Source of the DNA: Hydrogenophaga sp.
GTDB lineage: Bacteria; Pseudomonadota; Gammaproteobacteria; Burkholderiales; Burkholderiaceae_C
Length of the DNA: 64,000 bases
Direction: 5' to 3'
Assembly: GCF_041913525.1 (NCBI RefSeq)
Contig: NZ_JAYSFD010000002.1
Coordinates: 5,186 to 69,185 of the forward strand
Shown: positions 1-64,000 of the stretch, one piece after another
Layout: each line of letters begins with the position of its first letter
Numbering within the stretch: the first letter of the stretch is position 1
Notes under the pieces: model-generated
What the model was told of the DNA's origin: nothing
The model's database searches: none
Seen by the model: only the letters and a program-made list of their open reading frames with translations
Translations under genes and position numbers: made by a program

Positions 1-1
1 C

Positions 2-127
2 GTGCGCCTGACGCACACCCTGGCGCGCGAACTGCGCCGCAGCGGCCAGCGCTATGGCATCTCCAGCGCCTGTGTGGGCGGTGGCCAAGGCATTGCCCTG
101 CTGATCGAAAACCCCGCCGCGGCCTGA
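2..127 (+). CDS. 3' end of acetyl-CoA C-acyltransferase (thiolase), partial
   Basis: The frame is open from the window edge and ends ...[30 protein letters not shown] is the C-terminal thiolase active-site signature. Confidence 0.85.
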
Positions 128-153
128 GCCGCGGCGCCAGAGAAAGACAAGCC

Positions 154-918
154 ATGAACATTCAAGGACAAGCGGCCCTGGTCACCGGTGGTGGTTCGGG
201 TCTGGGCGAAGCCACCGCCCGCGAACTCGCCCGCCTGGGCGCCAAGGTGGCCGTGCTCGACGTGAACCTGGCCAACGCGCAGCGCGTGGCCGGCGAGATC
301 GGCGGCCAGGCCTTCCAGTGCGACGTGACCCAGCCCGAGAGCGTGCAGGCCGCCATCGACGGCGCGGCCGCCGTGCATGGCCCGGCGCGCATCCTGATGC
401 AGATCGCCGGCATTGGCACCGCCAAGCGCGTGATCGGCAAAGACGGCTCGCCCGCGCCGCTGGACGACTTCGTGCGCGTGGTGCAGGTGAACCTGATCGG
501 CACCTACAACGTGGCGCGCCTCTTCGCCGCCGCCTGCGCCAAGCTGGAGCCCACGCCCCAGGGCGACAAGGGCGTGATGGTGTTCACCGCCTCGGTGGCC
601 GCCTTTGACGGCCAGGTCGGCCAGCAGGCCTACAGCGCTTCCAAGGGCGGCGTGGTCGGCATGACCCTGCCCATGGCGCGCGACCTGGCGCAACACGGCA
701 TTCGCGTGTGCACCATCGCCCCCGGCCTGTTCGCCACCCCGCTCATGAAGACCCTGCCCGAGCCGGTGCAGGCCTCGCTGGCGGCCAGCATTCCCTTCCC
801 GCCGCGCCTGGGCGAGCCCAGCGAGTTCGCCGAGCTGGCCTGCCACATCGTCAGCAACGGCCACCTCAATGGCGAGGTGATCCGCCTGGACGGCGCGCTG
901 CGCATGAGCCCTCGCTGA
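154..918 (+). CDS. Short-chain (SDR) 3-hydroxyacyl-CoA dehydrogenase, HSD17B10/FadB2-like
   Basis: 254-aa ORF with a TGGGSGLG Rossmann motif and the YSASK catalytic motif. It lies 26 nt after the thiolase. Confidence 0.9.
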   Translation: MNIQGQAALVTGGGSGLGEATARELARLGAKVAVLDVNLANAQRVAGEIGGQAFQCDVTQPESVQAAIDGAAAVHGPARILMQIAGIGTAKRVIGKDGSPAPLDDFVRVVQVNLIGTYNVARLFAAACAKLEPTPQGDKGVMVFTASVAAFDGQVGQQAYSASKGGVVGMTLPMARDLAQHGIRVCTIAPGLFATPLMKTLPEPVQASLAASIPFPPRLGEPSEFAELACHIVSNGHLNGEVIRLDGALRMSPR

Positions 919-930
919 GCGGAGCCCACC

Positions 931-1350
931 ATGAGCAAAACCGTTGTGTACGAGGTGGAGGTGATGTTCGGCGACTGCGACCCCGCCGGCATCGTCTTCT
1001 TCCCCAACTTCAGCAAGTGGATGGACGCCGCCTCGCTGAACTTCTTCGTCAAGAACGGCGTGCCGCCCTGGCGCGAGCTGGTCAAGACGCGCGGCATCGT
1101 CGGCACGCCCCTGCTGGAGATCCACACCAAGTTCATGCGCCCGGCCACCTATGGCGAGCGCCTGCAGGTGCACACCAGCGTGACCGAGTGGCGTGAGAAG
1201 GTGTTCATCCACCGCCACGTGGTGATGCGCGGCGACGAGGTACTGTGCGAAGGCACCGAGACCCGTGCTTTCGTGGTGCACCCGCCCGAGAACCCCGACC
1301 GCATCAAAGCCATCCCCATTCCCGAAGACATCAAGGCCTTGTGCCAGTGA
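931..1350 (+). CDS. Hotdog-fold acyl-CoA thioesterase (4HBT/YbgC family)
   Basis: 139 aa. VMFGDCDPAGIVFFPNF matches the 4HBT-type active-site region. It sits in the beta-oxidation context. Confidence 0.85.
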   Translation: MSKTVVYEVEVMFGDCDPAGIVFFPNFSKWMDAASLNFFVKNGVPPWRELVKTRGIVGTPLLEIHTKFMRPATYGERLQVHTSVTEWREKVFIHRHVVMRGDEVLCEGTETRAFVVHPPENPDRIKAIPIPEDIKALCQ

Positions 1351-1420
1351 GGTCCGAGAAAACGATCAAGACCGCGCAGACGGTTCCTTTCTTTCCTTTC
1401 ATTTTTTCCAGGAGACTTGC

Positions 1421-2410
1421 ATGACCACCCGCCGCCAATTCGCCCAATCGGTGCTCGGCACCGCTGCCCTGGCCAGCCTTGGCCTGCCGCTGAGCGCCCG
1501 TGCCCAGGCGCAGAGCTTTGACACCGCCAGCATCCTGGTGGGCTTCCCGCCCGGGGGCACCACCGATGCGCTGTCGCGCCGCATCGCCGACAAGCTGCGT
1601 GGTGGTTACGCCGCCAACGTGCTGGTGGACAACCGCCCCGGCGCGGGCGGTCAGATCGCCATCACCAACCTGAAGAATTCCAACCCCGATGGCCGCACCC
1701 TGCTGCTGACGCCCTCGTCCATGCTGTCGGTGTACCCCTTCACCTACAGCAAGCTGCCCTACACCCTGGACGACGTGGCCCCCGTGTCGGTGGCCTGCTT
1801 CTTCAGCCTGGGCTTCGGCGTGGGCCCGGCCGTGCCGGCCAGCATCAAGACCGTCAAGGAATTCCTGGCCTGGGCCAAGGCCAACCCCGAGAAGGCCACC
1901 TACGGCTCGCCCGCTCCTGGCTCCATCCCGCACCTGACCGCCGCGCTGCTGGCCAAGACCACCAAGACCGACCTGCGCCACGTGGCTTACCGCGGCTCGG
2001 CCCCGGCCATCAATGACCTGCTGGGCGGCCAGATCTCGGCCATGTGCTCGCCCGTGGGCGACTACCTGCCCCACCTCAAGAGCGGCCGCCTGCGCCTGCT
2101 GGCCACCAGCGGCCCCGAGCGCGCGCCTTTCACGCCCGACGTGCCCACCCTGAAAGAGCAGGGCTACAACATCGCCGTGCGCGAGTGGTATGGCTTCTTC
2201 CTGCCGGGCAAGGCCTCGGCCGAGACCCGCCGCCGCGCCGCCGCCTACCTGAAGCCCGCCCTGGCCAGCCAGGACGTGATCGACAGCCTGGCACAAGTGG
2301 GCATGGAAGTGCGTTCTTCCACGCCCGATGAACTGGCCGCCTGGCTCAAGGCCGACGCCGAGCAGTGGCGCGGCATCGTGAAGGAAATCGGCTTCTCCGC
2401 CGACAGCTGA
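1421..2410 (+). CDS. Bug/TctC-family periplasmic tripartite tricarboxylate transporter substrate-binding protein
   Basis: Start trimmed to ATG 1421 (MTTRRQFAQSVLGTAALASLGLPLSARAQA, a Tat-like signal). The rest is a typical Bug-family sequence (GFPPGGTTD...). Confidence 0.9.
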   Translation: MTTRRQFAQSVLGTAALASLGLPLSARAQAQSFDTASILVGFPPGGTTDALSRRIADKLRGGYAANVLVDNRPGAGGQIAITNLKNSNPDGRTLLLTPSSMLSVYPFTYSKLPYTLDDVAPVSVACFFSLGFGVGPAVPASIKTVKEFLAWAKANPEKATYGSPAPGSIPHLTAALLAKTTKTDLRHVAYRGSAPAINDLLGGQISAMCSPVGDYLPHLKSGRLRLLATSGPERAPFTPDVPTLKEQGYNIAVREWYGFFLPGKASAETRRRAAAYLKPALASQDVIDSLAQVGMEVRSSTPDELAAWLKADAEQWRGIVKEIGFSADS

Positions 2411-2421
2411 TTGCCTGGACA

Positions 2422-2459
2422 GCGCCCCGGGCCGCTTCGGCCCGGTGGCGCTTTTTTTT
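2422..2459 (+). terminator. Rho-independent terminator after the Bug gene
   Basis: GC-rich hairpin gcgccccgggccg-cttc-ggcccggtggcgc followed by T8. Confidence 0.8.
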
Positions 2460-2483
2460 CGACCGTTTTCGACCCCACCCGCC

Positions 2484-4172
2484 ATGAACGACTACCGCCC
2501 CGTCGCGGCCGACGCCGCCACCCTGTTGCTCGATGTGTTGCAGGCCCCGCAAATCCTGGCCGAACTGCCGGCCCTGGCCGAGCACGCCGACGCCGACCTG
2601 ATGCGCGAGGTGCTGGAGCAGGCGGGCAAGTTCGTGGGCGAGGTGGTGGCCCCGCTCAACCGCACCGGTGACGAGATCGGCGCGCGCTGGGCCAATGGCA
2701 ACGTGACCATGCCGCCCGGTTTTCGCGATGCCTACCAGGCCTTCTGGCAGGCCGGCTGGCCCGCGCTCTCGGCCGACCCGGCCGACGGCGGCCAGGGCCT
2801 GCCCGCCGTGCTGGAGATGATCCTGTACGAATGGCTCAGCGCGGCCAACCACGGCTGGACCATGGCCCCCGGCATCCTGCACGGCGCTTACGAGTGCGTG
2901 AAGCACCACGGCAGCGAGGAGCTGCGGGCGCAGTACCTGCCCAAGCTCGCCACCGGTGAGTGGCTGTCCACCATGTGCCTGACCGAGCCGCACGCCGGCA
3001 GCGACCTGGGCCTGGCGCGCACCAAGGCCGTGCCGCAGGCCGACGGCAGCTACCGCATCAGCGGCACCAAGATCTTCATCTCCGGCGGTGACCACGACCT
3101 CACCGACAACATCGTGCACCTGGTGCTGGCGCGCCTGCCCGACAGCCCGCCTGGCCCCAAGGGCCTGTCGCTGTTCCTGGTGCCCAAGTTCTATCCCGAC
3201 GGCAGCCGCAGCGCCGCCGTGTGCGAGCGCATCGAAGAAAAAATGGGCCTGCACGGCAGCCCCACCTGCGTGATGCGCTTTGACGAGGCCACCGGCTGGA
3301 TCGTGGGCGAGCCCGGCAAGGGCCTGAACGCCATGTTCCTCATGATGAACGCGGCCCGCCTGCACGTGGCCCTGCAAGGCGTGGGCCTGCTCGACGCCGC
3401 CTGGCAGAAGGCCAGCGCCTACGCGCAAGACCGCCGCCAGATGCGCGCCCCCGGCCCGCGCGACGCCTCGCAGCCGGCCGACCCCATCATCCAGCACCCC
3501 GCCGTGCAGCGCCTGCTGGACACCCAGCGCGCCTGGATCGACGCCGGCCGCGTGCTGGCCTACCGCACCGCGCTCGAACTCGACGTGGGCCGCCACCACC
3601 CCGACGCCGCGCGGCGCGAGCGCGCGCAACAGTGGTGCGCCCTGTTCACCCCGGTGCTCAAGGCCAGCTGGACCGACCAGGCCTTCCACGGCGCCAGCGA
3701 CTGCCTGCAGGTCTTCGGTGGCCACGGCTACGTGCGCGAGTGGGGCATCGAGCAGGTGGTGCGCGACTCGCGCGTGGCCATGATTTACGAAGGCACCAAC
3801 GAAATCCAGGCGCAAGACCTGCTGTTCCGCAAGGTGCTGAGCGACCGTGGCGTGGGCCTGCTGCGCCTGCTGGACGAGCTGCAGGCCGATCTGGCGCCCC
3901 TGAGCGGCGACGCCGCCGCCCGCGCCCTGGACGGCGTGGCCCGCCTGCGTGGACTGGTGCAGTCGCTGCCCGAGGCGCAGGCCCCGGCCGCGCAAGCCCT
4001 GTACCCGGTGGCCGGCGATTTCCTGCGCGCCACCACCATTGCGCTCATGGCCTGGGCCTGGGCGCGCCTGCAGGCCAGTGGCGGCGATGCCCGCAGCGCC
4101 ACCGCCTTTGCCCGCTGGGTGTGGCCCGAGCTTGACTGGCGCTGCCGCATGGTCGAGCAGGCCCTGGCCTGA
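2484..4172 (+). CDS. Long acyl-CoA dehydrogenase (FadE/AidB-like, with C-terminal extension)
   Basis: Start at ATG 2484 (MNDYRPV). 562 aa with ACAD motifs ([18 protein letters not shown]). Confidence 0.9.
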
Positions 4173-4792
4173 TGGCCGCGCGGGCCTGGTTGTCCCGGGC
4201 GGCAAAGGGCGCGGGGCAGGGCGGGCTTAACATGCCGGCTTCCCAGCCTGTTGTCACGCCCATGCCCGCGAAGTCACCTGCGTCCTCCCCGGCCCCTGGC
4301 GGCGTTCGTCGCCGTGCCCCTCGCGCCGCCGCCAAGCCCGTGCCCGAAGCGGTGGACACGGTGGACGTGTCCGCGCTGGAACGGCTGATTGGCTACAACG
4401 CACGCCGCGCGGCCCTCACCGTGATCGCCTCGATGGTGGACAGCGTCAAGCCCTTTGACTTGCGCGGCCCGCTCGACTTCTCGGTGCTCACGCTCATTGG
4501 CCACAACCCGGGCGTGACCTCGCGCCAGTTGTGCAGCGTGCTCGACATCCTGCCGCCCAACTTGGTGGGCATCATCAAGCAGCTCGAATCGCGTGGCCTG
4601 GTCGAGCGCCTGGTGCACCCCACCGACGGCCGTGCCCAAGGCCTCTACCTCACGGCCGCCGGCCAGGCCCTCACCGACGAGGCCGAGGCCACCGTGATCG
4701 CCGCCGAAGACCGCGCCTCCGGCCGGCTCACCGATGCCGAGCGGCGCACCCTCACCACGCTCTTGCAAAAGATCTACCGCCGCGCCGACTGA
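4172..4792 (+). CDS. MarR-family transcriptional regulator
   Basis: Winged-helix region TSRQLCSVLDILPPNLVGIIKQLESRGLVERLVHPTDGRAQGLYLT. The ATG overlaps the ACAD stop (TGATG). The Pro/Ala-rich N-terminus means the true start could be ATG 4232. Confidence 0.8.
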   Translation: MAARAWLSRAAKGAGQGGLNMPASQPVVTPMPAKSPASSPAPGGVRRRAPRAAAKPVPEAVDTVDVSALERLIGYNARRAALTVIASMVDSVKPFDLRGPLDFSVLTLIGHNPGVTSRQLCSVLDILPPNLVGIIKQLESRGLVERLVHPTDGRAQGLYLTAAGQALTDEAEATVIAAEDRASGRLTDAERRTLTTLLQKIYRRAD

Positions 4793-4807
4793 GGGCGCCC
4801 TGGCGGT

Positions 4808-5203
4808 TCAGTCCGCCACCACGCGGGCCGCGTCCAGCGTGCGCAGGCGCGCGTCGTGGTAATAGCCGCCGTATTCCGTGTAGCGCAGAAACGGCTTCTG
4901 GCAGGCCTTGCAGGCCCACACCTCGCATCGGTTGTAGGGAAAGAAGCCCAGCGCGATCGGCGCCTGCGGCGACCACTGGTCAATGCCCGGCGGGCGCTGC
5001 TCCTCCAGCGTGGGCTCGGGTGTGTCGTGCGCGGGCGACCACAGCGCGCCCAGGCACTGCAGGGCCGCGTCGCTCACGGTGGAGGGGAAAGAGTCCCAGC
5101 CAGCGCGGTCAAAGGGCTGGCAGGCGGGGCAGGGCGGCTGGTGGCCGTGTTGCTCGGCCAGGGCGCGCACCTGGGCTGCGCTCAACGGGGTAGGGCTTGT
5201 CAT
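4808..5203 (-). CDS. Hypothetical Cys-rich protein (CPAC...CEVWACKAC)
   Basis: 131-aa ORF with genome-typical codon bias. I recognise no family. The paired Cys motifs suggest a Zn-ribbon-like fold. Confidence 0.6.
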   Translation of the reverse strand: MTSPTPLSAAQVRALAEQHGHQPPCPACQPFDRAGWDSFPSTVSDAALQCLGALWSPAHDTPEPTLEEQRPPGIDQWSPQAPIALGFFPYNRCEVWACKACQKPFLRYTEYGGYYHDARLRTLDAARVVAD

Positions 5204-5235
5204 GGCCGGGCATTGTGCCCGGCCGGGTGACCGCT

Positions 5236-5853
5236 TCAGCCCGCCTGGCGCAAGGCGAAGGCGCGCTGCGCCGCCGGTCGTGCCAGGCAGCGGGCGTGCC
5301 AGGCCCGTGCATAGGGCACGGCTTCGCGGGCCATGTCGTTCAGGCGCTGCAGCACGGCGGCCACGTTCAGGTCGGCCACGGTGAAGCCATTGCCCACCAG
5401 GTAGTCGCGCGTGGCCAGGTGCTCGTCAAGCACGCGCAGGCGGGCCTGCAGCTTCTCCAGCGCCTCGTCGGCCAGGCGCGGGATGCGCTGCGCCTCGGGC
5501 AGGAAGGCGGTGTGGTGGAACCACTGGCGGGCCAGGGGCTCGGCCTCGGTGGCGGCCCACAGCGTCCATTGGCCGATGCGCGCTTCGTCGGCCACGTTGC
5601 TGGCCCACAGGCCGCCCGCGGGGCGGCTGCGCGCCAGGTGCAGGGTGATGGCCAGCGACTCGAACAGCACTAGGCCGTCGTCGTCGATGGCCGGCACTGT
5701 GCCATTGGGGTTCAGGGCCAGGTAGGGCGCCTCACGCGTCTCGGGTGCGTTGTAGTGCAGGCGGATGTGCTCGTAGGGAATGCCCAGCTCTTCCGCCGCC
5801 CACAGGGGACGGATGGCGCGCGAGGCGGCGATGCCGTAGATCTTCAGGCTCAT
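5236..5853 (-). CDS. Glutathione S-transferase
   Basis: 205 aa with an N-terminal thioredoxin-like GST domain (LNPNGTVPAIDDDGLVLFESLAI) and a C-terminal helical domain. Confidence 0.9.
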   Translation of the reverse strand: MSLKIYGIAASRAIRPLWAAEELGIPYEHIRLHYNAPETREAPYLALNPNGTVPAIDDDGLVLFESLAITLHLARSRPAGGLWASNVADEARIGQWTLWAATEAEPLARQWFHHTAFLPEAQRIPRLADEALEKLQARLRVLDEHLATRDYLVGNGFTVADLNVAAVLQRLNDMAREAVPYARAWHARCLARPAAQRAFALRQAG

Positions 5854-5889
5854 GTCGGGTCTTTCTCTGCAAAGGGGAAAACGGTGGGC

Positions 5890-7362
5890 TCAGCAGGCCA
5901 GGGCCATGCCGTCCTTGCGGCGGTCCGATCCGCCAATGAGGCGGCCGTCCGGGGCGCGCATCACCACCTGGGCACCGCCAAAGTCGCTGCGCCCGCCCAG
6001 TTCGCCCTGGCCTGTGGGCTCGGTGTAGCCGGCGGCCCGCAGGGCCTGTTCGATGGCAGGTGGCGTGCCGGCCTCGATGGCCAGGGCGCGCTCGCCTTCC
6101 AGGCGCCAGCGTGGCGCGTCGATGGCGGCCTGCAGCGGCTCGCCCCAGGCCGCCACGCGGGTGAGGATCTGCACATGGCCCTGCGGCTGCATGGCGCCGC
6201 CCACCACGCCGAAGCCAGCGTGGAACACGCCGCCCCGCAGGGCCGCGCCGGGCACCACCGTGTGGTACGGCCGCTTGCCGGGCCCGGGGCCGTTGAGGTG
6301 ACCCGGCTCCGAGAAACCGAAGCCCCGGTTCTGCAGCACAAAGCCGCAACCGGGCACGCCAATGCCTGAGCCAAAGCGCTTGAAGACGCTGCTCATCAGG
6401 GTGATGGCCAGGCCATCGCTGTCCACCACCACGGTGCACACCGTGTTGCCGGCGGGGTCGGCCACCACCTTCTTGGCGTGGGCCATGGCCTCGCCCATGC
6501 GGTCCACCATGGCCACGGTGGTGAGCGGGTCGTGCGGGTCAAGGTCAAGCGCGTCCAGTGCCTGCAGTGTGTGCAGCACGGCCAGGCCGTGGGTGTTGGG
6601 TGGGCACTCCAGCACTTCCAGGCCTCGGAAGTTGGCGCGCAGCGGCGCAGCGAAGTGGCCTGTGTGCCGGGCAAAGTCTTGCGCCTTCAAGACGCCGCCC
6701 AGTGTGTCGCTGGCGCGCTCGGCCGCGCGCGCGGGCTCGCCCAGGTAGAAGGCATCGGGCCCCTCGTTGGCCACCGCCTGCAGCACCGCGCCCAGTTCGG
6801 GGTTGGCGAAGCGCTCGCCAGCGCTGGGAACGGCGTGGGCGCGGTAGAGCGCGGCGGCCACCGGGTCGCGGGCGATCACGGGCTGGAACAGGGCCCATTC
6901 GCGCGCCGCCACGGGCGCCACGGGGAAGCCTTGGTTGGCCACGCGAATGGCGTCTTGAAACAGCCGCTGCCAGGGCAGGCGCCCATGTCGCTGGTGCAGG
7001 TCGTGCCAGCCTCGCACCACGCCGGGCACGGTGGCGGTGAGCATGTGGCGCTCGGGCAGCTTGCCGCGCGGGAAGGCGCTCACCAGTGAAGGCAGCAAGT
7101 CTTGCGGCGAGCGGCCGGTGCCGTTGTAGGCCTGGGGCTCGGCCCCGGGCGGCACCACCATGGCCAGCAGGTCACCGCCAATGCCGGTGGCCATGGGCTC
7201 CACCACGCCCAGCACCGCGTCGGCCGCGATGGCCGCGTCCACCGCGCTGCCGCCTTCGGCCAGCGCGCTGGCGGCCGCCTCGGCGGCCAGGGGGTGGCCG
7301 GTGGCCACCATGGCCCGTTCACCGATGACGCAGGGGGAAGTGGAAGGGGTAGGGGGCGGCAT
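5890..7362 (-). CDS. ggt: Gamma-glutamyltransferase family protein, no signal peptide
   Basis: Start trimmed to ATG 7362 (MPPPTPSTS...). 490 aa with GGT motifs (ATGIGGDL, NTVCTVVVD autoprocessing-Thr region, GGSDRRKDG). The upstream part of the 634-aa ORF crosses low-GC non-coding DNA. Confidence 0.85.
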   Translation of the reverse strand: MPPPTPSTSPCVIGERAMVATGHPLAAEAAASALAEGGSAVDAAIAADAVLGVVEPMATGIGGDLLAMVVPPGAEPQAYNGTGRSPQDLLPSLVSAFPRGKLPERHMLTATVPGVVRGWHDLHQRHGRLPWQRLFQDAIRVANQGFPVAPVAAREWALFQPVIARDPVAAALYRAHAVPSAGERFANPELGAVLQAVANEGPDAFYLGEPARAAERASDTLGGVLKAQDFARHTGHFAAPLRANFRGLEVLECPPNTHGLAVLHTLQALDALDLDPHDPLTTVAMVDRMGEAMAHAKKVVADPAGNTVCTVVVDSDGLAITLMSSVFKRFGSGIGVPGCGFVLQNRGFGFSEPGHLNGPGPGKRPYHTVVPGAALRGGVFHAGFGVVGGAMQPQGHVQILTRVAAWGEPLQAAIDAPRWRLEGERALAIEAGTPPAIEQALRAAGYTEPTGQGELGGRSDFGGAQVVMRAPDGRLIGGSDRRKDGMALAC

Positions 7363-7394
7363 GGGCGGGCTCCTGGAGAATGATGGGTGATTAT

Positions 7395-7407
7395 GAATAC
7401 AGTATAC
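7395..7407. promoter_or_regulatory. GTATAC-N-GTATAC-type palindrome, copy A1 (GAATAC A GTATAC)
   Basis: One mismatch to the 13-bp palindrome. It lies 33 nt upstream of the ggt start codon. Confidence 0.6.
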
Positions 7408-7420
7408 CGATTGAGCCGAT

Positions 7421-7462
7421 TCGATGGCGGTGAGTCGATGGCGGTGAGTCGATGGCGGGTGC
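7421..7462. repeat. 14-bp direct tandem repeat x2.9 (TCGATGGCGGTGAG)
   Basis: Units at 7421-7434 and 7435-7448 are identical. The unit at 7449-7462 is degenerate. Confidence 0.9.
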
Positions 7463-7503
7463 TGCCAAGCCACTTTCAACCGGTTCGGCGAGGGATTTTG
7501 GGT

Positions 7504-7519
7504 TGGCACGCTCCGTGCT
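7504..7519 (+). promoter_or_regulatory. Possible sigma-54 (-24/-12) promoter TGGCACG-N5-TGCT
   Basis: TGGCACGCTCCGTGCTT has GG and GC at the canonical 10-nt spacing. It faces the permease gene about 385 nt downstream. No enhancer-binding protein is present in the window. Confidence 0.35.
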
Positions 7520-7539
7520 TGATATCGGCTTGTGCATCG

Positions 7540-7552
7540 GTATACCGTATAC
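7540..7552. promoter_or_regulatory. GTATAC-N-GTATAC palindrome, copy A2 (perfect)
   Basis: GTATAC C GTATAC in the ggt/permease intergenic region. Confidence 0.7.
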
Positions 7553-7671
7553 ATGGTTAGCCAAAAGGTGCACAGGGAGTGGAAGCCGAAGAGAGGATGG
7601 TCTCCAGAGTGAAGAAATCGAATGCTTTGGCGTTCGACTTTGCATGGGAAAACCCTGAGCCTCTTCAAACT

Positions 7672-7684
7672 GTATGTTGTATAC
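7672..7684. promoter_or_regulatory. GTATAC-N-GTATAC-type palindrome, copy A3 (GTATGT T GTATAC)
   Basis: One mismatch. Located in the same intergenic region. Confidence 0.6.
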
Positions 7685-7705
7685 GATTCGGTGCGCAGGG
7701 ACGGA

Positions 7706-7723
7706 GGAAGCCCCAAAAAGGGG
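7706..7723 (+). promoter_or_regulatory. Shared leader element GGAAGCCCCAAAAAGGGG
   Basis: Near-identical to 15027-15045 (GGAAAGCCCCCAAAAGGCC). Both copies lie next to GTATAC palindromes and face the downstream + strand gene. Confidence 0.45.
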
Positions 7724-7903
7724 AAAGCGCACCCAAGTGGTGAATGCAGGAGAAGCGCCAGCGGGCGGATGGTCAGCGATCCGCCCGTTGCCAAACGAAG
7801 TGAAGTGAGGGAAAGCGCCGCGCCCGGTCAGGCATGACGGGGCGAGGTGACATCGCAACAGCGGGCCGGCCCACGACGGCTCATACCAATTTGATAGGTC
7901 AAC

Positions 7904-9430
7904 ATGGATTCCAACGTAACACTGACAGCTGCGCACTGGATGTACCTGATCGGGGTCATCAGCATCATCGTCACGATGATGTTCCGCGCCAACGTGCTGG
8001 TGCCGTCGATTGCCGCCACTTTTCTGGTGGCCTTCGCCTGGACCGGCAGCCCCATCGGGGCATTGGGCAGCATTTACAGCGCCAGCCTGGTGGCGGCCAA
8101 GGAGTTATTCAACATCTTCCTGGTCATTGCCTTGATGACGGCGCTGCTCAACAGCCTGAAGGACCTGAAGTCCGACATCCTGATGGTGCGGCCCTTCCGC
8201 GTGCTCATGAAGAACGGCACGGTGTCTTACCTGCTGCTGGGCCTGATCACCTACCTGATCTCGCTGTTCTTCTGGCCCACCCCGGCCGTGCCGCTGGTGT
8301 GCGCCGTGTTGTTGCCCGCCGCCATTGCCGCCGGCCTGCCCCCGCTGGTGGGCGCCGCTGCCGTGGCCATTGCCGGTCAGGGCATGGCGCTGTCGTCTGA
8401 CTACGTGATCGGCGTGGCGCCCATGATCAGCGCCAAGGCCGCCGGTGCCTCGGCCGCCGTGATTGGTGACCGCGCCCTGGTGCTGTCGCTCATCACTGGT
8501 GCCGTGGCCCTGCTGCTGGTGTACCTGTTCCAGCGCCGCACCTTCCAGCCGGCCAACCCGCTGCTGCTCAAGCGCTGGCAGGCCCTGGCCACCACGGGCG
8601 AACTGGTGAGCCACGAAGGCACCGCGCACAAGGCGGAAATCGCCCAAGGCACCAGCCACGAAGAAGACCTGTCCACCAACCAGAACATCGAACGCGAGCT
8701 GGCCTCGCTGCCGCCCGAGCAGGCCAAGTGGTCGCGCGTGTTCGCCCTGGTGACCCCGCTGGTGTTCCTGGTGATCGTGGTGCTGATGGCACTGCCCAAG
8801 TTCGGCGTGCCGCTGGGCGACCTCAAGGGTGGGGCGGCTGCCTCGCTGGTGGGCGGCGCTGCCGGCCTGCTGATGATCTTCGCCACCCTGGCCATGAAGG
8901 GCTCCAAGGGCATGCTGGAAGCCAGCGCCGACCACATCACCGAGGGTTTTGTGTTCGCCTTCCGCGCCATGGGTTCGGTGCTGCCGATCGCGGGCTTCTT
9001 CTTCCTGGGTGCCAGCGAATCCGCTGCCGCCATCTTTGGCACCGCCGCCAACCAGACGCCCAGTTTCCTGTTTGAGCTGGTGGCCGGCGCGCAGGACTGG
9101 ATTCCCCACAGCAAGGTTTTCGTGGCCTTCGGTCTGCTGATCGTGGGCATGGTCACCGGCATCGACGGTTCGGGCTTCTCTGGCCTGCCGCTGACCGGCG
9201 CACTGGCGGGCGCCATGGGCCCCGTCTCGAACATGGACTCAGCCACCCTGGCCGCGATCGGTCAGATGGGGGCCATCTGGACCGGGGGTGGGACGTTGAT
9301 TGCGTGGTCTTCGCTGATCGCCGTGGCCGGGTTCGCCCGTGTCTCGGTGACCGATCTGGTGAGGGCCTTGACGCTACCGGTATTGCTGGGCCTGAGCGCG
9401 GCCACCTTGGCCGCCGTGGTGATCTTCTGA
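7904..9430 (+). CDS. Polytopic membrane permease, IT-superfamily-like (NhaC/GntP/DcuC-type two-half architecture)
   Basis: 508 aa. Two hydrophobic halves are separated by a charged loop (HEGTAHKAEIAQGTSHEEDLSTNQNIERE). The exact family is not resolved by eye. Confidence 0.75.
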   Translation: MDSNVTLTAAHWMYLIGVISIIVTMMFRANVLVPSIAATFLVAFAWTGSPIGALGSIYSASLVAAKELFNIFLVIALMTALLNSLKDLKSDILMVRPFRVLMKNGTVSYLLLGLITYLISLFFWPTPAVPLVCAVLLPAAIAAGLPPLVGAAAVAIAGQGMALSSDYVIGVAPMISAKAAGASAAVIGDRALVLSLITGAVALLLVYLFQRRTFQPANPLLLKRWQALATTGELVSHEGTAHKAEIAQGTSHEEDLSTNQNIERELASLPPEQAKWSRVFALVTPLVFLVIVVLMALPKFGVPLGDLKGGAAASLVGGAAGLLMIFATLAMKGSKGMLEASADHITEGFVFAFRAMGSVLPIAGFFFLGASESAAAIFGTAANQTPSFLFELVAGAQDWIPHSKVFVAFGLLIVGMVTGIDGSGFSGLPLTGALAGAMGPVSNMDSATLAAIGQMGAIWTGGGTLIAWSSLIAVAGFARVSVTDLVRALTLPVLLGLSAATLAAVVIF

Positions 9431-9486
9431 TCGCCTGAGGCCCGACCAAAAAAACTGTTCAAAAACTGTCTGAGGAACTTGAAATC

Positions 9487-10524
9487 ATGATGAAGAAGAG
9501 CATCGTTCTGGTGGCCGCCACCTTGGCCACCGGCGCCGCCATGGCCCAGTCCAGCGTGACGCTGTATGGCCTGGCCGACATCTACCTGGCCAGCCAGAAA
9601 AACGCCGCCACCGGTCAGCGCGTGACCAAGCTGGAGAGCAGTGGCATCTACGAAAGCCGCTTTGGCTTCAAGGGCAGCGAAGACCTGGGCGGTGGCTACA
9701 AGGCCAACTTCCAGCTTGAGCAGGGCTTCGCCCTGGACGCCGGCACTGCCAGCACTGGCCAGGCCTTCAGCCGCCAGTCGTGGGTGGGCATCTCCGGTGG
9801 CTTTGGTGACGCGCGCTTCGGCAAGGCCTGGAGCGCCTTCGACGACGTGAGTGGCTCCACCCTGGCGGCCAAGAACTCGGTGCTGGCCCCCAACCAGGGC
9901 ACCTGGCTGACCACCTCGTACAAGGACAACCCGAACAACGGCCTGTACTACGCCACGCCCGAATTCGGCGGCCTGAGCGCGGCCGTGAGCTACGGCCTGG
10001 GCGAGAACAAGACGCCCACCACTGGTGCTGGCTCCATCACCAGCGTGCACGTGAAGTACGGCAAGGGCCCGCTGTTCGCGGCCGTGGCCTACCAGACGGA
10101 AAAGGCGACCTCGGCCGCCAAGGCGATCAACTTCACCCGCCTGAGTGGTTCGTACGACTTCGGCCCGGCCAAGCTGCTGGCCAGCTATGGTCGTGTCAGT
10201 CACGACGGCAGCCGCACCAACGAGTGGGCCCTGGGCGCCGACGTGCCCCTGGGCGGCGGCTGGCTGCTCTCGGGTGGCGTGGCCAACTCGAAGGGTGGCA
10301 TCACCGGTTTCACCGGCGACGCCAACTACACCGGCAAGCTCGTGAACACCGTGGCACCGGGTGCCGCCGATGTGAAGCGCACCGGTTACAGCGTCGCGGC
10401 CTTCTACAGCCTGAGCAAGCGCACCACCGTCTACGGTGGTTACCGCTCCAACACCACCAAGGTGCCGGGTGCTGCCGACCAGGACGGCAGCCTGCTGGCC
10501 GTGGGCATGCTGCACACCTTCTGA
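9487..10524 (+). CDS. Outer-membrane porin (Burkholderiales OmpC/Omp32-like)
   Basis: Signal peptide MMKKSIVLVAATLATGAAMA, then QSSVTLYGLADIY. Beta-strand periodicity throughout and a C-terminal ...GMLHTF. Confidence 0.92.
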   Translation: MMKKSIVLVAATLATGAAMAQSSVTLYGLADIYLASQKNAATGQRVTKLESSGIYESRFGFKGSEDLGGGYKANFQLEQGFALDAGTASTGQAFSRQSWVGISGGFGDARFGKAWSAFDDVSGSTLAAKNSVLAPNQGTWLTTSYKDNPNNGLYYATPEFGGLSAAVSYGLGENKTPTTGAGSITSVHVKYGKGPLFAAVAYQTEKATSAAKAINFTRLSGSYDFGPAKLLASYGRVSHDGSRTNEWALGADVPLGGGWLLSGGVANSKGGITGFTGDANYTGKLVNTVAPGAADVKRTGYSVAAFYSLSKRTTVYGGYRSNTTKVPGAADQDGSLLAVGMLHTF

Positions 10525-10575
10525 TCGAAAGGGGCCTCGACCCCTTGTTTCTCCGGTTGACTTCCTATGCTGTTT

Positions 10576-10602
10576 CACCGCGCCTCGGCGCGGTGTTTTT
10601 TT
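10576..10602 (+). terminator. Rho-independent terminator after the porin
   Basis: caccgcgcc-tc-ggcgcggtg followed by T8. Confidence 0.85.
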
Positions 10603-10633
10603 GCCCGAAAGCCGGGGCCGAAGCCCCGTGGCA

Positions 10634-11449
10634 TCAAGTCAGCCAGGCCGAATGAAGCATCTTGGCCGCCAGCACGAAGAGGAAGGCCGCGAACACCCGC
10701 TTGAGCGTGGCCACCGGCAGCCGTGCCGCCAGACGGGCGCCCACAGGGGCCATCAGCACGCCCGGAATCAACACACCCAGAAACGCCGGCAAATAAATGA
10801 AGCCCAGGCTGCCCGCTGGCAGATCCACTGTTCCGCGACCACCAATGAAGAACATCACCGCGCCCATGATGGCAATGGGCAGGCCCAGCGCCGCCGACGT
10901 GCCCACGGCGCGGTGCATGTTCACGTTGCACCAGGTCATGAAGGGCACCGAAAGAAAGCCGCCTCCGGCCCCCACCAGCTGCGACAGCGCGCTGATGGCC
11001 GTGCCCACGCCGGCCAGGCCGAGCGCGCCGGGCAACTGGCGCGTGGGCTTGGGCTTGGCGTTGAGGAACATCTGCAGCGCCGAGTACGAGACAAACACCG
11101 CGAACAGCATCGCCAGCGCGGTGGTGCTGAGCTGCTTGGCCAGCCAGCCGCCCACCAGGCCACCCAGCAGGATGCCCGGTGCGATGCCGCGCACGATGGA
11201 CCAGTCCACATTGCCCTTGGCGTGGTGGGTGCGCGCGCTGGAGATCGAGGTGAACACGATGATGGCCAGCGAGGTGCCCAGTGCCATGTGCACCAGCGAG
11301 GCGCGGGCAAAGCCCTGGGCCTCGAACAGCCAGGTGAGCAAAGGCACGAACAGCATGCCCCCGCCAATGCCCAGCAGGCCCGCGGCAAAACCACCGGCCA
11401 CGCCCAGGGCGAGGTAGGCGGGCAACCAATGCAAGAAATCGACGCTCAT
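10634..11449 (-). CDS. TauE/SafE-family (DUF81) anion exporter/permease
   Basis: Start trimmed to ATG 11449 (MSVDFLHWLPAYLALGVAGGFAAGLLGIGGG). 271 aa with about 8 TM and the duplicated GxGGG motifs typical of TauE. Confidence 0.88.
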   Translation of the reverse strand: MSVDFLHWLPAYLALGVAGGFAAGLLGIGGGMLFVPLLTWLFEAQGFARASLVHMALGTSLAIIVFTSISSARTHHAKGNVDWSIVRGIAPGILLGGLVGGWLAKQLSTTALAMLFAVFVSYSALQMFLNAKPKPTRQLPGALGLAGVGTAISALSQLVGAGGGFLSVPFMTWCNVNMHRAVGTSAALGLPIAIMGAVMFFIGGRGTVDLPAGSLGFIYLPAFLGVLIPGVLMAPVGARLAARLPVATLKRVFAAFLFVLAAKMLHSAWLT

Positions 11450-11576
11450 GAAAACTCCTTTGATGGAAGGGAAAGAAAGAATGGAAAAAACCACTGGTGG
11501 CTCACCGCCCCGCCCCTGGACAGGGGGCTCGCATAAAATTCGGGCGCCTCGGGCGGCGTTCTGCGCGGGCCCGCTC

Positions 11577-11588
11577 CATACAGTCGAC
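11577..11588. promoter_or_regulatory. Degenerate GTATAC-type half-palindrome (CATAC A GTCGAC) just upstream of the GntR gene
   Basis: Two mismatches to ATACAGTATAC, 18 nt before the GntR ATG. Weak. Confidence 0.25.
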
Positions 11589-11605
11589 CGAGAACACCAA
11601 GCGCC

Positions 11606-12259
11606 ATGACCCTGCTGAAGAAGGAAGCCACCCTGGGCGCCGCCCATTCGCCGCTGACCACGCTGGTGGTCGAGGCCTTGCGCGACCGCATCCTCAGCGG
11701 TGCCATTCCACCGGGCGAGCGCCTGGTGGAGAGCCGCCTCTCGGAAGAACTGGGGGTGTCGCGCATGCCGGTGCGCGAGGCGCTGCGGCAGCTCGCATCG
11801 GAAGGCCTGGTCACCATCGAGCCGCGCCGGGGCGCGTCGGTCACGTCGTTCAGCCCCGAGCAGGTGCGCGAACTGGTGGAAGTGCGCGCCACGCTCGAAG
11901 GCCTGAACGCCAAGCTGGCGGCCCAGCGCCACGACGCCCGGCAAATTGCCGAGATGGAAAAAATTCTGGAAGAGGGCGCGCGCCTGGCCGCGGTGGGCGA
12001 CCCGGCCACGCTGATGCAGATGAACCAGCGTTTTCACGACGCGCTGGGCAGCATCGCCGCCAATTCGGTGTTGCAAGAGATCATGCGGTCGCTGCGCGAC
12101 CGCACGGCCCTGCTGTTCGCGCCCATCAACCGCACGCGTGGCGAACAGAACTGGGACGAGCACGCGGCCATCCTGCGCGCGGTCATCAAGGGCGATGCCG
12201 AACTGGCCGCGCTGCTGGCCATGCGCCACGTGTACAACGCGGCGCAGATGGAGCCCTGA
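11606..12259 (+). CDS. GntR-family (FadR subfamily, FCD domain) transcriptional regulator
   Basis: HTH region GERLVESRLSEELGVSRMPVREALRQLASEGLVTIEPRRGASV, plus a helical FCD C-terminal domain. Confidence 0.92.
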   Translation: MTLLKKEATLGAAHSPLTTLVVEALRDRILSGAIPPGERLVESRLSEELGVSRMPVREALRQLASEGLVTIEPRRGASVTSFSPEQVRELVEVRATLEGLNAKLAAQRHDARQIAEMEKILEEGARLAAVGDPATLMQMNQRFHDALGSIAANSVLQEIMRSLRDRTALLFAPINRTRGEQNWDEHAAILRAVIKGDAELAALLAMRHVYNAAQMEP

Positions 12260-12284
12260 TCGGGCGGACGCGCGCCGCCGGCGC

Positions 12285-13202
12285 TCAGGCGCCGGCTTGC
12301 AGGCGCTGCCACACCAGACCGGCCAGGGCCACGTCTTCCAGGCCCACGCCGACCGACTTGTACAGCGTGATGGCGCTGTCGTCCTGGCGCCCCGGGTGTT
12401 GCCCGGTGACCAGTTCGCCCAGCTCCACGATCTGTTCTTCGCGCAGCACCTCGGGCGCGGCCAGCACCAGGTCGCCGGCCTCGCGCAGCGTCTGCGGTTT
12501 CCACTCCACCGCGATCACGCTGGCGCGCCGCAGGGCGGTGTCGTCCAGTTCGCGGGTGTGCGGCAGGCTGGAGCCGATGGCCGCCACGAAGGCGCCGGGC
12601 TTGAGTTGCGCACCGCCGAAGAGGGGTGTGGTCGAGCGCGAGGCGGTGACCACGATGTCGGCGTCGTCCACCGCTTCGTCGGCGCCACACAGGCGCACCG
12701 GCACGCCGCACAAGGCCTGCAGTTCCTCGGCCACCGTGGGGCTGGCGTAGGGATCGCACACGCGGATGTCGTGCAGCGCGAAGGCCTTGGCCATCTGCTG
12801 CGCGTGCATGCGACCCTGCACACCGGCGCCGAACAGGGCCAGGCGGCGCGCACCCGCGCGGGCCAGGTGGCGCGCCGCGATCACCGAGCAGGCGGCGGTG
12901 CGCAGCCGGGTGATGGCGCCCGCGTCGAATGAGGCCAGGGCGCGGCCGTCCACGGTGGAAAACAGCAGGATCACAAAAGTGAACTGGCCCTTGATGGTGG
13001 TGTAGACCTTGGCGCCGGCCACTTCCTGGCCGGGAATCACCGCGCCCAGGGTGGAGAGCTTCACCCCGCCCGCTTCGGTGCGGATGCGCTCTTGCATGGC
13101 GGCCTCGCCGCGCCCGAAGCGCTCGAAGGCGTCCAGCAGCACGGCCTGGGCCTGCTCGGGGGTGATGGTGGCGTCGACCACGGCGTCCGTGATGTGTTGC
13201 AT
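12285..13202 (-). CDS. Ornithine cyclodeaminase / mu-crystallin family NAD(P) enzyme (imine reductase or cyclodeaminase)
   Basis: 305 aa. GAITRLRTAACSVIAARHLAR and LALFGAGVQGRMH (Rossmann) are typical of OCD/mu-crystallin. Confidence 0.9.
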   Translation of the reverse strand: MQHITDAVVDATITPEQAQAVLLDAFERFGRGEAAMQERIRTEAGGVKLSTLGAVIPGQEVAGAKVYTTIKGQFTFVILLFSTVDGRALASFDAGAITRLRTAACSVIAARHLARAGARRLALFGAGVQGRMHAQQMAKAFALHDIRVCDPYASPTVAEELQALCGVPVRLCGADEAVDDADIVVTASRSTTPLFGGAQLKPGAFVAAIGSSLPHTRELDDTALRRASVIAVEWKPQTLREAGDLVLAAPEVLREEQIVELGELVTGQHPGRQDDSAITLYKSVGVGLEDVALAGLVWQRLQAGA

Positions 13203-13244
13203 GGCGGGTCCTTGAAAGGGAGTGAACAGGGGGAAGGGGGGGCC

Positions 13245-13994
13245 TCAGTGGCCGGTCAGCACCCGGGCCAGAATGCCCAGCGCGCCCAGGCCGGCCATGC
13301 CCAGCAGCAGCGCGCGCACCCGGGCCGCGGGCACGCGCCCCTTGAGCAGGCCCGAGACCAGAAAGCCGGCCAGCATCCAGGGCATGAGGATCAGGCTGAT
13401 GAGGAACTCGTGCGCGCCCATGCGGCCCACGGCGGTGAGCGCCGCGATCGACACGGCCGAGCCAATGAAGAAGATGGCGCCAAAAGTGCCGCGCAGGCGA
13501 TCGGCCGGCATGTGCTGCATGGCAATGGCAAAGGGCGGTGCGCCCACCGAGGTGATGGTGCCCATCACGCCCGAGGCCAGCCCGGCAATGGTGGTGTTGC
13601 GCAGCGTGGGCATCACGCGCCAGCCAGACAGGCTCAGGCCCACGCCGCTGAGGATCAGCACAGCGAACAGCACCGACAGCGTCTGCGCAGAGAGCAGCGT
13701 CAGGCTGACGGCGGCCACACCGGTGCCCACCACCCGGCCCACCAGGGCCAGGCGCGCCATGGGCCATTCAATGGAGCGGCGGTCGCGCATGCCTGTCATG
13801 AGCGCCAGCGGGCAGCTCAGCACCAGCATGGGGCCGGGCACCAGTTCGGGGAACCAGAGCGCGGCCAGGGGCGAGGCGAACATGGCAAAGCCCAGGCCAC
13901 TGACGCCCTGCAGGCAGGCGCCCACCAGCACCAGGCTGCCCATGGCGAGCAGACGGTCCCAGCCGATGCTGTTCAGCAGATCCAGAAGCGCCAT
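13245..13994 (-). CDS. Second TauE/SafE-family membrane protein
   Basis: Start trimmed to ATG 13994 (MALLDLLNSIGWDRLLAMGSLVLVGACLQGVSGLGFAMF). 249 aa, polytopic. It lies 13 nt downstream of the ferredoxin gene. Confidence 0.82.
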   Translation of the reverse strand: MALLDLLNSIGWDRLLAMGSLVLVGACLQGVSGLGFAMFASPLAALWFPELVPGPMLVLSCPLALMTGMRDRRSIEWPMARLALVGRVVGTGVAAVSLTLLSAQTLSVLFAVLILSGVGLSLSGWRVMPTLRNTTIAGLASGVMGTITSVGAPPFAIAMQHMPADRLRGTFGAIFFIGSAVSIAALTAVGRMGAHEFLISLILMPWMLAGFLVSGLLKGRVPAARVRALLLGMAGLGALGILARVLTGH

Positions 13995-14007
13995 GGCCGC
14001 GTGCGCC

Positions 14008-14286
14008 TCACCACGAGACGGCGATGTCTCCGCGCACGAAGGTCTGGCAGGCCATGCGGTAGCCGGCCGCGATGTCCTCATCGCTCAGGTGCTTGCGCTC
14101 CTTGGCCTTGACCTCGTCGGTGTGCTCCAGCCCTTGCTCGATGCGGCACTTGCAGGTGCCGCACAGGCCACCGCCGCACTTGAACGGAATGCCGCCCTTT
14201 TCGCGCAGCGACACGCGCAGCAGGTTGCTGTTGTCGGGCGCGCTGGCGACCTTGTGCTCGTTGTTGATGAAGGTGATCTGGATCAT
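14008..14286 (-). CDS. Plant-type [2Fe-2S] ferredoxin (Fdx-2)
   Basis: 92 aa with a CGGGLCGTC...C(RMACQ) = C-x4-C-x2-C...C cluster motif. Its start overlaps the upstream gene stop (ATGA). Confidence 0.9.
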   Translation of the reverse strand: MIQITFINNEHKVASAPDNSNLLRVSLREKGGIPFKCGGGLCGTCKCRIEQGLEHTDEVKAKERKHLSDEDIAAGYRMACQTFVRGDIAVSW

Positions 14287-14615
14287 GGCTGAACAGAAAG
14301 AGGGCGGCTGATGTCGGCAAGGGCCACTGGCACGAGTTCGGCCTGCATCGCCCCGAATGAGCAGAGGTGGTGAAGCTCGCGCCGGGCGGCGTCGAGGGTG
14401 GAGAAAGACTCCAGGAACTTGGAGGGCACGGCGTTGACGGTGACCGGCTCGGTCTCGTCGATGACGCGCACCCGCGTGGGGTTGAGCAGCTCGGCCACCA
14501 CGAAGCGCGCGCGCAGGCGGCCATAAAAGCGGTAGTCGTAGGCTTCCACCGGGTTCAGGCCGGGGCCCGCTTCGCTGCGGAACTGCCCGGGTTTGGAGGT
14601 CAGGATGACGTACAT
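14283..14615 (-). CDS. 110-aa conserved-looking orphan protein between two ferredoxin genes
   Basis: Start trimmed to ATG 14615 (MYVILTSKPGQFRSEAGPGLNPVEAYDYRFYG...). No Cys cluster and no signal peptide. Translationally coupled to Fdx-2. Confidence 0.7.
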   Translation of the reverse strand: MYVILTSKPGQFRSEAGPGLNPVEAYDYRFYGRLRARFVVAELLNPTRVRVIDETEPVTVNAVPSKFLESFSTLDAARRELHHLCSFGAMQAELVPVALADISRPLSVQP

Positions 14616-14635
14616 GGCGCGGTCCTTGCGTGGGG

Positions 14636-14926
14636 TTATTCCTGCACGAGCTCGATGTCGTGCTCCAGCCAGAGCTGGCAGGTCAGGCGATAGCCCTGAT
14701 CGAGCCGCTCGCCCAGCTGCTTCTTCTCTTTCCAGTTGGGTGGGGGCAGGTGCTCGGCACCTGCCAGCACCCGCGTGGCGCACTTGGAGCACTTGCCCAT
14801 GCCGCACTCGTATTTCAGGTGGGGAAAGGGAAATTCCTTGATGCCGGCGCGCACCACCAGATTGGTTTGCGGTTTGACCTCGCCTTGGTAGGTCTGGCCG
14901 TTCTTGTGGAAGGTGACGATGGGCAT
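14636..14926 (-). CDS. Plant-type [2Fe-2S] ferredoxin (Fdx-1)
   Basis: Start trimmed to ATG 14926 (MPIVTFHKNGQTYQGEV). 96 aa with CGMGKCSKC...C(LTCQ) = C-x4-C-x2-C...C. Confidence 0.9.
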   Translation of the reverse strand: MPIVTFHKNGQTYQGEVKPQTNLVVRAGIKEFPFPHLKYECGMGKCSKCATRVLAGAEHLPPPNWKEKKQLGERLDQGYRLTCQLWLEHDIELVQE

Positions 14927-14972
14927 GGTGAGGGGGCTTTCGGAGGCCTGAAAAATCGGTTGCGTTGAGCTC

Positions 14973-14987
14973 AGTATACAGTATACT
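14973..14987. promoter_or_regulatory. Perfect 15-bp palindrome AGTATAC A GTATACT (copy B1)
   Basis: Located in the divergent Fdx-1 / HDO intergenic region. Confidence 0.75.
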
Positions 14988-15026
14988 TTAATCGAGTCAA
15001 CGCCAATCACCCGGTCAAAAGGGAAT

Positions 15027-15045
15027 GGAAAGCCCCCAAAAGGCC
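15027..15045 (+). promoter_or_regulatory. Shared leader element GGAAAGCCCCCAAAAGGCC
   Basis: Counterpart of 7706-7723. It lies between palindromes B1 and B2. Confidence 0.45.
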
Positions 15046-15065
15046 TTCCTATTGGCGCAGTCTCG

Positions 15066-15078
15066 GTATACTGTATAC
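15066..15078. promoter_or_regulatory. Perfect palindrome GTATAC T GTATAC (copy B2)
   Basis: 73 nt upstream of the HDO start codon. Confidence 0.75.
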
Positions 15079-15150
15079 GCTGCCTGCGGTTGGCCCGTTC
15101 CGGACAGGTGCCGGCAGACATCCACCCCACTCTTCATTCAGGAGCCTTTC

Positions 15151-15882
15151 ATGTCTCAACTGTTGAACCGCGATGAATTCCGGACCGCCCTCGAAAACGC
15201 CATCAAGGGCAAGAGCGCCAACCAGTCGCCCTTTAGCCTGGCCTGGGCCGGTGGCACCCTCAGCCGCGAGCACCTGGCGCGCTGGGCCGAGAACCACTAC
15301 CACTACGTGGGCCCTTTCGCCGACTACCTGGGCTACCTCTACGCCCGCACCCCCGACCACATGACCGAGGCCAAGGACTTCCTGCTGGCCAACATGTACG
15401 AAGAGGAAATCGGTGGCGACCGTCACACCGACCTGCTGATCCGCTTCGCCGAGGCCTGCGGCACCACCCGTGAGCGCGTGGTTGACCCCGACAACATGTC
15501 GCCCACCACCCGTGGCCTGCAAAGCTGGTGCTACGCCGTGGCCATGCGCGAAGACCCCGTGGTCGCCGTGGCCGGCCTCGTGGTGGGCCTGGAGTCGCAA
15601 GTGCCCTCGATCTACCGCAAGCAAACCCCCACCCTGCGCGAGAAGTACGGCTTCACCGACGAAGAAGTGGAGTTCTTCGACCTGCACATCGTCTCGGATG
15701 AGATCCACGGCGAGCGCGGCTACCAGATCGTGCTGGAGCACGCCAACACCATCGAGCTGCAACAGCGCTGCCTGAAGATTTGCGAGATCGGTGCCCAGAT
15801 GCGCCTGCTCTACACCACCGCGCTCTACAACGACTACGTGGCCCCCACCCTGGACAAGCCCTCGCTGGCCCTGGCCGCCTGA
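15151..15882 (+). CDS. PqqC-fold heme-oxygenase-like diiron oxidase/oxygenase (HDO; iron-containing redox enzyme family)
   Basis: Start at ATG 15151 after the caGGAGcc RBS. 243 aa with PqqC-like N-terminal helices. The full ligand pattern is E85-x6-H92 ... E148 ... H179-x3-D183-x2-H186. Confidence 0.85.
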   Translation: MSQLLNRDEFRTALENAIKGKSANQSPFSLAWAGGTLSREHLARWAENHYHYVGPFADYLGYLYARTPDHMTEAKDFLLANMYEEEIGGDRHTDLLIRFAEACGTTRERVVDPDNMSPTTRGLQSWCYAVAMREDPVVAVAGLVVGLESQVPSIYRKQTPTLREKYGFTDEEVEFFDLHIVSDEIHGERGYQIVLEHANTIELQQRCLKICEIGAQMRLLYTTALYNDYVAPTLDKPSLALAA

Positions 15883-15990
15883 TCGCCATTCAGTGACCTC
15901 AAGCGCCGCCTGAGCGCTTGCTGAGCCGGACGGGCGCGTGCGCGCCCGTCCTCTCCCCCTCCCGACATCCGATCCCGGAGCCGTCCTTCC

Positions 15991-17442
15991 ATGCAGACCG
16001 AAGAATTCCTCAACTACATCAATGGCGAATGGGTGAAGTGCCGCAGCGGTCGAACCTTCGACAACATGAACCCGGCCGACACCCGTGAGCTGGTGGGACG
16101 CTTTCAAGCCTCCACCGCGCTGGACGCTGAAGACGCCGTGAACGCCGCCGCCGCCGCCTTTGATGGCTGGCGCCGCACGCCGGTGGGCCAGCGCGCCCGC
16201 CTGCTCAACAAGGCCGCCGACTACCTGGAGGCCAACGCCCAGCGCTTTGGCGAAGAGCTCAGCCGGGAAGAGGGCAAATCGGTCGCCCTGGGCAAGGACG
16301 AGTTCGTGCGCGCCGCGCAGACCTTTCGCTTCTACGCCACCGAAGGCCAGACCTTTGGCGGTGAAACCTATGTGCAAGACGACCCCGACCTGATGGTCTA
16401 CAGCCAGCGCGAGCCGCTGGGGGTGGTCTCGGTGATCTCGCCCTGGAACTTTCCGGCCTCCATCCCGGCGCGCAAGATCGCGCCAGCGCTGGTCACGGGT
16501 AACACCATCGTCTTCAAGCCCTCGTCTGACGCGCCCCTGAGCGGCCTGCGCCTGGTCGAGGCGCTGGTGCACGCCGGCCTGCCGGCGGGCGTCATCAACT
16601 ACATCACCGGCCGCGCCGGCGACGTGGGCCCCATCATCACCACCTCGCAGGCCATTCGCGCCATTTCCTTCACCGGCTCCACCCAGGCGGGCATGCACAT
16701 CCACCGCACGGTGCACCTGACCACGCGCCTGCAGATGGAACTGGGCGGCAAGAACCCGCTGATCGTGATGGAAGACGCCGACCTGGACAAGGCGGTGGAC
16801 CTGGCCATCAAGGGCGGCTTCTCGCTCACCGGGCAGGCCTGCACCGGCACCAGCCGCGTGATCGTGATGAAGGCCGTGAAGGAAGACTTCACCCAGCGCC
16901 TGGTGGCCAAGGTGAAGGGCCTGAAGATCGGCCCTGGTCACCAGCCAGGCATGGACCTCGGCCCCCTGGCCACCGCCAAGCAACTGGAGACGGTGCTGTC
17001 CTACATCGCCATCGGCCGCGCAGAGGCGCAACTGCTGTGCGGCGGCGAGCGCCTGCAAGACGGCGAGTACGCACACGGCTACTACGTGACGCCCGCCATT
17101 TTTGACGGCGTGACGCAAAAGGCTCGCATCGCTCGCGAAGAAATCTTCGGCCCGGTGATCGCCATCCTGGAGGCCGAGTCTTTTGAGCAGGCCATGGCCA
17201 TGGCCAACGACAGCGAGTACGGCCTCTCGGCCGCCATCGCCACGCGCAACCCGCGCTACATCCACCAGTTCTCCAACGACATCCAGTCGGGCACGGTGAA
17301 GATCAACCGGACCACCACCGGCAACCTCATCAACGCACCCTTCGGCGGCGTGAAGAACTCCAGCACCTCCACCTTCCGCGAGTCTGGCCGCGTGGGCCTG
17401 GAGTTCTTCACCCAGACCAAGGTCGTTTACCGCGGCCTCTGA
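15991..17442 (+). CDS. NAD(P)-dependent aldehyde dehydrogenase
   Basis: 483 aa with ALDH motifs (ISPWNFP, FTGST, ELGGKNP, catalytic Cys in GQACTG). Confidence 0.93.
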   Translation: MQTEEFLNYINGEWVKCRSGRTFDNMNPADTRELVGRFQASTALDAEDAVNAAAAAFDGWRRTPVGQRARLLNKAADYLEANAQRFGEELSREEGKSVALGKDEFVRAAQTFRFYATEGQTFGGETYVQDDPDLMVYSQREPLGVVSVISPWNFPASIPARKIAPALVTGNTIVFKPSSDAPLSGLRLVEALVHAGLPAGVINYITGRAGDVGPIITTSQAIRAISFTGSTQAGMHIHRTVHLTTRLQMELGGKNPLIVMEDADLDKAVDLAIKGGFSLTGQACTGTSRVIVMKAVKEDFTQRLVAKVKGLKIGPGHQPGMDLGPLATAKQLETVLSYIAIGRAEAQLLCGGERLQDGEYAHGYYVTPAIFDGVTQKARIAREEIFGPVIAILEAESFEQAMAMANDSEYGLSAAIATRNPRYIHQFSNDIQSGTVKINRTTTGNLINAPFGGVKNSSTSTFRESGRVGLEFFTQTKVVYRGL

Positions 17443-17479
17443 ACGCCGCCCATTCCCTTACCGATACCCGAGAACCGCC

Positions 17480-17959
17480 ATGAAGACTTCCCTGAAACTG
17501 CAACTCGACGAAGCCCGCCGCATGGCCGCCGCCGCGCTGGACAAGGCCCAGGCCCTGGGCGTGCCCGAGACCGTGTGCATCACCGACGAAGGCGGCTTTC
17601 CGCTGGTGCTTGAGCGCATGGACGGCGCCCGCGTGACTGGCCCGCAAATCGCTTGGAACAAGGCCTTCACCGCCGCCGGCCACAAGCGTTCCACCCACCT
17701 CTTCAACACCGCGCCCAACGGCCCCGCGCTGCCTGGCAACGAGGCCTTCGGCATCCAGTGGAGCTTCGAGGGCAAGTTCGCCGTGTTCGTCGGCGGCTTC
17801 CCCATCGTGGTGAATGGCGAGGTGGTGGGCGGCGTGGGCCTGAGCGGCGGCAACGGCGAGCAAGACACCGCCTGCGGCCTGGCCGCCCTGCAAGCCCTCA
17901 AGGACCTGCTGGCTCCCAGCGGCCAGGACGTCCTGGTGCAGGCCGACATCAAGAAGTGA
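17480..17959 (+). CDS. GlcG/HbpS-family (DUF336) heme-binding-like protein
   Basis: 159 aa. ...VCITDEGGFPLVLERMDGA... and GGFPIVVNGEVVGGVGLSGG are hallmark GlcG motifs. Confidence 0.88.
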   Translation: MKTSLKLQLDEARRMAAAALDKAQALGVPETVCITDEGGFPLVLERMDGARVTGPQIAWNKAFTAAGHKRSTHLFNTAPNGPALPGNEAFGIQWSFEGKFAVFVGGFPIVVNGEVVGGVGLSGGNGEQDTACGLAALQALKDLLAPSGQDVLVQADIKK

Positions 17960-17976
17960 GCACCGAGGAGCGCGCC

Positions 17977-18981
17977 ATGGCACACCGCGTCACTTGGCTG
18001 GAAACCGGCCAGGCCTTCGAGGCACAGGCCGACGAACCCGTGCTGTCGGCCGCGCTGCGCTGCTCGGTCGAGCTGCAGCACGACTGCCGCTTCGGTGGCT
18101 GCGGCACCTGCCGGGTCAAGCTGGTGGAGGGCCGCGTCGAGTACGACGAGCTGCCCATGGGCCTGAGCGAAGAAGAGGCCGAGGCCGGCTATGCCCTGCT
18201 GTGCCAGGCACGCGCCTGCTCTGACCTGGTCATCAGCGCCGAGCCCTTGCAGGGCTGCAGCCCGCCCACGCGCCTGCTGGCCTGCGTCACCGAGGTGTGC
18301 GCGCTGGCCGATGACGTCACCCACCTGCGCCTGGAGCTGCCCGACGACAGCCTGCAGTTCCGCCCCGGCCAGTACATGAACGTGCTGCTCGAAGACGGCA
18401 GCCACCGCAGCTTCTCCATGGCCTCGCGCCCGCAAGGCGCGGTGGTGGACTTTCACGTGCGCCGCATCGACGGCGGGCGCTTCACCGACCACGCCGTGCG
18501 CGCCCTGCAAGTGGGCGACGCGCTGGAGGTGGAGCTGCCTCTGGGCGGCTTTCACCTGCACACCCAAGACTACCGGCCCCTGGTGATGATGGCCACCGGC
18601 ACCGGCCTGGCCCCGCTCAAAAGCATGCTGGAGTCGCTGATGGACGACCCCGACTGCCCACCCGTGAGCCTTTACTGGGGCGCGCGCACCGAGGCCGACC
18701 TGTACCTCGATGCCGAGATCCGCACCTGGGGTGAGCGCCTGTACGAGTTCCGCTACGAGCCGGTGCTCTCCCGCGCGTCGGCGGGCTGGGCCGGCCGGCG
18801 CGGTCATGTGCAAGACGCGGTGCTGCAAGACGTGCAAGACCTGGGCGAGTGCGCCTTTTACTTGTGCGGCTCGCCGGCCATGATCGCCGACGCCCGGGCA
18901 GCCCTTATCGCCCGAGGCGCCGACCCCGACTTCATCTACACCGACAGCTTCCTGTTCCAGCACGAGCCGGCCACGGCCTGA
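17977..18981 (+). CDS. [2Fe-2S]-FAD-NAD(P)H oxidoreductase (N-terminal plant-type ferredoxin fused to an FNR-like module)
   Basis: Start at ATG 17977 (MAHRVTWLETGQ). CRFGGCGTC...C motif, RSFSMAS flavin motif and MMATGTGLAP NAD motif. The architecture matches oxygenase reductases of the MmoC/DmpP/AscD type. Confidence 0.9.
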   Translation: MAHRVTWLETGQAFEAQADEPVLSAALRCSVELQHDCRFGGCGTCRVKLVEGRVEYDELPMGLSEEEAEAGYALLCQARACSDLVISAEPLQGCSPPTRLLACVTEVCALADDVTHLRLELPDDSLQFRPGQYMNVLLEDGSHRSFSMASRPQGAVVDFHVRRIDGGRFTDHAVRALQVGDALEVELPLGGFHLHTQDYRPLVMMATGTGLAPLKSMLESLMDDPDCPPVSLYWGARTEADLYLDAEIRTWGERLYEFRYEPVLSRASAGWAGRRGHVQDAVLQDVQDLGECAFYLCGSPAMIADARAALIARGADPDFIYTDSFLFQHEPATA

Positions 18982-19105
18982 ACACCTGGTGCCGGGGGCC
19001 GGGGCCTCCCCAAAAGGCCCGGGGGCCGGCAGCCTCGTGCAAAGCCGGCTACCCTACGGGGCACCCCGCATCGGGGCCGTTCCGTTCCAACCTTTTGTTG
19101 ACCCC

Positions 19106-19711
19106 ATGAAACTCTTTTTCAGCCCCGGCGCCTGCTCGCTGTCGCCCCGCATCGTCCTGGAAGAACTCGGCTTGCCCTACGAGTCCGAGCGCGTGGACCT
19201 CAAGGCCAAGAAGACCGCCAGCGGCGCCGACTACGCCGCCCTCAACCCCAAGGGTTATGTGCCCGCGCTGCAACTCGACAGCGGCGAGCTGCTCACCGAA
19301 GGCCCGGCCATCGTGCAGTACCTGGCCGACCAGGTGCCCGCCAAGGGCCTGGCGCCGGCCAACGGTACCCTGGCGCGCTACCAGTTGCAAAGCTGGCTCA
19401 CCTTCATCGGCACCGAGCTGCACAAGAACTTCAGCCCCTTCTTCAACCCCGCCGCCAGCGACGACTGGAAGGCCGGCGCCCGCGCCAACCTGGAGCGCCG
19501 CCTGGCCTACGTGAACGAGCAACTGGCCAGCCGCCCCTACCTGATGGGCGATGCCTTCAGCGTGGCCGACGCCTACCTCTTCGTGGTGCTGAGCTGGACG
19601 CGCATGCTCAAGATCGACCTGGCGCCGTGGCCCAACGTGGCCGCCTTCCTGGCCCGCGTGGGCCAGCGCCCGGCCGTGCAGGCCGCGCTGAAGGCCGAGG
19701 GCCTGGCGTGA
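19106..19711 (+). CDS. Glutathione S-transferase (beta class, GstA-like)
   Basis: Start at ATG 19106 (MKLFFSPGACSLSPRIVLEELGLPYE). 201 aa. Confidence 0.9.
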   Translation: MKLFFSPGACSLSPRIVLEELGLPYESERVDLKAKKTASGADYAALNPKGYVPALQLDSGELLTEGPAIVQYLADQVPAKGLAPANGTLARYQLQSWLTFIGTELHKNFSPFFNPAASDDWKAGARANLERRLAYVNEQLASRPYLMGDAFSVADAYLFVVLSWTRMLKIDLAPWPNVAAFLARVGQRPAVQAALKAEGLA

Positions 19712-20154
19712 GCGCCTACCAGTTGCCCCCCGGCTTTGCCGACGGCGTGACCGTGCTGCACAACCCGCGCTGCGGCACCTCGCGCAATGTGCTGGCGCTG
19801 ATCCGCCACGCCGGCATCGAGCCGGTGGTGGTGGAGTACCTCAAGACCCCGCCCAGCCGCGAGCAACTGCTGGCCCTGCTGGCCGCCATGGGCGTGGGTG
19901 TCCGTGAGGTGTTGCGCGCCAAAGAGGCTGTTTGTGCCGAGTTGGGGCTGGACCGGCCCGGTGTGAGCGACGAGGCCATTCTGGACGCCATCGGCCAGCA
20001 CCCGGTGCTGCTGAACCGGCCCATCGTGGTCACGCCGCGTGGCGCGGCCCTGTGCCGGCCCTCCGAGCGCGTGCTGGACCTGCTGCCCCCGCTGCCTGGC
20101 CCCTTCACCAAGGAAGACGGCGAGCGCGTGGTTGACCCGCGCACACCGGCCTGA
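19708..20154 (+). CDS. arsC: ArsC/Spx-family arsenate reductase (glutaredoxin-coupled type)
   Basis: The GTG start overlaps the gst stop (GTGA). LHNPRCGTSRNVL catalytic Cys motif and LLNRPIV motif. Confidence 0.85.
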   Translation: MSAYQLPPGFADGVTVLHNPRCGTSRNVLALIRHAGIEPVVVEYLKTPPSREQLLALLAAMGVGVREVLRAKEAVCAELGLDRPGVSDEAILDAIGQHPVLLNRPIVVTPRGAALCRPSERVLDLLPPLPGPFTKEDGERVVDPRTPA

Positions 20155-20190
20155 GGCCCACGCCGCCCGGCCCGCCAGACCCGCCCCGTG

Positions 20191-20213
20191 GCCCCGCGCC
20201 CCGGGGCTTTTTT
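20191..20213 (+). terminator. Rho-independent terminator after arsC
   Basis: gccccg-cgccc-cggggc followed by T6. Confidence 0.7.
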
Positions 20214-20279
20214 GTGTCCGTTCGGCCAGGGTTAACCCCAGGTTGACGCGAGGGGGGTGCTGAGAAATGATCGGAAAAG

Positions 20280-20290
20280 TTGCCTAGCAA
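20280..20290. promoter_or_regulatory. TTGCCTAGCAA quasi-palindrome, site a
   Basis: Sits in an AT-rich patch 60 nt upstream of the cytochrome c start. TTGCCT could double as a -35 box, with AATCTT 16 nt downstream. Confidence 0.6.
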
Positions 20291-20304
20291 TTAAATATTT
20301 CAAT

Positions 20305-20325
20305 CTTGCATCTTTTTGATGCAAG
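20305..20325. promoter_or_regulatory. Perfect 8-bp inverted repeat CTTGCATC-TTTTT-GATGCAAG
   Basis: Lies between motif site a and the cytochrome c ATG. It could be an operator or a 5'-UTR hairpin. Confidence 0.5.
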
Positions 20326-20349
20326 TCCGGTCTCACCCATCGCGCCCCG

Positions 20350-21027
20350 ATGCCTCGCTTCATCGCCTCTTCTCTTGTCACCACGGCCCGCGCCCGCTGG
20401 CGGCACGGGTTCGTTCTCGTGCTGCTGGCCTGGCTGCCCGTGCTGGCCTCGGCCCAGGCCCGGGGCGAGGCACGCGCCGAGGCGCTGTACCGCCAGCATT
20501 GCGCCCAGTGCCACGGGGCCAACAAGCAGGGCGGGCCCGGTGTGCCCGACCTGTCGGGCGGTCTGGCGGCCTGGGGCCGCAGCGCCGAGTCCATCGCACA
20601 GACCATTCGCCACGGCATTCGCGTGCCCGGCCATGCGGCCACCCGGGGCGGCATCATGCCCGCCTTCAAGACCAATGCCGCCGAGTTCTCCGACGACGAG
20701 GTGCACGAACTGGTGGAATACCTCTTGCAACTGCGCCAGCAGCCGGCCGATGCCGCCGCCGCTTTGCGCGGCAAAGCCAACTTTGAATGGTGCGTGGCCT
20801 GCCACGGCCAGGACGCGCGCGGCAACACCAGCGTGGGCGGCCCCAACCTGCTGGCGCCGCGCCTGCAATACGGCGCCACGCGCCAGGCCCTGTTCGAGAG
20901 CATCGCCCAGGGCCGTGCCGGCACCTGCCCGCCCTGGGAAGGGCGCCTGGATGCCGCCGACATCGACACCCTGGCCCGTCACCTCGCTGGCGGCATGGCG
21001 AAGTCGCCCTCTCAATCCCAACCCTGA
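20350..21027 (+). CDS. Diheme c-type cytochrome (CcoP-like soluble domains)
   Basis: 225 aa with a signal/anchor (FVLVLLAWLPVLASAQA) and two CxxCH motifs (CAQCH, CVACH). No obvious SD, so the start is uncertain. Confidence 0.85.
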   Translation: MPRFIASSLVTTARARWRHGFVLVLLAWLPVLASAQARGEARAEALYRQHCAQCHGANKQGGPGVPDLSGGLAAWGRSAESIAQTIRHGIRVPGHAATRGGIMPAFKTNAAEFSDDEVHELVEYLLQLRQQPADAAAALRGKANFEWCVACHGQDARGNTSVGGPNLLAPRLQYGATRQALFESIAQGRAGTCPPWEGRLDAADIDTLARHLAGGMAKSPSQSQP

Positions 21028-21033
21028 AACACC

Positions 21034-21513
21034 ATGAGCCTGATCGAACGGGTAGACGCCAGCGCCTACGCGGAGTGGATTCGCAACTCCGACATCCTGT
21101 ACCCCCTGCTGCAGGTGGTGCACATCATCGGCATCTCCATCGTGGTGGGCTCGCTCATCGCGGGCAATGTGCGAGTGCTCGGCGCCGCCCGCGACCTGCC
21201 GCTGCGCGATTTTTCGCGCCACCTCTACCGCTGGGTGCTGGTGGGGCTGGTGCTGTTCCTGCTGACCGGCGTGCACATGGCGGTGGCCTTTCTGCACATC
21301 TTCGCCGTCAACCCGGTGATGGGCATCAAGCTGGTGCTGCTGGCACTGGCCGTGGCCGTCAACGTCTATCTGTACCGCTGGCAGTTCGCGGCAGCGGTGG
21401 CCCCGACCCAGGCCGGCGCACGCCAGAAGGCGTTGGCGGCGCTGTCGGTGCTCTTGCTGCTGACCATCATCGTGATGGGCAAGTTGCTGGCCTACATCGG
21501 CGGCAAAGACTGA
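21034..21513 (+). CDS. 4-TM membrane protein of unknown function (paralog 1)
   Basis: 159 aa. It aligns with the next gene (H-I/L-x-G...VG...LR-V/L-LG...LP...NP...KLVL). Confidence 0.75.
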   Translation: MSLIERVDASAYAEWIRNSDILYPLLQVVHIIGISIVVGSLIAGNVRVLGAARDLPLRDFSRHLYRWVLVGLVLFLLTGVHMAVAFLHIFAVNPVMGIKLVLLALAVAVNVYLYRWQFAAAVAPTQAGARQKALAALSVLLLLTIIVMGKLLAYIGGKD

Positions 21514-21547
21514 TCTCCTGGGCCCCGGCCGAACCGCGCACCACACC

Positions 21548-22039
21548 ATGACCGAATTCCTGCTTCAACTCAAATACTCCGCCTACGGCACCTGGGTCGG
21601 CACCTCGCTCTGGGGCTACGCCATCTTCGAGAGCCTGCACCTGATGGGCGTGGCCCTGCTGGTGGGCGCCATCACCCTCACCGACCTGCGCCTGCTGGGT
21701 TTCTCGCGCGTGCTGCCGGTGACGCTCACCGAGAAGTACTTGCTGCCCTGGGTGTGGTCGGGCTTCGCCATCGTGGTGTTCAGCGGCGTGAGCATGTTCA
21801 TCACCGACGGTTCTTACTTTCTGGAGAACCCCTTCCTGCTGTCCAAGCTGGTGCTCATCGTGCTGGCCGGGCTGAACGCGGGCTTCTTCCAGTTCCGTGT
21901 GCACCGCAGCGTGGCGGCCTGGGACGCCCAGCAGCCTTCGCCCGCGCTGGCCCGCCTGTGCGCGGCCCTGTCCATCGGCTTCTGGTTCCTGGCCGTGGCC
22001 TGCGGCCGCCTGATCGCCTACCCCGAACTCTGGTCCTGA
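21548..22039 (+). CDS. 4-TM membrane protein of unknown function (paralog 2)
   Basis: 163 aa, paralogous to 21034-21513. Confidence 0.75.
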   Translation: MTEFLLQLKYSAYGTWVGTSLWGYAIFESLHLMGVALLVGAITLTDLRLLGFSRVLPVTLTEKYLLPWVWSGFAIVVFSGVSMFITDGSYFLENPFLLSKLVLIVLAGLNAGFFQFRVHRSVAAWDAQQPSPALARLCAALSIGFWFLAVACGRLIAYPELWS

Positions 22040-22065
22040 GCGGCCGCCTCACCCCTCGCCAACCC

Positions 22066-23181
22066 ATGTCCCAAGCCACTGTTCGCGCGGCCGTCAAGAC
22101 CGCGCCCGAAGTCATCGAAATTCGCGAGTTTCCCCGCCCCGTGGTGGCGCCCGACGCCGGCCTGCTGCGCGTGGAGTGCGCCGGCGTGGGCGGCAGCGAC
22201 CCCGAGGTCTACCGCAAGCCCAACCACGCGCCCATCATCATGGGCCACGAAAACGTGGGCACCATCGACGAGGTGGGCGAGGTGGCCGCCCGGCGCTGGG
22301 GCGTGAAGGTGGGCGACCGCGTCGCCCTGCACGAGTACCTGCCCTGCTGGCACTGCGAGTGGTGCATGAAGGGCGACTTCCGCCTGTGCATGGAGGTGGA
22401 CTTCTTCAACGTGAAAGACCGCCTCAACACCCCGCGCTTCGGCATGAGCACCTGCGAGGCCGCGCCGCACCTGTGGGGCGGTTTCGCCGAGTACATGCAC
22501 CTGCCGGCCAACGCGGTGATGCACAAAATCCCGGCCCACCTTGACGCCCGTCTGGCCACGCTGGCCGTGCCTTTTGGCAACGGCGTGCAGTGGGCTTGTC
22601 TGGACGGTGGCGCCGGCCCGGGCAAGACGGTGCTGGTGTTCGGCCCCGGCCAGCAAGGCCTGGGCTGCGTGCTCGCGGCCAAGGCAGCGGGTGCCTACAA
22701 CGTGATCCTGGTCGGCCTCACGCGCGACCGTGACCGGCTGGACCTGAGCTTGCACCTGGGCGCGGACGTGGCCATCGACGCCGAGCAGGAAGACCTCAGC
22801 CGCCGCGTGATGGAGATCACCGGCGGGCGTGGCGTGGACGTGGTGGTGGACACCACCGGCGACCCCACCGGCAGCGTGGCCGCCACGGCCGTGGCGCTGG
22901 CCGCCAAGGGCGCCTACCTCAGCCTCAACGGCCTGGAGCAGTCGGTGCCCATCGGTGAGATCAAGAAGCGCTACCTCACGGTGCGTGCCCCGCGCGGGCG
23001 CAGCTACGCCGCCGTGGAGCTGGCCCTGCGCTACATCGCCAGCGGGCGCTGGCCGCTGGAGCGCGTGTGCTCGCACGACTACCCGCTGGAGCAGGTGGAC
23101 TTGGCCATCAAGGCCACCGCCGGCCGTGAGGTCAAGGGCGCCATTCACGTCACCGTCAGCCCCTGGCGGCGCGACGCCTGA
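22066..23181 (+). CDS. Zn-dependent alcohol dehydrogenase (MDR superfamily)
   Basis: Start at ATG 22066 (MSQATVRAAV). GHENVG catalytic Zn motif, CWHCEWCMKGDFRLC structural Zn site, and VFGPGQQGLG Rossmann. Confidence 0.92.
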   Translation: MSQATVRAAVKTAPEVIEIREFPRPVVAPDAGLLRVECAGVGGSDPEVYRKPNHAPIIMGHENVGTIDEVGEVAARRWGVKVGDRVALHEYLPCWHCEWCMKGDFRLCMEVDFFNVKDRLNTPRFGMSTCEAAPHLWGGFAEYMHLPANAVMHKIPAHLDARLATLAVPFGNGVQWACLDGGAGPGKTVLVFGPGQQGLGCVLAAKAAGAYNVILVGLTRDRDRLDLSLHLGADVAIDAEQEDLSRRVMEITGGRGVDVVVDTTGDPTGSVAATAVALAAKGAYLSLNGLEQSVPIGEIKKRYLTVRAPRGRSYAAVELALRYIASGRWPLERVCSHDYPLEQVDLAIKATAGREVKGAIHVTVSPWRRDA

Positions 23182-23201
23182 TCGTGCCGCTTTTGTGCCG
23201 G

Positions 23202-23224
23202 AACCCGCGCCAGACGCGGGTTTT
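23202..23224 (+). terminator. Rho-independent terminator after the ADH
   Basis: cccgcg-ccaga-cgcggg followed by TTTT. Confidence 0.7.
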
Positions 23225-23290
23225 GGGCGTTTTCCCTAGTGCCTTCCCCCAGGTGGTGGAGGGCATTTTCACGATAGCTGTGCTACCCTC

Positions 23291-23998
23291 GTGGGCTATC
23301 TTTTTGAGCTAACAATCGTGGACTCTGCAAACAACACGCCAGTGGTTGACGTGCCAGCGCGAATTGCCAATGAGATTCAGGCGCTGATCAACCGGGGCAC
23401 GCTGTCGCCTGGTGTTCACCTGGGCCAGGCCGAACTGGCCGAGCGCTTCCAGACCAGCCGCGTGCCGGTGCGCGAAGCCCTCAAACTGCTCGCCGCACAA
23501 GGCAGCCTGCAACACGACCCCAACCGCGGTTTCTTCGTGGCCCCGCTCTCCAGCGATGAGGCCCGCCAGCTTTACCGCATGCGCCACCTGCTTGAGGTGG
23601 ACCTGCTCTCCACCGTGGAGTGGCCCGACAAGCCGCGCCTGGCCCAGCTCAAGGCCATGGTGGCCGAGCTGGAAAGCATCGTGGCCGCCGACGACCGCTC
23701 GCAGTGGGCGGTGAAGCACCGCGAGTTCCAGCTCGCCATCTTTGACCTGTCGCCGCAGAAGCTCATCCTGCGCGAGATCGTGCGCCTCTGGGCCCTGACC
23801 GACCGCTACCGCTCGCTGCTGCTGGCCACGGGCAGCCCCAAGGGCAACAAGAAGGTGGGGCGCGCCTGCGAGCAAGAGCACAAGCTCATTGCCGCGCTGG
23901 AGCAGAAAGACCTCAAGCGCCTGATGGCCGTGTACGACGAGGAGCGCACCTACGTGGAAGAGGTGCTGCTGGGTGTGCTGCGCGACCGCGGCCTCTGA
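23291..23998 (+). CDS. GntR-family (FCD) transcriptional regulator
   Basis: GTG start (an alternative GTG lies at 23318). HTH region LGQAELAERFQTSRVPVREALKLLAAQGSLQHDPNRGFFV. Confidence 0.88.
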   Translation: MGYLFELTIVDSANNTPVVDVPARIANEIQALINRGTLSPGVHLGQAELAERFQTSRVPVREALKLLAAQGSLQHDPNRGFFVAPLSSDEARQLYRMRHLLEVDLLSTVEWPDKPRLAQLKAMVAELESIVAADDRSQWAVKHREFQLAIFDLSPQKLILREIVRLWALTDRYRSLLLATGSPKGNKKVGRACEQEHKLIAALEQKDLKRLMAVYDEERTYVEEVLLGVLRDRGL

Positions 23999-24020
23999 TC
24001 CGCCGCCTCTCCAGCCAACA

Positions 24021-24045
24021 CGCGCCCCGAGGGGCGCGTTTTTCA
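24021..24045. terminator. Terminator hairpin between convergent GntR and hipA
   Basis: acgcgcccc-ga-ggggcgcgt followed by T5. Confidence 0.75.
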
Positions 24046-24130
24046 TTGGGGCTCAGGCCTTGCCCGGCGCCGGTCGCTGGCCCGGCACCGGTCAGGCACA
24101 TGGCGCGCGCATGCAAGGCCAATGCTTGCG

Positions 24131-25477
24131 CTAGGGCAGTCGCTTGCGCAGAGCGGGTGTGGACACGTCGTCCAGATGCCGGAACGCGGGCGCGATCTTG
24201 TCGATCTCCAGTGCGGACACGCCAGCGCGCTCAAAAAAGACCTTCCACTCGCGCACCGTCTTCCAGACATCGGCGATCAGTTGCTCGGCCTCTGGCGTCG
24301 AGAGGGTGAACCTGGCGTGGGCCGCCAGCGCGTTGTCGAGGGTGGCCAGGCGCCCTTGAGGGCCTATCCCCAGGTGCAGGAAGCGCTCGGTCGCCTGGCT
24401 GGCACGCGGCAAGACGTCGTACAGCGGGCTCAGGCGCCAGCCGGGCAATCTGGGGTCCCAGAGGAAGCCGTGGTTGCGCAGGTGGTCGTCATCGTTGCTG
24501 ACAAAGATGTTGTAGACCATGCGCTTGAAGAGTTCTTCGTTGTCCGCGCGGATGACGCTTGGGTGGCAGTGGTCACGCACCGCTTGTGCAAGGTCGCCAT
24601 AGCCCTTCGTGCGCGATTCCGTTTCGTCGCAAGCCACCATGGTCAGGCCACTGACGAAGCCCAGGCGGTGCTCCACCCGGCCATGGCCGGGCGTGGTGCG
24701 CAACAGGTCGTCCGCCGGGCCAGGCGCCGTGGTCGGTGCGGCCCAGTAGCGGTCGAAACGGCGGATGAGCATGACCTTGCGGTCGCCGACGGCGCGCATG
24801 TCGAGTGGGGGCACGCGCAGGCCGGCTTCAGCGGCCAGCCGCAGCGCGGCGCACTCCACGCCGGGAACGTCGAAGCGGTCTTGTCGGCTGGAGAACTTGG
24901 CCAGCCATAGCACCCCATCCTCGTCGCGCACCGAGGCCTTGGGGCGTGCGCCGCCGAGCGCGGTGCCGTCCACAAAGATGGCTTGCAGGTGCGCCGGTAC
25001 CGGCAGCCCCTCTTCGATGCGGTCGGCGGCCTCCAACAGGTGTGTCAGGTCGTGTGACACCTGGGGGCCAAGGGTCGGGCCGTCGGTGATGTTGGAGCGG
25101 ATGTCGAGCGCCCCCACGCGCTCACTGCCGGCGTGCAGCAGGTACTGGGATTCCGGCAGGCTGTTGGCCGGCGCCTTGAGCTTGGCCTCGATGACACGTC
25201 GCCCCCAGGCGTCGGGGGCGGCATCGCGAATGCCGCCGAACAGTGGCAGCCGGTTGATGGGCAGCAGGCGCTTGCCCAGCACGTCTTGCGGGCGGCGAAG
25301 ACTCAGGCTGACGGGGTCGACCTCCAGGGCGTCCGGGCGCCGCGCGTAGTTCAGGCCGTAGGCAAAGCTGGCGGCTTGCACTTCGGTGCCTTGTTCGGTC
25401 ATGAGCAACTGCCCGCATGGCTTCCACTGCGCGCCGAGGTGGGCGAAGACCATCAACTTGAGGTTCTGGCTTGCCAT
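24131..25477 (-). CDS. hipA: HipA-family type II toxin Ser/Thr kinase
   Basis: 448 aa with an N-terminal HipA coupling domain, GGARPKA, and the catalytic-loop-like NDDDHLRNHGFL. Confidence 0.92.
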   Translation of the reverse strand: MASQNLKLMVFAHLGAQWKPCGQLLMTEQGTEVQAASFAYGLNYARRPDALEVDPVSLSLRRPQDVLGKRLLPINRLPLFGGIRDAAPDAWGRRVIEAKLKAPANSLPESQYLLHAGSERVGALDIRSNITDGPTLGPQVSHDLTHLLEAADRIEEGLPVPAHLQAIFVDGTALGGARPKASVRDEDGVLWLAKFSSRQDRFDVPGVECAALRLAAEAGLRVPPLDMRAVGDRKVMLIRRFDRYWAAPTTAPGPADDLLRTTPGHGRVEHRLGFVSGLTMVACDETESRTKGYGDLAQAVRDHCHPSVIRADNEELFKRMVYNIFVSNDDDHLRNHGFLWDPRLPGWRLSPLYDVLPRASQATERFLHLGIGPQGRLATLDNALAAHARFTLSTPEAEQLIADVWKTVREWKVFFERAGVSALEIDKIAPAFRHLDDVSTPALRKRLP

Positions 25478-25484
25478 GGGCGGC

Positions 25485-25826
25485 TCAGAAATCGAGCTCT
25501 TTCAGCTCGGCCGCACTCAGGTCGCGAACGCGCTGGGTCTTCTCGCGTGCCGCCAGGGCCAGCAGAGCCGGCTCTGTTTCAGACAGCAGGTCCAGCAGGG
25601 TGCTGCCCGGCGAGATGGCCTCGAGATAGCGCAACACCTGCCCGATGGCGAGTCCCGGGTCTCCTTTTTCCAGGCGGTAGGCCGTGTTGCGGGACAGCCC
25701 GGCGCGCAAGGCGGCGTCTGACTGCTTCACTTGCCGCGCCTGGCGCAGCCGGGCGAGCAGCCGCCCCAGGCGAGCGCACTCCTCAAGCTGGCGAGGAGAA
25801 AGCATGGCGGTTTGGCTGACTTTCAT
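25485..25826 (-). CDS. hipB: HipB-like XRE-family HTH antitoxin
   Basis: 113 aa. HTH region LRQARQVKQSDAALRAGLSRNTAYRLEKG. It lies 7 nt upstream of hipA. An alternative start is ATG 25805. Confidence 0.85.
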   Translation of the reverse strand: MKVSQTAMLSPRQLEECARLGRLLARLRQARQVKQSDAALRAGLSRNTAYRLEKGDPGLAIGQVLRYLEAISPGSTLLDLLSETEPALLALAAREKTQRVRDLSAAELKELDF

Positions 25827-25860
25827 GTTCGATTATTCGAGGCTAATCAGGTTAGAACTT

Positions 25861-25954
25861 GATTAAACGAACATCATAGCCAGTTGAAGTCGGTCAGGGA
25901 TGACGAGATCGTGAAATCGATCGTCAGGGCTGTAAAACTCGATTTAACGATCAT
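25861..25954. promoter_or_regulatory. Two direct repeats GATT(A/T)AACGA(A)(C/T)CAT in the hipBA promoter region
   Basis: GATTAAACGAACATCAT (25861-25877) and GATTTAACGATCAT (25941-25954) lie in the AT-rich stretch upstream of hipB. Confidence 0.45.
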
Positions 25955-25992
25955 TTCGCCCGGTGATTGCGCCCAGTTCGCACCGCTGCCGC

Positions 25993-26469
25993 TCAGGCGA
26001 TCTGGCGGCGCAGCACCACCGGCTTGCCACCGTGGCGGCGCTTGACCATCCAGGCCGCCAGGGCCGAGTCGAGGTAGTCGGCGTGGCCGGGGAACCACCG
26101 GGTGAGTTCTTCGGCGAAGCGGCGGGCGGTGGCCACGTCGCCGGCGCGGGCGCGTTCCAGCACTTCCACGGCCGAGGCCAGTACCTGGGCGTGCTCGGCG
26201 ATGTGGCAGTCGGCGGCGGGGAAGTCGGTCTCTCGCATCCAGGTGTCTTCTTCGCCGAAGTGCCGGTGGGCGTGGTCGATGAAGGCCTGCACGCGCTGCG
26301 GCATGGTGGTGGCGTCGGCGTTCAGCAGGCCTTGCACCACGTCAACAAACTCGCGGTGGGTGGCGTCCATTTCGCCAAAGCCCAGCAGGAAGGCGTCATG
26401 CCAGGCGAAGGTGGCGGGGTCTTGGCTGGCGGCGGGGGTGGGGGCGGTGTCAGTCGGCATCGGCGGCAA
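25993..26469 (-). CDS. Bacteriohemerythrin-like protein
   Basis: 158 aa with hemerythrin His/Asp/Glu motifs ([29 protein letters not shown]). Confidence 0.85.
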
Positions 26470-27229
26470 GGGGGTGGGCGGGGCTGGGGACCTGTTGCAG
26501 GTAGTGGCCGGAGACGGCGCCCAGGTGCAGGCGCATGGCGGCGAAGGCAGCGGCCGGGTCGGCGCGGGCGATGGCGTCCACGATGGCGCGGTGCTGTTCG
26601 TTGGAGAGCTGGCGCTCGGCGGGCTGGATGGAGGCGCGGCGGAACTGCCGCCAGCCGGCCGTGCGGCGCAGGCGGTTCACCAGTTCCAGCAGCTCGATGA
26701 GCATGGCGTTGCGGGTGGTCTTGGCGATGCACATGTGCAGGGCGTAGTCCCAGCGCTCGTAGGCGTCGAGGTGGCTGGCCTCTTCGCGCTGGCGCAGGCA
26801 TTCCCGCATCTCGGCGATGTCGGCCGGGCGCGCGCAGGTGGCCGCCAGTTCGGCCATGGCCGGCTCCAGGGCGTAGCGCACCTCCAGCAGCTCGCGCGGG
26901 CTCAGGCCCTGCGAGGTGTCGATGGCCAATGCGCCCTGGGTGGTGAGGGCGTGCAACTGGGGTGGCGCCAGGCCGCCGCCACCGGCGATGAAGGTGCCAC
27001 GGCCCACGTGGCGAACGATCAGGCCGTCTTGTTCCAGCAAGGCCAGGGCGCGGCGCACGGTGTTGCGGCCAATGCCCAACTCGGCGGCGAGCTGCCGCTC
27101 GGGCGGCAGGCGGCGCTGGTGGGTCTTGAGCTGTTGTTCGAGGCGGTCGCGCAGCGCGCGCAGGGCCTTGGCCACCTCGGGCTGGTCGTCCAGGCCTTCG
27201 CTGGCGGGGGTGTCAGGGGATGGGGTCAT
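26450..27229 (-). CDS. GntR-family (FCD) transcriptional regulator
   Basis: 259 aa. HTH region [42 protein letters not shown]. Its 3' end overlaps the hemerythrin start by 20 nt. Confidence 0.9.
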
Positions 27230-27230
27230 G

Positions 27231-27282
27231 TGATGGAACCAATAAGAACCAATATTGCAACCGGTTCTGTGATGGTTCTACA
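27231..27282. promoter_or_regulatory. Array of four GAACCA/TGGTTC half-sites in the divergent GntR / ligJ-like promoter
   Basis: GGAACCAAT, AGAACCAAT, CCGGTTCT and ATGGTTCT: two direct copies followed by two inverted copies. Confidence 0.5.
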
Positions 27283-27319
27283 TTAAGCCAAGCCAATCGT
27301 CAACCCGAAGGAGATATTC

Positions 27320-28318
27320 ATGATCATCGACTGCCACGGTCACGTCAGTCCCCCCGCCGAGCTGTGGGCTTACAAGGCGCTCATCTTGTCCCACCGTGGC
27401 GAACACGGTCGCCGCATGGCAGAGGTGACGGACGAGGAGATCCTGCACTACGCCAACAAGAAGGAAATGGCGCCGTGCGGCCACATCGACATGCTCGACC
27501 GCGTGGGCACCGACCTGCAGATGCTCTCGCCCCGGCCCTTCCAGATGATGCACAACACCAAGCCGGGCAAATTGGTTCATTGGTTCACCGAAGAGACCAA
27601 CAACATCATTGCCCGCACCTGCCAGTTGCTGCCCGACCGTTTCGTGCCGGTGGCCGGCCTGCCCCAGGTCTCGGGTGACCGCATCGAGAACGTGCTGCCC
27701 GAACTGGAGCGCTGCGTGAAGATGGGCTTTCGTGGTGTGCTGTTCAACCCCGATCCCTACGAGAACAGCGGCACCGAGGCCCCGCCCCTGGGCGACCGCT
27801 ACTGGTACCCGCTGTACGAGAAGCTGTGCGAGTACGACATCCCGATGCACATCCACGCCACTGGCTCGTACTCGGAGCGCACGCCTTACACGCTGCACTT
27901 CATCAACGAGGAAACCATCGCGGTGTATGGCCTGGTGAACTCGGACGTGTTCAAGGACTTCCCCAACCTGAAGGTGATCTGCTCGCACGGCGGCGGCTCC
28001 ATTCCTTACCAGATCGGGCGCTTCCAGTCGGGCGGCTACCGCAAGGGGCACGACTTCCTGGACGGTCTGCGCAACATCTACTTCGACACGGTGCTGTATT
28101 CGGAAGAGGCGCTGCGCCTGCTGATCAAGACCGTGGGCGTGGACCGCTGCCTGTTCGCCGCCGAGTGCCCGGGCGTGGGCTCCACCATCAACCCGGCCAC
28201 CGGCCGCACCATGGACGACATCAAGCCCTACATCGACGGCTTCGATTGGCTCACCGATGCCGACCGCCAGATGATTTACGAAGACAACGCCCGCAAGGTG
28301 TTCAACCTGAAGATCTGA
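27320..28318 (+). CDS. ligJ: Amidohydrolase-2 family 4-oxalomesaconate hydratase (LigJ-like)
   Basis: 332 aa. MIIDCHGH, YWYPLYEKLCEYDIPMHIH and HGGGSIPYQIGRF align closely with my memory of Sphingobium LigJ. Confidence 0.8.
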   Translation: MIIDCHGHVSPPAELWAYKALILSHRGEHGRRMAEVTDEEILHYANKKEMAPCGHIDMLDRVGTDLQMLSPRPFQMMHNTKPGKLVHWFTEETNNIIARTCQLLPDRFVPVAGLPQVSGDRIENVLPELERCVKMGFRGVLFNPDPYENSGTEAPPLGDRYWYPLYEKLCEYDIPMHIHATGSYSERTPYTLHFINEETIAVYGLVNSDVFKDFPNLKVICSHGGGSIPYQIGRFQSGGYRKGHDFLDGLRNIYFDTVLYSEEALRLLIKTVGVDRCLFAAECPGVGSTINPATGRTMDDIKPYIDGFDWLTDADRQMIYEDNARKVFNLKI

Positions 28319-28394
28319 TAGCCTGCGCGCCGCCGCTGCCCGGCGGGTCATGAGGATGCGCCGGGCCGGCGGCTTTGTTGCCACGGTGCCCACC

Positions 28395-29255
28395 ATGTCC
28401 CTCGTCCCCTGGCGCGATCCGCGCGGCCGCTTCTCTTTCTTCAAGCTCACGGTGCTGGCGGCCTTGGTGTTGCCAGGGCTGTGGACGGTGGGCATGGCAC
28501 TGGGTGGCGGCTTCGCCCACTCGGTGCTGCCCTCGCTCATTTATTACAGCGGCATCTGGTCGCTGTGGGCGCTGCTGGCCTGCCTGGCCGTCACGCCGCT
28601 GAGCCAGATCGGTGCCTGGCACTCGCTGGTGTGGGTGCGGCGCCAGCTCGGCGTGGGCGCGTTGGTGTACGCCTTGCTGCACGTGCTGGCCTATGTGGCC
28701 ATTCGCCGGGCCGACTGGCTGGCCATGGCAGGCGAGATCGTGGGGCGCTGGTCGATTGCCTTCGCCACCGTGGCCACGCTGGGCTTGCTTGCCCTGGGCC
28801 TGACCTCCACCGACGGTGCCGTGCGGCGCCTGGGCGGGCGGCGCTGGAAGCGCTTGCAGCGCACGGTGTACCTCTGGGCCCCGTTGGGCCTGCTGCACTT
28901 TTTGCTCTCGCCGCTGGCGGTGGGCCCGCTGCCTTTTGTGATGGTGGGTTGTCTGGCCTGGCTGCTGGCCTGGCGGTGGCTGGCGCGGTCGCCCCGTCAC
29001 CCCGGGCGGGCCAAGGCCACGGTGGTGTTGCTGGGCCTGTCGGTGGTGGTGGCCTTGTTCACCGCGGGCTTTGAGATCGTGTGGCTGGACTGGGTGCAAG
29101 ACCTGCCGCCTGCCCTGATCGCCCAGGCCAACTTCGAGCTGGACCTAGGCCTCTCAGCCCTGTGGACGGTGGCCCTGCTGGGCCTGGCGGTGGTGGCCTG
29201 GGGCCGCTGGCGACACCCCCGCCACCACGCCCGGCCCGCGCACCCGCCGCGCTGA
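28395..29255 (+). CDS. Ferric-reductase-like transmembrane (MsrQ/YedZ-like) heme b protein with extra C-terminal TM helices
   Basis: Start probably ATG 28395 (MSLVPWRDPRGRFSFFK; the ORF opens at 28350). Contains conserved His-bearing helices (LLHVLAY, LGLLHFLL). Confidence 0.7.
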   Translation: MSLVPWRDPRGRFSFFKLTVLAALVLPGLWTVGMALGGGFAHSVLPSLIYYSGIWSLWALLACLAVTPLSQIGAWHSLVWVRRQLGVGALVYALLHVLAYVAIRRADWLAMAGEIVGRWSIAFATVATLGLLALGLTSTDGAVRRLGGRRWKRLQRTVYLWAPLGLLHFLLSPLAVGPLPFVMVGCLAWLLAWRWLARSPRHPGRAKATVVLLGLSVVVALFTAGFEIVWLDWVQDLPPALIAQANFELDLGLSALWTVALLGLAVVAWGRWRHPRHHARPAHPPR

Positions 29256-29272
29256 CACCGGGCCGGTGGGGT

Positions 29273-29830
29273 TCACCACCAAGAGTCCACCTGGTTGGGC
29301 CAGGTGGGCATCCACAGCAGGTCGGCCATGGGCGGGGTGTTGGCGGCCGAGAAGCCGCCGTAGCCACCGTGGGCGAACATCAGCGGCTTCACGTCGGTGG
29401 GGCGCACCTTCACCGCTTCGATCGAGCCCAGCAGGATGTCGTGCGAGCCGGCCTCGATGGCGCTGGTGAGGCGGCAATCGAAGCCCACCAGGGCACTCTC
29501 CAGCACGGGGGCGCCGGTGGCCAGCGTCTGCCACAGGCCCTGGCCGAATTTTTCCTCGGGGGCGATGGGGCTGGCGAAGCGGTCGGCCAGGGGCCGGTCG
29601 TCGTAGGCCAGCACGTTCACCGCGAAGATGCCCGATTGCTTGATGGCGGCGTAAGAGCCGTTCTTGCGGTTCACGCACACCAGCAGGGTGGGGGGCTCGG
29701 CCGTCACCGAGCACACCGCGGTGGCCGTCAGGCCGCTGCGCTGGCCCTCGCCCTGTGAGGTGGTGATCAGGCACACACCGGCGGCCAGGCGGCGCATGCC
29801 GGCCTTGAACTCGTCGAGGCTGATGGTCAT
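29273..29830 (-). CDS. Flavin reductase (FMN-binding split-barrel family)
   Basis: 185 aa. FKAGMRRLAAGVCLITT...SGLTATAVCSVTAEPPTLLVCVN is the typical motif. Confidence 0.9.
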   Translation of the reverse strand: MTISLDEFKAGMRRLAAGVCLITTSQGEGQRSGLTATAVCSVTAEPPTLLVCVNRKNGSYAAIKQSGIFAVNVLAYDDRPLADRFASPIAPEEKFGQGLWQTLATGAPVLESALVGFDCRLTSAIEAGSHDILLGSIEAVKVRPTDVKPLMFAHGGYGGFSAANTPPMADLLWMPTWPNQVDSWW

Positions 29831-29836
29831 GGTGCG

Positions 29837-30502
29837 TTACCCGAAGTTGAAGAGGCGCATGGTGGTTTCACCGGCCTCGATGCGGCGCAACTGGTCGGCC
29901 TCGGCGGCTTCGCGCTGGCGCGAGGCCTCGATGACGGCATCGGCGCGTTCGCGTGGAATGGCCACCACGCCGTCGCCGTCGCCCACCACCAGGTCACCGG
30001 CGTTGACGGTGACGTTGTCGAACAGGGTGGGGTGGCCGATCCAGCCGCGCGCGCCAAAGTCTTTGCCGGTGCCGCGAATGCACAGGCCGCGTGCGAACAC
30101 CGGAAAACCGATGTCGCCCAGCAGTTCGCCGTCGCGCACGCAGCCGTCGATCACCAGGGCGGCCAGGCCGCGCACCTTGGCGGCGGTGGCCATGATTTCG
30201 CCCCAGTAGCCGTGCTCGTAGGCGCCAGACACGCTCACCACCAGCACGTCGCCCGGCTGGGCGGCGTAGATGGCGCGGTGCAGCCAGAGGTTGTCGCCAC
30301 CGGGCGATTGCACCGTGAGGGCCGGGCCGGCGAAGCGCATGCCTCGCGCCACCGGCTTGATGGCCATGGGCATCACGCCGATCTTGCCGGCGGCTTCGTG
30401 CAAGGTGGCCGTGGGCAGGCCGGTGGCGGCGGCCACGGTGGCGGCCGAGACGCGCTCGAAGTCGGTGCGCGTGGTCAGGGCCGGGTCAAGGCGGTCGCTC
30501 AT
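29837..30502 (-). CDS. ligK: RraA-family class II aldolase, 4-carboxy-4-hydroxy-2-oxoadipate/HMG aldolase (LigK-like)
   Basis: Start at ATG 30502 (MSDRLDPAL). 221 aa. HEAAGKIG...PGDNLWLHRAI...GYWGEIMATAAKVRGLAALVIDGCVRD resembles LigK/GalC. Confidence 0.8.
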   Translation of the reverse strand: MSDRLDPALTTRTDFERVSAATVAAATGLPTATLHEAAGKIGVMPMAIKPVARGMRFAGPALTVQSPGGDNLWLHRAIYAAQPGDVLVVSVSGAYEHGYWGEIMATAAKVRGLAALVIDGCVRDGELLGDIGFPVFARGLCIRGTGKDFGARGWIGHPTLFDNVTVNAGDLVVGDGDGVVAIPRERADAVIEASRQREAAEADQLRRIEAGETTMRLFNFG

Positions 30503-31167
30503 TGGGCCTCCCGGGTCTGGAGCTGGTGGTACTTGAACTGGCGGCGGGCCTCGTCCAGGCGCACGCCGCCGCGGGTGGTGTCGCGAATCTTCTGCTCGGC
30601 GGCCTCGATCTCTTCGGCCACGGCCAGCACGCGGTCTTCGTGTTGCTTCGGGATCACCACCACGCCATCGGTGTCGCCCTTGAGGATGTCGCCCGGGGCC
30701 ACGCGCGCGCCGCCGATGTTCACCGGCACGCCGGTGGCTTCCACTTGCACGCGGTCTTTGCCGGTGCGCATCCAGTTGTCGATGGAGAACACCGGGTAGC
30801 CCAGCGAGAGGCACAGGTGGGTGTCGCGGTTGATGCCGTTGATCACCGTGCCGGCGATGCCGCGGCGGTGCGCGATCTCGGTGAGGATGTCGCCCCACAC
30901 GGTGGCGTCTTCGCGGCCGTTGTTGTCCAGCACGATCACGCTGCCGGGCTCGATGTCGTCGATGTAGTCACCCACCGTGCCGGGCGGGTTGGCGGCCGGG
31001 CCGTACTTCAGCGTCCAGGCGCGGCCGGCGAGGCGGAAGTTGGGGTCGCGCGGCTTGATCTTGTAGCACTGGCCCACGATGCCCAGCTTGTCGAGCGCGT
31101 CGCTCAGGGTGGGGGTGTCGAGCTTGGCGGCGCGCGCCACGTTGGTGTCGGTTGGGGCTTGGGTCAT
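30499..31167 (-). CDS. RraA-family protein, paralog 2
   Basis: 222 aa with an RraA-like core (LSDALDKLG...VWGDILTEIAHRRGIAGTVINGINRD). ATGA overlap with the LigK-like gene. Confidence 0.85.
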   Translation of the reverse strand: MTQAPTDTNVARAAKLDTPTLSDALDKLGIVGQCYKIKPRDPNFRLAGRAWTLKYGPAANPPGTVGDYIDDIEPGSVIVLDNNGREDATVWGDILTEIAHRRGIAGTVINGINRDTHLCLSLGYPVFSIDNWMRTGKDRVQVEATGVPVNIGGARVAPGDILKGDTDGVVVIPKQHEDRVLAVAEEIEAAEQKIRDTTRGGVRLDEARRQFKYHQLQTREAQ

Positions 31168-31170
31168 GGT

Positions 31171-31830
31171 TCAGTTCTCCAGCATGTGTTCGTAGTTGCC
31201 GGCCATCACTTGGCCGATGGCGGTGCCGCCCAGGATGGCGCGGGCCATGGCGGCTTCTTTGGCGACGATGGTTTCGGCGGCTTGCAGCACGCGCTCGATG
31301 TCGGCCGCGGCAATGAAGATGGCGCCGCTGCCGTCGCACAGCACGTAGTCGCCACCGTCCACGGCGATCTCGCCAATGCGCACCGGCACGTTGGTGCCTT
31401 TTTCCACCACGCGGCCGCGGGCGGTGAGGGCGGTGAGGCTGCGGCTGAAGATGGGGAATTCGTAGGCCACGGCCTCGTCCACGTCGCGCAGCGGGCCGTC
31501 GGCGATCACGCCGGCCACGCCGCGCACCTTGGCGCCCAGCGTGAGCAGGCCGCCCCAGCAACCGGCTTCGATGCCGGTGCGCTGCTCGACCACGATCACG
31601 TGGTCGGGGCCGGCCATTTCAATGGCGGTGCAGCCCAGGTGCTTGGGTGGTCCGGGCGGGGGCTCACCGGTGCCGAGCTTCACGGTGATCACCTGGCCGG
31701 CGATGCGGCCTTTGCCAGAGCGTTGGGGCAGGCCGGTGGCGGTGCCACGCAGGCCGAGTTTGTCCAGGGCGTCGGACACCGCGCAGGCGTCCAGGCGGCG
31801 CAGGCGCCGCACGTAGTCGGATGGGTTCAT
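31171..31830 (-). CDS. RraA-family protein, paralog 3
   Basis: 219 aa with an RraA-like core (VSDALDKLG...CWGGLLTLGAKVRGVAGVIADGPLRD). 3-nt gap to paralog 2. Confidence 0.85.
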   Translation of the reverse strand: MNPSDYVRRLRRLDACAVSDALDKLGLRGTATGLPQRSGKGRIAGQVITVKLGTGEPPPGPPKHLGCTAIEMAGPDHVIVVEQRTGIEAGCWGGLLTLGAKVRGVAGVIADGPLRDVDEAVAYEFPIFSRSLTALTARGRVVEKGTNVPVRIGEIAVDGGDYVLCDGSGAIFIAAADIERVLQAAETIVAKEAAMARAILGGTAIGQVMAGNYEHMLEN

Positions 31831-31869
31831 GGGCTGGGGTGGGTGGGGGTGGAAGGGAAGGGCGCCGCT

Positions 31870-32865
31870 TCAGGGCAGCCAGTGCACGAAGGCCATGGCG
31901 TTGCCGGTGCCGGCCAGCGAGCGGTAGCAGGGCACGTAGTCCACCACCGTGGGCTTGAGGCCGCCGGCCTGCATGGCCGAGGCCACGGGAATCCAGTTCT
32001 TCATCTCGGAGGTGCCGGCCTGGAAGTACGACTCTTGCACCTGCGTGATGCGGTCGACATCGCCATCGGTGATGGCCGACAGCAGGAGCTGGTCGAGTTC
32101 TTCGTCGATGGTGAAGTGCGTCAGCCCGCCCGAGGCGAACACCGCCACGCGGGCGTCGCTGTCCCAGGCCTCGATGGCGCGGAACAGGGCGCGGCCGAAG
32201 TCGGCGCAGCGCTTGGCCGTGGGCTGGTTGGGCGGGTAGAAGGTGTTCACCAGCACCGGCACGGTGGGCACCACGCGGTCGCTCATGATCTGGCGGAACA
32301 CGAAGCCGAAGGCGTGCGGTGTCTCGTCACCGGGCAGGCGCTTGAGGGCGGTGATGTCGAACTCGCTGCCGATCAGGTGCTCGGTGAGGTGGCGGCCCAG
32401 GTCAGGCACCGCTTCGTGCACCGCGCCACCGGGCGGGATGTGCCCGCTCACCGACACCGCCACGCCGGGCGGCAGGCTGGCCATGCGCTCGGGCGTGTAC
32501 TCGCTGTTGATGATCTGGTCGCCCCAGAGCACGCTGAAGGCGGGCACCAGGTCGTCGTTGAAGATTTCCATCTGGTCGTTGCCCACGATCACCGCGATGT
32601 CGGGCTTGACCTCGTCGTACAGGCGGGCCAGCTCGCTGATGGCGCGGCGGCACTGCGCGTGGCGCGCGCGCCAGACGTCCAGCGTGATCTGCTGGTCCAG
32701 CCGCTCGGGCGTGCGCAGTTGCGCCAGCTCATCAAAGCTGTAGGTCTGGCCCCGGAAGGGGTGGCGCATGCCTTTGTCGGCGGTGACGCGTAGGTCCCAC
32801 TGCTCGGGCGGGGTGGAGAGCATCGGCCCGTGAGAGGTGCCGACGCCCAGAACGATCTTGGCCAT
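31870..32865 (-). CDS. Class III (LigB-type) extradiol ring-cleavage dioxygenase
   Basis: 331 aa. MAKIVLGVGTSHGPML at the N-terminus and an internal HAFGF..., consistent with the LigB catalytic-subunit fold. Confidence 0.85.
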   Translation of the reverse strand: MAKIVLGVGTSHGPMLSTPPEQWDLRVTADKGMRHPFRGQTYSFDELAQLRTPERLDQQITLDVWRARHAQCRRAISELARLYDEVKPDIAVIVGNDQMEIFNDDLVPAFSVLWGDQIINSEYTPERMASLPPGVAVSVSGHIPPGGAVHEAVPDLGRHLTEHLIGSEFDITALKRLPGDETPHAFGFVFRQIMSDRVVPTVPVLVNTFYPPNQPTAKRCADFGRALFRAIEAWDSDARVAVFASGGLTHFTIDEELDQLLLSAITDGDVDRITQVQESYFQAGTSEMKNWIPVASAMQAGGLKPTVVDYVPCYRSLAGTGNAMAFVHWLP

Positions 32866-32885
32866 GGGGGGGTCTTTCGCGAAGG

Positions 32886-33848
32886 TCAGAGGTCAAGGAC
32901 CAGACGGGCGCTCTTGGCCCCGGAGCAGCAGACCATCATGGTGCTGTTCGAGGCCCGCTCGCTGGGGGTGAGGATGGCGTCGCGGTGGTCCACCTCGCCT
33001 TGCAGCACCGCCACTTCGCAGTAGCCGCACACGCCTTGCAGGCAAGAGGAATTCACGCTCACGTTGTGGGCGGTGAGCACTTCCAGAATGCTCTTGCCCT
33101 GGGGCACGGTCAGCTCGCCGCCGGTGCGCGCCAGTTCCACCACGAAGCCGCCGTCGGTGGCGGCGGCCTGCACCGCGCCGAAGTGCTCCAGGTGCACGGT
33201 CTCGGGCTGGCGCGAGGCGGCGGCGGCTTCGTAGGCCGCCAGCATGGGGGCCGGGCCGCAGCAGTACAGGTGGGCATCGGGCGCGGCCTTGGCCACCAGG
33301 GCTTGCAGGTCCAGCAGGTGGCCGGCCTCTTCGTCGAAGTGCAGGTGCACGCGATCACCGAAGGCGGCCATTTCGTCCAGGAAGGCGGCGTCGGCGCGCG
33401 AGCGGCACGAGTACCACAGCTCCCACGAGGCACCGATGGCCTGCAGGCGCTGCGCCATGCACCAGATGGGCGTGATGCCGATGCCGCCGGCGACCAGCAC
33501 GGTGTGCGGTGCGTCTTCTTTCAGCGGGAAGTGGTTGCGCGGCTCGGACAGCGACATCTCGGTGCCGGCCATGAGCTTCTCGTGGATGTAGCGCGAGCCG
33601 CCACGGCTTTTCGGGTCGAGCTTGACGCCCACCACGTACGACTTCAGGCCCTGGCCGGCGCGCACCAGCGAGTAGGGGCGCACCGTGCCATTGGGCAGGT
33701 GCAGGTCAACGTGGGCACCGGGGGCCACGTCGGGCATGGCCTGGCCGTCGAGCCGGACAAATTCGTACAGGTGGGTGTCGCGCGCGGCGTAGGTGATGGA
33801 GCGCAGCCGCACCGCAAGGGGGCCGTTGGGCGGGGTGTTGGCGTTCAT
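32886..33848 (-). CDS. Phthalate dioxygenase reductase-type (VanB-like) FMN/NAD + C-terminal [2Fe-2S] oxidoreductase
   Basis: Start at ATG 33848 (MNANTPPNG). RPYSL flavin motif, GGIGITP NAD motif, and C-terminal C-x4-C-x2-C (CLQGVCGYC)...C. Confidence 0.9.
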   Translation of the reverse strand: MNANTPPNGPLAVRLRSITYAARDTHLYEFVRLDGQAMPDVAPGAHVDLHLPNGTVRPYSLVRAGQGLKSYVVGVKLDPKSRGGSRYIHEKLMAGTEMSLSEPRNHFPLKEDAPHTVLVAGGIGITPIWCMAQRLQAIGASWELWYSCRSRADAAFLDEMAAFGDRVHLHFDEEAGHLLDLQALVAKAAPDAHLYCCGPAPMLAAYEAAAASRQPETVHLEHFGAVQAAATDGGFVVELARTGGELTVPQGKSILEVLTAHNVSVNSSCLQGVCGYCEVAVLQGEVDHRDAILTPSERASNSTMMVCCSGAKSARLVLDL

Positions 33849-33915
33849 AAGGCTTCTCGGGGTTCTGTCGGCACAGGCCGCAGAAGCGCCTGTTTTGCCA
33901 AGATGGTAGCCTATA

Positions 33916-33926
33916 TTGAATAGCAA
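33916..33926. promoter_or_regulatory. Weak TTGCCTAGCAA-like site (TTGAATAGCAA)
   Basis: Two mismatches. Located in the AT-rich divergent region between the PDR reductase and the porin. Confidence 0.3.
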
Positions 33927-34181
33927 TCTTGCAATTCACAACAGCTAGTGAAAACCACTATTAGATGTGTTATTCACGATGGTAGAGTCGCCGGCGTTGG
34001 ATGGACTCCAGCACGCATGCCCTAGCCGACATCCCGCAAAGACGCCGGCGACTGCATGAGTCCAGGGCATGGGCTGAGCGCCGCAGGCGCGGGCACCAGC
34101 TTCCTGATCACACAAATGGCGCGCCGCCTGATGCGCGCTCACTGCCCCACCCCCGGGGGGCGAACCTTGAGGAGAGACAGC

Positions 34182-35306
34182 ATGAAACTCGGATTGATTG
34201 GCGTGGCAGCCCTGATGGCCTGCGCACCCGCGATGGCGCAGGAGGGCGGCATCAAAACCGCCGTGAAGGGCACCGACCTCACCATCTACGGTGTGTTCGA
34301 CCTGTACGCCGCGCGTTACTCCACCACCGCGGCCGGCGTCACCGACACCACCACCGAAGTCGGCTCTGGCGGCGTGGGCGGCTCGCGCCTGGGCTTCCTG
34401 GCCTCGCGCAACGTGAACGCCGACCTGACCGTGGGTGGCCGCCTGGAGGCGGGCATCAACCTGGACTCGGGCCGCATCGGTTCGTCCACCAACCCGGTCG
34501 AGGCCACCGCCCGCACCGACCGCGTGTGGTCGCGCCAGGCTTACCTGTCGATCGCCAGCAAGAAGTTTGGTGAAGTGCGCCTGGGCCGCCAGCAAGGCCC
34601 CACCTACCAGTTCATGACGCAGTACGACCCGATCCTGATGCCCACGGTGGACGGCTGGGGCGTGCTGACCACGCTGGGTTCGCAAGTGGCGGGTTCGACC
34701 TCGGGCTTCTACATCAACCCGACCATCCGCACCGACAACACCATCTACTACCAGTCGCCCGAGTTCAACGGCTTTCACGTGAAGACCTCGTACGCCGGCC
34801 GTGACTCGAAGGACACCGACAAGTCGATCTTCGACTTCTCGCTGAACTACGGCAAAGGCCCGCTCAACGCCAGCCTGCTGCTGCTGCGCGCCAGCGGCTC
34901 CAAGACCAGCACCGACGTGAACGAAGCCGCCCTGGCCGCTTCGTACGACTTCGGCGTGGTCAAGCCCTACATCACCCTCATCCAGCGCGACACCACCAAC
35001 CCGGCCCTCACCGGCGGTGACAACAGCAACCAGCGCACCGCGCTGCTGGGTGCCATCGTGCCGGTGTCCAAGGAAGGCCAGATCCGCCTGAGCCTGGGCC
35101 GCTACAGCAACCAGCGCGCCAACCGCGACGCCACCGGCCTGGCCATTGCCTACACCCACGACGTGGCGCCGGGCTTCATGGTCTACGGCGGCCTGTCGCT
35201 GCTGCGCCAAGACTCGGATTCGCGCATCCCCATCTTCACCAGCGCTATCCCCGACAAGGGCAAGTCGGTGAACGCCATCACCGTGGGCGCGGCGTTCCGC
35301 TTCTGA
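34182..35306 (+). CDS. Outer-membrane porin
   Basis: Start at ATG 34182 (MKLGLIGVAALMACAPAMAQE). Beta-barrel periodicity and C-terminal ...GAAFRF. Confidence 0.9.
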   Translation: MKLGLIGVAALMACAPAMAQEGGIKTAVKGTDLTIYGVFDLYAARYSTTAAGVTDTTTEVGSGGVGGSRLGFLASRNVNADLTVGGRLEAGINLDSGRIGSSTNPVEATARTDRVWSRQAYLSIASKKFGEVRLGRQQGPTYQFMTQYDPILMPTVDGWGVLTTLGSQVAGSTSGFYINPTIRTDNTIYYQSPEFNGFHVKTSYAGRDSKDTDKSIFDFSLNYGKGPLNASLLLLRASGSKTSTDVNEAALAASYDFGVVKPYITLIQRDTTNPALTGGDNSNQRTALLGAIVPVSKEGQIRLSLGRYSNQRANRDATGLAIAYTHDVAPGFMVYGGLSLLRQDSDSRIPIFTSAIPDKGKSVNAITVGAAFRF

Positions 35307-35372
35307 TGCGGGCCTGACCGGCCCTGTCGCGACACAAGGCACCACCCCAGCCGGGTGGTGCGCTTGAGCTAT

Positions 35373-35419
35373 CAGGCCTCGCCTGAGGGCGGCGCTCGCC
35401 CTGGCGAGGCCTTTGTCTT
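35373..35419 (+). terminator. Long nested hairpin terminator after the porin
   Basis: AGGCCTCGCC ... GGCGAGGCCT (10-bp perfect stem) with an inner AGGGCG/CGCCCT stem, then TTGTCTTG. Confidence 0.65.
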
Positions 35420-35434
35420 GTGGAGGATGAACGA

Positions 35435-36214
35435 GTGAAATTCCAAAAAATGGCGCAGGCACTGGCCTGCACCACCGTGGCCCTGGCCAGCTCGCTGGTC
35501 TTTGCCCAAACCGCCGCGCCGCGCGCCGTGGGCCCGGCCACGCAGGCCGCCGCCGAGCGCGCGCCAGTGAACTTCAATGGCGTCTGGGAGATGCTGGACG
35601 CCAAGGCCGTGACCCGCCCGGGTGGCCCCAAGGCGCCGTATACCGAAAAGTACGCCAAGGAGATGGCCCACTTCACCAAGCACTTCGACGTGAATGACGT
35701 GGACGACCGCATCAAGCTGTGCGACGACCGCGGCATGCCGTGGGTGATGAGCTCGCGCGCCCGCACCTACCCGCACGAGATCTACCAGAACGAAGACCGC
35801 ATGTTCATGCTGTTCGAGGGCATGGACACCGAGCGCAACGTCCACATCGGCCAGACGGCGTTCCCGACCGATGACGGTGCCTCGGTGCAGGGCTATTCCA
35901 TCGGCCGCTGGGAAGGCAAGACCCTGGTCATCGAGACGCGCAAGCTGATGCCGCGCCCCATGCCAGATCCGTTCCCGCGCAGCGCCAAGGCCCGCGTGAT
36001 CGAGCGCTGGACCATGGAGACGCTGCCCGAGGTGGGTGACGTCATCAACGTGGAAGGCGTCTACGAAGACCCCGAGGTCTACACCGAGCCGCAGAAGATC
36101 ACCCAGAAATGGAAGCGGGCCCAGCCGGGCGTGCGCATCCTTTCCTACAACTGCCCGCAAGCCCTGTGGGACAGCCACCTGGCCAAGCGCAAGAAGGAAC
36201 TGGGCCTGCCCTGA
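35435..36214 (+). CDS. Secreted protein of unknown function (paralog of 45819-46583)
   Basis: The likely GTG start at 35435 is 7 nt after GGAGGA (ATG 35450 is an alternative). Signal peptide ...ALASSLVFA|QT. Motifs shared with the paralog: NFNGVWEML, GMPWxMxSRARTYPxEIYQ, SYNCPxxLW. Confidence 0.75.
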   Translation: MKFQKMAQALACTTVALASSLVFAQTAAPRAVGPATQAAAERAPVNFNGVWEMLDAKAVTRPGGPKAPYTEKYAKEMAHFTKHFDVNDVDDRIKLCDDRGMPWVMSSRARTYPHEIYQNEDRMFMLFEGMDTERNVHIGQTAFPTDDGASVQGYSIGRWEGKTLVIETRKLMPRPMPDPFPRSAKARVIERWTMETLPEVGDVINVEGVYEDPEVYTEPQKITQKWKRAQPGVRILSYNCPQALWDSHLAKRKKELGLP

Positions 36215-36244
36215 TCACGGCCTGAGCCCAGCCGCTCAACCCCC

Positions 36245-36276
36245 ACCGCCGCCCGCGCCGGGCGGCGGTTTTTTTG
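36245..36276 (+). terminator. Rho-independent terminator
   Basis: accgccgcccg-cgc-cgggcggcggt followed by T7. Confidence 0.85.
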
Positions 36277-36366
36277 CGCCCGAAAGCCCGGGGTGTCGCC
36301 TGGGCGTGCCCATTGCCCGACTGCCGCTGGACGTTTCAAAAACTTCCACTAGAATGCCCAATCAAG

Positions 36367-36377
36367 TTGCTAGGCAA
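36367..36377. promoter_or_regulatory. TTGCCTAGCAA quasi-palindrome, site e (inverted: TTGCTAGGCAA)
   Basis: 187 nt upstream of the BNR-propeller gene. Confidence 0.55.
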
Positions 36378-36563
36378 TCATGTTAGTGAAAGTCCCTATG
36401 TGAAGTTCGCAGGCACGGTTGCATGATTCGCACAAGCCCAACAACCGGATCGACGCGCTGCGTCGGCTGAATTGGAAGAAGCCCCTGGCGGCCGTGCACG
36501 TCGGTCAGCAGGGATGAACAAGCCGCGGCGCCACCCGCCCCGGCCTTGCCGAATGGAGGATTC

Positions 36564-37730
36564 ATGAGCGTTGCAGTGTTGTCCCCGAACGGTCAGACGA
36601 CCACCTCGGGCGCCGGCCCGGCCACCACCTTGCTGGTGGCCACCATCCAGGGCCTGCTGATTTATGAGCGCGAAGCACAGGGCAAGCCCTGGGCCCTGGC
36701 CCGCCGGGCGCTGGTCGAGTTCCAGATCAGCTCGGTGCTGCACGACCCGGTGTCGGGCCGCATCCTGGCCGGCACCCACGGCGGCAAGGGCCTGTGGGCC
36801 AGCGACGACGGCGGCGCCACCTGGAGCCAGAAGACCGGCGGCATGGACCGCCCCCACGTCTACATGCTGGTGGCCCAGCCCCGCCCCGAAGGCACCGTGA
36901 TCTATTGCGGCACGGAGCCCGTGGGCCTGTACCGCAGCACCGACATGGGCGAAACCTGGACCGATCTGCCCGCCGTGAGCGACGTGCCCGGCAATGACCG
37001 CTGGACCTTCCCGCCCCCGCCGCACATCGCCCACGTCAAGCACATCGCCTTCCACCCGGCCGAGCCCAAGACGCTGTACGTGTGCATCGAGCAGGGCGCG
37101 CTGCTGAAGTCGGTGGACGACGGCGCGAGCTGGGTCGAGCTGACCGACTACGAAAACGTGGCCCTGGTGGAAGAGAAGTTCCGCCGCGACAACCACCGCG
37201 TGGTGATTCGCCCGTCCAACCCCCAGCACCTGCTGCTGTGCGGCGGTGAGGGCCTGTTCCGCAGCCTGGACGGCGGCATCACCTGGGAACACCTGCTCAC
37301 CCGCCAGTCGCGCGTGGGCTACCCCGACGCCATGTTCCTCGACCCGCGCGACGAAAACACCGTCTACCTGGGTGGCCCCGGCCACGCGCCGCGCGAATGG
37401 GCCAAGGAGCGCAACGCCGACGCCACCGTGATGGTCAGCCACGACTTCGGCACCACCTGGCAAGAGCGCCGCGAAGGCCTGCCCAACCCGGTGGTGGGCA
37501 ACATCGAAGCCATGGGCCTGCACCAGCAGGGCGAGCAGGTGCTCATCAGCGTGGGCACCGCCACCGGCGAGGTCTATGTGTCTGAAAACGAAGGTCACCA
37601 CTGGGAGCGCGTTGCCCACAACGTGCCCCCCATTTCCAAGGCAGGCCACTTCCGCTGGTTCCTCACGGACGAGCGGCGCCTGCAGATCGAAGAAGCCATG
37701 CGCGGCTGGAAGCCCGCCGAAACGGTCTGA
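36564..37730 (+). CDS. BNR/Asp-box repeat beta-propeller protein (sialidase-fold/Ycf48-like), no signal peptide
   Basis: Start at ATG 36564 after GGAGGA. Six SxDxGxTW-type Asp-boxes (SDDGGATW, STDMGETW, SVDDGASW, SLDGGITW, SHDFGTTW, SENEGHHW). Confidence 0.85.
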   Translation: MSVAVLSPNGQTTTSGAGPATTLLVATIQGLLIYEREAQGKPWALARRALVEFQISSVLHDPVSGRILAGTHGGKGLWASDDGGATWSQKTGGMDRPHVYMLVAQPRPEGTVIYCGTEPVGLYRSTDMGETWTDLPAVSDVPGNDRWTFPPPPHIAHVKHIAFHPAEPKTLYVCIEQGALLKSVDDGASWVELTDYENVALVEEKFRRDNHRVVIRPSNPQHLLLCGGEGLFRSLDGGITWEHLLTRQSRVGYPDAMFLDPRDENTVYLGGPGHAPREWAKERNADATVMVSHDFGTTWQERREGLPNPVVGNIEAMGLHQQGEQVLISVGTATGEVYVSENEGHHWERVAHNVPPISKAGHFRWFLTDERRLQIEEAMRGWKPAETV

Positions 37731-37771
37731 GGCCAGCGCCCGCCACACCCCGAACCCCACGGAGCCCAAAG

Positions 37772-38998
37772 ATGTACGTTGACACCACCGAGCGCAAGGC
37801 CGCCACCGGCGCTGCCTTGCCAGTCTTGAAGTCGCGCGCCGACGCCATGGCCGCGGTCAAGGCCCTGCTGCCCAAGATCCGGGCACGCGCCGCCCGCACC
37901 GACGCCGACCGCATGGTCTCGCGCGAAACCATTGCCGAAATCATGGAAGCCGGCCTGTTCGGCGTGGGCACGCCCACCGAACACGGTGGCTCCAACCTGG
38001 GCTTTGCCGCCCTGGTGGAAGTGACCACCGAACTGGCCAGCGCCTGCGGCTCCACCGGCTGGGTGTTCGGCGTGCTGGCCGGCCATAGCTGGATCCTGAA
38101 CTTCTTCCCGCAGGAAACCCAGGCCGAGGTGCACGCCAACGGCCGCTCGCTGTCGGCCACCGTGTTCCGCCTCAATGGCGAAGCCGTGGTGGAAGGCGAC
38201 GCCATTCGCCTGACCAACGCCGAAGGCCGCTTCTGCAGCGGCGTGGACCACGCCAGCTGGGTCGTGGTGGGCGTGCCGGTGAAGGCCGCCGATGGCAGCA
38301 TGGCGCCGCACTTCCTGATCGTGCCGCGCTCGGACATCGAGGTGGTGGACGACTGGTTCACCGCCGGCATGCGCGGCACCGGCAGCCGCACCATCAAGAT
38401 CAAAGACTCGCTCGTGCCCCGTGCGCGCGCCCTGTCGTTCAAGGACATGGGCGTGGTGGCGGCGGCCGAGGCCAAGCGCACCGGCAAGCCCATCCTGGGC
38501 GTGCCATGGACGGCCGTTCTGCCTTTCTCGCTGATCGGTGCCCCCATGGGCATGGCCCGTGGCACCCTGGCCAACTTCGTGGAAGGCGCGGCTGCGCGCA
38601 TGTCCACCTTCAGCGAGCTGCAACTGGCCGAGCAGTCGGCCACGTTTGCGCGCCTGTCCGAGGCCGCCGCCGACCTGGACGCCGCTTACGCCCTGGTGCT
38701 GGCCAACGCCCAGTTCTGCGATGAGATCCAAGACCCGTCGGAAATCACCTCGCTCAAGGCCTCGCAGATCGCCCGCGACTGGGCCTGGGCCGCGCAGAAG
38801 TCGCGCTACGCCGCCACCCGCCTGTTCGAGGCGGCCGGTGGCACCGGCATCTACGACTCGTCCGAGATGCAGCGCCTGTGGCGCGACGTGAACTCGGCCG
38901 CGCAGCACTTCGCCTTCACCTGGGACGGCGCCATGGCCATCCACGGCCGCGCCCTGCTGGGCCTGGCGCCCGCCAAGTTCGGGGTCAAGGGCCGATGA
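37772..38998 (+). CDS. ACAD-fold two-component flavin-dependent monooxygenase (group D, HsaA/C2-HpaH-like)
   Basis: 408 aa with an acyl-CoA dehydrogenase-like fold but monooxygenase-type sequence (…GMRGTGSRTIKI…). A partner flavin reductase candidate lies at 29273-29830. Confidence 0.8.
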   Translation: MYVDTTERKAATGAALPVLKSRADAMAAVKALLPKIRARAARTDADRMVSRETIAEIMEAGLFGVGTPTEHGGSNLGFAALVEVTTELASACGSTGWVFGVLAGHSWILNFFPQETQAEVHANGRSLSATVFRLNGEAVVEGDAIRLTNAEGRFCSGVDHASWVVVGVPVKAADGSMAPHFLIVPRSDIEVVDDWFTAGMRGTGSRTIKIKDSLVPRARALSFKDMGVVAAAEAKRTGKPILGVPWTAVLPFSLIGAPMGMARGTLANFVEGAAARMSTFSELQLAEQSATFARLSEAAADLDAAYALVLANAQFCDEIQDPSEITSLKASQIARDWAWAAQKSRYAATRLFEAAGGTGIYDSSEMQRLWRDVNSAAQHFAFTWDGAMAIHGRALLGLAPAKFGVKGR

Positions 38999-39345
38999 GC
39001 GCGGCACTGCTGGCCGGCGGCGTGGATGCCCGCGCCGACGAGCTTCACGACATCCTCGACTGCGGCCCGGCCACGCTGCGGGCCCTGGCCCTGCGCATCG
39101 AGGCCTCGGCGGGCGACATGGAGCTGATCTACCGCGAGACCGAGATCGACGAGGTCTGGCGCTGGGTGGACGTGGGCCTGGGCCAGGCCCAGCACGTGCG
39201 CGCCGCGCCGGCCGTGATCGCGCACTGGCGCCAACTCAAGGCCGAGGTCATGCGCATTCACGACCTGATCGGCATTGACCTGGACCGCGACACCGCGGTG
39301 CAGGCCCTGCGGTCCCTGGCCACCCAACTCGAATCGGCGGCCTGA
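38995..39345 (+). CDS. 116-aa hypothetical protein, translationally coupled
   Basis: The ATG overlaps the upstream stop (ATGA). Acidic and helical-looking. I recognise no family. Confidence 0.6.
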   Translation: MSAALLAGGVDARADELHDILDCGPATLRALALRIEASAGDMELIYRETEIDEVWRWVDVGLGQAQHVRAAPAVIAHWRQLKAEVMRIHDLIGIDLDRDTAVQALRSLATQLESAA

Positions 39346-39395
39346 ACCGGCCACCGGCACCCCACCCGTTTCCCCATTTTTCCAAGGAGAGAGAG

Positions 39396-40646
39396 ATGCT
39401 TTCGAAAGAAGACAACGACATCCTGACCCAAACCGGTCAAGGCACGCCCATGGGCGATCTGGTTCGCCGCTTCTGGGTTCCGGCCCTGCTGGCCTCTGAA
39501 GTGGCCGAGGCCGACGGCGCCCCCAAGCGCTTTCGCCTGCTGGGCGAAGACCTGATCGCCTTCCGCAACACCGACGGCAAGGTCGGCATTCTGGAAGAGG
39601 CCTGCCCGCACCGCCGCTCCTCGCTGGCCCTGGGCGTGAACGCCGAGAACGGCGTGCGCTGCCTGTACCACGGCTGGAAGTTCGGCATCGACGGCGAGTG
39701 CCTGGACACCCCGGCCGAGCCGCCCGGCGCCAGCATGGTGGGCCGCGTGCGCGCCAAGTCGTACCCGGTGCGCGAAGTGGCCGGCGTGATCTGGACCTAC
39801 ATGGGCCCCGCCGAACACGAGCCCGTGTTCCCCGACTTCGAGTGGATGCACTACCCCGAAGGCCACTGCGTGCCCTTCAAGGTGCTGGAAGACTGCAACT
39901 ACGCGCAGGCCGTGGAAGGCACCATCGACTCGGCCCACGCCGGCGTGCTGCACCGCGAAAGCCCCTGGGGCCACCCCGCCAAGTACGAGCACGAGAAAGA
40001 CCTCTCGCCCAAGCTCGAAGTGGAATACACCAAGTACGGCCTGCGCTACGGCGCCGTGCGCAACCTGGTGGACGAGGGCAAACTGCACGCCCGCGTGACC
40101 GAAGTGGTGATGCCCTTCTTCACCCTGATCCCGCCGGACGGCGCCGGCGTTCGCAAGAACCGCCGCATGGCCAACGCCTTCGTGCCGCGCGACGACGAGT
40201 CCACCTGGCACATCCAGTGGTTCTTCGACGACACCACCCCCATTGACGTGGAGTACCGCATCAAGGAAGGCGGCCACTACGTGGACGAAAACTTCCGCAA
40301 GCTGCGCAACATCGACAACTGGTACCTGCAAGACCGCCAGATGATGAAGACGACCAACATGTCGGGCATCGAAGGCATCTTGATGCAGGACCACGCCGTG
40401 AGCGAGACGCAGGGCCGCATCCTGGACCGCACCAAGGAACACCTGGGTGGCTCCGACGTGGCCGTGGTCGCCTGGCGTCGCCAGATGATTCGCGCCGCGC
40501 GCAACTTCGCCAAGGACGGCACCACCCCGTCCGTGCTGGGTGCCGACGTGCCGTGGTCGAAGATCCGCGCCGCCACCGTGCGCTTCCCCGACTCCAGCAA
40601 CTGGAAGGCCGAGGTGCCCCTGCACCCCGAAGCCGCGGCGACCTGA
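39396..40646 (+). CDS. Rieske [2Fe-2S] non-heme iron oxygenase, alpha subunit (phthalate/VanA-type, single-component)
   Basis: 416 aa. Rieske motif CPHRRSSL...CLYHGWKF, and mononuclear Fe motif region NYAQAVEGTIDSAHAGVLH. Confidence 0.92.
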   Translation: MLSKEDNDILTQTGQGTPMGDLVRRFWVPALLASEVAEADGAPKRFRLLGEDLIAFRNTDGKVGILEEACPHRRSSLALGVNAENGVRCLYHGWKFGIDGECLDTPAEPPGASMVGRVRAKSYPVREVAGVIWTYMGPAEHEPVFPDFEWMHYPEGHCVPFKVLEDCNYAQAVEGTIDSAHAGVLHRESPWGHPAKYEHEKDLSPKLEVEYTKYGLRYGAVRNLVDEGKLHARVTEVVMPFFTLIPPDGAGVRKNRRMANAFVPRDDESTWHIQWFFDDTTPIDVEYRIKEGGHYVDENFRKLRNIDNWYLQDRQMMKTTNMSGIEGILMQDHAVSETQGRILDRTKEHLGGSDVAVVAWRRQMIRAARNFAKDGTTPSVLGADVPWSKIRAATVRFPDSSNWKAEVPLHPEAAAT

Positions 40647-40671
40647 TCGCCATCGTCCGCCCTTGCTGACC

Positions 40672-40699
40672 GCCGGCCCGCTAACGCGGGCCGGCTTTT
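40672..40699 (+). terminator. GC-rich hairpin + T4 immediately upstream of the next gene
   Basis: gccggcccg-ctaa-cgcgggccggc then TTTT. It ends 13 nt before ATG 40713. Confidence 0.6.
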
Positions 40700-40712
40700 G
40701 CCCCCAAAGCCC

Positions 40713-41513
40713 ATGGTCATTGACAGCCACTGCCACACCGGCGACCGCTGGTACGAACCCGTCGACACACTCTTGCACCACATGGACCGCCATGGCGTCT
40801 CACGCGCCATGCTCATCCAGATGCTGGGCCAGTTCGACAACGGCTACCAGCAAGACAGCGTGCAACGCCACCCCGATCGTTTCGTGAGCGTGGTGGGCGT
40901 GGACCTGTCTCGCGCCGACGCCTGCGACGAACTGGAGCGCCAGGCCGCACAAGGGGCGGTGGGCGTGCGCCTGCGCCCCACCGACCGCTCGCTGGGCGAT
41001 GACCCGCTGGCCATCTGGCGGGCGGCCGAGCGCCTGGGGCTCTTGGTCAGTTGCGTGGGCAACAGCGCCACCTTTGGCGACCCCGCCTTCGACGCACTGG
41101 TGGCCCAGTTTCCCCGGCTCACCATCGTGCTGGAGCACCTGGGCAGCAACAGCAGCCCCGACGCCGATGCCGCCGCCGTGGCCGCGCGCCAGCGCGTGTT
41201 CGGCCTGGCGCGCCATGCCCATGTGTGCATCAAGCTGCCCGGGCTGGGCGAGCTGTTGGCGCGACCTGCCTTGATGGCGGCCGACCCGTTCACCCTGGCC
41301 GCCGTGGCGTCGCCGGTGCTGCGCCCGGCCTTCGAGGCCTTTGGCCCCGAGCGCCTGCTGTGGGGCAGCGACTTCCCCGTGGTGTCCTCGCGCGAAGGCT
41401 ATGGCCAGGCACTGGGCCTGTGCCGTGAGGTGGTGCGCCAGCTCTACCCACAGGCCGTTGATGGCGTGTTCGGCGGCAACGCGCAGACCCTGTTGGCGCG
41501 CCAATCGCGCTGA
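40713..41513 (+). CDS. Amidohydrolase-2 family metal-dependent hydrolase
   Basis: Start at ATG 40713 (MVIDSHCH; the ORF-track start at 40698 is TTG). C-terminal LLWGSDFP motif. Confidence 0.85.
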   Translation: MVIDSHCHTGDRWYEPVDTLLHHMDRHGVSRAMLIQMLGQFDNGYQQDSVQRHPDRFVSVVGVDLSRADACDELERQAAQGAVGVRLRPTDRSLGDDPLAIWRAAERLGLLVSCVGNSATFGDPAFDALVAQFPRLTIVLEHLGSNSSPDADAAAVAARQRVFGLARHAHVCIKLPGLGELLARPALMAADPFTLAAVASPVLRPAFEAFGPERLLWGSDFPVVSSREGYGQALGLCREVVRQLYPQAVDGVFGGNAQTLLARQSR

Positions 41514-41560
41514 GCCAGGGCGCTATTCTTTCGATAACAAATTCCAACGGAGACACGTCA

Positions 41561-42898
41561 GTGAACACCACCACCTCACCCGCCGCGATCAACCCCTCGC
41601 AGGTGATCAACGATCACCCGCTGGGTACCTACCAGAAGCTGGTGGTGCTGCTCATCGTGCTGGTCTTCATCATGGACGGCGTGGCCAACACCGTGCTGCC
41701 GGTGGCCATTCCCGCGCTCATGAAAGAGTGGGGCCTCAGCCGCGACCCGTTCAAGTTCGTGGTGGGCGCCGGCCTCATGGGCGTGGCCCTGGGCGCGGTG
41801 CTGGGTGGCTACCTCTGCGACAAGTTCGGCCGCCGCCGCGCGCTCATTGGCTGCGTGGTGCTGTTCGGCAGCATGACCGCGCTGTCGTCCCTGGTGGCCA
41901 ACATCGAGCAGCTCATGCTGGTGCGCGTGCTCGACGGCCTGGGCATTGGCGGCGCCATTCCCGCCGGCATGGCCCTGTTGTTCGAGTCGATGCCGGTGCG
42001 CCGTCGCAGCATCGCCATCGCCGCCAGCATGGTGGGCATTCCGCTGGGGGGCTTCCTGGCCGGTGGCCTGGCCTCGCTGGTGCTCGAATCGCACGGCTGG
42101 CACACCCTGTTCCTGCTGGGGGGCCTGGGCCCATTGCTGCTGGCCGCCGTGCTGGCCGCGCTGCTGCCCGACTCGCCCGCCCACCTGGCCCTGCACCCCG
42201 AACGCAGCGACGAGCTGCGCCGCCTGATGGCCCGCTACGGCCACGAATTCGCACCCGGCACCCCCTTCGTGGGCGAAGGCCGCACCGGCCCCAAGGCGCG
42301 CCTGCGCGACCTGTTCAACACCGAGTTCTGCCGCAGCACCGTGCTGCTGTGGTCGGCCTTCTTCTTCTGCTTCATCTCCAGCTACAGCATGTTCAGTTGG
42401 GGCCCGGTGATGATGATGGGCCAGGGCCTGAGCCCCATGACCATGGGCCTGGGCATCTCGGTCTTCAACGTGGGCGGCGTGGTGGGCGGCCTGGCCAGCG
42501 GCTGGGTGCTGCAGCGCTTCGGTTCGCGCCTGGCCTTCTTGCTGTACTGCGGCGGCGGCATGGCCAGCGCCATGTCCTGCGCGGTGGCCTTTCAGTACAA
42601 CGCCCAGGTGGCGGCCTTCACCATGCCCAGCCTGGCGGCCTTCGGCTTCTTCACCGCCGGCCTGCTCAACCTCACCTACACCATGGGCGCCAACCTCTAC
42701 CCGCCCTACATCAAGGGCACGGGCCTGGGCGCGGGCGCCGGCATGGGCCGCATTGGTGCGGTGGTGAGCGCCTTCGCCGGCGTGGCCGCGCTGAACCTTG
42801 GCGCCGCCATGGGCTTCTTCGTGGTCATCACCATCGCCCTGTTCATCACCCTGGTCTCGGCCCTGGCCATCCGCCAGCAGATGGCCCGCGTGGCCTGA
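41561..42898 (+). CDS. MFS transporter, aromatic acid:H+ symporter (AAHS, PcaK-like) family
   Basis: GTG start. 445 aa, 12 TM. GYLCDKFGRRR loop 2-3 motif and LRVLDGLGIGG. Confidence 0.88.
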   Translation: MNTTTSPAAINPSQVINDHPLGTYQKLVVLLIVLVFIMDGVANTVLPVAIPALMKEWGLSRDPFKFVVGAGLMGVALGAVLGGYLCDKFGRRRALIGCVVLFGSMTALSSLVANIEQLMLVRVLDGLGIGGAIPAGMALLFESMPVRRRSIAIAASMVGIPLGGFLAGGLASLVLESHGWHTLFLLGGLGPLLLAAVLAALLPDSPAHLALHPERSDELRRLMARYGHEFAPGTPFVGEGRTGPKARLRDLFNTEFCRSTVLLWSAFFFCFISSYSMFSWGPVMMMGQGLSPMTMGLGISVFNVGGVVGGLASGWVLQRFGSRLAFLLYCGGGMASAMSCAVAFQYNAQVAAFTMPSLAAFGFFTAGLLNLTYTMGANLYPPYIKGTGLGAGAGMGRIGAVVSAFAGVAALNLGAAMGFFVVITIALFITLVSALAIRQQMARVA

Positions 42899-42937
42899 TG
42901 CCCCCGCCGTTTTCTCACGATTCGATCGCACCCTCGC

Positions 42938-43792
42938 ATGAAACTCTTTGACTCGCACGCCCACCTCGTTTCGGCCGACTTCGACCGCTACCCCGTCTCG
43001 CCCCTGTCGGGCGAACTTGACCGCAAGCTCGACAACCCCGTCACCGCCGAGGTGCTGCTGGGCCTGATGGACGAGCAGGGCGTCGAGCGCGCCTGCGCCG
43101 TGCAGCGCGCCCACGTCTATGGCTACAACAACGCCTACGTGATCGACTCGGCCAAGCGCCACGCCGACCGCCTGGTGGCCGTGTGCGTGATCGACGCCGC
43201 CGCCGCCGACTCTGCCGCCACCGTGGCCCGCTGGGCCGACGAAGGCGCCGTGGGCATGCGCCTGTCGGAGAAGACCAAAGGGCAGGGCACCGGCTGGCTC
43301 GATTCCGACAACGCCCAGCGCGCCTGGGAAGCCGTGGAGCGCCTGGGCCTGTCGATGTGCGTGCACATGTACCGCTGGAACCGCCAGGAAGTGCTGCGCA
43401 GCCTGCTGGTGCTGGCCCAGCGCTTCCCCAAGGTGCCCCTGGTGCTGGACCACCTGTCCAACCCCATCGAGGAAAGCGGTGCGCCCGACTACGGCGTGGA
43501 CGCCGACCTGCTGGCGCTCAAGCCGCTGGCCAACGTCTACCTGAAGTACTCGCACATCAACCTGGCGCGCATGGCCAAGAACGGTGTGAACAGCGCCGAC
43601 GTGCTGCACCGCGTGCTGCAAGACTTCCCGGCCGAGCGCGTGATGTGGGGCTCTGACGTGGCCCAGTCCGCCGGCACCTACGACGAAATGGTGGGCGCCG
43701 CCCGGGCCGCCACCGCCAAGCTCTCGCCCGAGCAGGTGCAGGCCGTGCTGCGTGGCACCGCCGAGGCGGTGTACGGCGCGCGCTGGCGCTGA
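42938..43792 (+). CDS. Amidohydrolase-2 family hydrolase (LigI-type lactonase-like)
   Basis: 284 aa. MKLFDSHAHL at the N-terminus, LVLDHL and VMWGSD motifs. Confidence 0.82.
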   Translation: MKLFDSHAHLVSADFDRYPVSPLSGELDRKLDNPVTAEVLLGLMDEQGVERACAVQRAHVYGYNNAYVIDSAKRHADRLVAVCVIDAAAADSAATVARWADEGAVGMRLSEKTKGQGTGWLDSDNAQRAWEAVERLGLSMCVHMYRWNRQEVLRSLLVLAQRFPKVPLVLDHLSNPIEESGAPDYGVDADLLALKPLANVYLKYSHINLARMAKNGVNSADVLHRVLQDFPAERVMWGSDVAQSAGTYDEMVGAARAATAKLSPEQVQAVLRGTAEAVYGARWR

Positions 43793-43808
43793 TCGGGGCC
43801 CGGGCGCC

Positions 43809-45203
43809 ATGGCTGGGCATTCCCCGCCACCGGGCGCGGCCGTTCACGACGGGCTGAAAGGCCGCCGGCGCTGGTTCAGCACCCTGGCCATCGTGCTGGG
43901 CGTGGTGATGACGGTGCTGGCCAATGCCACCACCTACGTGGCCTTGCCCTCCATGGCCCGGTCGCTGGGCGTGGACGCCGGCGTCACCGTCTGGGTCGTC
44001 AACCTCTACCTGCTGGCCACCGTGGTGGCCTTGCTGCCGCTGGCGGCCTGGGGCGACACGCGCGGGCATCGCCGCGTGTTCATGGCCGGCCTGGCGCTGT
44101 TTGCCGCCGCCACCGTGCTGGCCGCCTTGTCGGCCCGCACGCCCTGGCCGCTGCCCACGCTGCTGCTGGCCCGCGCCTTGATGGGCCTGGGCGCCGCCGG
44201 GGTGATGGCCACCTGCATGGCCTTGCTGCGCGCCACCCACCCCAGCCACCGCCTGGGCCGGTTCATCGGCCTCAATGGCATGGCAGTGGCGGCGGCCAAT
44301 GCCGCCGGCCCCAGCGTGGCCGGGGCGGTACTGGCCTGGTCGAACTGGGAAACGCTGCTGGCGCTGCTGCTGGTGCCCGCCGCCGCCACGGCCGCGCTGG
44401 GCTGGCGTTCGCTGCCGCGCAACCCGGTGCTGCGCGAGGCGGCCGTCGATCCGCTGGGTGCCGTGCTTCAGGGCGCGGCCTTTGCTTCTTTGGTGCTGGT
44501 GCTCACGCCGCTGGCCGGTGCCTGGCGCTGGCCCCTGTGCGCGCTGGGCCTGGCCCTGGGGGCGGCGTTCGTGCTGCGCGAGCGCCAGCGGGGCTTTGCG
44601 CTGCTGCCGCTGGATTTGCTCAAGCGGCCCTTGTTCGCGGCCTCTTTCACCGCTGCCTACGCCTGCTTCGTGGCCCAGGTGCTGGCCATGGTGTGCCTGC
44701 CCTTTTTGCTGCAAGGCCGCCTGGGCCTGGGGCCGGGCGCCACTGGCCTGGCCATCACGCCCTGGCCCCTGGCGGTGATGGTCACCGCCCCGCTGGCGGG
44801 GGCCTTGTCCGACCGGGTGTCCACCGCCTGGCTGGGCAGCACCGGCCTCTTGCTGGCCGCGGCGGGGCTGGTGTCGCTGGCCTGGTTGCCCGGCACCGCC
44901 ACCGCGCTGGACGTGGCCTGGCGCATGGCCCTCACCGGCGCCGGCTTTGCCTTGTTCAGCGGCTCGAACGTGCGCGCCCTGATGGCGGCCACGCCGGTGG
45001 AGCGCAGCGGCGCGGTGGGCGGCATGCACGCCATCTCGCGCCAGAGCGGCCAACTGGTGGGCGCCGCACTCGGTGGCCTGGTGCTCAGCCCGGCCGGTTG
45101 GGCCGGTGCCGCCGACCGCGGTTTGCTGCTGGCGGCGCTGATGTCGGGGCTGGCGGCCGTGGCCTGCGGCTTCAAGTCGCGCGACAGCCGGGGCCGTTCA
45201 TGA
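43809..45203 (+). CDS. MFS transporter (DHA-type, about 14 TM)
   Basis: Start at ATG 43809 (MAGHSPPPG). Hydrophobic throughout, with WGDTRGHRRVF loop 2-3 motif. Confidence 0.8.
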   Translation: MAGHSPPPGAAVHDGLKGRRRWFSTLAIVLGVVMTVLANATTYVALPSMARSLGVDAGVTVWVVNLYLLATVVALLPLAAWGDTRGHRRVFMAGLALFAAATVLAALSARTPWPLPTLLLARALMGLGAAGVMATCMALLRATHPSHRLGRFIGLNGMAVAAANAAGPSVAGAVLAWSNWETLLALLLVPAAATAALGWRSLPRNPVLREAAVDPLGAVLQGAAFASLVLVLTPLAGAWRWPLCALGLALGAAFVLRERQRGFALLPLDLLKRPLFAASFTAAYACFVAQVLAMVCLPFLLQGRLGLGPGATGLAITPWPLAVMVTAPLAGALSDRVSTAWLGSTGLLLAAAGLVSLAWLPGTATALDVAWRMALTGAGFALFSGSNVRALMAATPVERSGAVGGMHAISRQSGQLVGAALGGLVLSPAGWAGAADRGLLLAALMSGLAAVACGFKSRDSRGRS

Positions 45204-45222
45204 TGGTCCCGATTGGTTCAGA

Positions 45223-45233
45223 TTGCCTAGCAA
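45223..45233. promoter_or_regulatory. TTGCCTAGCAA quasi-palindrome, site b
   Basis: 129 nt upstream of small-protein copy 1, in an AT-rich patch. Confidence 0.6.
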
Positions 45234-45350
45234 AAGAAAACTCAAAATACTTAGTGTAATCACCAATACAAGAATGAAGTCTCGGTCCTAAGATCGCCGC
45301 CATCCCCCTGCCGGAGTGGTCCATTCCGGCCCAGACAGACCCACATGAGA

Positions 45351-45766
45351 GGAGACCTGCCATGTTTTCGATTCGCCAACTGGTGCAAGCCGCTGCGGTG
45401 GCCGCGCTGACCCTGGGCACGGTGGCCGTGCACGCCCACCACTCGCCCGCCGCGTGGGAGATCACCAAGCGCAACAGCGTCACGGGCGTGGTGAAGGACG
45501 CGTCGTTCCGCAACCCGCACGGGCAGATCACGCTGGCGGTGACCAACGAGCAAGGGCAGACGGAAGAGTGGCGCGTGGAGACCAGCGCGGCCAACCTGCT
45601 GCGCCGCCGTGGCTGGGACTTCTCCAAGGTCACGCCGGGTTTGAAGATCCGCGTGGTGGGGCACCTGAACAAGGAGCAGCCGCGCGAGATTTACATCCGC
45701 GAGATCCACTTTGAAGACGGCACGGTCTTTGGCGACAAGGGCGGCAATGACGCCGCGCTCGACTGA
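45351..45766 (+). repeat. Dispersed duplicate, copy 1 (RBS + whole small-protein gene)
   Basis: Five mismatches over 416 bp versus 50483-50898, including a 378-bp perfectly identical run (45370-45747). Confidence 0.95.
45362..45766 (+). CDS. Small secreted protein, predicted mature N-terminus HHS... (I recall this as DUF6152-like), copy 1
   Basis: 134 aa. Signal MFSIRQLVQAAAVAALTLGTVAVHA|HHSPAAWE. RBS GGAGA. Confidence 0.8.
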   Translation: MFSIRQLVQAAAVAALTLGTVAVHAHHSPAAWEITKRNSVTGVVKDASFRNPHGQITLAVTNEQGQTEEWRVETSAANLLRRRGWDFSKVTPGLKIRVVGHLNKEQPREIYIREIHFEDGTVFGDKGGNDAALD

Positions 45767-45818
45767 TCCGCTCTGCTTCGACGCTTTCTTTTTCGATTCA
45801 CAACAGGAGACACCCCCC

Positions 45819-46583
45819 ATGATTTCTCGCCTGCCTTTCAAGCGCGCCCTGGCCGTGCTGGCCTCCACCGTGGTCCTGGCGGCCTGCAGCTCGGTGCCGC
45901 AGTCGCCCTCGTCGTCTGAAGCCCTGGGTGGCAAGCCCAACTTCAACGGTGTGTGGGAAATGCTCGACATGGCCAAGGTGGTTCGCCCCGAGCAAGGCAC
46001 GCCGCCGTACACGCCCGAGGCCGCCAAGGTGGCCGCCGAGTTCAAGTCGTGGGACCCCAAGAAAGACGATCCCTCGCTGTACTGCGACCTCAAGGGCATG
46101 CCCTGGATGATGCTGTCGCGCGCCCGCACCTACCCGGCCGAGATCTACCAGACCGCCGAGCGCGTTGACGTGTTCTTCGAGCTGTTCGACACCTCGCGCA
46201 GCATCCGCGTGAACGGCAAGCCCGCGCCCAAGAACATCTCGCCCAGCATCAACGGCTACTCCACCGCCACCTGGGACAACGACACCCTGGTCATCAAGAC
46301 CACCGCCCTGGCCGAGCGCCTGTACCCGAGCCCGCAACTGCGCTCGGAAAAGGCCGAACTCACCGAGCGCTGGAAGATGGTGAAAGACCCGAAAGAGGGT
46401 GACCTGATCGAGATCGACTTCGAGATCGTGGACCCGGTGGTCTACACCCGCCCGGTCAAGGGCAAGCAGGTGTTCAAGCGCGCCGCACCCGACGTGGTGG
46501 TGGCCAGCTACAACTGCCCCGAGAAGCTGTGGCTCAAGCACGTGGACGACCGCCGCGCCCAGGGCAAAGCCGCCGCCAAGTAA
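45819..46583 (+). CDS. Lipoprotein of unknown function (paralog of 35435-36214)
   Basis: Start at ATG 45819 after AGGAGA. Lipobox VVLAAC. Shares motifs with the paralog. Confidence 0.8.
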   Translation: MISRLPFKRALAVLASTVVLAACSSVPQSPSSSEALGGKPNFNGVWEMLDMAKVVRPEQGTPPYTPEAAKVAAEFKSWDPKKDDPSLYCDLKGMPWMMLSRARTYPAEIYQTAERVDVFFELFDTSRSIRVNGKPAPKNISPSINGYSTATWDNDTLVIKTTALAERLYPSPQLRSEKAELTERWKMVKDPKEGDLIEIDFEIVDPVVYTRPVKGKQVFKRAAPDVVVASYNCPEKLWLKHVDDRRAQGKAAAK

Positions 46584-46600
46584 ACCCGCCTGTGTTGACC

Positions 46601-46634
46601 AGCCGCGCCTCACCCGGGGCGTGGCTTTCTGTTT
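46601..46634 (+). terminator. Hairpin + T-rich tail
   Basis: agccgcgcc-tcacccgg-ggcgtggct then ttctgttt. Confidence 0.55.
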
Positions 46635-46646
46635 GAGAGCATCCCC

Positions 46647-47480
46647 ATGAGCCAAGCCCCTGTTTCCCCCGTCAACGTGTCCCGCCGCCGTGGCCTGGTG
46701 GGTGCCGCCCTGGCCGCCGTGGCCGCCCCGCTGGTGAGCACGCCGGCCCAGGCCCAGCCCGCCGCTGGCGCCAAAAAAACCTTTGTGCTGCTGCCCCCCG
46801 CCTGGGCCGGCAGCTGGATCTACACCAAGACCGCCGACTGGCTGCGCGCGCAAGGCCATGTGGTCTACACCCCCACGCTCACCGGCCTGGCCGAGCGCGC
46901 CCACCTGCTGCGCCCCGACGTGAACATGGACACCCACGTGCAAGACGTGGTGAACCTCATCAAGTGGGAAGAGCTGAGCAACGTGGTGCTGGTGGGTCAC
47001 TCCTTCACCGGTGGCGTGGTCAGCGGCGTGGCCGAGAAGGTGCTGGACAAGCTGGCCTCGGTGATCTTCGTGAACGCCTACGTGCACGAAAACGGCGCCT
47101 CCATCCAGGACTACCTGAGCCAGCGCTCGCACGCCGACATCGACGCCCGCCTGGCCAAGGGCGAGCTGGGCCTGCCCAACCCGCCAGCGGCTTTCTATGC
47201 CCTGCCGCAGAAAGAGTGGGCGCGCATCGACGAGCTGCACACCCCGCACCCGCTGGGCGCCATCGTGCAGAAGCTCAAGCTCACCGGCGCGGTGGAGCGC
47301 GTGCCCAAGAAGACCTACATCATGCTGGCGCAGTTCGCGCGTGGCCGCGACTACGAGCTCAAGCACTTCAACCGCGTCAAGGGCCAGCCGGGCTGGAACA
47401 CCGTCTCGGTGGAGAAGGGGCACCTGCCCATGGTGGACGACCCGGTGGGCTTCGCCCAGTTGCTGCTGCAAGCCGCCTGA
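46647..47480 (+). CDS. Tat-exported alpha/beta-hydrolase (esterase, SABP2/methylesterase-like)
   Basis: Twin-arginine signal SRRRGLVGAALAAV...AQA. Nucleophile elbow GHSFTG. C-terminal His region GHLPMVD. Confidence 0.82.
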   Translation: MSQAPVSPVNVSRRRGLVGAALAAVAAPLVSTPAQAQPAAGAKKTFVLLPPAWAGSWIYTKTADWLRAQGHVVYTPTLTGLAERAHLLRPDVNMDTHVQDVVNLIKWEELSNVVLVGHSFTGGVVSGVAEKVLDKLASVIFVNAYVHENGASIQDYLSQRSHADIDARLAKGELGLPNPPAAFYALPQKEWARIDELHTPHPLGAIVQKLKLTGAVERVPKKTYIMLAQFARGRDYELKHFNRVKGQPGWNTVSVEKGHLPMVDDPVGFAQLLLQAA

Positions 47481-47494
47481 CCGGGAGCGACGCG

Positions 47495-47824
47495 ATGAAC
47501 CTCTTCCGACTCGCCACCTTCGCTGCCCTCTTCGGCGCCGCCGCGGCCGCCCAGGCCCAGACCGAGGCCGACGCCCTGTTCGCCAACAAGATCTGCTTCG
47601 CCTGCCACAGCGTCACCAAGGCCGACTTCAAGCGCATCGGCCCCTACGTGGTGGACATCAAGGCCAAGTACCAGGGCCAGGCCGACGCCCGCGCTTACCT
47701 CAAGGACAAGATCCTGCGCGGCAGCGCCGGGGTGTGGGGCCCGGCCGAGAGCTCGGTGATGCCCGCCAACAAAGTGACCGACGCCGAGGCCGACCTGCTG
47801 GCCGGCTGGATCCTCACCCAATAA
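47495..47824 (+). CDS. Class I monoheme cytochrome c (c551/c552-like)
   Basis: Start at ATG 47495. Signal peptide, CFACH heme motif, and a distal Met in SVMPAN. Confidence 0.88.
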   Translation: MNLFRLATFAALFGAAAAAQAQTEADALFANKICFACHSVTKADFKRIGPYVVDIKAKYQGQADARAYLKDKILRGSAGVWGPAESSVMPANKVTDAEADLLAGWILTQ

Positions 47825-47833
47825 GCCCAGGCC

Positions 47834-49399
47834 ATGACACTCCCCCCAAAGCTCAGTGCGCGCGATTTCACGCGTGCGGTGGCCGAGTTGCGCTCCATCG
47901 TGGGCGCCGACTGGGTGTTCACCGAAGAAGACGACCGCCAGGCCTGGCGCGACCCCATGTTCCCGGGCGACGCGCGCCGCGTGGACCTGTCGGCCGCGGT
48001 GGCCCCCGCCACCGTGCAAGAGGTGCAGGCCGTGGTGAAGGTGGCCAACCGCTACCGCCTGCCGCTGTGGCCGGTGTCCACGGGCAAGAACTACGCCTAC
48101 GGCGGCGCCTCGCCCGCGCTGAAGGGCACCATCGTGCTCGACCTCAAGCGCATGAACCGCATTCTTGAGGTCAATGAGCAATACGGCTACGCCATCGTCG
48201 AGCCCGGCGTCACCTACTTTGACCTGTACCGCCACATCAAGGCCAAGGGCCTGAAGCTGTGGATCGACTGCCCCTCGCCAGGCTGGGCCAGCGTGCTGGG
48301 CAACGCCATGGAGCGCGGCCTGGGCAACACGCCCTACAGCGACCACGCCGCGCAACAGTGCGGCATGGAAGTGGTGCTGCCCACCGGCGACCTGGTGCGC
48401 ACCGGCATGGGCGCCATCGAGAACAGCCCGCTGTGGGGCCTGCAGAAAAACCCCTTCGGCCCCACCTTCGACGGCATGTTCATGCAGTCCAACCTGGGCA
48501 TCGTCACCAAGATGGGCATCTGGCTCATGCCCGAGCCCGAGGTGTTCGCGCAGTGCAACATCCGCCTGCAGCGCGAAGACGCCCTGGGCCCCATGATCGA
48601 CGCCCTGCGCCCGCTGCGCCTGAACGGCACCATCCAGAACCCGGCCAGCGTGCGAAGCTGGATCGGCATGCTGCTGGGCCAGGCCGCCAAGAAAGAGGTG
48701 CACGACGGCCCCGGCGCCATTCCGCGCGAACTGGTGCCGCAGATCCTGCAGCAGCGCAACCTGTCGTGGTGGAGCACTGGCTTCTCGCTCTACGGTTACG
48801 AAGAGGTGGTGGAGGCCAACCTCAAGGTGGTGCGCAAGGCCCTGGGCAGCGTGCCCGGCGCCGAGGCGCTATCGGTGCGCAAGTCGGCCGGCGACAAAGT
48901 GCCCGACAGCGCCGGCACGCAGGCCGGCGTGCCCAGCCTGGGCGCGTTCTCCACGCTCAACTGGCCAGGCGGGCGCGGCTCGCACCTCGATTTCTCGCCG
49001 GTGTACGAGCCCAGCGGGGCCGTGGCCATGGCCGAGTACCAGTTCATGCGCGAGCTGTTCGAGCGCCACGGCTTTGACTTCCCCGCCACCTACTCGATTA
49101 CCTCGCCGCGCTACATGGCCTGCGTCACGCCCATCATGTTCGACGCCGACAACCGCCAGCAGGCCGAGGCCGCCGGGCGCCTGTTCCTGGAGGCCCACCA
49201 GCACCTGGGCACCAAGGGCTATGGCCTGTACCGCGCCCACGTGGCCTTCATGGACCAGGTGCAGCAGGCGCAAGGCTTCAACCAGCACGCGCTGCGCCGC
49301 CTGAGCGAGCGCATCAAGGATGCGCTGGACCCGCAAGGCATCCTGGCACCCGGCAAACAAGGCATCTGGCCCAAGGCCATGAAAGGGGGCCGTGCATGA
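47834..49399 (+). CDS. PCMH/VAO-family FAD flavoprotein subunit (p-cresol methylhydroxylase PchF / 4-alkylphenol hydroxylase-like)
   Basis: 521 aa with an FAD_binding_4 N-terminal domain (LWPVSTGKNYAYGG) and a VAO-type cap and C-terminus. Confidence 0.88.
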   Translation: MTLPPKLSARDFTRAVAELRSIVGADWVFTEEDDRQAWRDPMFPGDARRVDLSAAVAPATVQEVQAVVKVANRYRLPLWPVSTGKNYAYGGASPALKGTIVLDLKRMNRILEVNEQYGYAIVEPGVTYFDLYRHIKAKGLKLWIDCPSPGWASVLGNAMERGLGNTPYSDHAAQQCGMEVVLPTGDLVRTGMGAIENSPLWGLQKNPFGPTFDGMFMQSNLGIVTKMGIWLMPEPEVFAQCNIRLQREDALGPMIDALRPLRLNGTIQNPASVRSWIGMLLGQAAKKEVHDGPGAIPRELVPQILQQRNLSWWSTGFSLYGYEEVVEANLKVVRKALGSVPGAEALSVRKSAGDKVPDSAGTQAGVPSLGAFSTLNWPGGRGSHLDFSPVYEPSGAVAMAEYQFMRELFERHGFDFPATYSITSPRYMACVTPIMFDADNRQQAEAAGRLFLEAHQHLGTKGYGLYRAHVAFMDQVQQAQGFNQHALRRLSERIKDALDPQGILAPGKQGIWPKAMKGGRA

Positions 49400-49839
49400 A
49401 CGCCCGCTTGCTGAACCGCGCGGCCACCCTGGTCGTCCTTTCGCTGGGCCTGCTCGCCACCAGCGCCCAGGCCGATGGCCCGGCCCCGGCGGCAGCCGCC
49501 GCCCCGGCCGCGCCAGTGGCCGCCCCGGTGCCTGAGAACCTCACGCCCGCCCAGGCCGAAGGCCGCCAGTTGTATGGCGTGCACTGCATCTACTGCCACG
49601 GCGCCGGCCCCGGCCGTGCCGGCACCACCGCGCTGGCCCGCCGCGTGGGCAAAGACCGCGCCGTGCTGGAAGCGCGCGACGACCTGGACCGCGCCTACGT
49701 GCAGTACGTGGTGCGCCATGGCCTGAACGCCATGCTGCCGCTGCGCCGCACCGAACTCACCGACGCCGAACTGGGCCGCATCGTTGACTGGCTGCAGCGC
49801 CCTCGCGCGGCGCAGACGGCCTCGGGGGCCAAACCATGA
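49396..49839 (+). CDS. Cytochrome c subunit (PchC-like) of the flavocytochrome
   Basis: ATGA overlap with the flavoprotein gene. Signal peptide, Ala/Pro linker, and CIYCH heme motif. Confidence 0.85.
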   Translation: MNARLLNRAATLVVLSLGLLATSAQADGPAPAAAAAPAAPVAAPVPENLTPAQAEGRQLYGVHCIYCHGAGPGRAGTTALARRVGKDRAVLEARDDLDRAYVQYVVRHGLNAMLPLRRTELTDAELGRIVDWLQRPRAAQTASGAKP

Positions 49840-50264
49840 GCGACCGCCGCCAGTTCCTCGGCCTGGCCGCCGCCAGCGCCGCCACCGGCGGCTGGCTGGC
49901 CGGCCCGGCGCACGCCAGCGCCTCGGCCTTGCCCCAAACCCCGGCCTCGCCTGAGCCCGTGCACTGGTGGGTGGACGCCCGGCGCCCGGTGGCGCTTCAG
50001 GCGGTGCAGCGTCTGGCCCGCTTGGGCGAGCCGGTGCACGCCTTGCCCGCCCGCCTGGCGCCCGATTGGGCCGCCGCACGGCTGGCCCAGGCGCAGGCCG
50101 AGGGCGCGGCGGTGGCCGGCGTGGCTTCCATGGCCGACGCCTTTGTGCTGCGCCAGCTCGCCCTGGACGCCGGCTGGCGCATCGCCGCCTTGCAGGTGGC
50201 GCCCGCCAGTGCGAACAGCCCGGCCCTGGTGTCGTGGCGCTTTCAGTCGCCGCCCCAGGCATGA
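49836..50264 (+). CDS. Tat-signal protein of unknown function
   Basis: ATGA overlap. MSDRRQFLGLAAASAATGGWLAGPAHA twin-arginine signal. 142 aa. Confidence 0.65.
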   Translation: MSDRRQFLGLAAASAATGGWLAGPAHASASALPQTPASPEPVHWWVDARRPVALQAVQRLARLGEPVHALPARLAPDWAAARLAQAQAEGAAVAGVASMADAFVLRQLALDAGWRIAALQVAPASANSPALVSWRFQSPPQA

Positions 50265-50346
50265 CCGCCTGAACCCACCGCCGCCGCGGCGCACGCCGGC
50301 CAAGGCCGCTCCGTTCGCTGTGGCCATTTTTTCGCCCCTGCTTAAA

Positions 50347-50357
50347 TTGCCTAGCAA
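50347..50357. promoter_or_regulatory. TTGCCTAGCAA quasi-palindrome, site c
   Basis: 137 nt upstream of small-protein copy 2. TATCTT lies 16 nt after TTGCCT. Confidence 0.6.
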
Positions 50358-50482
50358 CTATAGCTAATTATCTTGGTATAAATACCGATGCCCCATGGGG
50401 TTATGCGGCCCTACCATTGGTTCATGGCTGATGCCTCTTGGCGAAGCCACCTGCCTGCTTTCCCGTTTTCGATTCCACACAA

Positions 50483-50898
50483 GGAGACCTGTCATGTTTT
50501 TGATTCGCCAACTGGTGCAAGCCGCTGCGGTGGCCGCGCTGACCCTGGGCACGGTGGCCGTGCACGCCCACCACTCGCCCGCCGCGTGGGAGATCACCAA
50601 GCGCAACAGCGTCACGGGCGTGGTGAAGGACGCGTCGTTCCGCAACCCGCACGGGCAGATCACGCTGGCGGTGACCAACGAGCAAGGGCAGACGGAAGAG
50701 TGGCGCGTGGAGACCAGCGCGGCCAACCTGCTGCGCCGCCGTGGCTGGGACTTCTCCAAGGTCACGCCGGGTTTGAAGATCCGCGTGGTGGGGCACCTGA
50801 ACAAGGAGCAGCCGCGCGAGATTTACATCCGCGAGATCCACTTTGAAGACGGCACGGTCTTTGGCGACAAGGGCGGCAACGACGCCGCGCTGGATTGA
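50483..50898 (+). repeat. Dispersed duplicate, copy 2
   Basis: See 45351-45766. Confidence 0.95.
50494..50898 (+). CDS. Small secreted HHS-N-terminus protein, copy 2
   Basis: Start at ATG 50494 (MFLIRQLV). 134 aa, differing from copy 1 only at residue 3 (S/L). Confidence 0.8.
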   Translation: MFLIRQLVQAAAVAALTLGTVAVHAHHSPAAWEITKRNSVTGVVKDASFRNPHGQITLAVTNEQGQTEEWRVETSAANLLRRRGWDFSKVTPGLKIRVVGHLNKEQPREIYIREIHFEDGTVFGDKGGNDAALD

Positions 50899-51395
50899 TG
50901 GGCGAACGGCACTTTTTCCTGGCGCCGCTGCTGGGCGCCCTGGCGCTGTCGGGCACCGCGTCGATGGCGGCCGAAGACCTGGACAAGGGCGTGGAACCCG
51001 TGGGCCCGGCCAACTACCGCCCCGCTGAAACCCGCCTGCGCAGCGACACCGTGAAGCTGGTGCTCAAGCCCGAGGAACAGGTGGAGGTGAAGACCCTGCT
51101 GGCCGAAGGCCAGGTCATCACCTACCAGTGGACCAGCAAGGGCGCCAAAGAGGGCGAGCTGTACGTGGACTTCCACGGCCACACCCTGCCGCCGCCGGGC
51201 CAGAAAGAGCGCGTGGTGCGCTACGCCGAAGGCGAGCACACCGCCGGGCGCGGCGCCATCGTGGCGCCCCTCACGGGTGAGCACGGCTGGTTCTGGCTGA
51301 ACATGGGCACCAAGCCCGTGACGATCGAGTTGCGCGTCAGCGGCTTCCACACCAAGGTCGAACAACACCGCATCCAGACGCCAGGCAAGTCCTGA
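50898..51395 (+). CDS. Secreted beta-rich protein of unknown function
   Basis: The ATG overlaps the upstream stop (TGATG). Signal LAPLLGALALSGTASMA. 165 aa. Contains DFHGH and GEHGWFWLN motifs. Confidence 0.7.
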   Translation: MGERHFFLAPLLGALALSGTASMAAEDLDKGVEPVGPANYRPAETRLRSDTVKLVLKPEEQVEVKTLLAEGQVITYQWTSKGAKEGELYVDFHGHTLPPPGQKERVVRYAEGEHTAGRGAIVAPLTGEHGWFWLNMGTKPVTIELRVSGFHTKVEQHRIQTPGKS

Positions 51396-51558
51396 CCGCG
51401 CCCTTTCGATTCGATTGCTCCAAGGTGGCTCGCCGGTTGCCCTGCGCAACCGGGCATTGCTGCTCACCCGGGTGGCCCAGACCGGGTGTTCGTTTCGCCA
51501 CATGGGCCCATCGGCCCGTGTGGCGTCTTTTTTGTCACAACCCACAAGAGGTGAGACC

Positions 51559-53001
51559 GTGTTTCTCCCAAGCATTCCCACGCCCTTGCTGAGCGCCATT
51601 CGCCGCTCGCTGGGTGCGCTGGCCGTGGCCAGCCTGTCGGCCACCGCCTTCGCCCAGGGCGCCGCCGTGCCCGCCGCCCCGGCCAAGGCCCAGTTGTGCG
51701 CCAGTTGCCACGACGGTGGCGTGAAGATGGGCACGCCGCCCGTGAACGTGCCCAAGCTGGTGCGCCAGCAGTCCGACTACATCCACACCGCGCTGCACCA
51801 GTTCCGCAGCGGCCAGCGCAAGAACGAGACCATGCAGGCCATCGCGGCCGGCCTGAGCGACCAGGACATCCGCGAACTGGCCGACCACTTCGGCGGCGTG
51901 CGCCCCCTGCCGGTGCGCATGCCCGAGGGCATGGTGATGCCCAAGGTGGTCAAGCAGGTGTGCGAGAACTGCCACGGCATGACCGGCGTGGCCTCGCTGC
52001 CCGAGACGCCCATCATCGGTGGCCAGCACCGCGACTTCCTGCGCGTCACGCTGGAGAACTTCCGCAATGGCCAGCGCCACAGCACGGTGATGAGCCCCAT
52101 CGCCCAGATGCTGAGCGACGAAGACATCCGCGTGGTGGCCGAGTACTACGAGACGGTGCACAACTACTTCGTGCCGCCCACGGCCAAGGAAATCGAGCAG
52201 GCCGCCCAGTCGAACCTGGCCGTCTCGGGCCCGGTGACGCTGGTGAAGCACCAGCCGACCAAGCCCCAGAGCGCGGCCGAGCAGAAGAAGGCCGCCCTGG
52301 CCATTGCCGCCTCGCTGGAGATGGTGACCCTGCCGGCCGGCAACTTCCTGATGGGCAGCCCCGCCGACGAGGGCGACGCCCCCGGCCTGCCGCGCCATAC
52401 GGTGACGCTCAAGTCCTTCAAGATGGCCAAGAACATGGTCACCTTTGACCAGTTCGACGCCTACTCTAAGGCCACCGGCCGGGCCCTGGTGAACGACGGC
52501 GGCATGAAGCGCGGCAACTACCCGGTGATCAACATCACCATGGGCGAGTCGCAGGCCTTCATCGACTGGCTCAACCGCCACACCGGCCGCCGCTTCAAGG
52601 TGCCCAGCGAGTCCGAGTGGGAATACGCCGCCCGCGCCGGCACCACCACGCACTACTGGTGGGGCGACAAGGTGGACTTCGGCAAGTACAACTCCTTCCG
52701 CAACGAAGGCGCCGACATCTGGCCCACCACCTCGCCCGTGGGCGCCTTCCCGCCCAACCCCTGGGGCCTGCACGACATGACCGGCAATGTGTTCCAGCGC
52801 GTCTCCGATTGCCGCCGCCCCACCTACGACGGCAAGCCCACCGATGGCAGCCCGGTGGTGGGCGAGCCCTGCCTGCTCAAGACCATGCGCGGTGGCTCGT
52901 GGCGCAACCTCAGCGGTGCCGCCCGCCACGCCACCCGCAGCGGCGTGACCGACGAGCTGATCAGCACCTCCATCGGCCTGCGCGTGGCCGAAGACCTCTG
53001 A
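51559..53001 (+). CDS. Fusion protein: diheme cytochrome c4-like N-terminus + FGE-sulfatase (SUMF1/EgtB/PvdO) domain
   Basis: Probable GTG start at 51559 after AAGAGG (ATG 51502 is an alternative). Signal peptide. CASCH and CENCH heme motifs with c4-type spacing. FGE motifs SESEWEYAARAG, NPWGLHDMTGNVFQ and MRGGSW. Confidence 0.85.
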   Translation: MFLPSIPTPLLSAIRRSLGALAVASLSATAFAQGAAVPAAPAKAQLCASCHDGGVKMGTPPVNVPKLVRQQSDYIHTALHQFRSGQRKNETMQAIAAGLSDQDIRELADHFGGVRPLPVRMPEGMVMPKVVKQVCENCHGMTGVASLPETPIIGGQHRDFLRVTLENFRNGQRHSTVMSPIAQMLSDEDIRVVAEYYETVHNYFVPPTAKEIEQAAQSNLAVSGPVTLVKHQPTKPQSAAEQKKAALAIAASLEMVTLPAGNFLMGSPADEGDAPGLPRHTVTLKSFKMAKNMVTFDQFDAYSKATGRALVNDGGMKRGNYPVINITMGESQAFIDWLNRHTGRRFKVPSESEWEYAARAGTTTHYWWGDKVDFGKYNSFRNEGADIWPTTSPVGAFPPNPWGLHDMTGNVFQRVSDCRRPTYDGKPTDGSPVVGEPCLLKTMRGGSWRNLSGAARHATRSGVTDELISTSIGLRVAEDL

Positions 53002-53008
53002 TCGACCC

Positions 53009-53037
53009 GCCAGCCGCCCCGCGCACGGGCGGCTGGC
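53009..53037. terminator. Perfect 11-bp-stem hairpin between convergent genes
   Basis: GCCAGCCGCCC-cgcgcac-GGGCGGCTGGC, with no T-run. Confidence 0.55.
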
Positions 53038-53046
53038 CCGGCGACA

Positions 53047-53907
53047 TCAGGCGCCGTAGTACCCCACGGCCAGCACGAGCTGGCCCACCCGCTGCACGAA
53101 GGTGGTCTTGGGCTCCTTGTGCCGGGTGACCGGGTTGAGCCACACGTAGCGCGTCTCCACCACCTCACCCACCTTCGCGCGGCGCACCATTTCGCGGCCG
53201 ATGAAGTGGCGGTTGGCGTCTTTCAAGTACGTCACGTTGCGGCCCACCAGGCGCGGCTGCGTGCCGTGGGCGTGCATCACCATGTCGTTGGCGCCGATGG
53301 CGAACACGTACAGGTCGTCTTGCACGAAAGCGCCGTTCACGTCGTTGAACTCGGCCAGCACCGCCGGCCCGCGCTGCTCCAGTGCCTTCACCGCGCGCGC
53401 TAGCCAGGCCCGCGCCTCGGTGGCGGTGGCCCGATCGATCATCTGGCTCACCACGATCACCGCCTCGCCCACGCGGCGGAAGTGCACCGTCTTGGTCTCG
53501 TCCTGGCCGGTGCGGCGGTTGGTCCAGCGGTAGTTCAGGCTGGTGGGGGCATCGGCCCGCGCCCGCTCCAGAACGGTGGCGATGTAGGCGCCGCCCTCGC
53601 GGTCGCGGTGCCCGCGCACGTCTTGCCCGATGAACACCTCGGACGGCCCGCCACTGGCCTTGAGCACCCCATCGGCGCCCAGCACATAGACGTACAGCCC
53701 GGCCTCGTCAAAGGCCCCGCCGCGCTGGAAGGCGGGCAAGGCGGCGTCGCCCCGGCGCTGGTAGAGCGCGGCGGCCCGCGCCAGCAGATCCAGTGCGCGG
53801 GCGTTGTCACTGGCCGCAAAGGCTGGGCCGGCAGCGAGCGCTGGCATGGCCAGCAGCGAACAAGACAAAAAACGGCGACGATCGGCAGAAAAGGGGGTAG
53901 GCATCAC
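53047..53907 (-). CDS. Tat-exported protein made of two single-Cache (sCache_2-like) domains, no output domain
   Basis: 286 aa. Signal SADRRRFLSCSLLAMPALAAGPAFA. Two repeats follow the pattern LYVxxxGADG...H...G... and end in ...V(V/A)VG(S/Y). Confidence 0.75.
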   Translation of the reverse strand: MMPTPFSADRRRFLSCSLLAMPALAAGPAFAASDNARALDLLARAAALYQRRGDAALPAFQRGGAFDEAGLYVYVLGADGVLKASGGPSEVFIGQDVRGHRDREGGAYIATVLERARADAPTSLNYRWTNRRTGQDETKTVHFRRVGEAVIVVSQMIDRATATEARAWLARAVKALEQRGPAVLAEFNDVNGAFVQDDLYVFAIGANDMVMHAHGTQPRLVGRNVTYLKDANRHFIGREMVRRAKVGEVVETRYVWLNPVTRHKEPKTTFVQRVGQLVLAVGYYGA

Positions 53908-53942
53908 ACGGCTCCAAGGCGATTGCGGTCGTAGAATGCTAC

Positions 53943-53959
53943 AACATTGCTAGGCAATG
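53943..53959. promoter_or_regulatory. TTGCCTAGCAA family, site d: perfect 17-bp palindrome ACATTGC-TAG-GCAATGT
   Basis: Located in the 132-bp divergent region, 40 nt from the Cache gene start and 83 nt from the DUF1993 start. Confidence 0.65.
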
Positions 53960-54039
53960 TATAAGGCTTAACCAACCCGACCCTGACGGTGGCGCTGGCA
54001 AAGGCGCGCCCACGGGCCGTTTTTTGATGGAGACAAACC

Positions 54040-54561
54040 ATGTCCTTTTCCTTGTATGACGCCACCGTACCCGCCTGGCGCCAGACCCTGCGCGCGGTGA
54101 TGGGCTACCTCGACAAGGCCCAGGCCCATTGCGACGCGCAAGGCGTGGCGCCGGCCACGCTGATCGAGGCGCGCCTGATCGACGACATGTTCCCGCTGGG
54201 CTTCCAGATCAACTCGGTGTGCGTGCACTCGCTGGGCGCCATCGAGGGCGTGCGCCGTGGCACCTTCTCGCCCGATCGCTCGCCCTGGCCGGCCGACTTT
54301 GCCGGCCTGCGCGCCAAGGTGCAGGCCACGCTGGAGGCGATCGAGCGCCTGCAGCCCGACGACGTGAACGGCCTCATGGGCCGCGACGTCACCTTCCAGC
54401 GCGGCGAGGTGGCCGTGCCCTTCGTGGCCGAGAACTTCCTGCTGTCGTTCTCGCTGCCCAACTTCTATTTCCACGCCGCCACGGGCTACGACATCCTGCG
54501 CTCGCGCGGCGTGCCGCTGGGCAAGGTGGACTACCTAGGCGCCGTGCGCAAAAAGGCCTGA
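54040..54561 (+). CDS. DUF1993-family protein
   Basis: 173 aa. MSFSLYDATVPAWRQTLRAVMGYLDKA and FYFHAATGYDILR are typical of DUF1993. Confidence 0.85.
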   Translation: MSFSLYDATVPAWRQTLRAVMGYLDKAQAHCDAQGVAPATLIEARLIDDMFPLGFQINSVCVHSLGAIEGVRRGTFSPDRSPWPADFAGLRAKVQATLEAIERLQPDDVNGLMGRDVTFQRGEVAVPFVAENFLLSFSLPNFYFHAATGYDILRSRGVPLGKVDYLGAVRKKA

Positions 54562-54580
54562 AGCCGGTGCGCCCCGGGCC

Positions 54581-54928
54581 TCACTGGCCCGAGTGGTTGG
54601 CCGCCACGAAGTTGCCCTGCGGCGTGAAGAACAGGAACAGGCGCCGCTTGGCCGGGTCGCTGGCCTTGGGGTTGTCGTAAACCACGCGCCACTCCTCGCC
54701 CTTGGGCCCCGCGCCCAGCGTCACGCTGGGCGGCGCCACCGCCTGCCAGGACGCCTCCAGCTTGCCCGCCTGCAGCAGCGAGGCCTTGCGCTCATCGGCG
54801 CAAGCGGTCACGGTGGTGGCGCTGGCCACAGTCTTGCCGTGGAAATGGCAATTGCCGGTGTGCGCCAGGGCGGCCTGGCCACCCAGGGCCAGGGCGAGAG
54901 ACAGCAGAAGACGGGGCAGGGCGGTCAT
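54581..54928 (-). CDS. Small secreted protein, predicted mature N-terminus HTGNCHFHGK
   Basis: Start at ATG 54928 (MTALPRLLLSLALALGGQAALA|HTGN). 115 aa, 20 nt downstream of hupE-like. Confidence 0.7.
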   Translation of the reverse strand: MTALPRLLLSLALALGGQAALAHTGNCHFHGKTVASATTVTACADERKASLLQAGKLEASWQAVAPPSVTLGAGPKGEEWRVVYDNPKASDPAKRRLFLFFTPQGNFVAANHSGQ

Positions 54929-54948
54929 GGGCGTGCTTCCAGATGGCA

Positions 54949-55731
54949 TCAGAGGCTGTTGCGCGAGGCGTCGGTGGTGTTCTCGATTTCCATGTCTTCG
55001 TGCACGTGCCGGTGCTCGGCCTCGGGGAAGCGGAAATCGTCGGCGTAAAGATCGTGCTGCAGGCCGTGCAGTTGCACGAACAGCAGGTAGACACCGGCCA
55101 GCACCAGGCCCATGTTGGCCAGGCGGCTGAAGCGCGCGAATGAGGGGCGGTGGCGCCACAAGGCCAGGCCCGCCACCATGGCCGCCAGGGCCACGATCTG
55201 CCCCAGCTCCACGCCCAGGTTGAAGCTCAGGATGCGGCCCACGATGCCGGCGGTGTCGTCGCCCAGCGGCAATTGCTGCAGCCGCGTGGACAGGCCAAAG
55301 CCATGCAGCAGGCCAAAGCCGAACACCGCCCACAGAATGGGCGGCGGCGTCAGGTCCAGGTGTTTCTGGAAGCCGCCGTTGTTGTCAAAACCCTTGTAGA
55401 TCACGCTGATGGCGATCAGCGCGTCCACCAGGTAGTAGTTCCAGGTGATCTGCAACAGCGTGGCGCCCACCAGGGTGATGCAGTGGCCCAGGGTGAACAC
55501 GGTGACCAGGCGCACCACGTCCATGAAGCGGTGCAGCAGAAACACCACGCCCAGCAGGAACAGCAGGTGGTCGTACCCGGTGAGCATGTGGCGCGCGCCC
55601 AGTTCCACGTACTGCAGGTAGCCGCCGTCGAGCATGCGCTGCTTGTCGGCCTGGGAAATGCCATGGGCCCAGGCCAGGGCGGGGCAGAGCAGGGCGGCCA
55701 GCGTGGCCGAGAACGATCGCCATCGGGTCAT
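54949..55731 (-). CDS. HupE/UreJ-family metal (Ni/Co-type) permease
   Basis: Start at ATG 55731 (MTRWRSFSATLAALLCPALAWA|HGIS). GYDHLLFLLG motif. About 6 TM. Confidence 0.85.
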   Translation of the reverse strand: MTRWRSFSATLAALLCPALAWAHGISQADKQRMLDGGYLQYVELGARHMLTGYDHLLFLLGVVFLLHRFMDVVRLVTVFTLGHCITLVGATLLQITWNYYLVDALIAISVIYKGFDNNGGFQKHLDLTPPPILWAVFGFGLLHGFGLSTRLQQLPLGDDTAGIVGRILSFNLGVELGQIVALAAMVAGLALWRHRPSFARFSRLANMGLVLAGVYLLFVQLHGLQHDLYADDFRFPEAEHRHVHEDMEIENTTDASRNSL

Positions 55732-55793
55732 CGGGTTTGTCTCCTGTGCGCTTGGCTGGCGTGGCGTTGTGTAGCCATGCATGCCAATCTATT

Positions 55794-55804
55794 TTGACTA
55801 GCAA
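55794..55804. promoter_or_regulatory. TTGCCTAGCAA-like site f (TTGACTAGCAA)
   Basis: One mismatch, 63 nt upstream of the hupE-like start. Confidence 0.5.
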
Positions 55805-55867
55805 AGGAGGAAGTTTATACCCCGGATCGGCCCCATTGACCGGTCTGCGCCAAGGCCCGCAAGGGCC

Positions 55868-57157
55868 TCAGTGCACCCGCGCCAGCTCGGTGCGCACCTC
55901 GTCGTCGCTGAGCTGGTGAAAGTCCCGGTAGTGCAGGCCGATGGCCTCAAAGGGCTCGGGGGTGGCCAGGCAAACGATGCGGTCCACCTGAGGGCGCAAG
56001 GCGGCCAGCGTGTCGGCCGGGGCCACGGGCACGGCCAGCACCAGCCGGGCCGGGTGGCGCCGGCGCAGTGCCATGAGGGCCGCGCGCAAGGTGGTGCCGG
56101 TGGCAATGCCGTCGTCCACCACCACCACGGTGGCGCCCGTCAGGCTGCGGGGCGAGCGGCCCGCCAGGTACACCTGCCGCCGCCGCGCGATTTCGCGCAC
56201 CGCTTCCTGCAGACCGTGTTGCAAATGGGCGGGGTCCACGCCGGTGGCCTCTTCGTTCACCACCAGATCGGGGGGCTCGCCTTCCACCACCGCCGCGGCG
56301 GCGAACTCGGGGTTCCAGGGCGCGCCGATCTTGCGCACCAGCAGCAGGTCCAGCGGGGCGTGCAGGGCCAGCGCCACCTCGGCGGCCACCGGCACGCCGC
56401 CGCGCGGCAAGGCCAGCACCACCACAGGCGTGGGCAGCACCAGGGCCCGCAGGCGCTCACCCAGCAAGCGGCCGGCGCTGTGCCGGTCGTGCAAGGGCAG
56501 GGCGACCCGGTCCTCGTGGCGCGGCCACCGATCGGAGAACCAGCGGGCGGCCAGATCGGCGGCTTGCTCCAGGGTGCCGGGCTCCTCGAACAAATGGCTG
56601 GCCCCTGGCACCACGGCCAGGTGGCCGTGGGTGCCCAGGGCCTGCAGCGCCTGGCGGTTGAGCGCAAGCACCTCGTGGTCGTCGCCGCCCACGATCAGCA
56701 GGGTGGGGGCCTGCACGTGCAGCAATTGCCGCCCCGCCAGGTCAGGGCGGCCGCCGCGCGACACCACCGCCGTGACCCGCTCCCGGTGCTGCCCCGCGGC
56801 CACCAAGGCCGCCGCCGCGCCGGTGCTGGCGCCAAACAGGCCCATGGGCAGGCGGCGCAGCTCGGTGCGGGCGTCGCACCAGGCCATGGCCTCGCCCAGC
56901 CGACGCCCAAGCAAGGGAATGTCGAACACCCGTTCGCGGTCTTGCGATTCCTCGGGCGTAAGCAAGTCAAACAACAAGGTGGCCAGCCCCTCGCGCTGCA
57001 AGCGCTGCGCCACGAACTGGTTGCGCGGGCTCAGGCGGCTGCTGCCGCTGCCGTGGGCGAACACCACCAGACCCCGGGCCTGCGGCGGCACGATCAGCGT
57101 GCCCGGCAACTGCAGCGGACCGATGCTCACGGACTCGGGGGCGTGCGGGTGGGTCAT
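55868..57157 (-). CDS. Fusion: dienelactone-hydrolase-like alpha/beta hydrolase + phosphoribosyltransferase domain
   Basis: Start at ATG 57157 (MTHPHAPESV). VVFAHGSGSSR and GASTGA nucleophile region. The C-terminal half carries the PRT motif VVVVDDGIATGTT. Confidence 0.85.
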   Translation of the reverse strand: MTHPHAPESVSIGPLQLPGTLIVPPQARGLVVFAHGSGSSRLSPRNQFVAQRLQREGLATLLFDLLTPEESQDRERVFDIPLLGRRLGEAMAWCDARTELRRLPMGLFGASTGAAAALVAAGQHRERVTAVVSRGGRPDLAGRQLLHVQAPTLLIVGGDDHEVLALNRQALQALGTHGHLAVVPGASHLFEEPGTLEQAADLAARWFSDRWPRHEDRVALPLHDRHSAGRLLGERLRALVLPTPVVVLALPRGGVPVAAEVALALHAPLDLLLVRKIGAPWNPEFAAAAVVEGEPPDLVVNEEATGVDPAHLQHGLQEAVREIARRRQVYLAGRSPRSLTGATVVVVDDGIATGTTLRAALMALRRRHPARLVLAVPVAPADTLAALRPQVDRIVCLATPEPFEAIGLHYRDFHQLSDDEVRTELARVH

Positions 57158-57286
57158 GGCGGCAAAGGGGCAAATGCAAGCCATTGTGGGGAGGGGCGCC
57201 GGGCCTGCATTGAGCGAACGCAACGCCGCCGCCAATGGGCCAGGCGCTAGGATGGCCGCTTACCCGATGTTCAGGAGAGGCCATTC

Positions 57287-57736
57287 ATGAGCGAAAGCAC
57301 CGTCACCATCGAGCTGCGCCAGCAGCAGGACTACCGCTTCGATATCCATTTTTCGCCCGATCTGCCGGTGCTGGTGGGCGACGAACCGCCGCCCCTGGGC
57401 AGTGGGCAGGGGCCGTCGCCGGTGCAACTGCTGTGCGCGGCCGTGGGCAATTGCCTGAGCGATTCGCTGCTGTTTGCCCTGCGCAAGTTCAAACAGGCGC
57501 CGGAGCCCTTGCGCTGCGTGGTGCGCGCCGAGGTGGGGCGAAACGCCGAGAACCGCCTGCGGGTGCTGCGCATGGACGCCGATCTGCACCTGGGCGTGCC
57601 CGCCGCGGCCCTGGAGCACCTGGACCGGGTGCTGGCTAGCTTCGAAGCCTATTGCACCGTGACACAGAGCGTGGGCCAGGGCATCGCCATCCACACCCGG
57701 GTGTGGGATGCTACTGGCCGGGTGCTTAAGGGGTGA
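57287..57736 (+). CDS. OsmC/Ohr-family protein
   Basis: 149 aa with two conserved Cys contexts (LLCAAVGNCL and FEAYCTVTQS). Confidence 0.85.
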   Translation: MSESTVTIELRQQQDYRFDIHFSPDLPVLVGDEPPPLGSGQGPSPVQLLCAAVGNCLSDSLLFALRKFKQAPEPLRCVVRAEVGRNAENRLRVLRMDADLHLGVPAAALEHLDRVLASFEAYCTVTQSVGQGIAIHTRVWDATGRVLKG

Positions 57737-57882
57737 TGCAGCGCTACCACGGGTCTGTCACCCGTGCGGGGCTGATTTCACGGTTTTTGACATGGCGCAA
57801 GCCCTTGCAGAGCCTGGCCCGGCACGGTGCTGGGGTAAGCGTTACAGTTTGCCTTTCTCTTTTTAGTGGTTCTGGGAGTGTC

Positions 57883-58272
57883 ATGTCGTGCCGCGTGATG
57901 ATGGTTGATGACAACGACAACGATTTGTTGTTCACCCGCCTCATGCTCCAGCGCAGCGGCGTCAATTACGATGCGATGCCCTTTTTGCGGGCTGAGCAAG
58001 CGCTGCATCACCTGAGTGAAACCCCCAACCACGGGGTTTCGCTGATCTTGCTGGACATCAATATGCCCGTGATGAACGGCTTTGCCTTTCTCACCGCTTT
58101 TGAGCAGTTGCCGCCGGCCCAGCGAGAGGGCGTGAGTGTTTTGCTGCTCACTTCGTCGTCTGATCCTGCCGATCAGACACAAGCCGCGCAATTCAGTTGC
58201 GTCAAGGGCTATCTCACCAAGCCCCTGGACAAAGCCACCGCCAAGGGCCTGGTCCGATACTTGGACTCGTGA
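57883..58272 (+). CDS. Stand-alone CheY-like response-regulator receiver
   Basis: Start at ATG 57883 (MSCRVMMVDDNDND). Phospho-Asp context LILLDINMP, and LTKP near the C-terminus. Lies in lower-GC local DNA. Confidence 0.88.
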   Translation: MSCRVMMVDDNDNDLLFTRLMLQRSGVNYDAMPFLRAEQALHHLSETPNHGVSLILLDINMPVMNGFAFLTAFEQLPPAQREGVSVLLLTSSSDPADQTQAAQFSCVKGYLTKPLDKATAKGLVRYLDS

Positions 58273-58483
58273 GGCGATTTCAAAGGCCCTTGCGATCTGC
58301 GCGCCTCCCCGAATTAAGGGGCGTCAGCCCCTTTCTTCTCTGCTTGCCTCGGCACAGGCGCTGCTAGCATGCCCCGGGTAAAGCGATCGCCTGCCACTGG
58401 CGCGGGCGCGCGTGTCGACGGACCTGCGGGGTCCGAGGGGATCACGATTGAAATTTGGACTCGATTCGCCTCGCCGGCTGGCG

Positions 58484-61400
58484 ATGGTGGTGGCCTGCGT
58501 CGGGGTGTCGCTGACACTCGCGGTGGCTGGCTGGCTGCATCGGCAAAACGAAGCCCTCCTGTCGGAGCGCCTGGAGTCCGCCTCCAATGAAATTGGCCAG
58601 CGGATCGAAGAGCGGCTGTCTTTGTACGAGTATGGATTGCGCGGTGCGCGTGGTGCGGTGCTGGCTGCCGGCGGCGATGCCATTACCCGGTGGCAGTTTG
58701 AGACGTACGTGAACAGCCGCGAGATGGCGGCCGAGTTCCCGGGAGCGCGTGGCTTCGGCTTCATTCGGCGGGTGCCACTCGATGCAGAAGCGGTTTTTCT
58801 GGAGAAAGCGCGGGCCGCCAATCCGGGTTTCCAGTTGCGCCAGCTGACGCCCCACACCGACGAGCGCTTCGTCATTGAGTATGTGTTTCCCGAGGGGCCC
58901 AACCGTGGGGCAGTCGGACTGGACATTGCCTCTGAAACGAGCCGGCGAGAGGCGGCCAGGGCCGCCGTGAAAAGCGCGCAAGTGCAACTCACCGCACCCA
59001 TCACCTTGGTGCAGGCCACGGGTCAGGTGCGACGTGGTTTCCTCATGCTGCTGCCGGTCTATCGCCCGGGACAGTCTTCGCTCACGCCAGAAGACCGCGA
59101 ACGCGCCACCATCGGCTGGACCTATGCCCCCCTGTTGGCAGACGAGTTATTGAGCGAACTGGGGCCGCGGGCGGCAGAAGTGGCATTCACCCTGACCGAC
59201 GCCACTGAGGCTGAGCCATTTTTCCGACTGGCCCTGGGTAATGTCGATGCCTTGCCGGGCCGCCTTGAGGCGGTGCGCGAGCTTCGGGTGGCAGGGCGGC
59301 GTTGGCTCATGCACGCGCGCCCGTTGCCGGCCCTTGATCGCGCGGTCGCCTACTTGCACCTGGGCTGGGTGTTGGCAGCGGGCGTGGCGATCAGCATGGG
59401 AGTTGCATGGCTGGTGCTTCAGATCGCACGCCAGCGCCATGCGCTGCGTGAGCGCGAGGGGCATGGCGCGTGGCGACCGCACCCGCGTGCATCCGATTGG
59501 GCGGGATTCCTGCGCAGTTCGCTGGCGTGGAAGGCACTTCTCGCCTATGGCCTGCTGTGCGCTGCTATCCTGGCCAATGATCACCATGAGGCGCTGGACC
59601 GCCTCAGCGCCCAGACCCATGACACGCTGGACACCTTGGTGCAGCGTCAGGCGGATGCCACCAATTCGCGTCGCCTGTTCCGCCGCAAAAGCGTTGTTTT
59701 TCTCGCTTCGTCACCGCCGGTGTATGCCATGGTTCGCGGCGCCCAATCGAATGGTGGGCTGGTTGATGGGGCAACGCCTGCGGTGGTCGCTTCCCGGCTG
59801 GAGCAGTTTTTCGTCGCCTACCTGCAGGCCAACCCTGAGGTGTTCCAAGCCCGTCTGATCGGTACTGCCGCCGGTGGGCGTGAGTTGGTGCGGGTTGAGC
59901 GGCACGGAGATGCGCCGGTGGTCGCATCGGAAAATTCGCTGGCGCGGGTGGACTCCGAACCCCATTTCCGTGAGGCCATGCGGGTGGCTGCGGGCGAGGT
60001 GTTTGTCTCGGACACCGAGTTACTGCGCGAAGGCGATGGCCCGCGCATGCCGCCGCAGCCCCTGGTGCACTACAGCACGCCGGTGCTTGATGGTTCGGGC
60101 CGCGTGTTTGGCGTGCTGAGCGTCAGCGTTGACCGCAGCCGCATGACGGTGAACCGGGAAATCGCGCGGACCCTGCCCGATGGGGTGTCGATGTTCGTGG
60201 CGGATCGCAACGGAGACTACCTCGTGCATCCCGACTCGTCCAAGCAATTCGGACTCCAGCTGGGCAAGCGCTACCGCTGGACGGACGATTTTGTGATTGC
60301 GTCGGATAAAGGGCATGACAGCGATGAACCCTGGAGGGGGCCAGAGGGGCCGGTGCTGGGGGCCACCTTGGTGCTGCAATCCAACGCCGACACCCCCATT
60401 GGCAGCTTGCGCTACATCGCCGTGATGCCAACGGCCCGACTTGAAGCCATTGCCTGGCGATCGACCCTTGGCACCCTGCCCATGCTGATGGCCCTGGGAG
60501 CAGTGGCCATGGTCATGTTCTATCTCTACTGGGTGAGCATGCAGCGCCGCCTTGACGCCCGCAGCCAGCGCTTGCAGCTGGCGGCCATCGTCGAGCAAAC
60601 GTCCGACGCCATCATTGGCCTGGACCGGCAAGGTCGGGTCACCTCGTGGAACCGCGGAGCCCGTGAACTGTTCGGTTACCAGCCCGAGGAGGCTGTGGGG
60701 CGCCGGCTCGACGCGCTCATCGTGCCTCAGGGCATGGTGGCCGACGAATTGGAGGCGCTGGGAGCGCTTGACGAAGACCCCACGCCTGATCCCCTGGAGC
60801 GCTGGCGCCGCACCCGCGACGGGCGCGATGTGCAGGTGGCCATTACCTTGTCGCCCCTGCGCACCGATGACGGTCGCGTGGCTGGTGCATCGGCCATCGT
60901 GCGCGACGTGACCCGCGAGCGCGAGGCCCAACGACAGGTGGTTGAGCTCAATGAACGCCTGGAAGAAGAGGTGCGCGAACGCACCGCCAACCTGGCACAG
61001 GAGCGCCAGCGCCTGGACTACATCCTCAAGGGCACCAACGCTGGGACCTGGGAGTGGAACGTTCAGACCGGCGAGACTCGCTTCAACGAGCGCTGGGCCG
61101 AGATAGTCGGGCTCACACTTGAGGAGTTGAGCCCGGTGTCCATTGAGACCTGGTACCGCATGGTCCACCCGGACGACTTGGCCAAATCCAACGCCATGTT
61201 GCAGCGCCACTTCATCGGCGAGATCGACCAGTACGAATGCGAGGCGCGCATGCGCCACCGCGATGGTCACTGGGTGTGGGTGCTGGACCGTGGGCGCGTG
61301 ACCACCTGGACTGCCGATGGCCAGCCGGAATGGATGTACGGCACCCATCGCGACGTGACGGCCGCCCACACCGCACAGCAACGCCTGGCCGAAAGCGAGG

Positions 61401-64000
61401 CCCTGCTGGCGCGCACCGGCCGCGTGGCCGGAGTCGGAGGGTGGCAGTACGACGTGCAGACCAATCAGGTGGTCTGGACCCGCGAGGCACGAGAGATCCA
61501 TGAGGTCGCGCCCGATTTCGTGCCCAACCTGGACTCCATGCGTGCCTTCTACTTGGGTGGTGCTCGCTGGCAGTTTGACGAGGCCGTGAGCAAGGCCCGA
61601 GAGGTGGGAGAACCCTTTGACCTGGAGCTGCCCTTTCGCACCGACCAGGGACGAGAGCTGCAGGTGCGCGTGGCCGGCGAGCCGGTGCGCGACAGCTCGG
61701 GCGTAGTGATTCGCATCGACGGCGCGGTGCAGAACGTGACGGATCGCTATGCCATGGAGGCTGAGATGCGCCGCATCAACGACCTGCAGCAAAGCATTCT
61801 GGAGAACCTACCCTGCGGTTTGAGCGCGTTTGACCATGACTTGCGCCTGGTGGCCTGGAACGCAGAGTTCATCCGGCTGCTGGGCCTGGAAGACCTGTTC
61901 TCCAAGGGGGCGCCCACCTACGATGAGATCATCGATTTCAACCTGCAGCGTGGCGAGTACGGCCAAGGATCGGAGGCACAGTTGCAGGCCGAGCGCATTC
62001 GCGCCTACGCCCGTCAGCCTGTGACCAACCGCTTTGAGCGCATCCGTCCCGATGGCACACCAATCGAGGTGCGCAGCACCCCCATGCCGGGCGGTGGCTT
62101 CGTCACCACCTACAACGACATGTCCGAGCGCCGCAAGGCCGAGCGCGAGATCGAACGCAACGAGGCGCTGCTGCGCGGCGCCATCACCGCGGTGGACGAG
62201 GCCTTCGTGCTGTTCGACCCGCAAGACCGGCTGGTTTTCTGCAACGACAAGTACCGTGCGCTCTACCACCTGGCGGCCGACGTGATTCAGCCCGGGGCCA
62301 AGTTTGAAGACATCGCGCGAGCTGGCGCCGAGCGTGGCCAGTACCCCGATGCCGTGGGCCGAGTGGAGGAGTGGGTGCGTGAGCGAGTGCAGAGCCACCT
62401 CTCAGATTCCCCGCCAGCCGTGCAGCGCCTGGGCGATGGGCGGGTGGTGCGCGTGGTGGAGCGCCGCATGCCAGACGGCCACACGGTGGGCTTCCGTCTG
62501 GACATCACCGACCTGGTTCGCGCCACCGAGGCGGCCGAGGCGGCCTCGCGCGCCAAGGGCGAGTTCCTGGCCAACATGAGCCACGAAATCCGCACCCCGC
62601 TGCACGCCATCATCGGCTTGACGCACCTGCTGGCCGACACCCCGCTCAATAACCGCCAGCAGCAACTGGTGGCCAAGTCGCAGATGGCCAGCCAGTCATT
62701 GCTGGGCATCGTCAACAACGTGCTTGACTTGGCCAAGATCGAAGCGGGCGAGATGCCGATCGAGGCCGAGCCCCTTGTATTGCGGGACTTGCTCGACGGC
62801 GTGGATGCGCTATTCCATCAGCAGGCCGAGGACAAGGGTGTCTCGCTGTCCGTGGAGCTGGACCCCGCCCTGCCCGAGGTGCTGGTGGGCGACGCGTTGC
62901 GCCTGCGTCAGGTGCTCACCAACCTCGTGGGCAACGCCTTGAAGTTCACCGAGCAAGGCCAGGTTCAGGTCATCCTGAGCGCCATTCCCTTCTCGTCTGC
63001 GCAGCCGAGCGACACCGTGCGCGTGCGCGGCGTGGTGCGCGACACCGGGGTGGGCATGTCACCCGAGGTTCAGGCCCGCGTGTTCACTCCCTTCCTGCAG
63101 GCCGACGCGTCCACCACGCGCCGCTATGGAGGCACTGGCCTGGGGCTGTCCATCGTCAGTCGCCTCATCGACGCCATGGGCGGCAAGCTCGCCGTGAGGA
63201 GCGCGCCGGGAGAGGGCAGCGAGTTCAGCTTCGAGGTGCCGCTGACCCTGCCCAGCAGCGCCCAGCTGGGCCGTGGTGCGGCGCGTGGTGCCGGGTTGGA
63301 GGTCATGGTGGTGGACGATGAGCCCCGCGACCGCCAGTTGCTCACCGAACTGGCCCGAGCCTTTGGCTGGCGCGCACAAACCTGCGACAGCGGCGAGGCC
63401 GCGCTGGCCGAGATCGAACGGCGCCTCGTGCGGGGCCAGTCACTGCCCGACGCCATCCTCATGGACTGGCAGCTCACAGGCATGGATGGCCTGCAGACGC
63501 TGGGCAAGCTGTCCGAGCGTCTCGGTCCGCGCCATTTGCCGGTATCGCTCATGGTGACGGCCGCCGAACGCGCTCGCCTGCAGCGCCTGGACCCCCGCCG
63601 CCTGGCCGATGCGATCCTGACCAAGCCGGTCAATGCCTCGGTGCTGTTCAACGCCGTCAACCACGGGGTGGTCAGCCGCCACGGCGGCACCGATCGGGTC
63701 AAGCAGGTGATGGGCACGCCTTCTGGCCTGGTCAAGTCGCTACCTGGTGTGCGGCTGTTGGTGGTGGACGACAGCGACATCAATCTGGAGATCGCGCGCC
63801 ACCTTCTGGAACGCGAGGGCGCCATGGTCACCACCGCCAGCAACGGCCGCGAGGCCCTGGCTGTTCTGCGGCTGGCGCCACAAGAGTTCGACGCCGTGCT
63901 GATGGACGTGCAGATGCCCGAAATGGACGGCCTGGAGGCCACCCAGCTGCTGCGCCAGCAGCCCTCGCAAGTGGGCCTGCCGGTGATCGCCCTGACAGCC
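58484..64000 (+). CDS. Hybrid sensor histidine kinase, partial: TM-CHASE-TM-TM-second periplasmic domain-TM, about 5 PAS, HisKA, HATPase, REC, REC(partial)
   Basis: The frame is open from 58382 to the window end and is not in the ORF track because it has no stop. Candidate starts are GTG 58412, TTG 58448 and ATG 58484. CHASE motifs GFGFIRRV...FVIEYVFP...LDIASE...APITLVQ. H-box SHEIRTPL (His codon 62582-62584). G-boxes DTGVGM and GGTGLGL. Two DD...D...K receivers. Confidence 0.9.
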   Translation, partial: MVVACVGVSLTLAVAGWLHRQNEALLSERLESASNEIGQRIEERLSLYEYGLRGARGAVLAAGGDAITRWQFETYVNSREMAAEFPGARGFGFIRRVPLDAEAVFLEKARAANPGFQLRQLTPHTDERFVIEYVFPEGPNRGAVGLDIASETSRREAARAAVKSAQVQLTAPITLVQATGQVRRGFLMLLPVYRPGQSSLTPEDRERATIGWTYAPLLADELLSELGPRAAEVAFTLTDATEAEPFFRLALGNVDALPGRLEAVRELRVAGRRWLMHARPLPALDRAVAYLHLGWVLAAGVAISMGVAWLVLQIARQRHALREREGHGAWRPHPRASDWAGFLRSSLAWKALLAYGLLCAAILANDHHEALDRLSAQTHDTLDTLVQRQADATNSRRLFRRKSVVFLASSPPVYAMVRGAQSNGGLVDGATPAVVASRLEQFFVAYLQANPEVFQARLIGTAAGGRELVRVERHGDAPVVASENSLARVDSEPHFREAMRVAAGEVFVSDTELLREGDGPRMPPQPLVHYSTPVLDGSGRVFGVLSVSVDRSRMTVNREIARTLPDGVSMFVADRNGDYLVHPDSSKQFGLQLGKRYRWTDDFVIASDKGHDSDEPWRGPEGPVLGATLVLQSNADTPIGSLRYIAVMPTARLEAIAWRSTLGTLPMLMALGAVAMVMFYLYWVSMQRRLDARSQRLQLAAIVEQTSDAIIGLDRQGRVTSWNRGARELFGYQPEEAVGRRLDALIVPQGMVADELEALGALDEDPTPDPLERWRRTRDGRDVQVAITLSPLRTDDGRVAGASAIVRDVTREREAQRQVVELNERLEEEVRERTANLAQERQRLDYILKGTNAGTWEWNVQTGETRFNERWAEIVGLTLEELSPVSIETWYRMVHPDDLAKSNAMLQRHFIGEIDQYECEARMRHRDGHWVWVLDRGRVTTWTADGQPEWMYGTHRDVTAAHTAQQRLAESEALLARTGRVAGVGGWQYDVQTNQVVWTREAREIHEVAPDFVPNLDSMRAFYLGGARWQFDEAVSKAREVGEPFDLELPFRTDQGRELQVRVAGEPVRDSSGVVIRIDGAVQNVTDRYAMEAEMRRINDLQQSILENLPCGLSAFDHDLRLVAWNAEFIRLLGLEDLFSKGAPTYDEIIDFNLQRGEYGQGSEAQLQAERIRAYARQPVTNRFERIRPDGTPIEVRSTPMPGGGFVTTYNDMSERRKAEREIERNEALLRGAITAVDEAFVLFDPQDRLVFCNDKYRALYHLAADVIQPGAKFEDIARAGAERGQYPDAVGRVEEWVRERVQSHLSDSPPAVQRLGDGRVVRVVERRMPDGHTVGFRLDITDLVRATEAAEAASRAKGEFLANMSHEIRTPLHAIIGLTHLLADTPLNNRQQQLVAKSQMASQSLLGIVNNVLDLAKIEAGEMPIEAEPLVLRDLLDGVDALFHQQAEDKGVSLSVELDPALPEVLVGDALRLRQVLTNLVGNALKFTEQGQVQVILSAIPFSSAQPSDTVRVRGVVRDTGVGMSPEVQARVFTPFLQADASTTRRYGGTGLGLSIVSRLIDAMGGKLAVRSAPGEGSEFSFEVPLTLPSSAQLGRGAARGAGLEVMVVDDEPRDRQLLTELARAFGWRAQTCDSGEAALAEIERRLVRGQSLPDAILMDWQLTGMDGLQTLGKLSERLGPRHLPVSLMVTAAERARLQRLDPRRLADAILTKPVNASVLFNAVNHGVVSRHGGTDRVKQVMGTPSGLVKSLPGVRLLVVDDSDINLEIARHLLEREGAMVTTASNGREALAVLRLAPQEFDAVLMDVQMPEMDGLEATQLLRQQPSQVGLPVIALTA

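Follow-up and report, generated by a model that had tools for sequence, protein, structure and literature searches.

Genes of the locus and the published dip cluster

The 64-kb stretch of Hydrogenophaga DNA analysed here (the window) contains a group of genes that encode a gamma-glutamyltranspeptidase (GGT)-family protein, a membrane permease, a porin, a GntR regulator, ferredoxins and an HDO-type monooxygenase component with its neighbours (Table 1). Dipicolinic acid (DPA) is a spore compound, and the functions of the dip genes were reportedly assigned by Mu et al. in AEM in 2022. DipR of Alcaligenes faecalis JQ135 is a repressor that binds 5'-GWATAC-3' at six dip promoters, as established by EMSA, DNase I footprinting and mutagenesis (PMC11472048; Jiang et al., Nucleic Acids Res 2024). 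An A. faecalis-type contig, L083, carries both published DNase I footprints verbatim together with the same genes; its regulator is the A. faecalis protein and served as the DipR sequence for comparison.

Table 1. Genes and sequence elements of the locus, with positions counted in the window
Feature	Position	Strand	Remarks
Glutathione S-transferase (GST) gene	5236-5853	-	Pfam; directly downstream of dipC
dipC ortholog, GGT family	5890-7362	-	Pfam; no N-terminal signal-like sequence; 61% identity to the gene after dipB in L083
Operator O1 GAATACAGTATAC	7395-7407		1 mismatch; 33 nt upstream of dipC start codon
Sigma-54-like -24/-12 element TGGCACGCTCCGTGC	7504-7518	+	Faces dipB
Operator O2 GTATACCGTATAC	7540-7552		Perfect; dipB side, 352 nt from dipB start
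GGG-W4-CCC box GGGAAAACCC	7646-7655		Second conserved cis-element; 26 nt before O3, start to start
Operator O3 GTATGTTGTATAC	7672-7684		2 mismatches; 220 nt upstream of dipB
dipB ortholog, membrane permease	7904-9430	+	508 aa; 61.5% identity to L083 dipB
Porin_4 porin	9487-10524	+	Pfam; 56 nt downstream of dipB
Possible weak or relic operator CCATACAGTCGAC	11576-11588		4 mismatches; dipR leader
dipR ortholog	11606-12259	+	GntR wHTH and FCD (Pfam); 217 aa
Ferredoxin operon, five genes	12285-14926	-
Ornithine cyclodeaminase (OCD)/mu-crystallin family (dipM-like)	12285-13202	-	Ferredoxin operon
TauE/SafE membrane protein (dipA-like)	13245-13994	-	Ferredoxin operon
Ferredoxin (dipL-like)	14008-14286	-	Ferredoxin operon
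110-aa protein (dipK-like)	14283-14615	-	Ferredoxin operon
Ferredoxin (dipJ-like)	14636-14926	-	Ferredoxin operon
Operator O4 AGTATACAGTATACT	14973-14987		15-bp palindrome; perfect 13-bp core at 14974-14986
Operator O5 GTATACTGTATAC	15066-15078		Perfect; 73 nt upstream of dipD start
dipDEFG orthologs	15151-18981	+	Pfam; gene order as in L083
HDO/Haem_oxygenas_2 monooxygenase component (dipD)	15151-15882	+	86% identity to L083
Aldehyde dehydrogenase (ALDH)	15991-17442	+	65% identity to L083
HbpS-like protein	17480-17959	+	74% identity to L083
Ferredoxin-NAD reductase	about 17965-18981	+	49% identity to L083

Beyond the identities given in Table 1, the ferredoxin and TauE proteins match those of L083 at 79% and 42%, respectively, and a search of the window for a dipH homolog found nothing above noise. 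The permease, for which an IT-type label had been suggested, has no sequence match in Pfam, NCBIfam or the PDB. The porin, which is kept at the position after dipB in Hydrogenophaga loci, probably forms one transcription unit with dipB; likewise the GST gene, which adjoins the GGT gene in Hydrogenophaga, in two Cupriavidus loci (L032, L048) and in L079, is probably an accessory gene co-transcribed with dipC. Public databases label the proteins 'TenA family transcriptional regulator', 'pyrroloquinoline-quinone synthase' or 'GntR family transcriptional regulator'.

The window regulator aligns with A. faecalis DipR at 57% identity over 205 residues (E = 1e-80), rising to 71% in the wHTH. Mutagenesis has assigned DipR R63 and R67 to DNA binding and H196 and H218 to effector binding (PMC11472048), and all four are conserved in the window protein, as R53, R57, H186 and H208. 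Judged by sequence, the GntR/FCD gene is the ortholog of A. faecalis JQ135 DipR and the locus is the Hydrogenophaga copy of the already published dip cluster and DipR regulon. The published survey lists dip clusters with the motif in 80 strains, which represent 39 genera; among these are Pseudorhodoferax, Caldimonas and Leptothrix, members of the Burkholderiales like Hydrogenophaga (PMC11472048). No later work on the pathway was found in the literature searched.

Palindromic sites in two divergent intergenic regions

A scan of the window for GTATACNGTATAC that allowed at most 2 mismatches found five sites (O1 to O5), against 0.06 expected from shuffled sequences. All five are intergenic, lying in the divergent GGT/permease (7363-7903) and ferredoxin/HDO (14927-15150) regions, and the scan returned these five alone, in agreement with the original observation of a GTATAC-N-GTATAC palindrome repeated five times at two loci and nowhere else in the window. 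The window has nine GTATAC hexamers, of which eight are parts of these sites and one (35638) lies inside an ORF. The 15-bp palindrome at O4 had been placed and spelled correctly, whereas of two copies described as having one mismatch O1 does so and O3 has two.

In 80 genome loci recruited with the HDO, the motif stands at operon starts through about 15 gene orders and is almost never found in coding DNA; wherever such a locus extends far enough to tell, it includes a linked GntR ortholog. Over 84 related loci the motif likewise keeps to operon starts as gene order changes, always with the regulator linked. Phylogenetic footprinting of orthologous intergenic regions, which had been proposed as a check, found the motif present and conserved. 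Intergenic DNA has largely diverged within Hydrogenophaga, and the operators count among its few conserved blocks: O1 is unchanged throughout six aligned GGT/permease intergenic regions, and O4 is invariant in the alignment of the ferredoxin/HDO region. The distance from operator to dipD is similar across genera, at 43-99 nt in 19 representative loci and 148-155 nt in Azospirillum. The repetition itself, and nothing more, could suggest that the sites arose by chance or were copied from a small repetitive or mobile element; we discard both origins, to which we give almost no credence, since none of 100 shuffles reached five sites, the motif is confined to dip promoters in distant genera and the similarity of flanking sequence ends at the motif.

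Every site sits in a promoter region, and O4 overlaps the -10 hexamer (TATACT) of a predicted sigma-70-type promoter of the ferredoxin operon on the minus strand, so that in a genome of 68% G+C the AT-rich repeats might be read as -10-like TATAC promoter elements instead of repressor sites. We regard this as highly improbable: a -10 box needs neither a perfect 13-bp palindrome nor a partner at 7 bp, yet a second hexamer lies at exactly that distance from 79% of the non-coding GTATAC hexamers, compared with a background of 2.8%. DipR binding in vitro, moreover, is abolished by mutation of the hexamer (PMC11472048).

Operator function is the preferred reading, with which the overlap of O4 and a predicted -10 element also accords. 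The regulator gene between the two loci had been named as the candidate repressor, a proposal that is supported and agrees with the characterised DipR regulon, to which the window locus is orthologous. It is very unlikely that another transcription factor, encoded elsewhere, binds the palindromes while the adjacent GntR protein regulates something else. Many FadR-type regulators do recognise GTA-TAC cores (PMC11472048), but across loci the motif is conserved together with no regulator other than the GntR ortholog, the DNA-contact arginines are retained in the window protein and the A. faecalis protein has been shown to bind the GWATAC hexamer (PMC11472048). A MarR gene (4172-4792), considered as an alternative regulator, was rejected, as it is absent from all related loci.

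A degenerate copy had also been noted before the regulator gene. It exists as CCATACAGTCGAC, with 4 mismatches, and because the window holds 20 sites with 3-4 mismatches, about one every 3 kb, it is on its own indistinguishable from chance. The window shares the dipR-leader site only with the locus L039, which has a better version (3 mismatches), and the site is decayed in the other Hydrogenophaga loci. Autoregulation, which was shown in A. faecalis, may therefore be weak or lost here.

Two other elements are conserved in the GGT/permease region. The sigma-54-like element fits TGGCAC-N5-TTGC with GG and GC 10 nt apart; one more match to a loose pattern of this kind occurs inside a coding region. 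Its TGGCACG...TGC is invariant in all six Hydrogenophaga species, with a variant in Pseudorhodoferax, and it keeps a fixed distance of 17-21 nt from O2 (21 nt in the window); no GAFTGA or Walker-A signature of an enhancer-binding protein was found anywhere in the 64 kb. The GGG-W4-CCC box is conserved upstream of the third operator. Both are predicted from the alignments as further conserved promoter elements, undescribed in the published work. An additional element had been proposed as shared by both loci, and two copies do exist, GGAAGCCCCAAAAAGGGG (7706-7723) and GGAAAGCCCCCAAAAGGCC (15027-15045), which differ by indels. The second sits in a window-specific insertion absent from five other Hydrogenophaga species and the first in an unconserved alignment column; a functional GGAAGCCCCAAAAAGG element was rejected as window-specific and unconserved even among Hydrogenophaga. 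An Rfam scan of the whole window found no RNA family, and thus no riboswitch or sRNA accounts for the 540-nt intergenic region.

Operator architecture in comparison with known regulators

The canonical operator of the FadR subfamily, reportedly described by Rigali et al. in 2002, is TNGTNNNACNA, an 11-bp palindrome in which GT and AC are separated by 3 nt. None of the window sites has this form; they are GT-AT-AC hexamers repeated at 7 bp and are of the GTA-TAC class treated in PMC11472048. From the phasing we infer that the usual, working form of the operator is a 13-bp double hexamer, sometimes a triple one, in a 7-bp phase, rather than a lone 6-mer.

The A. faecalis JQ135 system shares with the window the orthologous GntR/FadR repressor with its functional residues, a GTATAC/GAATAC operator core at several promoters of the cluster, and the permease, GGT, HDO (DipD), ALDH, HbpS-like protein, reductase, ferredoxins, TauE and OCD proteins. 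The two differ in arrangement: in Hydrogenophaga the pairs dipC/dipB and ferredoxin operon/dipD are each divergent, the cluster gains a porin and a GST, and dipH is not detectable. They also differ in their sites: Hydrogenophaga has five strong sites in two intergenic regions, all clean 13-bp double hexamers, whereas A. faecalis has six in four, several with degenerate partner hexamers; in Hydrogenophaga it is the site at the dipR promoter that is degenerate, and the sigma-54-like element upstream of dipB sets it apart as well.

More distant regulators use related cores. Atu1419 of Agrobacterium fabrum, a FadR-type repressor of hydroxycinnamate degradation (PDB identifier 6z74 and related entries), is an FCD-type GntR protein that matches the window protein with E = 2.7e-15, and its operator ATGTATACAT has a GTA-TAC core; its equivalent Arg and His residues guided the choice of the DipR mutants (PMC11472048). 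It is no ortholog, however; it has another effector and pathway and binds single 10-bp palindromes instead of 7-bp-phased hexamers. The operator of Bacillus subtilis GntR, ATACTTGTATACAAGTAT, has a central GTATAC flanked by partial hexamers (PMC11472048), but 2 nt instead of 1 lie between these half-hexamers, and this regulator of the gluconate regulon is only a distant homolog.

A model of DipR control and its implications

We consider it very probable that DipR, the GntR/FadR-type repressor that the window encodes, has its operators in the five palindromes. Repression, the role of DPA as inducer and that of DipD as catalyst of the first step are carried over from A. faecalis, where deletion of dipR derepresses the dip promoters and DPA releases DipR (PMC11472048). 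By this analogy DipR would, without DPA, occupy GTATAC-based operators lying across or immediately after the promoters of four units, viz., dipC(-GST), dipB-porin, the ferredoxin operon (dipJKL-TauE-OCD) and dipDEFG, each operator presumably occluding a particular promoter element. Binding of DPA to the FCD domain would release the repressor, the permease and porin would then import DPA, and the HDO with the ferredoxins and reductase would convert it to 3-hydroxy-DPA. A single substrate-inducible regulon joining the GGT, permease/porin, ferredoxin and HDO operons, as first suggested, is supported and matches the A. faecalis DipR regulon by orthology. The accompanying order of import, gamma-glutamyl processing and then oxidation is unsupported, the published first step of DPA breakdown being hydroxylation by DipD, the HDO.

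More tentatively, and rather doubtfully as a whole, there may be more to DipR control than has been published: the physiological operator could be an array of GTATAC hexamers, two or three in number and in a 7-bp phase (13-20 bp); dipB in Hydrogenophaga and its relative Pseudorhodoferax could be transcribed from a sigma-54 promoter, with DipR binding shortly after the start site; and a second factor could bind the GGG-W4-CCC box, which keeps a constant distance of 25-26 nt from some operators.

As a regulon prediction the present result adds little, the system being known from A. faecalis. Its practical use is that the Hydrogenophaga locus can be annotated as dip genes, and the comparative data refine the operator model towards a 13-bp double hexamer. 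If the array reading is true, more than one DipR dimer would bind per site, or alternative binding registers would be available; if the sigma-54 reading is true, DPA and a second signal, of nitrogen or carbon, would both gate uptake.

Palindromes and gene map of the window

A scan of the 64-kb window (G+C ~68%) for GTATACNGTATAC with up to two mismatches returns exactly five sites, at 7395 (O1), 7540 (O2), 7672 (O3), 14974 (O4) and 15066 (O5), where 0.06 are expected and no dinucleotide-preserving shuffle reaches five. Three sites are perfect, O1 has one mismatch, and eight of the nine GTATAC hexamers in the window lie within the five sites. The repeated palindromes of the original prediction, including the 15-bp one at 14973-14987, are thus borne out, though O3 has two mismatches instead of the single one claimed. 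Gene calls (GC3-guided ORF calling with Pfam/NCBIfam) place three sites in one intergenic region and two in another, so that all five, as had been proposed, are intergenic, in two divergent promoter regions.

Features of the dip locus and of related loci
Feature	Position	Strand	Remark
GST	5236-5853	-
GGT-family protein	5890-7362	-
Intergenic region	7363-7903		three sites
Sigma-54-like -24/-12 element TGGCACGCTCCGTGC	7504-7518	+	TGGCACG-N5-TGC, 5' of permease gene
GGG-W4/5-CCC box GGGAAAACCC	7646-7655		invariant in Hydrogenophaga
Permease	7904-9430	+	508 aa, no Pfam/NCBIfam family match
Porin	9487-10524	+
TauE	10634-11470	-
GntR/FCD regulator	11606-12259	+
Ornithine cyclodeaminase family	12285-13202	-
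TauE, second	13245-13994	-
Ferredoxin	14008-14286	-
110-aa protein	14283-14615	-
Ferredoxin	14636-14926	-
Intergenic region	14927-15150		two sites
HDO	15151-15882	+	Haem_oxygenas_2
Aldehyde dehydrogenase (ALDH)	15991-17442	+
HbpS-like	17480-17959	+
Ferredoxin reductase	to 18981	+
GGG-W4/5-CCC box, other loci	L083 6705, L036 9903, L005 9903, L067 9878, L053 8483, L034 9877, L078 18448
Triple hexamers, 7-bp phasing	L083 6730-6749, L032 9915-9934, L079 9921-9940		e.g. GTAGAC-G-GTATAC-A-ATATAC
Apparent dipH	L083 10636-10827, L053 12516-12713	-	63-65 aa

Relationship to the DipR regulon

A full-text search for GTATAC with GntR led to the work of Jiang et al. 2024 (PMC11472048) on DipR, the repressor of dipicolinic acid catabolism in Alcaligenes faecalis. 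That paper reports, from EMSA, DNase I footprints and mutated sites, that DipR binds six sites with a common 5'-GWATAC-3'. DipR leaves DNA on dipicolinate; it requires R63 and R67 to bind DNA, and H196 and H218 to respond to the effector; motif-bearing dip clusters are known in 80 strains of 39 genera. For a direct link to this system, metagenome contigs were searched for one published footprint, and both footprints were found verbatim on contig L083, whose regulator is a 235-aa A. faecalis protein and whose gene order (GntR, TauE, permease, GGT, HDO, ALDH, HbpS-like, reductase, small ORF, ferredoxin) agrees with the published dip unit structure. Compared with this protein, the window regulator shows 57% identity overall and 71% across the wHTH, and it retains all four functional residues of DipR as R53, R57, H186 and H208, while the window HDO (DipD-type monooxygenase component) is 86% identical to the L083 DipD ortholog. 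Database records of the exact window proteins are from Hydrogenophaga sp. Thus, judged by sequence, the window locus is a Hydrogenophaga dip cluster and its palindromes are predicted DipR operators, and the proposal that the GntR gene encodes the repressor of the palindrome-bearing operons gains support from orthology. The proposed order of import, gamma-glutamyl processing and oxidation is unsupported, since hydroxylation by DipD is the first step in the published account.

Using the window HDO, we recruited 80 genome loci (86-96% identity) from Hydrogenophaga, Achromobacter, Cupriavidus, Bordetella, Variovorax, Paraburkholderia, Azospirillum, Bradyrhizobium and others. About two-thirds carry the 13-mer (up to one mismatch) within ~300 nt 5' of HDO, mostly at 40-160 nt, and every locus of sufficient length has a linked GntR ortholog (45-89% identity), which is accompanied by the ferredoxin triplet, ALDH, HbpS-like protein, reductase and permease, and in a subset by GGT. 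Joint mapping of genes and sites shows the motif tracking operon starts across ~15 gene orders, almost never within coding DNA; the phylogenetic footprinting called for in the original prediction is thereby positive. Within Hydrogenophaga, the operators are conserved islands in intergenic DNA that has otherwise diverged to 47-56% column identity.

The DipD-type HDO is itself unusually conserved (86-96% identity from Hydrogenophaga to Bradyrhizobium and Azospirillum), and its names in public records, 'TenA family transcriptional regulator' and 'pyrroloquinoline-quinone synthase', are misleading. The apparent dipH is kept in loci of Alcaligenes, Pollutimonas, Achromobacter, Bordetella and Cupriavidus, where it frequently has an operator to itself; the Hydrogenophaga window has no detectable homolog.

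Operator architecture

Across all loci, 16-25% of GTATAC hexamers have, on a given side, a partner hexamer (up to one mismatch) exactly 7 bp away, against at most 1.6% at any other offset. Among 107 perfect hexamers taken from the non-coding parts of the clusters in 29 representative loci, 79% have a partner at 7 bp with up to two mismatches, against a 2.8% background, and 15% have a third, weaker hexamer. These frequencies argue that the usual operator is GTATAC-N-(G/A)TATAC, at times a 20-bp triple. GTATAAGGTATTC lies within the published dipA footprint and GTAGACGGTATACAATATAC is the dipD site in L083. In the triples, the middle hexamer is perfect and the outer two are weaker. About a fifth of the hexamers are without a good partner, so a lone hexamer may suffice, as the published mutagenesis also suggests (PMC11472048).

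Promoter elements and proposed regulation

O4 overlaps the -10 (TATACT) of the predicted ferredoxin-operon promoter, O1 lies 33 nt 5' of the GGT start, and O5 lies 73 nt 5' of the HDO start (43-99 nt in most other genera); in A. faecalis the site equivalent to O5 lies shortly 5' of the start site mapped for dipD (PMC11472048). By analogy with the A. faecalis experiments, DipR would repress the window operons and dipicolinate would induce them.

The degenerate site 5' of dipR (11576-11588) has four mismatches and a counterpart only in L039, and sites this degenerate occur about once per 3 kb; dipR autoregulation is therefore unproven here. A CGCATA(A/G)AAT block near 11531-11540, 5' of the regulator gene, is kept in all Hydrogenophaga loci and is likely the dipR -10 element. 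The element GGAAGCCCCAAAAAGG, noted earlier as shared by both promoter regions, is not conserved, its 15027-15045 copy falling within a window-specific insertion.

In Hydrogenophaga, O2 is preceded by 19-21 nt by the sigma-54-like element, which is invariant in six species while its flanks diverge; Pseudorhodoferax (L078) has a variant, TGGCATGGTCGTTGC, 17 nt before the equivalent operator. No enhancer-binding protein signature was found in the 64-kb window. Between O1 and this element, at 7424-7457, lies a tandem duplication of ~2.5 copies of the 14-nt unit GATGGCGGTGAGTC, absent from other Hydrogenophaga loci.

The GGG-W4/5-CCC box keeps a fixed distance of 25-26 nt, start to start, from a DipR operator: it precedes O3 by 26 nt on the permease (dipB) side in Hydrogenophaga, and a similar box lies 25 nt 5' of the dipD operator in Achromobacter, Alcaligenes, Bordetella and an unclassified member of Pseudomonadota (L067). 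Relative to the start site mapped for A. faecalis dipD, it would fall near -62 to -53; the parts of the DipR paper examined (PMC11472048) contain no discussion of the box. The DipR system is already known, and what is new here is confined to refinements of how the operators are built and to two conserved but unexplained promoter elements.

Follow-up and report, generated by a model that had tools for sequence, protein, structure and literature searches.

Heme-oxygenase-like diiron enzymes (HDOs) are defined by a set of three histidine and three carboxylate ligands in core helices 1-3 (bioRxiv 10.1101/2020.07.29.227702). A dedicated HDO-reductase pair was described in 2026 in mangotoxin biosynthesis, where the HDO acetylenase MboA depends on its own Fe2S2-flavin reductase, MboB, which cannot be replaced by chemical mediators for MboA turnover (PMC13185094). 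Other HDOs are run on surrogate reductants (PMC13061610). The locus described here lies in a 64,000-nucleotide stretch of Hydrogenophaga sp. DNA (the window) and resembles MboAB in that a canonical 3-His/3-carboxylate HDO gene stands beside an NAD(P)H-flavin-[2Fe-2S] reductase of the BenC/T4moF class, which in MboAB is the specific redox partner; the two genes share an operon in the window and lie within 10 kb of each other in 69 of 85 loci. The initial annotation had held that, as far as known, characterised HDOs have no dedicated, linked reductase chain, a claim outdated by MboA/MboB (PMC13185094). An HDO with a linked reductase has this precedent, and what sets the Hydrogenophaga system apart is the presence of two ferredoxins as separate proteins, together with an orphan of 110 aa (orf110) and a DUF336 protein. 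Furthermore, MboAB, likened here by its published description, is a two-protein pair of a small biosynthetic cluster with a tripeptide substrate, whereas the Hydrogenophaga genes appear to form a repressor-controlled catabolic regulon present in hundreds of species.

UndA, BesC, SznF and RohS belong to the same superfamily (PF14518) and share the core ligands, but have no linked redox partners and were assayed with surrogate reductants. The closest solved relatives are CADD/CT610 (PDB 1rcw, 8va9) and the related 9pj4 protein, with the six ligands in register; CADD acts alone, whereas the Hydrogenophaga HDO comes with conserved partners in a setting that looks catabolic. The electron route predicted from the sequence, from NADH through an Fdx-FNR reductase to a carboxylate-bridged dimetal site, is that of sMMO (MmoXYZ/B/C) and phenol hydroxylase (DmpLNO/M/P), which also have a small cofactor-less protein encoded alongside. 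Their catalytic subunit is ferritin-like, however, whereas a heme-oxygenase fold is found here, and orf110 is unlike MmoB/DmpM in sequence or predicted fold. In four-component toluene monooxygenases the extra ferredoxin is of the Rieske type, whereas the extra ferredoxins here are plant-type. The proposal that an HDO recruited a set in the style of the bacterial multicomponent monooxygenases (BMMs) stands for the MmoC/DmpP-type domain order of the reductase but finds no support for an effector of the MmoB/DmpM family.

Organization, control and distribution of the unit

The first description was right as to the ten genes and their domains, the six-ligand motif, the ATGA overlap and the 224 bp between the divergent operons (Table 1). 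Two divergent operons share one control region (intergenic 14927-15150), and the ATGA junction is a real overlap of orf110 and Fdx2. Gaps of 20 nt or less had been claimed for the minus operon, which is correct for Fdx1-orf110 (20 nt) and Fdx2-TauE (13 nt) but not for TauE-OCD (42 nt); those of the plus operon are, in order, 108, 37 and 17 nt. The span first given, 12285-18981, holds real genes but covers the unit only in part: a porin, a transporter and a GGT-like hydrolase had been overlooked, as had the common GntR operator. A conserved GntR-type operator, GTATACnGTATAC, ties the GGT-like amidohydrolase, the 508-aa membrane protein (memb508) and the porin into a larger unit of about 5890-18981.

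Table 1. Genes and operator-like sites of the unit, in window coordinates
Feature	Position	Strand	Remarks
GGT-like Ntn amidohydrolase, cytoplasmic, 490 aa, no signal peptide	5890-7362	-	PF01019 E 1.5e-101; start codon read
Operator-like site GAATACAGTATAC, 1 mismatch	7395-7407	.	33 nt upstream of GGT start
Operator-like site GTATACCGTATAC	7540-7552	.	GGT/memb508 divergent region; equivalents upstream of memb508 in many loci
memb508, 508-aa polytopic membrane protein, presumed importer	7904-9430	+	in 62/85 loci, median 61% identity
Outer-membrane porin	9487-10524	+	56 nt downstream of memb508
GntR/FCD-family regulator, presumed repressor of the unit	11606-12259	+	PF00392 + PF07729; in 76/85 loci
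OCD/mu-crystallin family enzyme, imine reductase or amino-acid dehydrogenase type	12285-13202	-	PF02423 E 1e-50
TauE/SafE (TSUP) family anion permease	13245-13994	-	PF01925 E 4e-18; start codon read
Fdx2, plant-type [2Fe-2S] ferredoxin, 92 aa	14008-14286	-	Fer2 E 4e-14
orf110, 110-aa cofactor-less small protein	14283-14615	-	no family match
Fdx1, plant-type [2Fe-2S] ferredoxin, 96 aa	14636-14926	-	Fer2 E 1.7e-9
Operator-like site GTATACAGTATAC	14974-14986	.	overlaps sigma-70-like promoter of minus operon
Operator-like site GTATACTGTATAC	15066-15078	.	73 nt upstream of HDO start
HDO catalytic subunit, 243 aa	15151-15882	+	PF14518 E 1.4e-37
NAD(P)-dependent ALDH, closest to 2,5-dioxovalerate/alpha-KGSA dehydrogenases	15991-17442	+	PF00171 E 7e-159
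GlcG/DUF336 (HbpS-like) protein	17480-17959	+	PF03928 E 1e-34
Fdx-FNR reductase, N-terminal plant-type [2Fe-2S] + FAD + NAD(P)H	17977-18981	+	Fer2 + FAD_binding_6 + NAD_binding_1

The operator motif, which is typical of the GntR/FadR type, occurs at four sites in 64 kb against none expected by chance, and only in the two divergent regions. The HDO gene is preceded in nearly all loci by a site with at most two mismatches, at a distance of 53-200 bp (mostly 55-100 bp), and the operator is also conserved in other loci upstream of memb508, Fdx1, OCD, TauE, ALDH and amidase genes. The GntR protein is presumed to repress the whole unit via GTATACnGTATAC-type sites.

The HDO is carried by at least 549 species genomes, and its gene association is repeated in more than 80 loci of several proteobacterial classes. 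In a synteny survey of the kind that the initial annotation had proposed, the HDO was accompanied by the Fdx1-orf110-Fdx2 trio in 80 of 85 loci. Of the five loci that lack it, at least four are on short or truncated contigs, and the trio was there wherever the flanking sequence sufficed; Fdx1 is seemingly missing in a Billgrantia locus. GlcG was counted in 75 loci, ALDH in 73, TauE in 52 and OCD in 47; Fdx-FNR lies within 10 kb in 69 and is missing from this range in some alpha-proteobacterial loci. The HDO, two ferredoxins, Fdx-FNR, orf110 and ALDH are a real, widely conserved bacterial gene set.

The catalytic subunit

A check by profile HMMs confirmed the HDO, Fer2, FAD_binding_6 and NAD_binding_1 domains. 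The HDO scores 129.7 bits against the Haem_oxygenas_2 profile PF14518 (gathering cut-off 28.9) and carries the ligand set E85-x6-H92, E148, H179-x3-D183-x2-H186, with E85 encoded at 15403 and H186 at 15706-15708, as claimed. Upon alignment, all six residues fall on the metal-binding positions of CADD, and they are invariant in 11 members of the family and in 13 aligned sequences; identity of the HDO across loci is 86-96%. The protein described earlier as PqqC-fold with CADD-type ligand spacing is thereby borne out.

The closest solved structures are the CADD/4-aminobenzoate synthases (E about 1e-16, identity 28-30%), similarity to UndA being marginal (E 0.5-0.7). The best NCBIfam match is TIGR04305, for CADD-type 4-aminobenzoate synthase, whose cut-off is 200 bits; the HDO scores 94, by which a CADD equivalog was rejected; PqqC was rejected likewise (TIGR02111, 51.6 bits, equivalog cut-off 240). 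Tyr27 and Lys152 (CT610 numbering), the sacrificial residues of CADD, correspond to Ser29 and Gln158 here, and throughout the family of this HDO the two positions hold residues other than Tyr or Lys. Sequence comparison therefore supports an HDO of the CADD branch, predicted to bind metal, rather than PqqC or an equivalog of CADD. The term diiron is an assumption for this HDO, given that CADD, its nearest solved relative, works with a heterobimetallic Fe/Mn cofactor. It is the sole oxygenase candidate (PF14518/PF03070): no second oxygenase is encoded in the unit, and a scan of the ORFs in 1-22 kb gave no ferritin-like hydroxylase.

Ferredoxins, reductase and orf110

As first proposed, three conserved [2Fe-2S] modules and one FNR module are genetically coupled to the HDO in many genomes. 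Cluster cysteines are nearly invariant: C41, C46 and C49 of Fdx1 are kept in 80/80 loci and C83 in 79/80; C37, C42, C45 and C80 of Fdx2 in 80/80; and in Fdx-FNR, C37, C42 and C45 in 68/69 and C76 in 69/69. The MmoC/DmpP-type order of the reductase, N-terminal [2Fe-2S], FAD and NAD(P)H, was confirmed, but its likeness to BenC (198 bits) and MmoC (182 bits) is class-level only because both scores fall below the equivalog cut-offs. To our knowledge, no known diiron system needs as many as three [2Fe-2S] centres to deliver two electrons once, so one ferredoxin may have another role.

For orf110, no match was found in Pfam/NCBIfam even at E 0.1-1, no profile match among PDB sequences, and no PDB fold at E<=0.001 in a Foldseek search with its AF2 model (pLDDT 91); it lacks both a cofactor motif and any Cys conserved among loci. 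The proposed MmoB/DmpM-type effector thus has no likeness to support it in any of these searches, and the BMM-style comparison is an analogy only. Relatives are confined to 107 clusters among 1.84 billion representatives. Seven of seven remote homologues examined adjoin HDO, Fer2 or GlcG genes, one of them in a 13-gene colinear operon (L089), and an orf110-Fdx2 fusion was found once (P0243). Protein orf110 is an obligate companion of this HDO, restricted to this gene set.

Neighboring metabolic and transport genes

ALDH, OCD and GGT bear class-level names because all lie below equivalog cut-offs: the ALDH scores 542 bits with NF052305 and 533 bits with NF042993, the GGT-like protein 249 bits with TIGR00066 (cut-off 358), and the OCD enzyme is under all NCBIfam cut-offs. 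The structure of an OCD orthologue (3hdj, E 1.5e-112) carries no functional annotation. An aldehyde and/or a cyclic imine, handled by ALDH and OCD, had been suggested as product; an aldehyde step and an imine or amino-acid step fit the context, in which the OCD slot is taken in other lineages by AspDH (aspartate dehydrogenase) or RidA. GlcG, 73-94% identical across loci, has PDB relatives that include EfgA (a formaldehyde-binding entry), NahX and the PduO C-terminal domain.

A GGT homologue is encoded no more than 10 kb from the HDO in 22 of 85 loci (23 of 86 sequences with the window itself), and L089 and L093 have it in the same operon. Depending on the lineage, three unrelated amidohydrolases are found in the cluster: GGT-like, AS-family amidase or creatininase-family enzyme. 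For memb508 no match was found in Pfam, NCBIfam or PDB, and its RefSeq label is "hypothetical protein". The porin is syntenic in Hydrogenophaga loci and, judged from position only, would belong to the unit. The exporter of the cluster is TauE, in-operon in alpha-proteobacterial loci, or ChrA-like.

Proposed mechanism and alternatives

The gene set is most likely a multi-protein oxygenase degrading a small nitrogen-containing compound, and the region as a whole probably encodes a multicomponent NADH-dependent diiron HDO oxygenase in a GntR-repressed catabolic regulon. Electrons would pass from NAD(P)H through FAD and the reductase [2Fe-2S] cluster to Fdx1 and/or Fdx2, and then to the dimetal site, which would activate O2; orf110 may bind Fdx2 as an adaptor or gating subunit.

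A possible, though rather doubtful, alternative is that the HDO is not a hydroxylating monooxygenase but an oxidase/desaturase or C-C lyase of the UndA, BesC or MboA type, in which the substrate gives two electrons and the ferredoxin chain the other two for reduction of O2 to water, or re-reduces the cofactor between turnovers. Characterised HDO desaturases require an external reductant, and BesC-type cleavage yields an aldehyde, which would suit the ALDH and an EfgA-like GlcG. Moreover, MboA requires its Fe2S2-flavin reductase for the second turnover (PMC13185094), and the CADD branch is without the extra carboxylate typical of N-oxygenases (bioRxiv 10.1101/2020.07.29.227702). The sequence fits hydroxylation equally, however, and the redox-chain architecture is common to both, only the chemistry being different.

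It is unlikely that the ferredoxins and reductase are not catalytic for the HDO and serve activation or repair of its metal site, or an enzyme encoded elsewhere. YfaE does so for the metal site of ribonucleotide reductase, and weak NCBIfam matches to it (40 bits for the reductase ferredoxin domain, 20 bits for Fdx2), the excessive count of three clusters and a reductase that is sometimes unlinked all point this way. Against it, no other redox enzyme using low-potential electrons was found in any cluster version examined, four conserved proteins would be costly for occasional repair, and the trio stays with the HDO. A CADD-type self-sacrificial 4-aminobenzoate synthase, or another biosynthetic enzyme among unrelated housekeeping neighbors, is highly improbable, as the CADD-type structures and profile that match best do so at low identity and under the cut-off, the sacrificial residues are replaced, and the setting of GntR repressor, permease, porin, ALDH and common operator looks catabolic.

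A possible substrate of the multicomponent oxygenase is a small anionic amino compound with an amide linkage, from which an oxyanion would be released. Import would be through the porin and the 508-aa permease, the amide bond would be cleaved by the GGT-like hydrolase (elsewhere by the AS-family amidase or creatininase-family enzyme), and the HDO would oxidise the carbon adjacent to a heteroatom. The oxidation product may collapse to an aldehyde, to be oxidised by the ALDH and possibly handled by GlcG, while the OCD-family enzyme would process the amino or imino acid. The released oxyanion would exit via TauE; it is possibly sulfite, as suggested by exporter family names and one lineage-specific neighbor, a sulfite-oxidase-like Mo enzyme that adjoins the cluster in 10 Achromobacter loci.

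Gene organization of the locus

The locus is best explained as a multicomponent oxygenase in which a heme-oxygenase-like dimetal oxygenase (HDO), the catalytic subunit, is coupled to a reductase, a reading that we consider reasonably probable. This part of the interpretation in the initial annotation stands, while its analogy with effectors of the ferritin-like multicomponent monooxygenases (BMM) is unsupported and its statement that such an HDO has no precedent is outdated. The underlying observation and the full gene list were recovered by ORF mapping and profile searches. The divergent operons share a control region of 224 bp, as had been stated, and the genes for the small protein orf110 and the ferredoxin Fdx2 meet in a true ATGA overlap. 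The gaps in the minus operon were described as 20 nt or less; that between Fdx2 and TauE is indeed 13 nt, but the one between TauE and OCD is 42 nt, which is the sole inaccuracy.

Features of the locus, in window coordinates
Feature	Coordinates	Strand	Basis or remark
HDO, 243 aa	15151-15882	+	Haem_oxygenas_2 PF14518, E 1.4e-37; weaker match to TENA/THI-4/PQQC
Aldehyde dehydrogenase (ALDH)	15991-17442	+	ORF map and profile search
GlcG/HbpS-like (DUF336) protein	17480-17959	+	ORF map and profile search
Fdx-FNR reductase, 334 aa	17977-18981	+	Fer2, FAD_binding_6 and NAD_binding_1 domains
Fdx1	14636-14926	-	Fer2
orf110, 110 aa	14283-14615	-	no family match
Fdx2	14008-14286	-	Fer2
TauE/SafE permease	13245-13994	-	ORF map and profile search
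OCD/mu-crystallin enzyme	12285-13202	-	ORF map and profile search
GntR/FCD regulator	11606-12259	+	profile search
GGT-like gene (amidohydrolase)	5890-7362	-	PF01019, E 1.5e-101; no signal peptide
memb508, membrane protein, 508 aa	7904-9430	+	polytopic; followed by a porin gene

The HDO catalytic subunit

The nearest solved structures to HDO are Chlamydia CADD/4-aminobenzoate synthase (1rcw and 8va9; E ~1e-16) and the related entry 9pj4. A set of three histidines and three carboxylates on core helices 1-3 defines the HDO family, and in the CADD crystal form the cofactor is fully occupied (bioRxiv 10.1101/2020.07.29.227702). The six ligands proposed earlier for the window protein, E85, H92, E148, H179, D183 and H186, were found to be invariant and to line up with the CADD positions, both in the alignments with structure hits and in a 13-sequence alignment. 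A role as a CADD equivalog was rejected at 94 bits against a cut-off of 200 (TIGR04305), and PqqC was rejected at 51.6 bits against 240. In the alignments, Ser29 and Gln158 occupy the positions of Tyr27 and Lys152, which we take to be the sacrificial residues of CADD. Since the ligands are kept while both cut-offs are missed and these two residues are replaced, the protein is, as judged from alignment, a predicted metal-binding member of the CADD branch with a job other than that of CADD.

Distribution and conservation

One genome per species was scanned, and at least 549 of these genomes encode a close relative of HDO. Hosts among the matches listed are Hydrogenophaga, Variovorax, Achromobacter, Bordetella, Cupriavidus, Paraburkholderia, Noviherbaspirillum, Azospirillum, Bradyrhizobium and others, and protein searches added Aminobacter, the gamma-proteobacterium Billgrantia, and Poseidonocella. 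Over 85 fetched loci, HDO identity is 86-96% (median 89%), and its partners are far less conserved, with medians of 55% for orf110 and 59% for Fdx-FNR. Across proteobacterial classes HDO identity is 75-96%. Such a wide spread and unusual conservation of HDO point to a role in primary catabolism.

The neighbourhood survey suggested in the initial annotation found Fdx1-orf110-Fdx2 as a block in 80 of the 85 loci, and at least four of the other five lie on contigs that are truncated or not long enough to reveal the trio. The same loci carry GntR (76), GlcG (75), ALDH (73), Fdx-FNR (69), memb508 (62), TauE (52) and OCD (47). Gene order and orientation are shuffled across lineages yet the gene set is retained, which argues for selection on co-occurrence rather than shared ancestry of one arrangement. 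The [2Fe-2S] ligands are conserved in essentially all loci: C41/C46/C49/C83 in Fdx1, C37/C42/C45/C80 in Fdx2 and C37/C42/C45/C76 in the reductase. In the metagenomic contig L089, one colinear operon reads HDO-ALDH-GlcG-FdxFNR-Fdx-orf110-Fdx-TauE-TauE-GntR-RidA-517aa-GGT. A plasmid-borne copy of the cluster bears only generic names in its RefSeq annotation.

Aminobacter aminovorans (L081) has two HDO paralogues, at 10001-10759 and 19215-19943, which are separated by about 9 kb. Both show 84-85% identity to the HDO of the window, and the operator motif precedes each of them. Fdx-orf-Fdx-ALDH-TauE-OCD follows one copy, GlcG and Fdx-FNR the other.

The companion protein orf110

The initial annotation suggested that orf110 may belong to a BMM-style electron-delivery/effector set, comparable to MmoB/DmpM. 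No match was found in Pfam or NCBIfam, permissive thresholds included, by an orf110 profile against PDB sequences, or by Foldseek of the predicted structure against the PDB at E<=0.001. That structure, mostly beta strands with one helix, is the alignment-based AlphaFold model (pLDDT 91); the single-sequence model (pLDDT 51) was set aside. A degenerate ferredoxin was the other candidate, and NCBI does label some homologues "ferredoxin", though hhalign against Fdx1 and Fdx2 showed no relation and the family searches were empty. There is no conserved cysteine in orf110. In the absence of relatives from these searches, both the MmoB-like effector and the degenerate ferredoxin are rejected.

When 1.84 billion representatives were searched exhaustively with a profile, only 107 clusters of orf110 homologues were returned, nearly all of them stand-alone proteins of about 100 aa. 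One metagenomic protein of 204 aa (P0243) is a clean fusion of orf110 with an Fdx2-type ferredoxin, the two being joined by a linker of about 20 residues rich in Pro and Ala, and remote homologues adjoin HDO, Fer2 and/or GlcG genes in all seven contigs examined. Based on these neighbours, the fusion and the L089 operon, orf110 accompanies this HDO obligately and specifically, and it probably binds Fdx2. Three other apparent fusions carry no weight: those with a response-regulator domain (P0278) and a transpeptidase domain (P0298) look like assembly chimeras, and P0343 is a frame-shifted read-through with an HDO fragment.

Comparison with known systems

HDOs are a fast-growing family that has been studied almost entirely in natural-product biosynthesis. 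In assays they are normally supplied with surrogate reductants, for example PMS with NAD(P)H or ferredoxin/FNR from spinach (PMC13061610). Not until 2026 was a single dedicated reductase partner reported, in mangotoxin biosynthesis, where the HDO acetylenase MboA requires MboB, a BenC/T4moF-class reductase with flavin and Fe2S2 (PMC13185094); the earlier premise that no HDO has a dedicated, linked reductase is therefore no longer true. Literature searches covering the cluster and HDO-ferredoxin systems turned up no characterisation of the cluster, with MboAB as the only relevant precedent. Compared with MboAB, the present system adds two free ferredoxins, orf110 and the DUF336 protein, and it is very widespread and seemingly catabolic rather than biosynthetic. 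Its likeness to the ferritin-like multicomponent monooxygenases is functional only, a path from NADH through an MmoC-type reductase to a dimetal site, whereas the two differ in catalytic fold and the effector comparison fails.

The locus would represent a natural, complete electron-delivery chain for HDO, so that in-cell reduction of labile dimetal sites becomes directly testable. Furthermore, orf110 and memb508 constitute two new families without detectable relatives outside the present system, and the identity of the substrate would fill a metabolic gap in common soil, clinical (Achromobacter, Bordetella) and marine bacteria.

Clues to the chemistry

Three unrelated amidohydrolase types take part in the cluster according to lineage, so an amide bond is probably cut. 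Of the 85 fetched loci, 22 carry the GGT-like type. Loci with an AS-family amidase number 15 and come from Cupriavidus, Azospirillum, Paraburkholderia and Aminobacter, and a creatininase-family enzyme is found in gamma-type clusters. In some Hydrogenophaga loci, among them L043 (10752-11633) and L044, an alpha/beta-hydrolase absent from the window is inserted between HDO and ALDH.

The OCD enzyme is nearest to pyrroline-/piperideine-2-carboxylate reductases, with iminosuccinate reductase and archaeal alanine dehydrogenase as further relatives; its near-orthologue in the PDB is 3hdj, a "probable ornithine cyclodeaminase" (E 1.5e-112) without assigned function. Its slot is filled by aspartate dehydrogenase in gamma-type clusters and by RidA in L089, which points to an amino- or imino-acid intermediate. 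ALDH is nearest to 2,5-dioxovalerate/alpha-ketoglutarate-semialdehyde dehydrogenases, under their cut-offs. GlcG is 73-94% conserved across loci, and its PDB relatives include an EfgA entry, the C-terminal domain of PduO, and NahX, which belongs to a naphthalene pathway. EfgA is a formaldehyde-binding protein that acts as a formaldehyde sensor, so this kinship fits an aldehyde-forming step, and DUF336 may be recurrently linked to aldehyde-forming pathways.

An anion exporter, TauE or a split ChrA-like pair, is nearly always in the cluster, and in 10 Achromobacter loci (e.g., L011 7711-8943) a sulfite-oxidase-type molybdoenzyme (Oxidored_molyb + Mo-co_dimer) is encoded 1-2 kb upstream of HDO. 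We offer it purely as a hypothesis that sulfite or a similar oxyanion is released. Taurine/homocysteate-type sulfonates, gamma-glutamyl amines, arginine/ornithine derivatives and proline analogues were considered as substrates, and none is claimed. A bolder and rather doubtful proposal is that HDO, two dedicated plant-type ferredoxins, Fdx-FNR, orf110 as an adaptor of novel fold and DUF336 form a new class of multicomponent oxygenase for oxygenolytic carbon-heteroatom cleavage (e.g., desulfonation to aldehyde and sulfite), the key step of a widespread, unrecognised catabolism of an abundant amide-linked amino compound.

Shared operator motif and a proposed wider regulon

Two copies of GTATACnGTATAC lie in the 224-bp region, at 14974 and 15066, one of which overlaps a sigma-70-like promoter of the minus operon. 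With one mismatch allowed, the 64-kb window contains only four occurrences of the motif, with none expected, and the remaining two copies (7395 and 7540) sit between the GGT-like gene and memb508. In nearly all loci a site with up to two mismatches precedes HDO by 53-200 bp (mostly 55-100 bp), and in other genomes operator-like sites also precede memb508, Fdx1, OCD, TauE, ALDH and an amidase gene. From these motif positions we infer one GntR-controlled regulon of about 13 kb, larger than the unit first described. Within it, memb508 is named "hypothetical protein" in RefSeq; no match was obtained for it in Pfam, NCBIfam or PDB sequences, and it has the appearance of an unclassified family of transporters.

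Between the two operator sites of the 224-bp region, at 15027-15049 (-), there is a terminator-like hairpin with a T-run. Glutathione S-transferase (GST) genes flank the regulon on both sides, at 5236-5853 (-) and 19109-19711 (+), and are notable near the GGT-like gene; this is probably a coincidence, as other loci have only distant GST homologues (29-34% identity). Outside the regulon (20350-22039), two small membrane-protein ORFs, one without a Pfam match (21034-21513) and one belonging to DUF6644 (21548-22039), come after a di-haem-type cytochrome c gene at 20350-21027.

Follow-up and report, generated by a model that had tools for sequence, protein, structure and literature searches.

An unannotated small protein encoded between two ferredoxin genes as a probable accessory component of a heme-oxygenase-like dimetal oxygenase system

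In the window, a 64,000-nucleotide stretch of Hydrogenophaga sp. DNA, the genes of two [2Fe-2S] ferredoxins enclose a gene for a small protein, here called X, and a heme-oxygenase-like dimetal enzyme (HDO) is transcribed divergently from this Fdx-1/X/Fdx-2 operon. The locus raises the question of what a protein without a redox center does between two electron carriers. A sequence-only reading had called X an orphan and had suggested that it might be an unrelated new family that gates electron transfer to the HDO. Our comparison of genomes, families and predicted structures indicates that X very probably serves the HDO enzyme system as a new accessory part. The features of the locus are collected in Table 1.

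Table 1. Genes and regulatory elements around X, in window coordinates
Feature	Coordinates	Strand	Description
Gamma-glutamyltranspeptidase ORF	5890..7794	-	recurrent module neighbor
Polytopic membrane protein, 508 aa	7904..9430	+	no Pfam or NCBIfam family
GntR/FCD regulator	11606..12259	+	likely repressor of the regulon
Ornithine cyclodeaminase/mu-crystallin family protein	12285..13202	-	ketimine-reductase-like; final operon gene
TauE/SafE-family anion exporter	13245..13994	-	3' of Fdx-2, same operon direction
Fdx-2	14008..14286	-	92-aa [2Fe-2S] ferredoxin, PF00111 E 3.9e-14
X	14283..14615	-	110-aa cofactor-less protein; ORF, RBS, GC3
Spacer, Fdx-1 stop to X start	14616..14635	-	20 nt, carries AAGGA Shine-Dalgarno
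Fdx-1	14636..14926	-	96-aa [2Fe-2S] ferredoxin, PF00111 E 1.7e-9, pI 8.4
Palindrome GTATACAGTATAC	14974..14986	.	putative GntR/FCD operator
Second palindrome GTATACTGTATAC	15066..15078	.	upstream of HDO
HDO	15151..15882	+	243-aa heme-oxygenase-like dimetal enzyme, PF14518
Aldehyde dehydrogenase	15991..17442	+	2,5-dioxovalerate/alpha-KGSA-DH-like, under equivalog cut-offs
HbpS-like/DUF336 (GlcG-type) protein	17480..17959	+	universal module member
BenC/MmoC-type reductase	17977..18981	+	Fer2 + FAD + NAD domains

The minus-strand translation of the X open reading frame is the 110-residue sequence quoted earlier; it runs from an ATG at 14615-14613 to a TGA at 14285-14283 and gives a soluble product of 12.3 kDa. 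The overlap of stop and start codons that had been described is present at the junction CAGCCATGATCCAG, where the TGA of X shares 4 nt (ATGA) with the ATG of Fdx-2, and the gap that follows the Fdx-1 stop codon (TAA, 14638-14636) is exactly of the length that had been claimed. X has its own ribosome-binding site, the Shine-Dalgarno sequence in this gap lying 7 nt upstream of its ATG. The GC contents at codon positions 1/2/3 (0.68/0.45/0.85) match the expectation in a 68% GC genome, which argues for a real gene. Metatranscriptome contigs of 95-100% identity cover X and cross the X/Fdx-2 junction. X is a genuine, expressed gene product of a locus that is transcribed in the environment. As had been read from the window, X has no transmembrane segment (maximum Kyte-Doolittle 19-residue score 1.34) and neither a cysteine cluster nor other cofactor ligands. 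Its one cysteine (C85) and two histidines (H82 and H83) occur in 17, 2 and 55 of 83 X sequences, respectively, and none is conserved.

Scans of X against Pfam and NCBIfam returned nothing (no Pfam match at E<=1), and no Pfam match was found at E<=10 across 57 members; PDB sequence searches with X, as a single sequence and as a profile, gave nothing significant. AlphaFold (AF2) predicts for X, with confidence (pLDDT 91.5), a fold of six strands followed by a single helix and a seventh strand, and the same secondary structure recurs in P0122, a member 54% identical to X. A Foldseek comparison of the predicted structure, as the sequence-only reading had advised, gave no match at E<=1e-3 among 350,542 PDB chains (best TM 0.31) and nothing significant in BFVD. 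The top BFVD match, a phage WGR-domain protein (TM 0.39-0.42, E 0.86), was dropped because the F-Y-G-R stretch of X is not kept in distant members. As modeled, X has a fold without detectable structural relatives, and a clear match to a known unrelated family appeared in none of Pfam, NCBIfam, the PDB or Foldseek.

X nevertheless has many homologues. Among 1.84 billion proteins they form 168 clusters at 90% identity and 108 at 50%, and of 185,579 species genomes at least 127 encode a member, so that X is conserved well beyond the genome of the window. The label "orphan" therefore stands in that X belongs to no annotated family, but not in the sense of lacking relatives. All 168 of the 90%-identity clusters begin at the same methionine as X. 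Members are about 97-113 residues long, and their alignments show an N-terminal hairpin motif M-Y-[VI]-I-L-T-S-K-P-G (M-Y-V-I-L-T-S-K-P-G in the window protein), with A77 and L84 as further marker positions. Four polar residues, K8, Y28, N61 and K66, occur in nearly all members, including those only 20-35% identical; lysines and the carboxylates E15, D27, E54 and E80 are conserved in the alignment, the carboxylates being lost in distant members. Judged by sequence, X founds a small, unannotated protein family of its own, as had been suggested. One locus (L041) carries a 778-aa "X" ORF, a read-through or start-calling oddity.

The NCBI name for X is "ferredoxin" (for example WP_409638842.1 and WP_246669413.1), and the database name is all that speaks for X being a ferredoxin, or a degenerate ferredoxin that has lost its cluster. 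We regard this as extremely improbable. The neighboring ferredoxins have 4-5 cysteines that are invariant in 83/83 and 80/80 sequences (Cys41/46/49/83 in Fdx-1; Cys37/42/45/80 and an additional invariant Cys47 in Fdx-2), whereas X has no conserved cysteine. PF00111 matches none of the 57 X members, HHalign gave probabilities of 0.1% and 0.2% for X against the Fdx-1 and Fdx-2 profiles, compared with 99.3% for the control of Fdx-1 against Fdx-2, and the predicted topology of X is not a beta-grasp. As far as sequence can tell, the ferredoxin assignment is refuted. The name probably spread from natural X::Fdx-2 fusion proteins with Pro/Ala-rich linkers, such as P0394 (199 aa) and P0122 (204 aa). 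A third such fusion, of 219 aa, occurs in L032, and P0138 is a partial one; fusions of X are known to Fdx-2 and never to HDO. In the AF2 model of the P0122 fusion (pTM 0.56) the X domain is confident and the Fdx-2 half, where the alignment is shallow, is poor.

Phylogenetic co-occurrence of X with the HDO, which the sequence-only reading had proposed as a check, proved strict in the X-seeded loci, in three HDO-seeded loci and in four loci of distant members. In every locus examined that had enough flanking sequence, X is accompanied by a CADD-like HDO, an HbpS-like protein and one or more [2Fe-2S] ferredoxins, and this linkage spans Beta-, Alpha- and Gammaproteobacteria, one Bacillaceae genome and one marine metagenome contig. 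Across 80 X-seeded genome loci the order Fdx-1/X/Fdx-2 is held wherever the contig extends, with the HDO within about 1.4 kb in most of them and 2-8 kb away in L032, L036 and L046. Of 78 loci, 25 have the stop codon of X overlapping the Fdx-2 start (ATGA, a distance of -4); in the others the two codons are mostly 0-40 nt apart. The three HDO-seeded loci (Paraburkholderia, Aminobacter and Billgrantia) all contain X, and the four loci of distant members (Bacillaceae, the marine metagenome contig and two others) have an HDO, an HbpS-like protein and a Fer2 protein alongside. The marine cluster is minimal, consisting of the HDO, two ferredoxins, the HbpS-like protein and X only. In Billgrantia and the Bacillaceae genome X does not adjoin a ferredoxin gene, and each cluster has a single ferredoxin, resembling Fdx-2 in one case and Fdx-1 in the other; X therefore cannot need a specific ferredoxin gene in cis. 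Judged by the pattern across genomes, X appears to be obligatory in a conserved multicomponent oxygenase module. Besides X, this module comprises a CADD-like HDO, an HbpS-like protein and either one or two basic [2Fe-2S] ferredoxins, to which a BenC/MmoC-type NAD(P)H reductase is often added. We found no account in the literature of an HDO-ferredoxin-X cluster.

The solved relatives nearest to the HDO are CADD/4-aminobenzoate synthase (PDB 1RCW, 8VA9) and PqqC. The HDO aligns with CADD at E 1e-16 and retains the metal-ligand motifs E-x7-H, ESQ and H-x3-D-x2-H. It differs in having serine in place of the sacrificial Tyr27 and glutamine in place of Lys152, and CADD has no ferredoxin or X partners. 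Since Tyr27 and Lys152 are not conserved, we rejected the assignment of the HDO as a self-sacrificing CADD-type pABA synthase. X is the fastest-evolving protein of the module (mean p-distance 0.40) and the HDO the slowest (0.14); the HDO remains 77-96% identical while X falls to 25-31%, and is 77-79% identical where X is at that low level. Fast evolution of X beside slow evolution of the HDO suits an accessory protein better than a catalytic one.

Several known systems resemble parts of the module. MmoB, DmpM and T4moD (PF02406) share with X a small size (about 10-16 kDa), the lack of a cofactor and a gene position among those for the reductase and ferredoxin of a dimetal oxygenase that activates O2, and their redox-inert coupling of electron delivery to O2 activation is the role presumed for X by analogy. 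They differ from X in sequence and fold, their partner is a ferritin-like alpha-beta-gamma hydroxylase instead of a heme-oxygenase-like seven-helix protein, and some genomes carry X fused to a ferredoxin. No BMM hydroxylase gene was present among the genes called in the fetched X loci. Size, the lack of a cofactor and the place among electron-transfer genes of a diiron oxygenase would also be expected if X were a divergent member of the MmoB/DmpM/TmoD family itself, but PF02406 matches none of the 57 members at E<=10, Foldseek found no effector among its top 50 and no PDB match at E<=1e-3, and the partner has another fold. We give family membership next to no probability, and the earlier impression that X does not look like these effectors was correct.

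The YfaE ferredoxin of class Ia RNR and the XylT/NahT ferredoxins are likewise small plant-type [2Fe-2S] proteins, each dedicated to re-reducing one non-heme iron enzyme. XylT/NahT ferredoxins occur with the DUF336 protein NahX in meta-cleavage operons, a further likeness to the module, and the HbpS-like protein of the window matches NahX (9jth) at E 6e-18. These systems differ in that they are not known to contain an X-like protein. HDOs are a fast-growing enzyme class that includes UndA, BesC, SznF, CADD, AetD and MboA. MboA and MboB were reported in 2026 as possibly the first dedicated pair of an HDO and its redox partner, and an acidic patch on MboA was proposed to recruit a basic patch of the partner (PMC13185094). 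Like that mangotoxin system, in which an acidic HDO is clustered with a basic BenC/T4moF-type flavin/[2Fe-2S] reductase, the X module has a reductase of BenC/MmoC type and basic ferredoxins. The mangotoxin system differs in being biosynthetic and in having no free ferredoxins, X or HbpS-like protein; the X module looks catabolic and has three extra small proteins. Isoelectric points in the module are about 8.4-8.6 for the ferredoxins, 5.1-5.3 for the HDO, 4.7 for the reductase and near neutral for X, and this pattern of basic ferredoxins and acidic HDO fits docking.

The reading that we prefer, and for which we consider the balance to be even, is that X serves a multicomponent HDO oxygenase as a redox-inert component for docking or coupling. 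Electrons would pass from NAD(P)H through the reductase and Fdx-1/Fdx-2 to the dimetal site of the acidic HDO, and X, having no redox center, would bind Fdx-2, the HDO or both and act there as a docking or coupling subunit, thereby making reduction and O2 activation productive. Such a role would resemble that of the effectors of bacterial multicomponent monooxygenases, which are unrelated to X in sequence and fold. We infer that X binds its partners and that electrons flow in this direction; any gating of electron transfer by X we infer only from gene order, translational coupling, the X::Fdx-2 fusions and analogy. Speaking against this reading are the separation of X from any ferredoxin gene in Billgrantia and the Bacillaceae genome, the weak mirror-tree correlations, which put the HDO and the HbpS-like protein slightly ahead of Fdx-2, and the statement of a 2026 review that HDOs examined to date work without an effector (PMC13108848). 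A stronger version, which we put forward tentatively and think somewhat doubtful, would make X the first protein effector in the class of heme-oxygenase-like dimetal oxygenases. It would be a counterpart of MmoB that arose by convergence and has a novel structure, gating HDO reduction and O2 activation jointly with two dedicated basic ferredoxins and the HbpS-like protein.

Other roles for X are each less probable than docking or coupling. The dimetal sites of HDOs bind metal weakly and are dynamic (reviewed in PMC13108848), and X could be a metallochaperone or a cofactor-assembly or maintenance factor that supplies the labile site with Fe(II)/Mn(II) or keeps the metal ready for it, or that helps the ferredoxins to re-reduce and repair this site. 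MmoD/DmpK of the multicomponent monooxygenases and the maintenance ferredoxins YfaE and XylT would be its analogues in role, the carboxylates and lysines of X could serve it, the strict linkage of X to the HDO fits it equally well, and Fdx-2 is weakly similar to YfaE (E 4e-4, far below the cut-off). We think it unlikely: X has no conserved histidine or cysteine, of its conserved polar residues the distant members keep only K8, Y28, N61 and K66 and lose the carboxylates, and an iron donor would not be expected to be fused to a ferredoxin. DmpK (PF06099), MmoD and PqqD (PF05402) were absent from the Pfam scans of 57 members (E<=10) and from the Foldseek top 50, and neither Pfam nor Foldseek revealed any likeness to frataxin.

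More unlikely still is a purely structural role, in which X would be a non-catalytic subunit of the oxygenase itself or of a complex between the HDO and the HbpS-like protein, comparable to the gamma subunits of multicomponent monooxygenase hydroxylases and acting in stability or oligomerization instead of electron transfer. The mirror-tree distances of X track those of the HDO and the HbpS-like protein best (r 0.71 for both; partial r 0.39 and 0.35, with Fdx-2 slightly lower at 0.29), the correlations and the differences among them being weak, confounded by shared phylogeny and no more than a hint, and X is retained in the cluster even apart from ferredoxin genes. The gap between HDO and X identities would, however, be unusual for tightly packed subunits, X sits with the ferredoxins in gene order, and the fusion partner is Fdx-2 and never the HDO. 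A small pathway enzyme (isomerase, tautomerase or deaminase) that acts on the substrate, on a reactive intermediate or on an aldehyde product, or a ligand-binding protein that carries or senses one of these, is marginally less probable again. The four near-universal polar residues could form an active or binding site, and reactive species are implied by the aldehyde dehydrogenase, by RidA in one locus (L092) and by the EfgA-like HbpS family; against this, X evolves faster than any other protein of the module, is like no enzyme family or fold, is present even in the minimal marine cluster and can be fused to a ferredoxin.

According to the same 2026 review, none of the HDOs investigated to date requires a protein effector. 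The module combines an HDO with two ferredoxins, a reductase, an HbpS-like protein and X, which has no cofactor and whose predicted fold is novel. Should X influence how electrons are delivered or how O2 is activated, control of this enzyme class by a protein would become directly testable, and the system would also provide a natural, catalytically competent (multi-turnover) HDO for biocatalysis. Were X an effector, the module would be the first true "multicomponent HDO monooxygenase", apparently a catabolic one. The analysis also corrects a widespread misannotation of X and defines a new protein family.

The module further points to an uncharacterized pathway that is probably catabolic and has a transporter family of its own, so far without annotation. 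The GntR/FCD regulator, a porin, an importer and the aldehyde dehydrogenase, which is frequent in the cluster without being universal, make the module look catabolic, and the 508-aa membrane protein, which co-occurs with the module, is presumed to be the substrate importer. Both of the divergent promoter regions contain palindromes of the form GTATAC-N-GTATAC, and 29 loci conserve them. Palindrome GTATACAGTATAC overlaps the -10 element of a sigma70-like promoter (15000->14973, minus strand), putatively driving Fdx-1/X/Fdx-2, and the Fdx-1/X/Fdx-2 and HDO sides, sharing these palindromes, are putatively one regulon. Two further copies (7395-7407 and 7540-7552) are found between the gamma-glutamyltranspeptidase and membrane protein genes. 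Genes seen in the context of X include those for GGT, KGSADH-like ALDH, OCD, TauE, creatininase, an Asp-DH-like protein, RidA and DAO. Such neighbors point to a small nitrogen-containing acid, possibly gamma-glutamylated or sulfonated, as the substrate, although no assignment is justified. The true start of the gamma-glutamyltranspeptidase is probably about 140 codons inward of the ORF start.

The 110-aa protein X, whose gene lies between those of two ferredoxins (Fdx-1 and Fdx-2), belongs to a real, conserved and unannotated family that is tightly tied to the heme-oxygenase-like dimetal enzyme HDO. When 5.8 billion proteins were searched with a word index, 168 X clusters emerged, and a strict N-terminal pattern detected X in 127 or more of 185,579 species genomes; conservation outside the source genome, on which the sequence-only reading had let its proposal of a new family depend, is thus present. 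Only 108 of 1.84 billion 50%-identity representatives matched in an exhaustive profile search, nearly all of them 95-115 aa long, and the family is therefore small and isolated. The carriers found by the pattern are Comamonadaceae, other Burkholderiales, Bordetella/Achromobacter, Acetobacteraceae, Bradyrhizobium/Xanthobacteraceae, Azospirillum and Methylocella, and further, more divergent X proteins come from Paraburkholderia, Aminobacter and Billgrantia, from a Bacillaceae genome and from an AT-rich marine metagenome contig. Neither X nor any of 57 members matched Pfam or NCBIfam, even at E≤10, and X had no PDB sequence match with a single-sequence or a profile query, in keeping with a new family.

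The minus-strand ORF translates to exactly the protein first reported. A longer, GTG-started ORF (14283-14807) given by the ORF finder extends into Fdx-1 and was rejected as the X gene because the homologues all begin, in the alignment, at the Met of M-Y-V-I-L-T-S-K-P-G. The close spacing read from the sequence is correct on both sides: the Fdx-1 stop (TAA, 14638-14636) is followed by a 20-nt gap, with AAGGA 7 nt upstream of the X ATG at 14615, and the X TGA overlaps the Fdx-2 ATG, the junction reading …GCCATGATCC…. The GC contents of X at codon positions 1, 2 and 3 (0.68/0.45/0.85, in surroundings of 68% GC) are those of a genuine gene. Riverine and subsurface metatranscriptomes contain contigs, 95-100% identical, that cover X and run on through its junction with Fdx-2, with DNA carry-over possible.

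Features of the HDO module and its surroundings (window positions)
Feature	Position	Strand	Remarks
Gamma-glutamyltranspeptidase (GGT)	5890-7794	-	recurrent module neighbour in unrelated taxa (L001, L004, L088, L089, L092)
GTATAC-N-GTATAC	7395-7407, 7540-7552		between GGT and membrane protein (divergent promoter region)
Membrane protein	7904-9430	+	508 aa, polytopic; accompanies the module in most loci, 50-81% identity
Fdx-2	14008-14286	-	plant-type [2Fe-2S] ferredoxin, PF00111
X	14283-14615	-	110 aa, 12.3 kDa, pI 6.7
Fdx-1	14636-14926	-	plant-type [2Fe-2S] ferredoxin, PF00111
GTATAC-N-GTATAC	14974-14986, 15066-15078		between Fdx-1 and HDO (divergent promoter region)
HDO	15151-15882	+	PF14518
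HbpS-like (DUF336)	17480-17959	+	universal module member, 65-94% identical

The window proteins were compared by tblastn with 80 genome loci seeded with X. The order Fdx-1/X/Fdx-2 is retained wherever the contig reaches, with Fdx-1 about 300-430 nt upstream of X and Fdx-2 about 296-346 nt downstream, and HDO lies within about 1.4 kb of X in most loci (2-8 kb in L032, L036 and L046). The co-occurrence holds from the other direction, as X (45-52% identical) is present in all three loci picked via HDO alone, from Paraburkholderia, Aminobacter and Billgrantia. In 4/4 loci of the most distant members (20-35% identity), X also has as neighbours HDO, the HbpS-like protein and one or more Fer2 genes, and the marine contig carries a minimal set, with a ferredoxin and HDO on one strand and X, the HbpS-like protein and a ferredoxin on the other. 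These three groups of loci therefore define the module as HDO, X, the HbpS-like protein and one or two ferredoxins. It is often joined by a BenC/MmoC-type reductase, an aldehyde dehydrogenase, a GntR/FCD regulator and a membrane protein of about 510 aa without a family; TauE, an OCD-family enzyme, GGT, creatininase, an Asp-DH-like protein and RidA are variable additions.

Stand-alone X proteins are named "ferredoxin" at NCBI and "hypothetical protein" at JGI. The former name is wrong, to judge from sequence and predicted fold, because the family has no conserved Cys or His and its profile-profile probability against the Fdx-1 and Fdx-2 families is 0.1-0.2% (Fdx-1 against Fdx-2, 99.3%); it probably stems from fused X::Fdx-2 proteins. 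The absence of a Cys cluster and of a transmembrane segment (maximum KD19 1.34) had been read correctly. An AlphaFold2 model of X from a 57-sequence alignment (mean pLDDT 91.5, pTM 0.83) has strands at 2-8, 12-15, 20-30, 33-43, 48-53 and 59-64, a helix at 74-85 and a strand at 92-96, and the X domain of family member P0122, 54% identical, gives the same elements. With this model Foldseek, suggested earlier as a check, found no match at E≤1e-3 in BFVD or among 350,542 PDB chains, where the best TM was about 0.3, and X is therefore not like MmoB/DmpM/T4moD, the effectors of diiron monooxygenases, nor like a beta-grasp or Rieske ferredoxin. Together with the missing Pfam match, this agrees with the initial impression and refutes, within the same limits, membership of the MmoB family; the predicted fold is apparently novel and unrelated to that of the effectors.

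Both ferredoxins have four invariant cysteines, and Fdx-2 has a fifth, C47, adjoining the cluster motif. In 25 of 78 loci the distance from the X stop to the Fdx-2 start is -4, and in the others it is mostly between 0 and 40 nt; these distances point to translational coupling. Natural X::Fdx-2 fusions occur in P0122 (204 aa), L032 (219 aa; an Aquabacterium MAG ORF at about 4891-5550), P0138 (truncated) and P0394 (199 aa). Those of P0122 and L032 contain Pro/Ala-rich linkers of 15-25 residues that are missing from the separate genes, and so are not simple frameshift artefacts of the ATGA overlap. Against a special link of X to Fdx-2, the Bacillaceae and Billgrantia loci have a single ferredoxin type each (Fdx-1-type and Fdx-2-type, respectively), and X is transcribed apart from it. 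The median pI is 8.4-8.6 for the ferredoxins of about 80 loci, a basicity unusual among plant-type ferredoxins, 5.3 for HDO and 4.7 for the reductase, with X near neutral.

HDO is closest to CADD, a 4-aminobenzoate synthase (1RCW/8VA9, E 1e-16), with PqqC more distant, and retains the metal-ligand motifs. CADD sacrifices its Tyr27 (PMC9522330). HDO differs from CADD in having Ser29 at this position and Gln at that of Lys152, and from its sequence is presumably a multi-turnover enzyme that uses a free substrate.

X is apparently an accessory protein, with an unrelated and novel fold, of a multicomponent dimetal oxygenase built on the HDO scaffold. Electrons would pass from NAD(P)H through the reductase and the basic [2Fe-2S] ferredoxins to the acidic HDO, and X, itself redox-inert, would partner Fdx-2 and/or HDO in docking or coupling. 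We infer this whole scheme from the observed anatomy and linkage and give it an even chance. Of the first interpretation, the new family, its distinction from MmoB and its tight tie to HDO are supported, and gating of electron transfer by X is a possible role. By analogy, X would in function most resemble the effectors of bacterial multicomponent monooxygenases, but it shows none of the testable features of membership in their family. The mangotoxin paper (PMC13185094) describes MboAB as what may be the first dedicated pair of an HDO and its redox partner; we found no literature on the present HDO/X module.

That X is instead a metallochaperone seems unlikely; likeness to the assembly proteins DmpK/MmoD, to PqqD or to frataxin received no support within the reach of Foldseek and Pfam. 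Within the module X changes fastest (mean p-distance 0.40) and HDO slowest (0.14): HDO is 79-96% identical across Alpha- and Betaproteobacteria and X 25-76% across the compared loci, and against the Bacillaceae or marine versions (L090, L091) the window's HDO is 77-79% and X 25-31% identical. A structural subunit, and likewise a small enzyme or ligand binder, is slightly less probable than a metallochaperone. The mirror-tree correlations of X (HDO 0.71, HbpS-like 0.71, Fdx-2 0.60, Fdx-1 0.53) are a weak hint as to its partners.

The window contains four copies of the palindrome GTATAC-N-GTATAC, where 0 would be expected. One copy between Fdx-1 and HDO overlaps the -10 of a sigma70-like promoter facing Fdx-1, and exact copies lie upstream of Fdx-1 or HDO in 29 other loci (for example L001 9566-9578, L055 8777-8789). 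Most simply, it is a predicted GntR/FCD operator and X, HDO, the transporter and GGT form one regulon. Pfam, NCBIfam and PDB contain no relative of the 508-aa membrane protein, which probably represents an unannotated transporter family. The recurrence of GGT, whose ORF is probably about 140 codons too long because the Pfam match begins at residue 176, may point to a gamma-glutamylated substrate or precursor. A regulator, porin, importer and dehydrogenase together make a catabolic role of the module likely. The closest solved relatives of the HbpS-like protein are 2A2L (of unknown function), NahX (9JTH), a PduO-type protein (5CX7) and the formaldehyde sensor EfgA (6BWS).

Two TauE/SafE-family exporter genes lie less than 3 kb apart, one beside the GntR gene (10634-11440, minus strand) and one inside the X operon (13245-13994, minus strand). 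The frame opened by X at 10001 in L041 (Bordetella genomosp. 2) stays open over 778 codons and closes in frame with the OCD gene; a lost stop codon, a frame free of stops in GC-rich DNA or a faulty assembly may account for this. A dihaem-cytochrome-c-like ORF (20350-21027) and two membrane proteins of about 160 aa (21034-21513 and 21548-22039, all plus strand), one a DUF6644 protein and the other without a family, appear unrelated to the HDO module.
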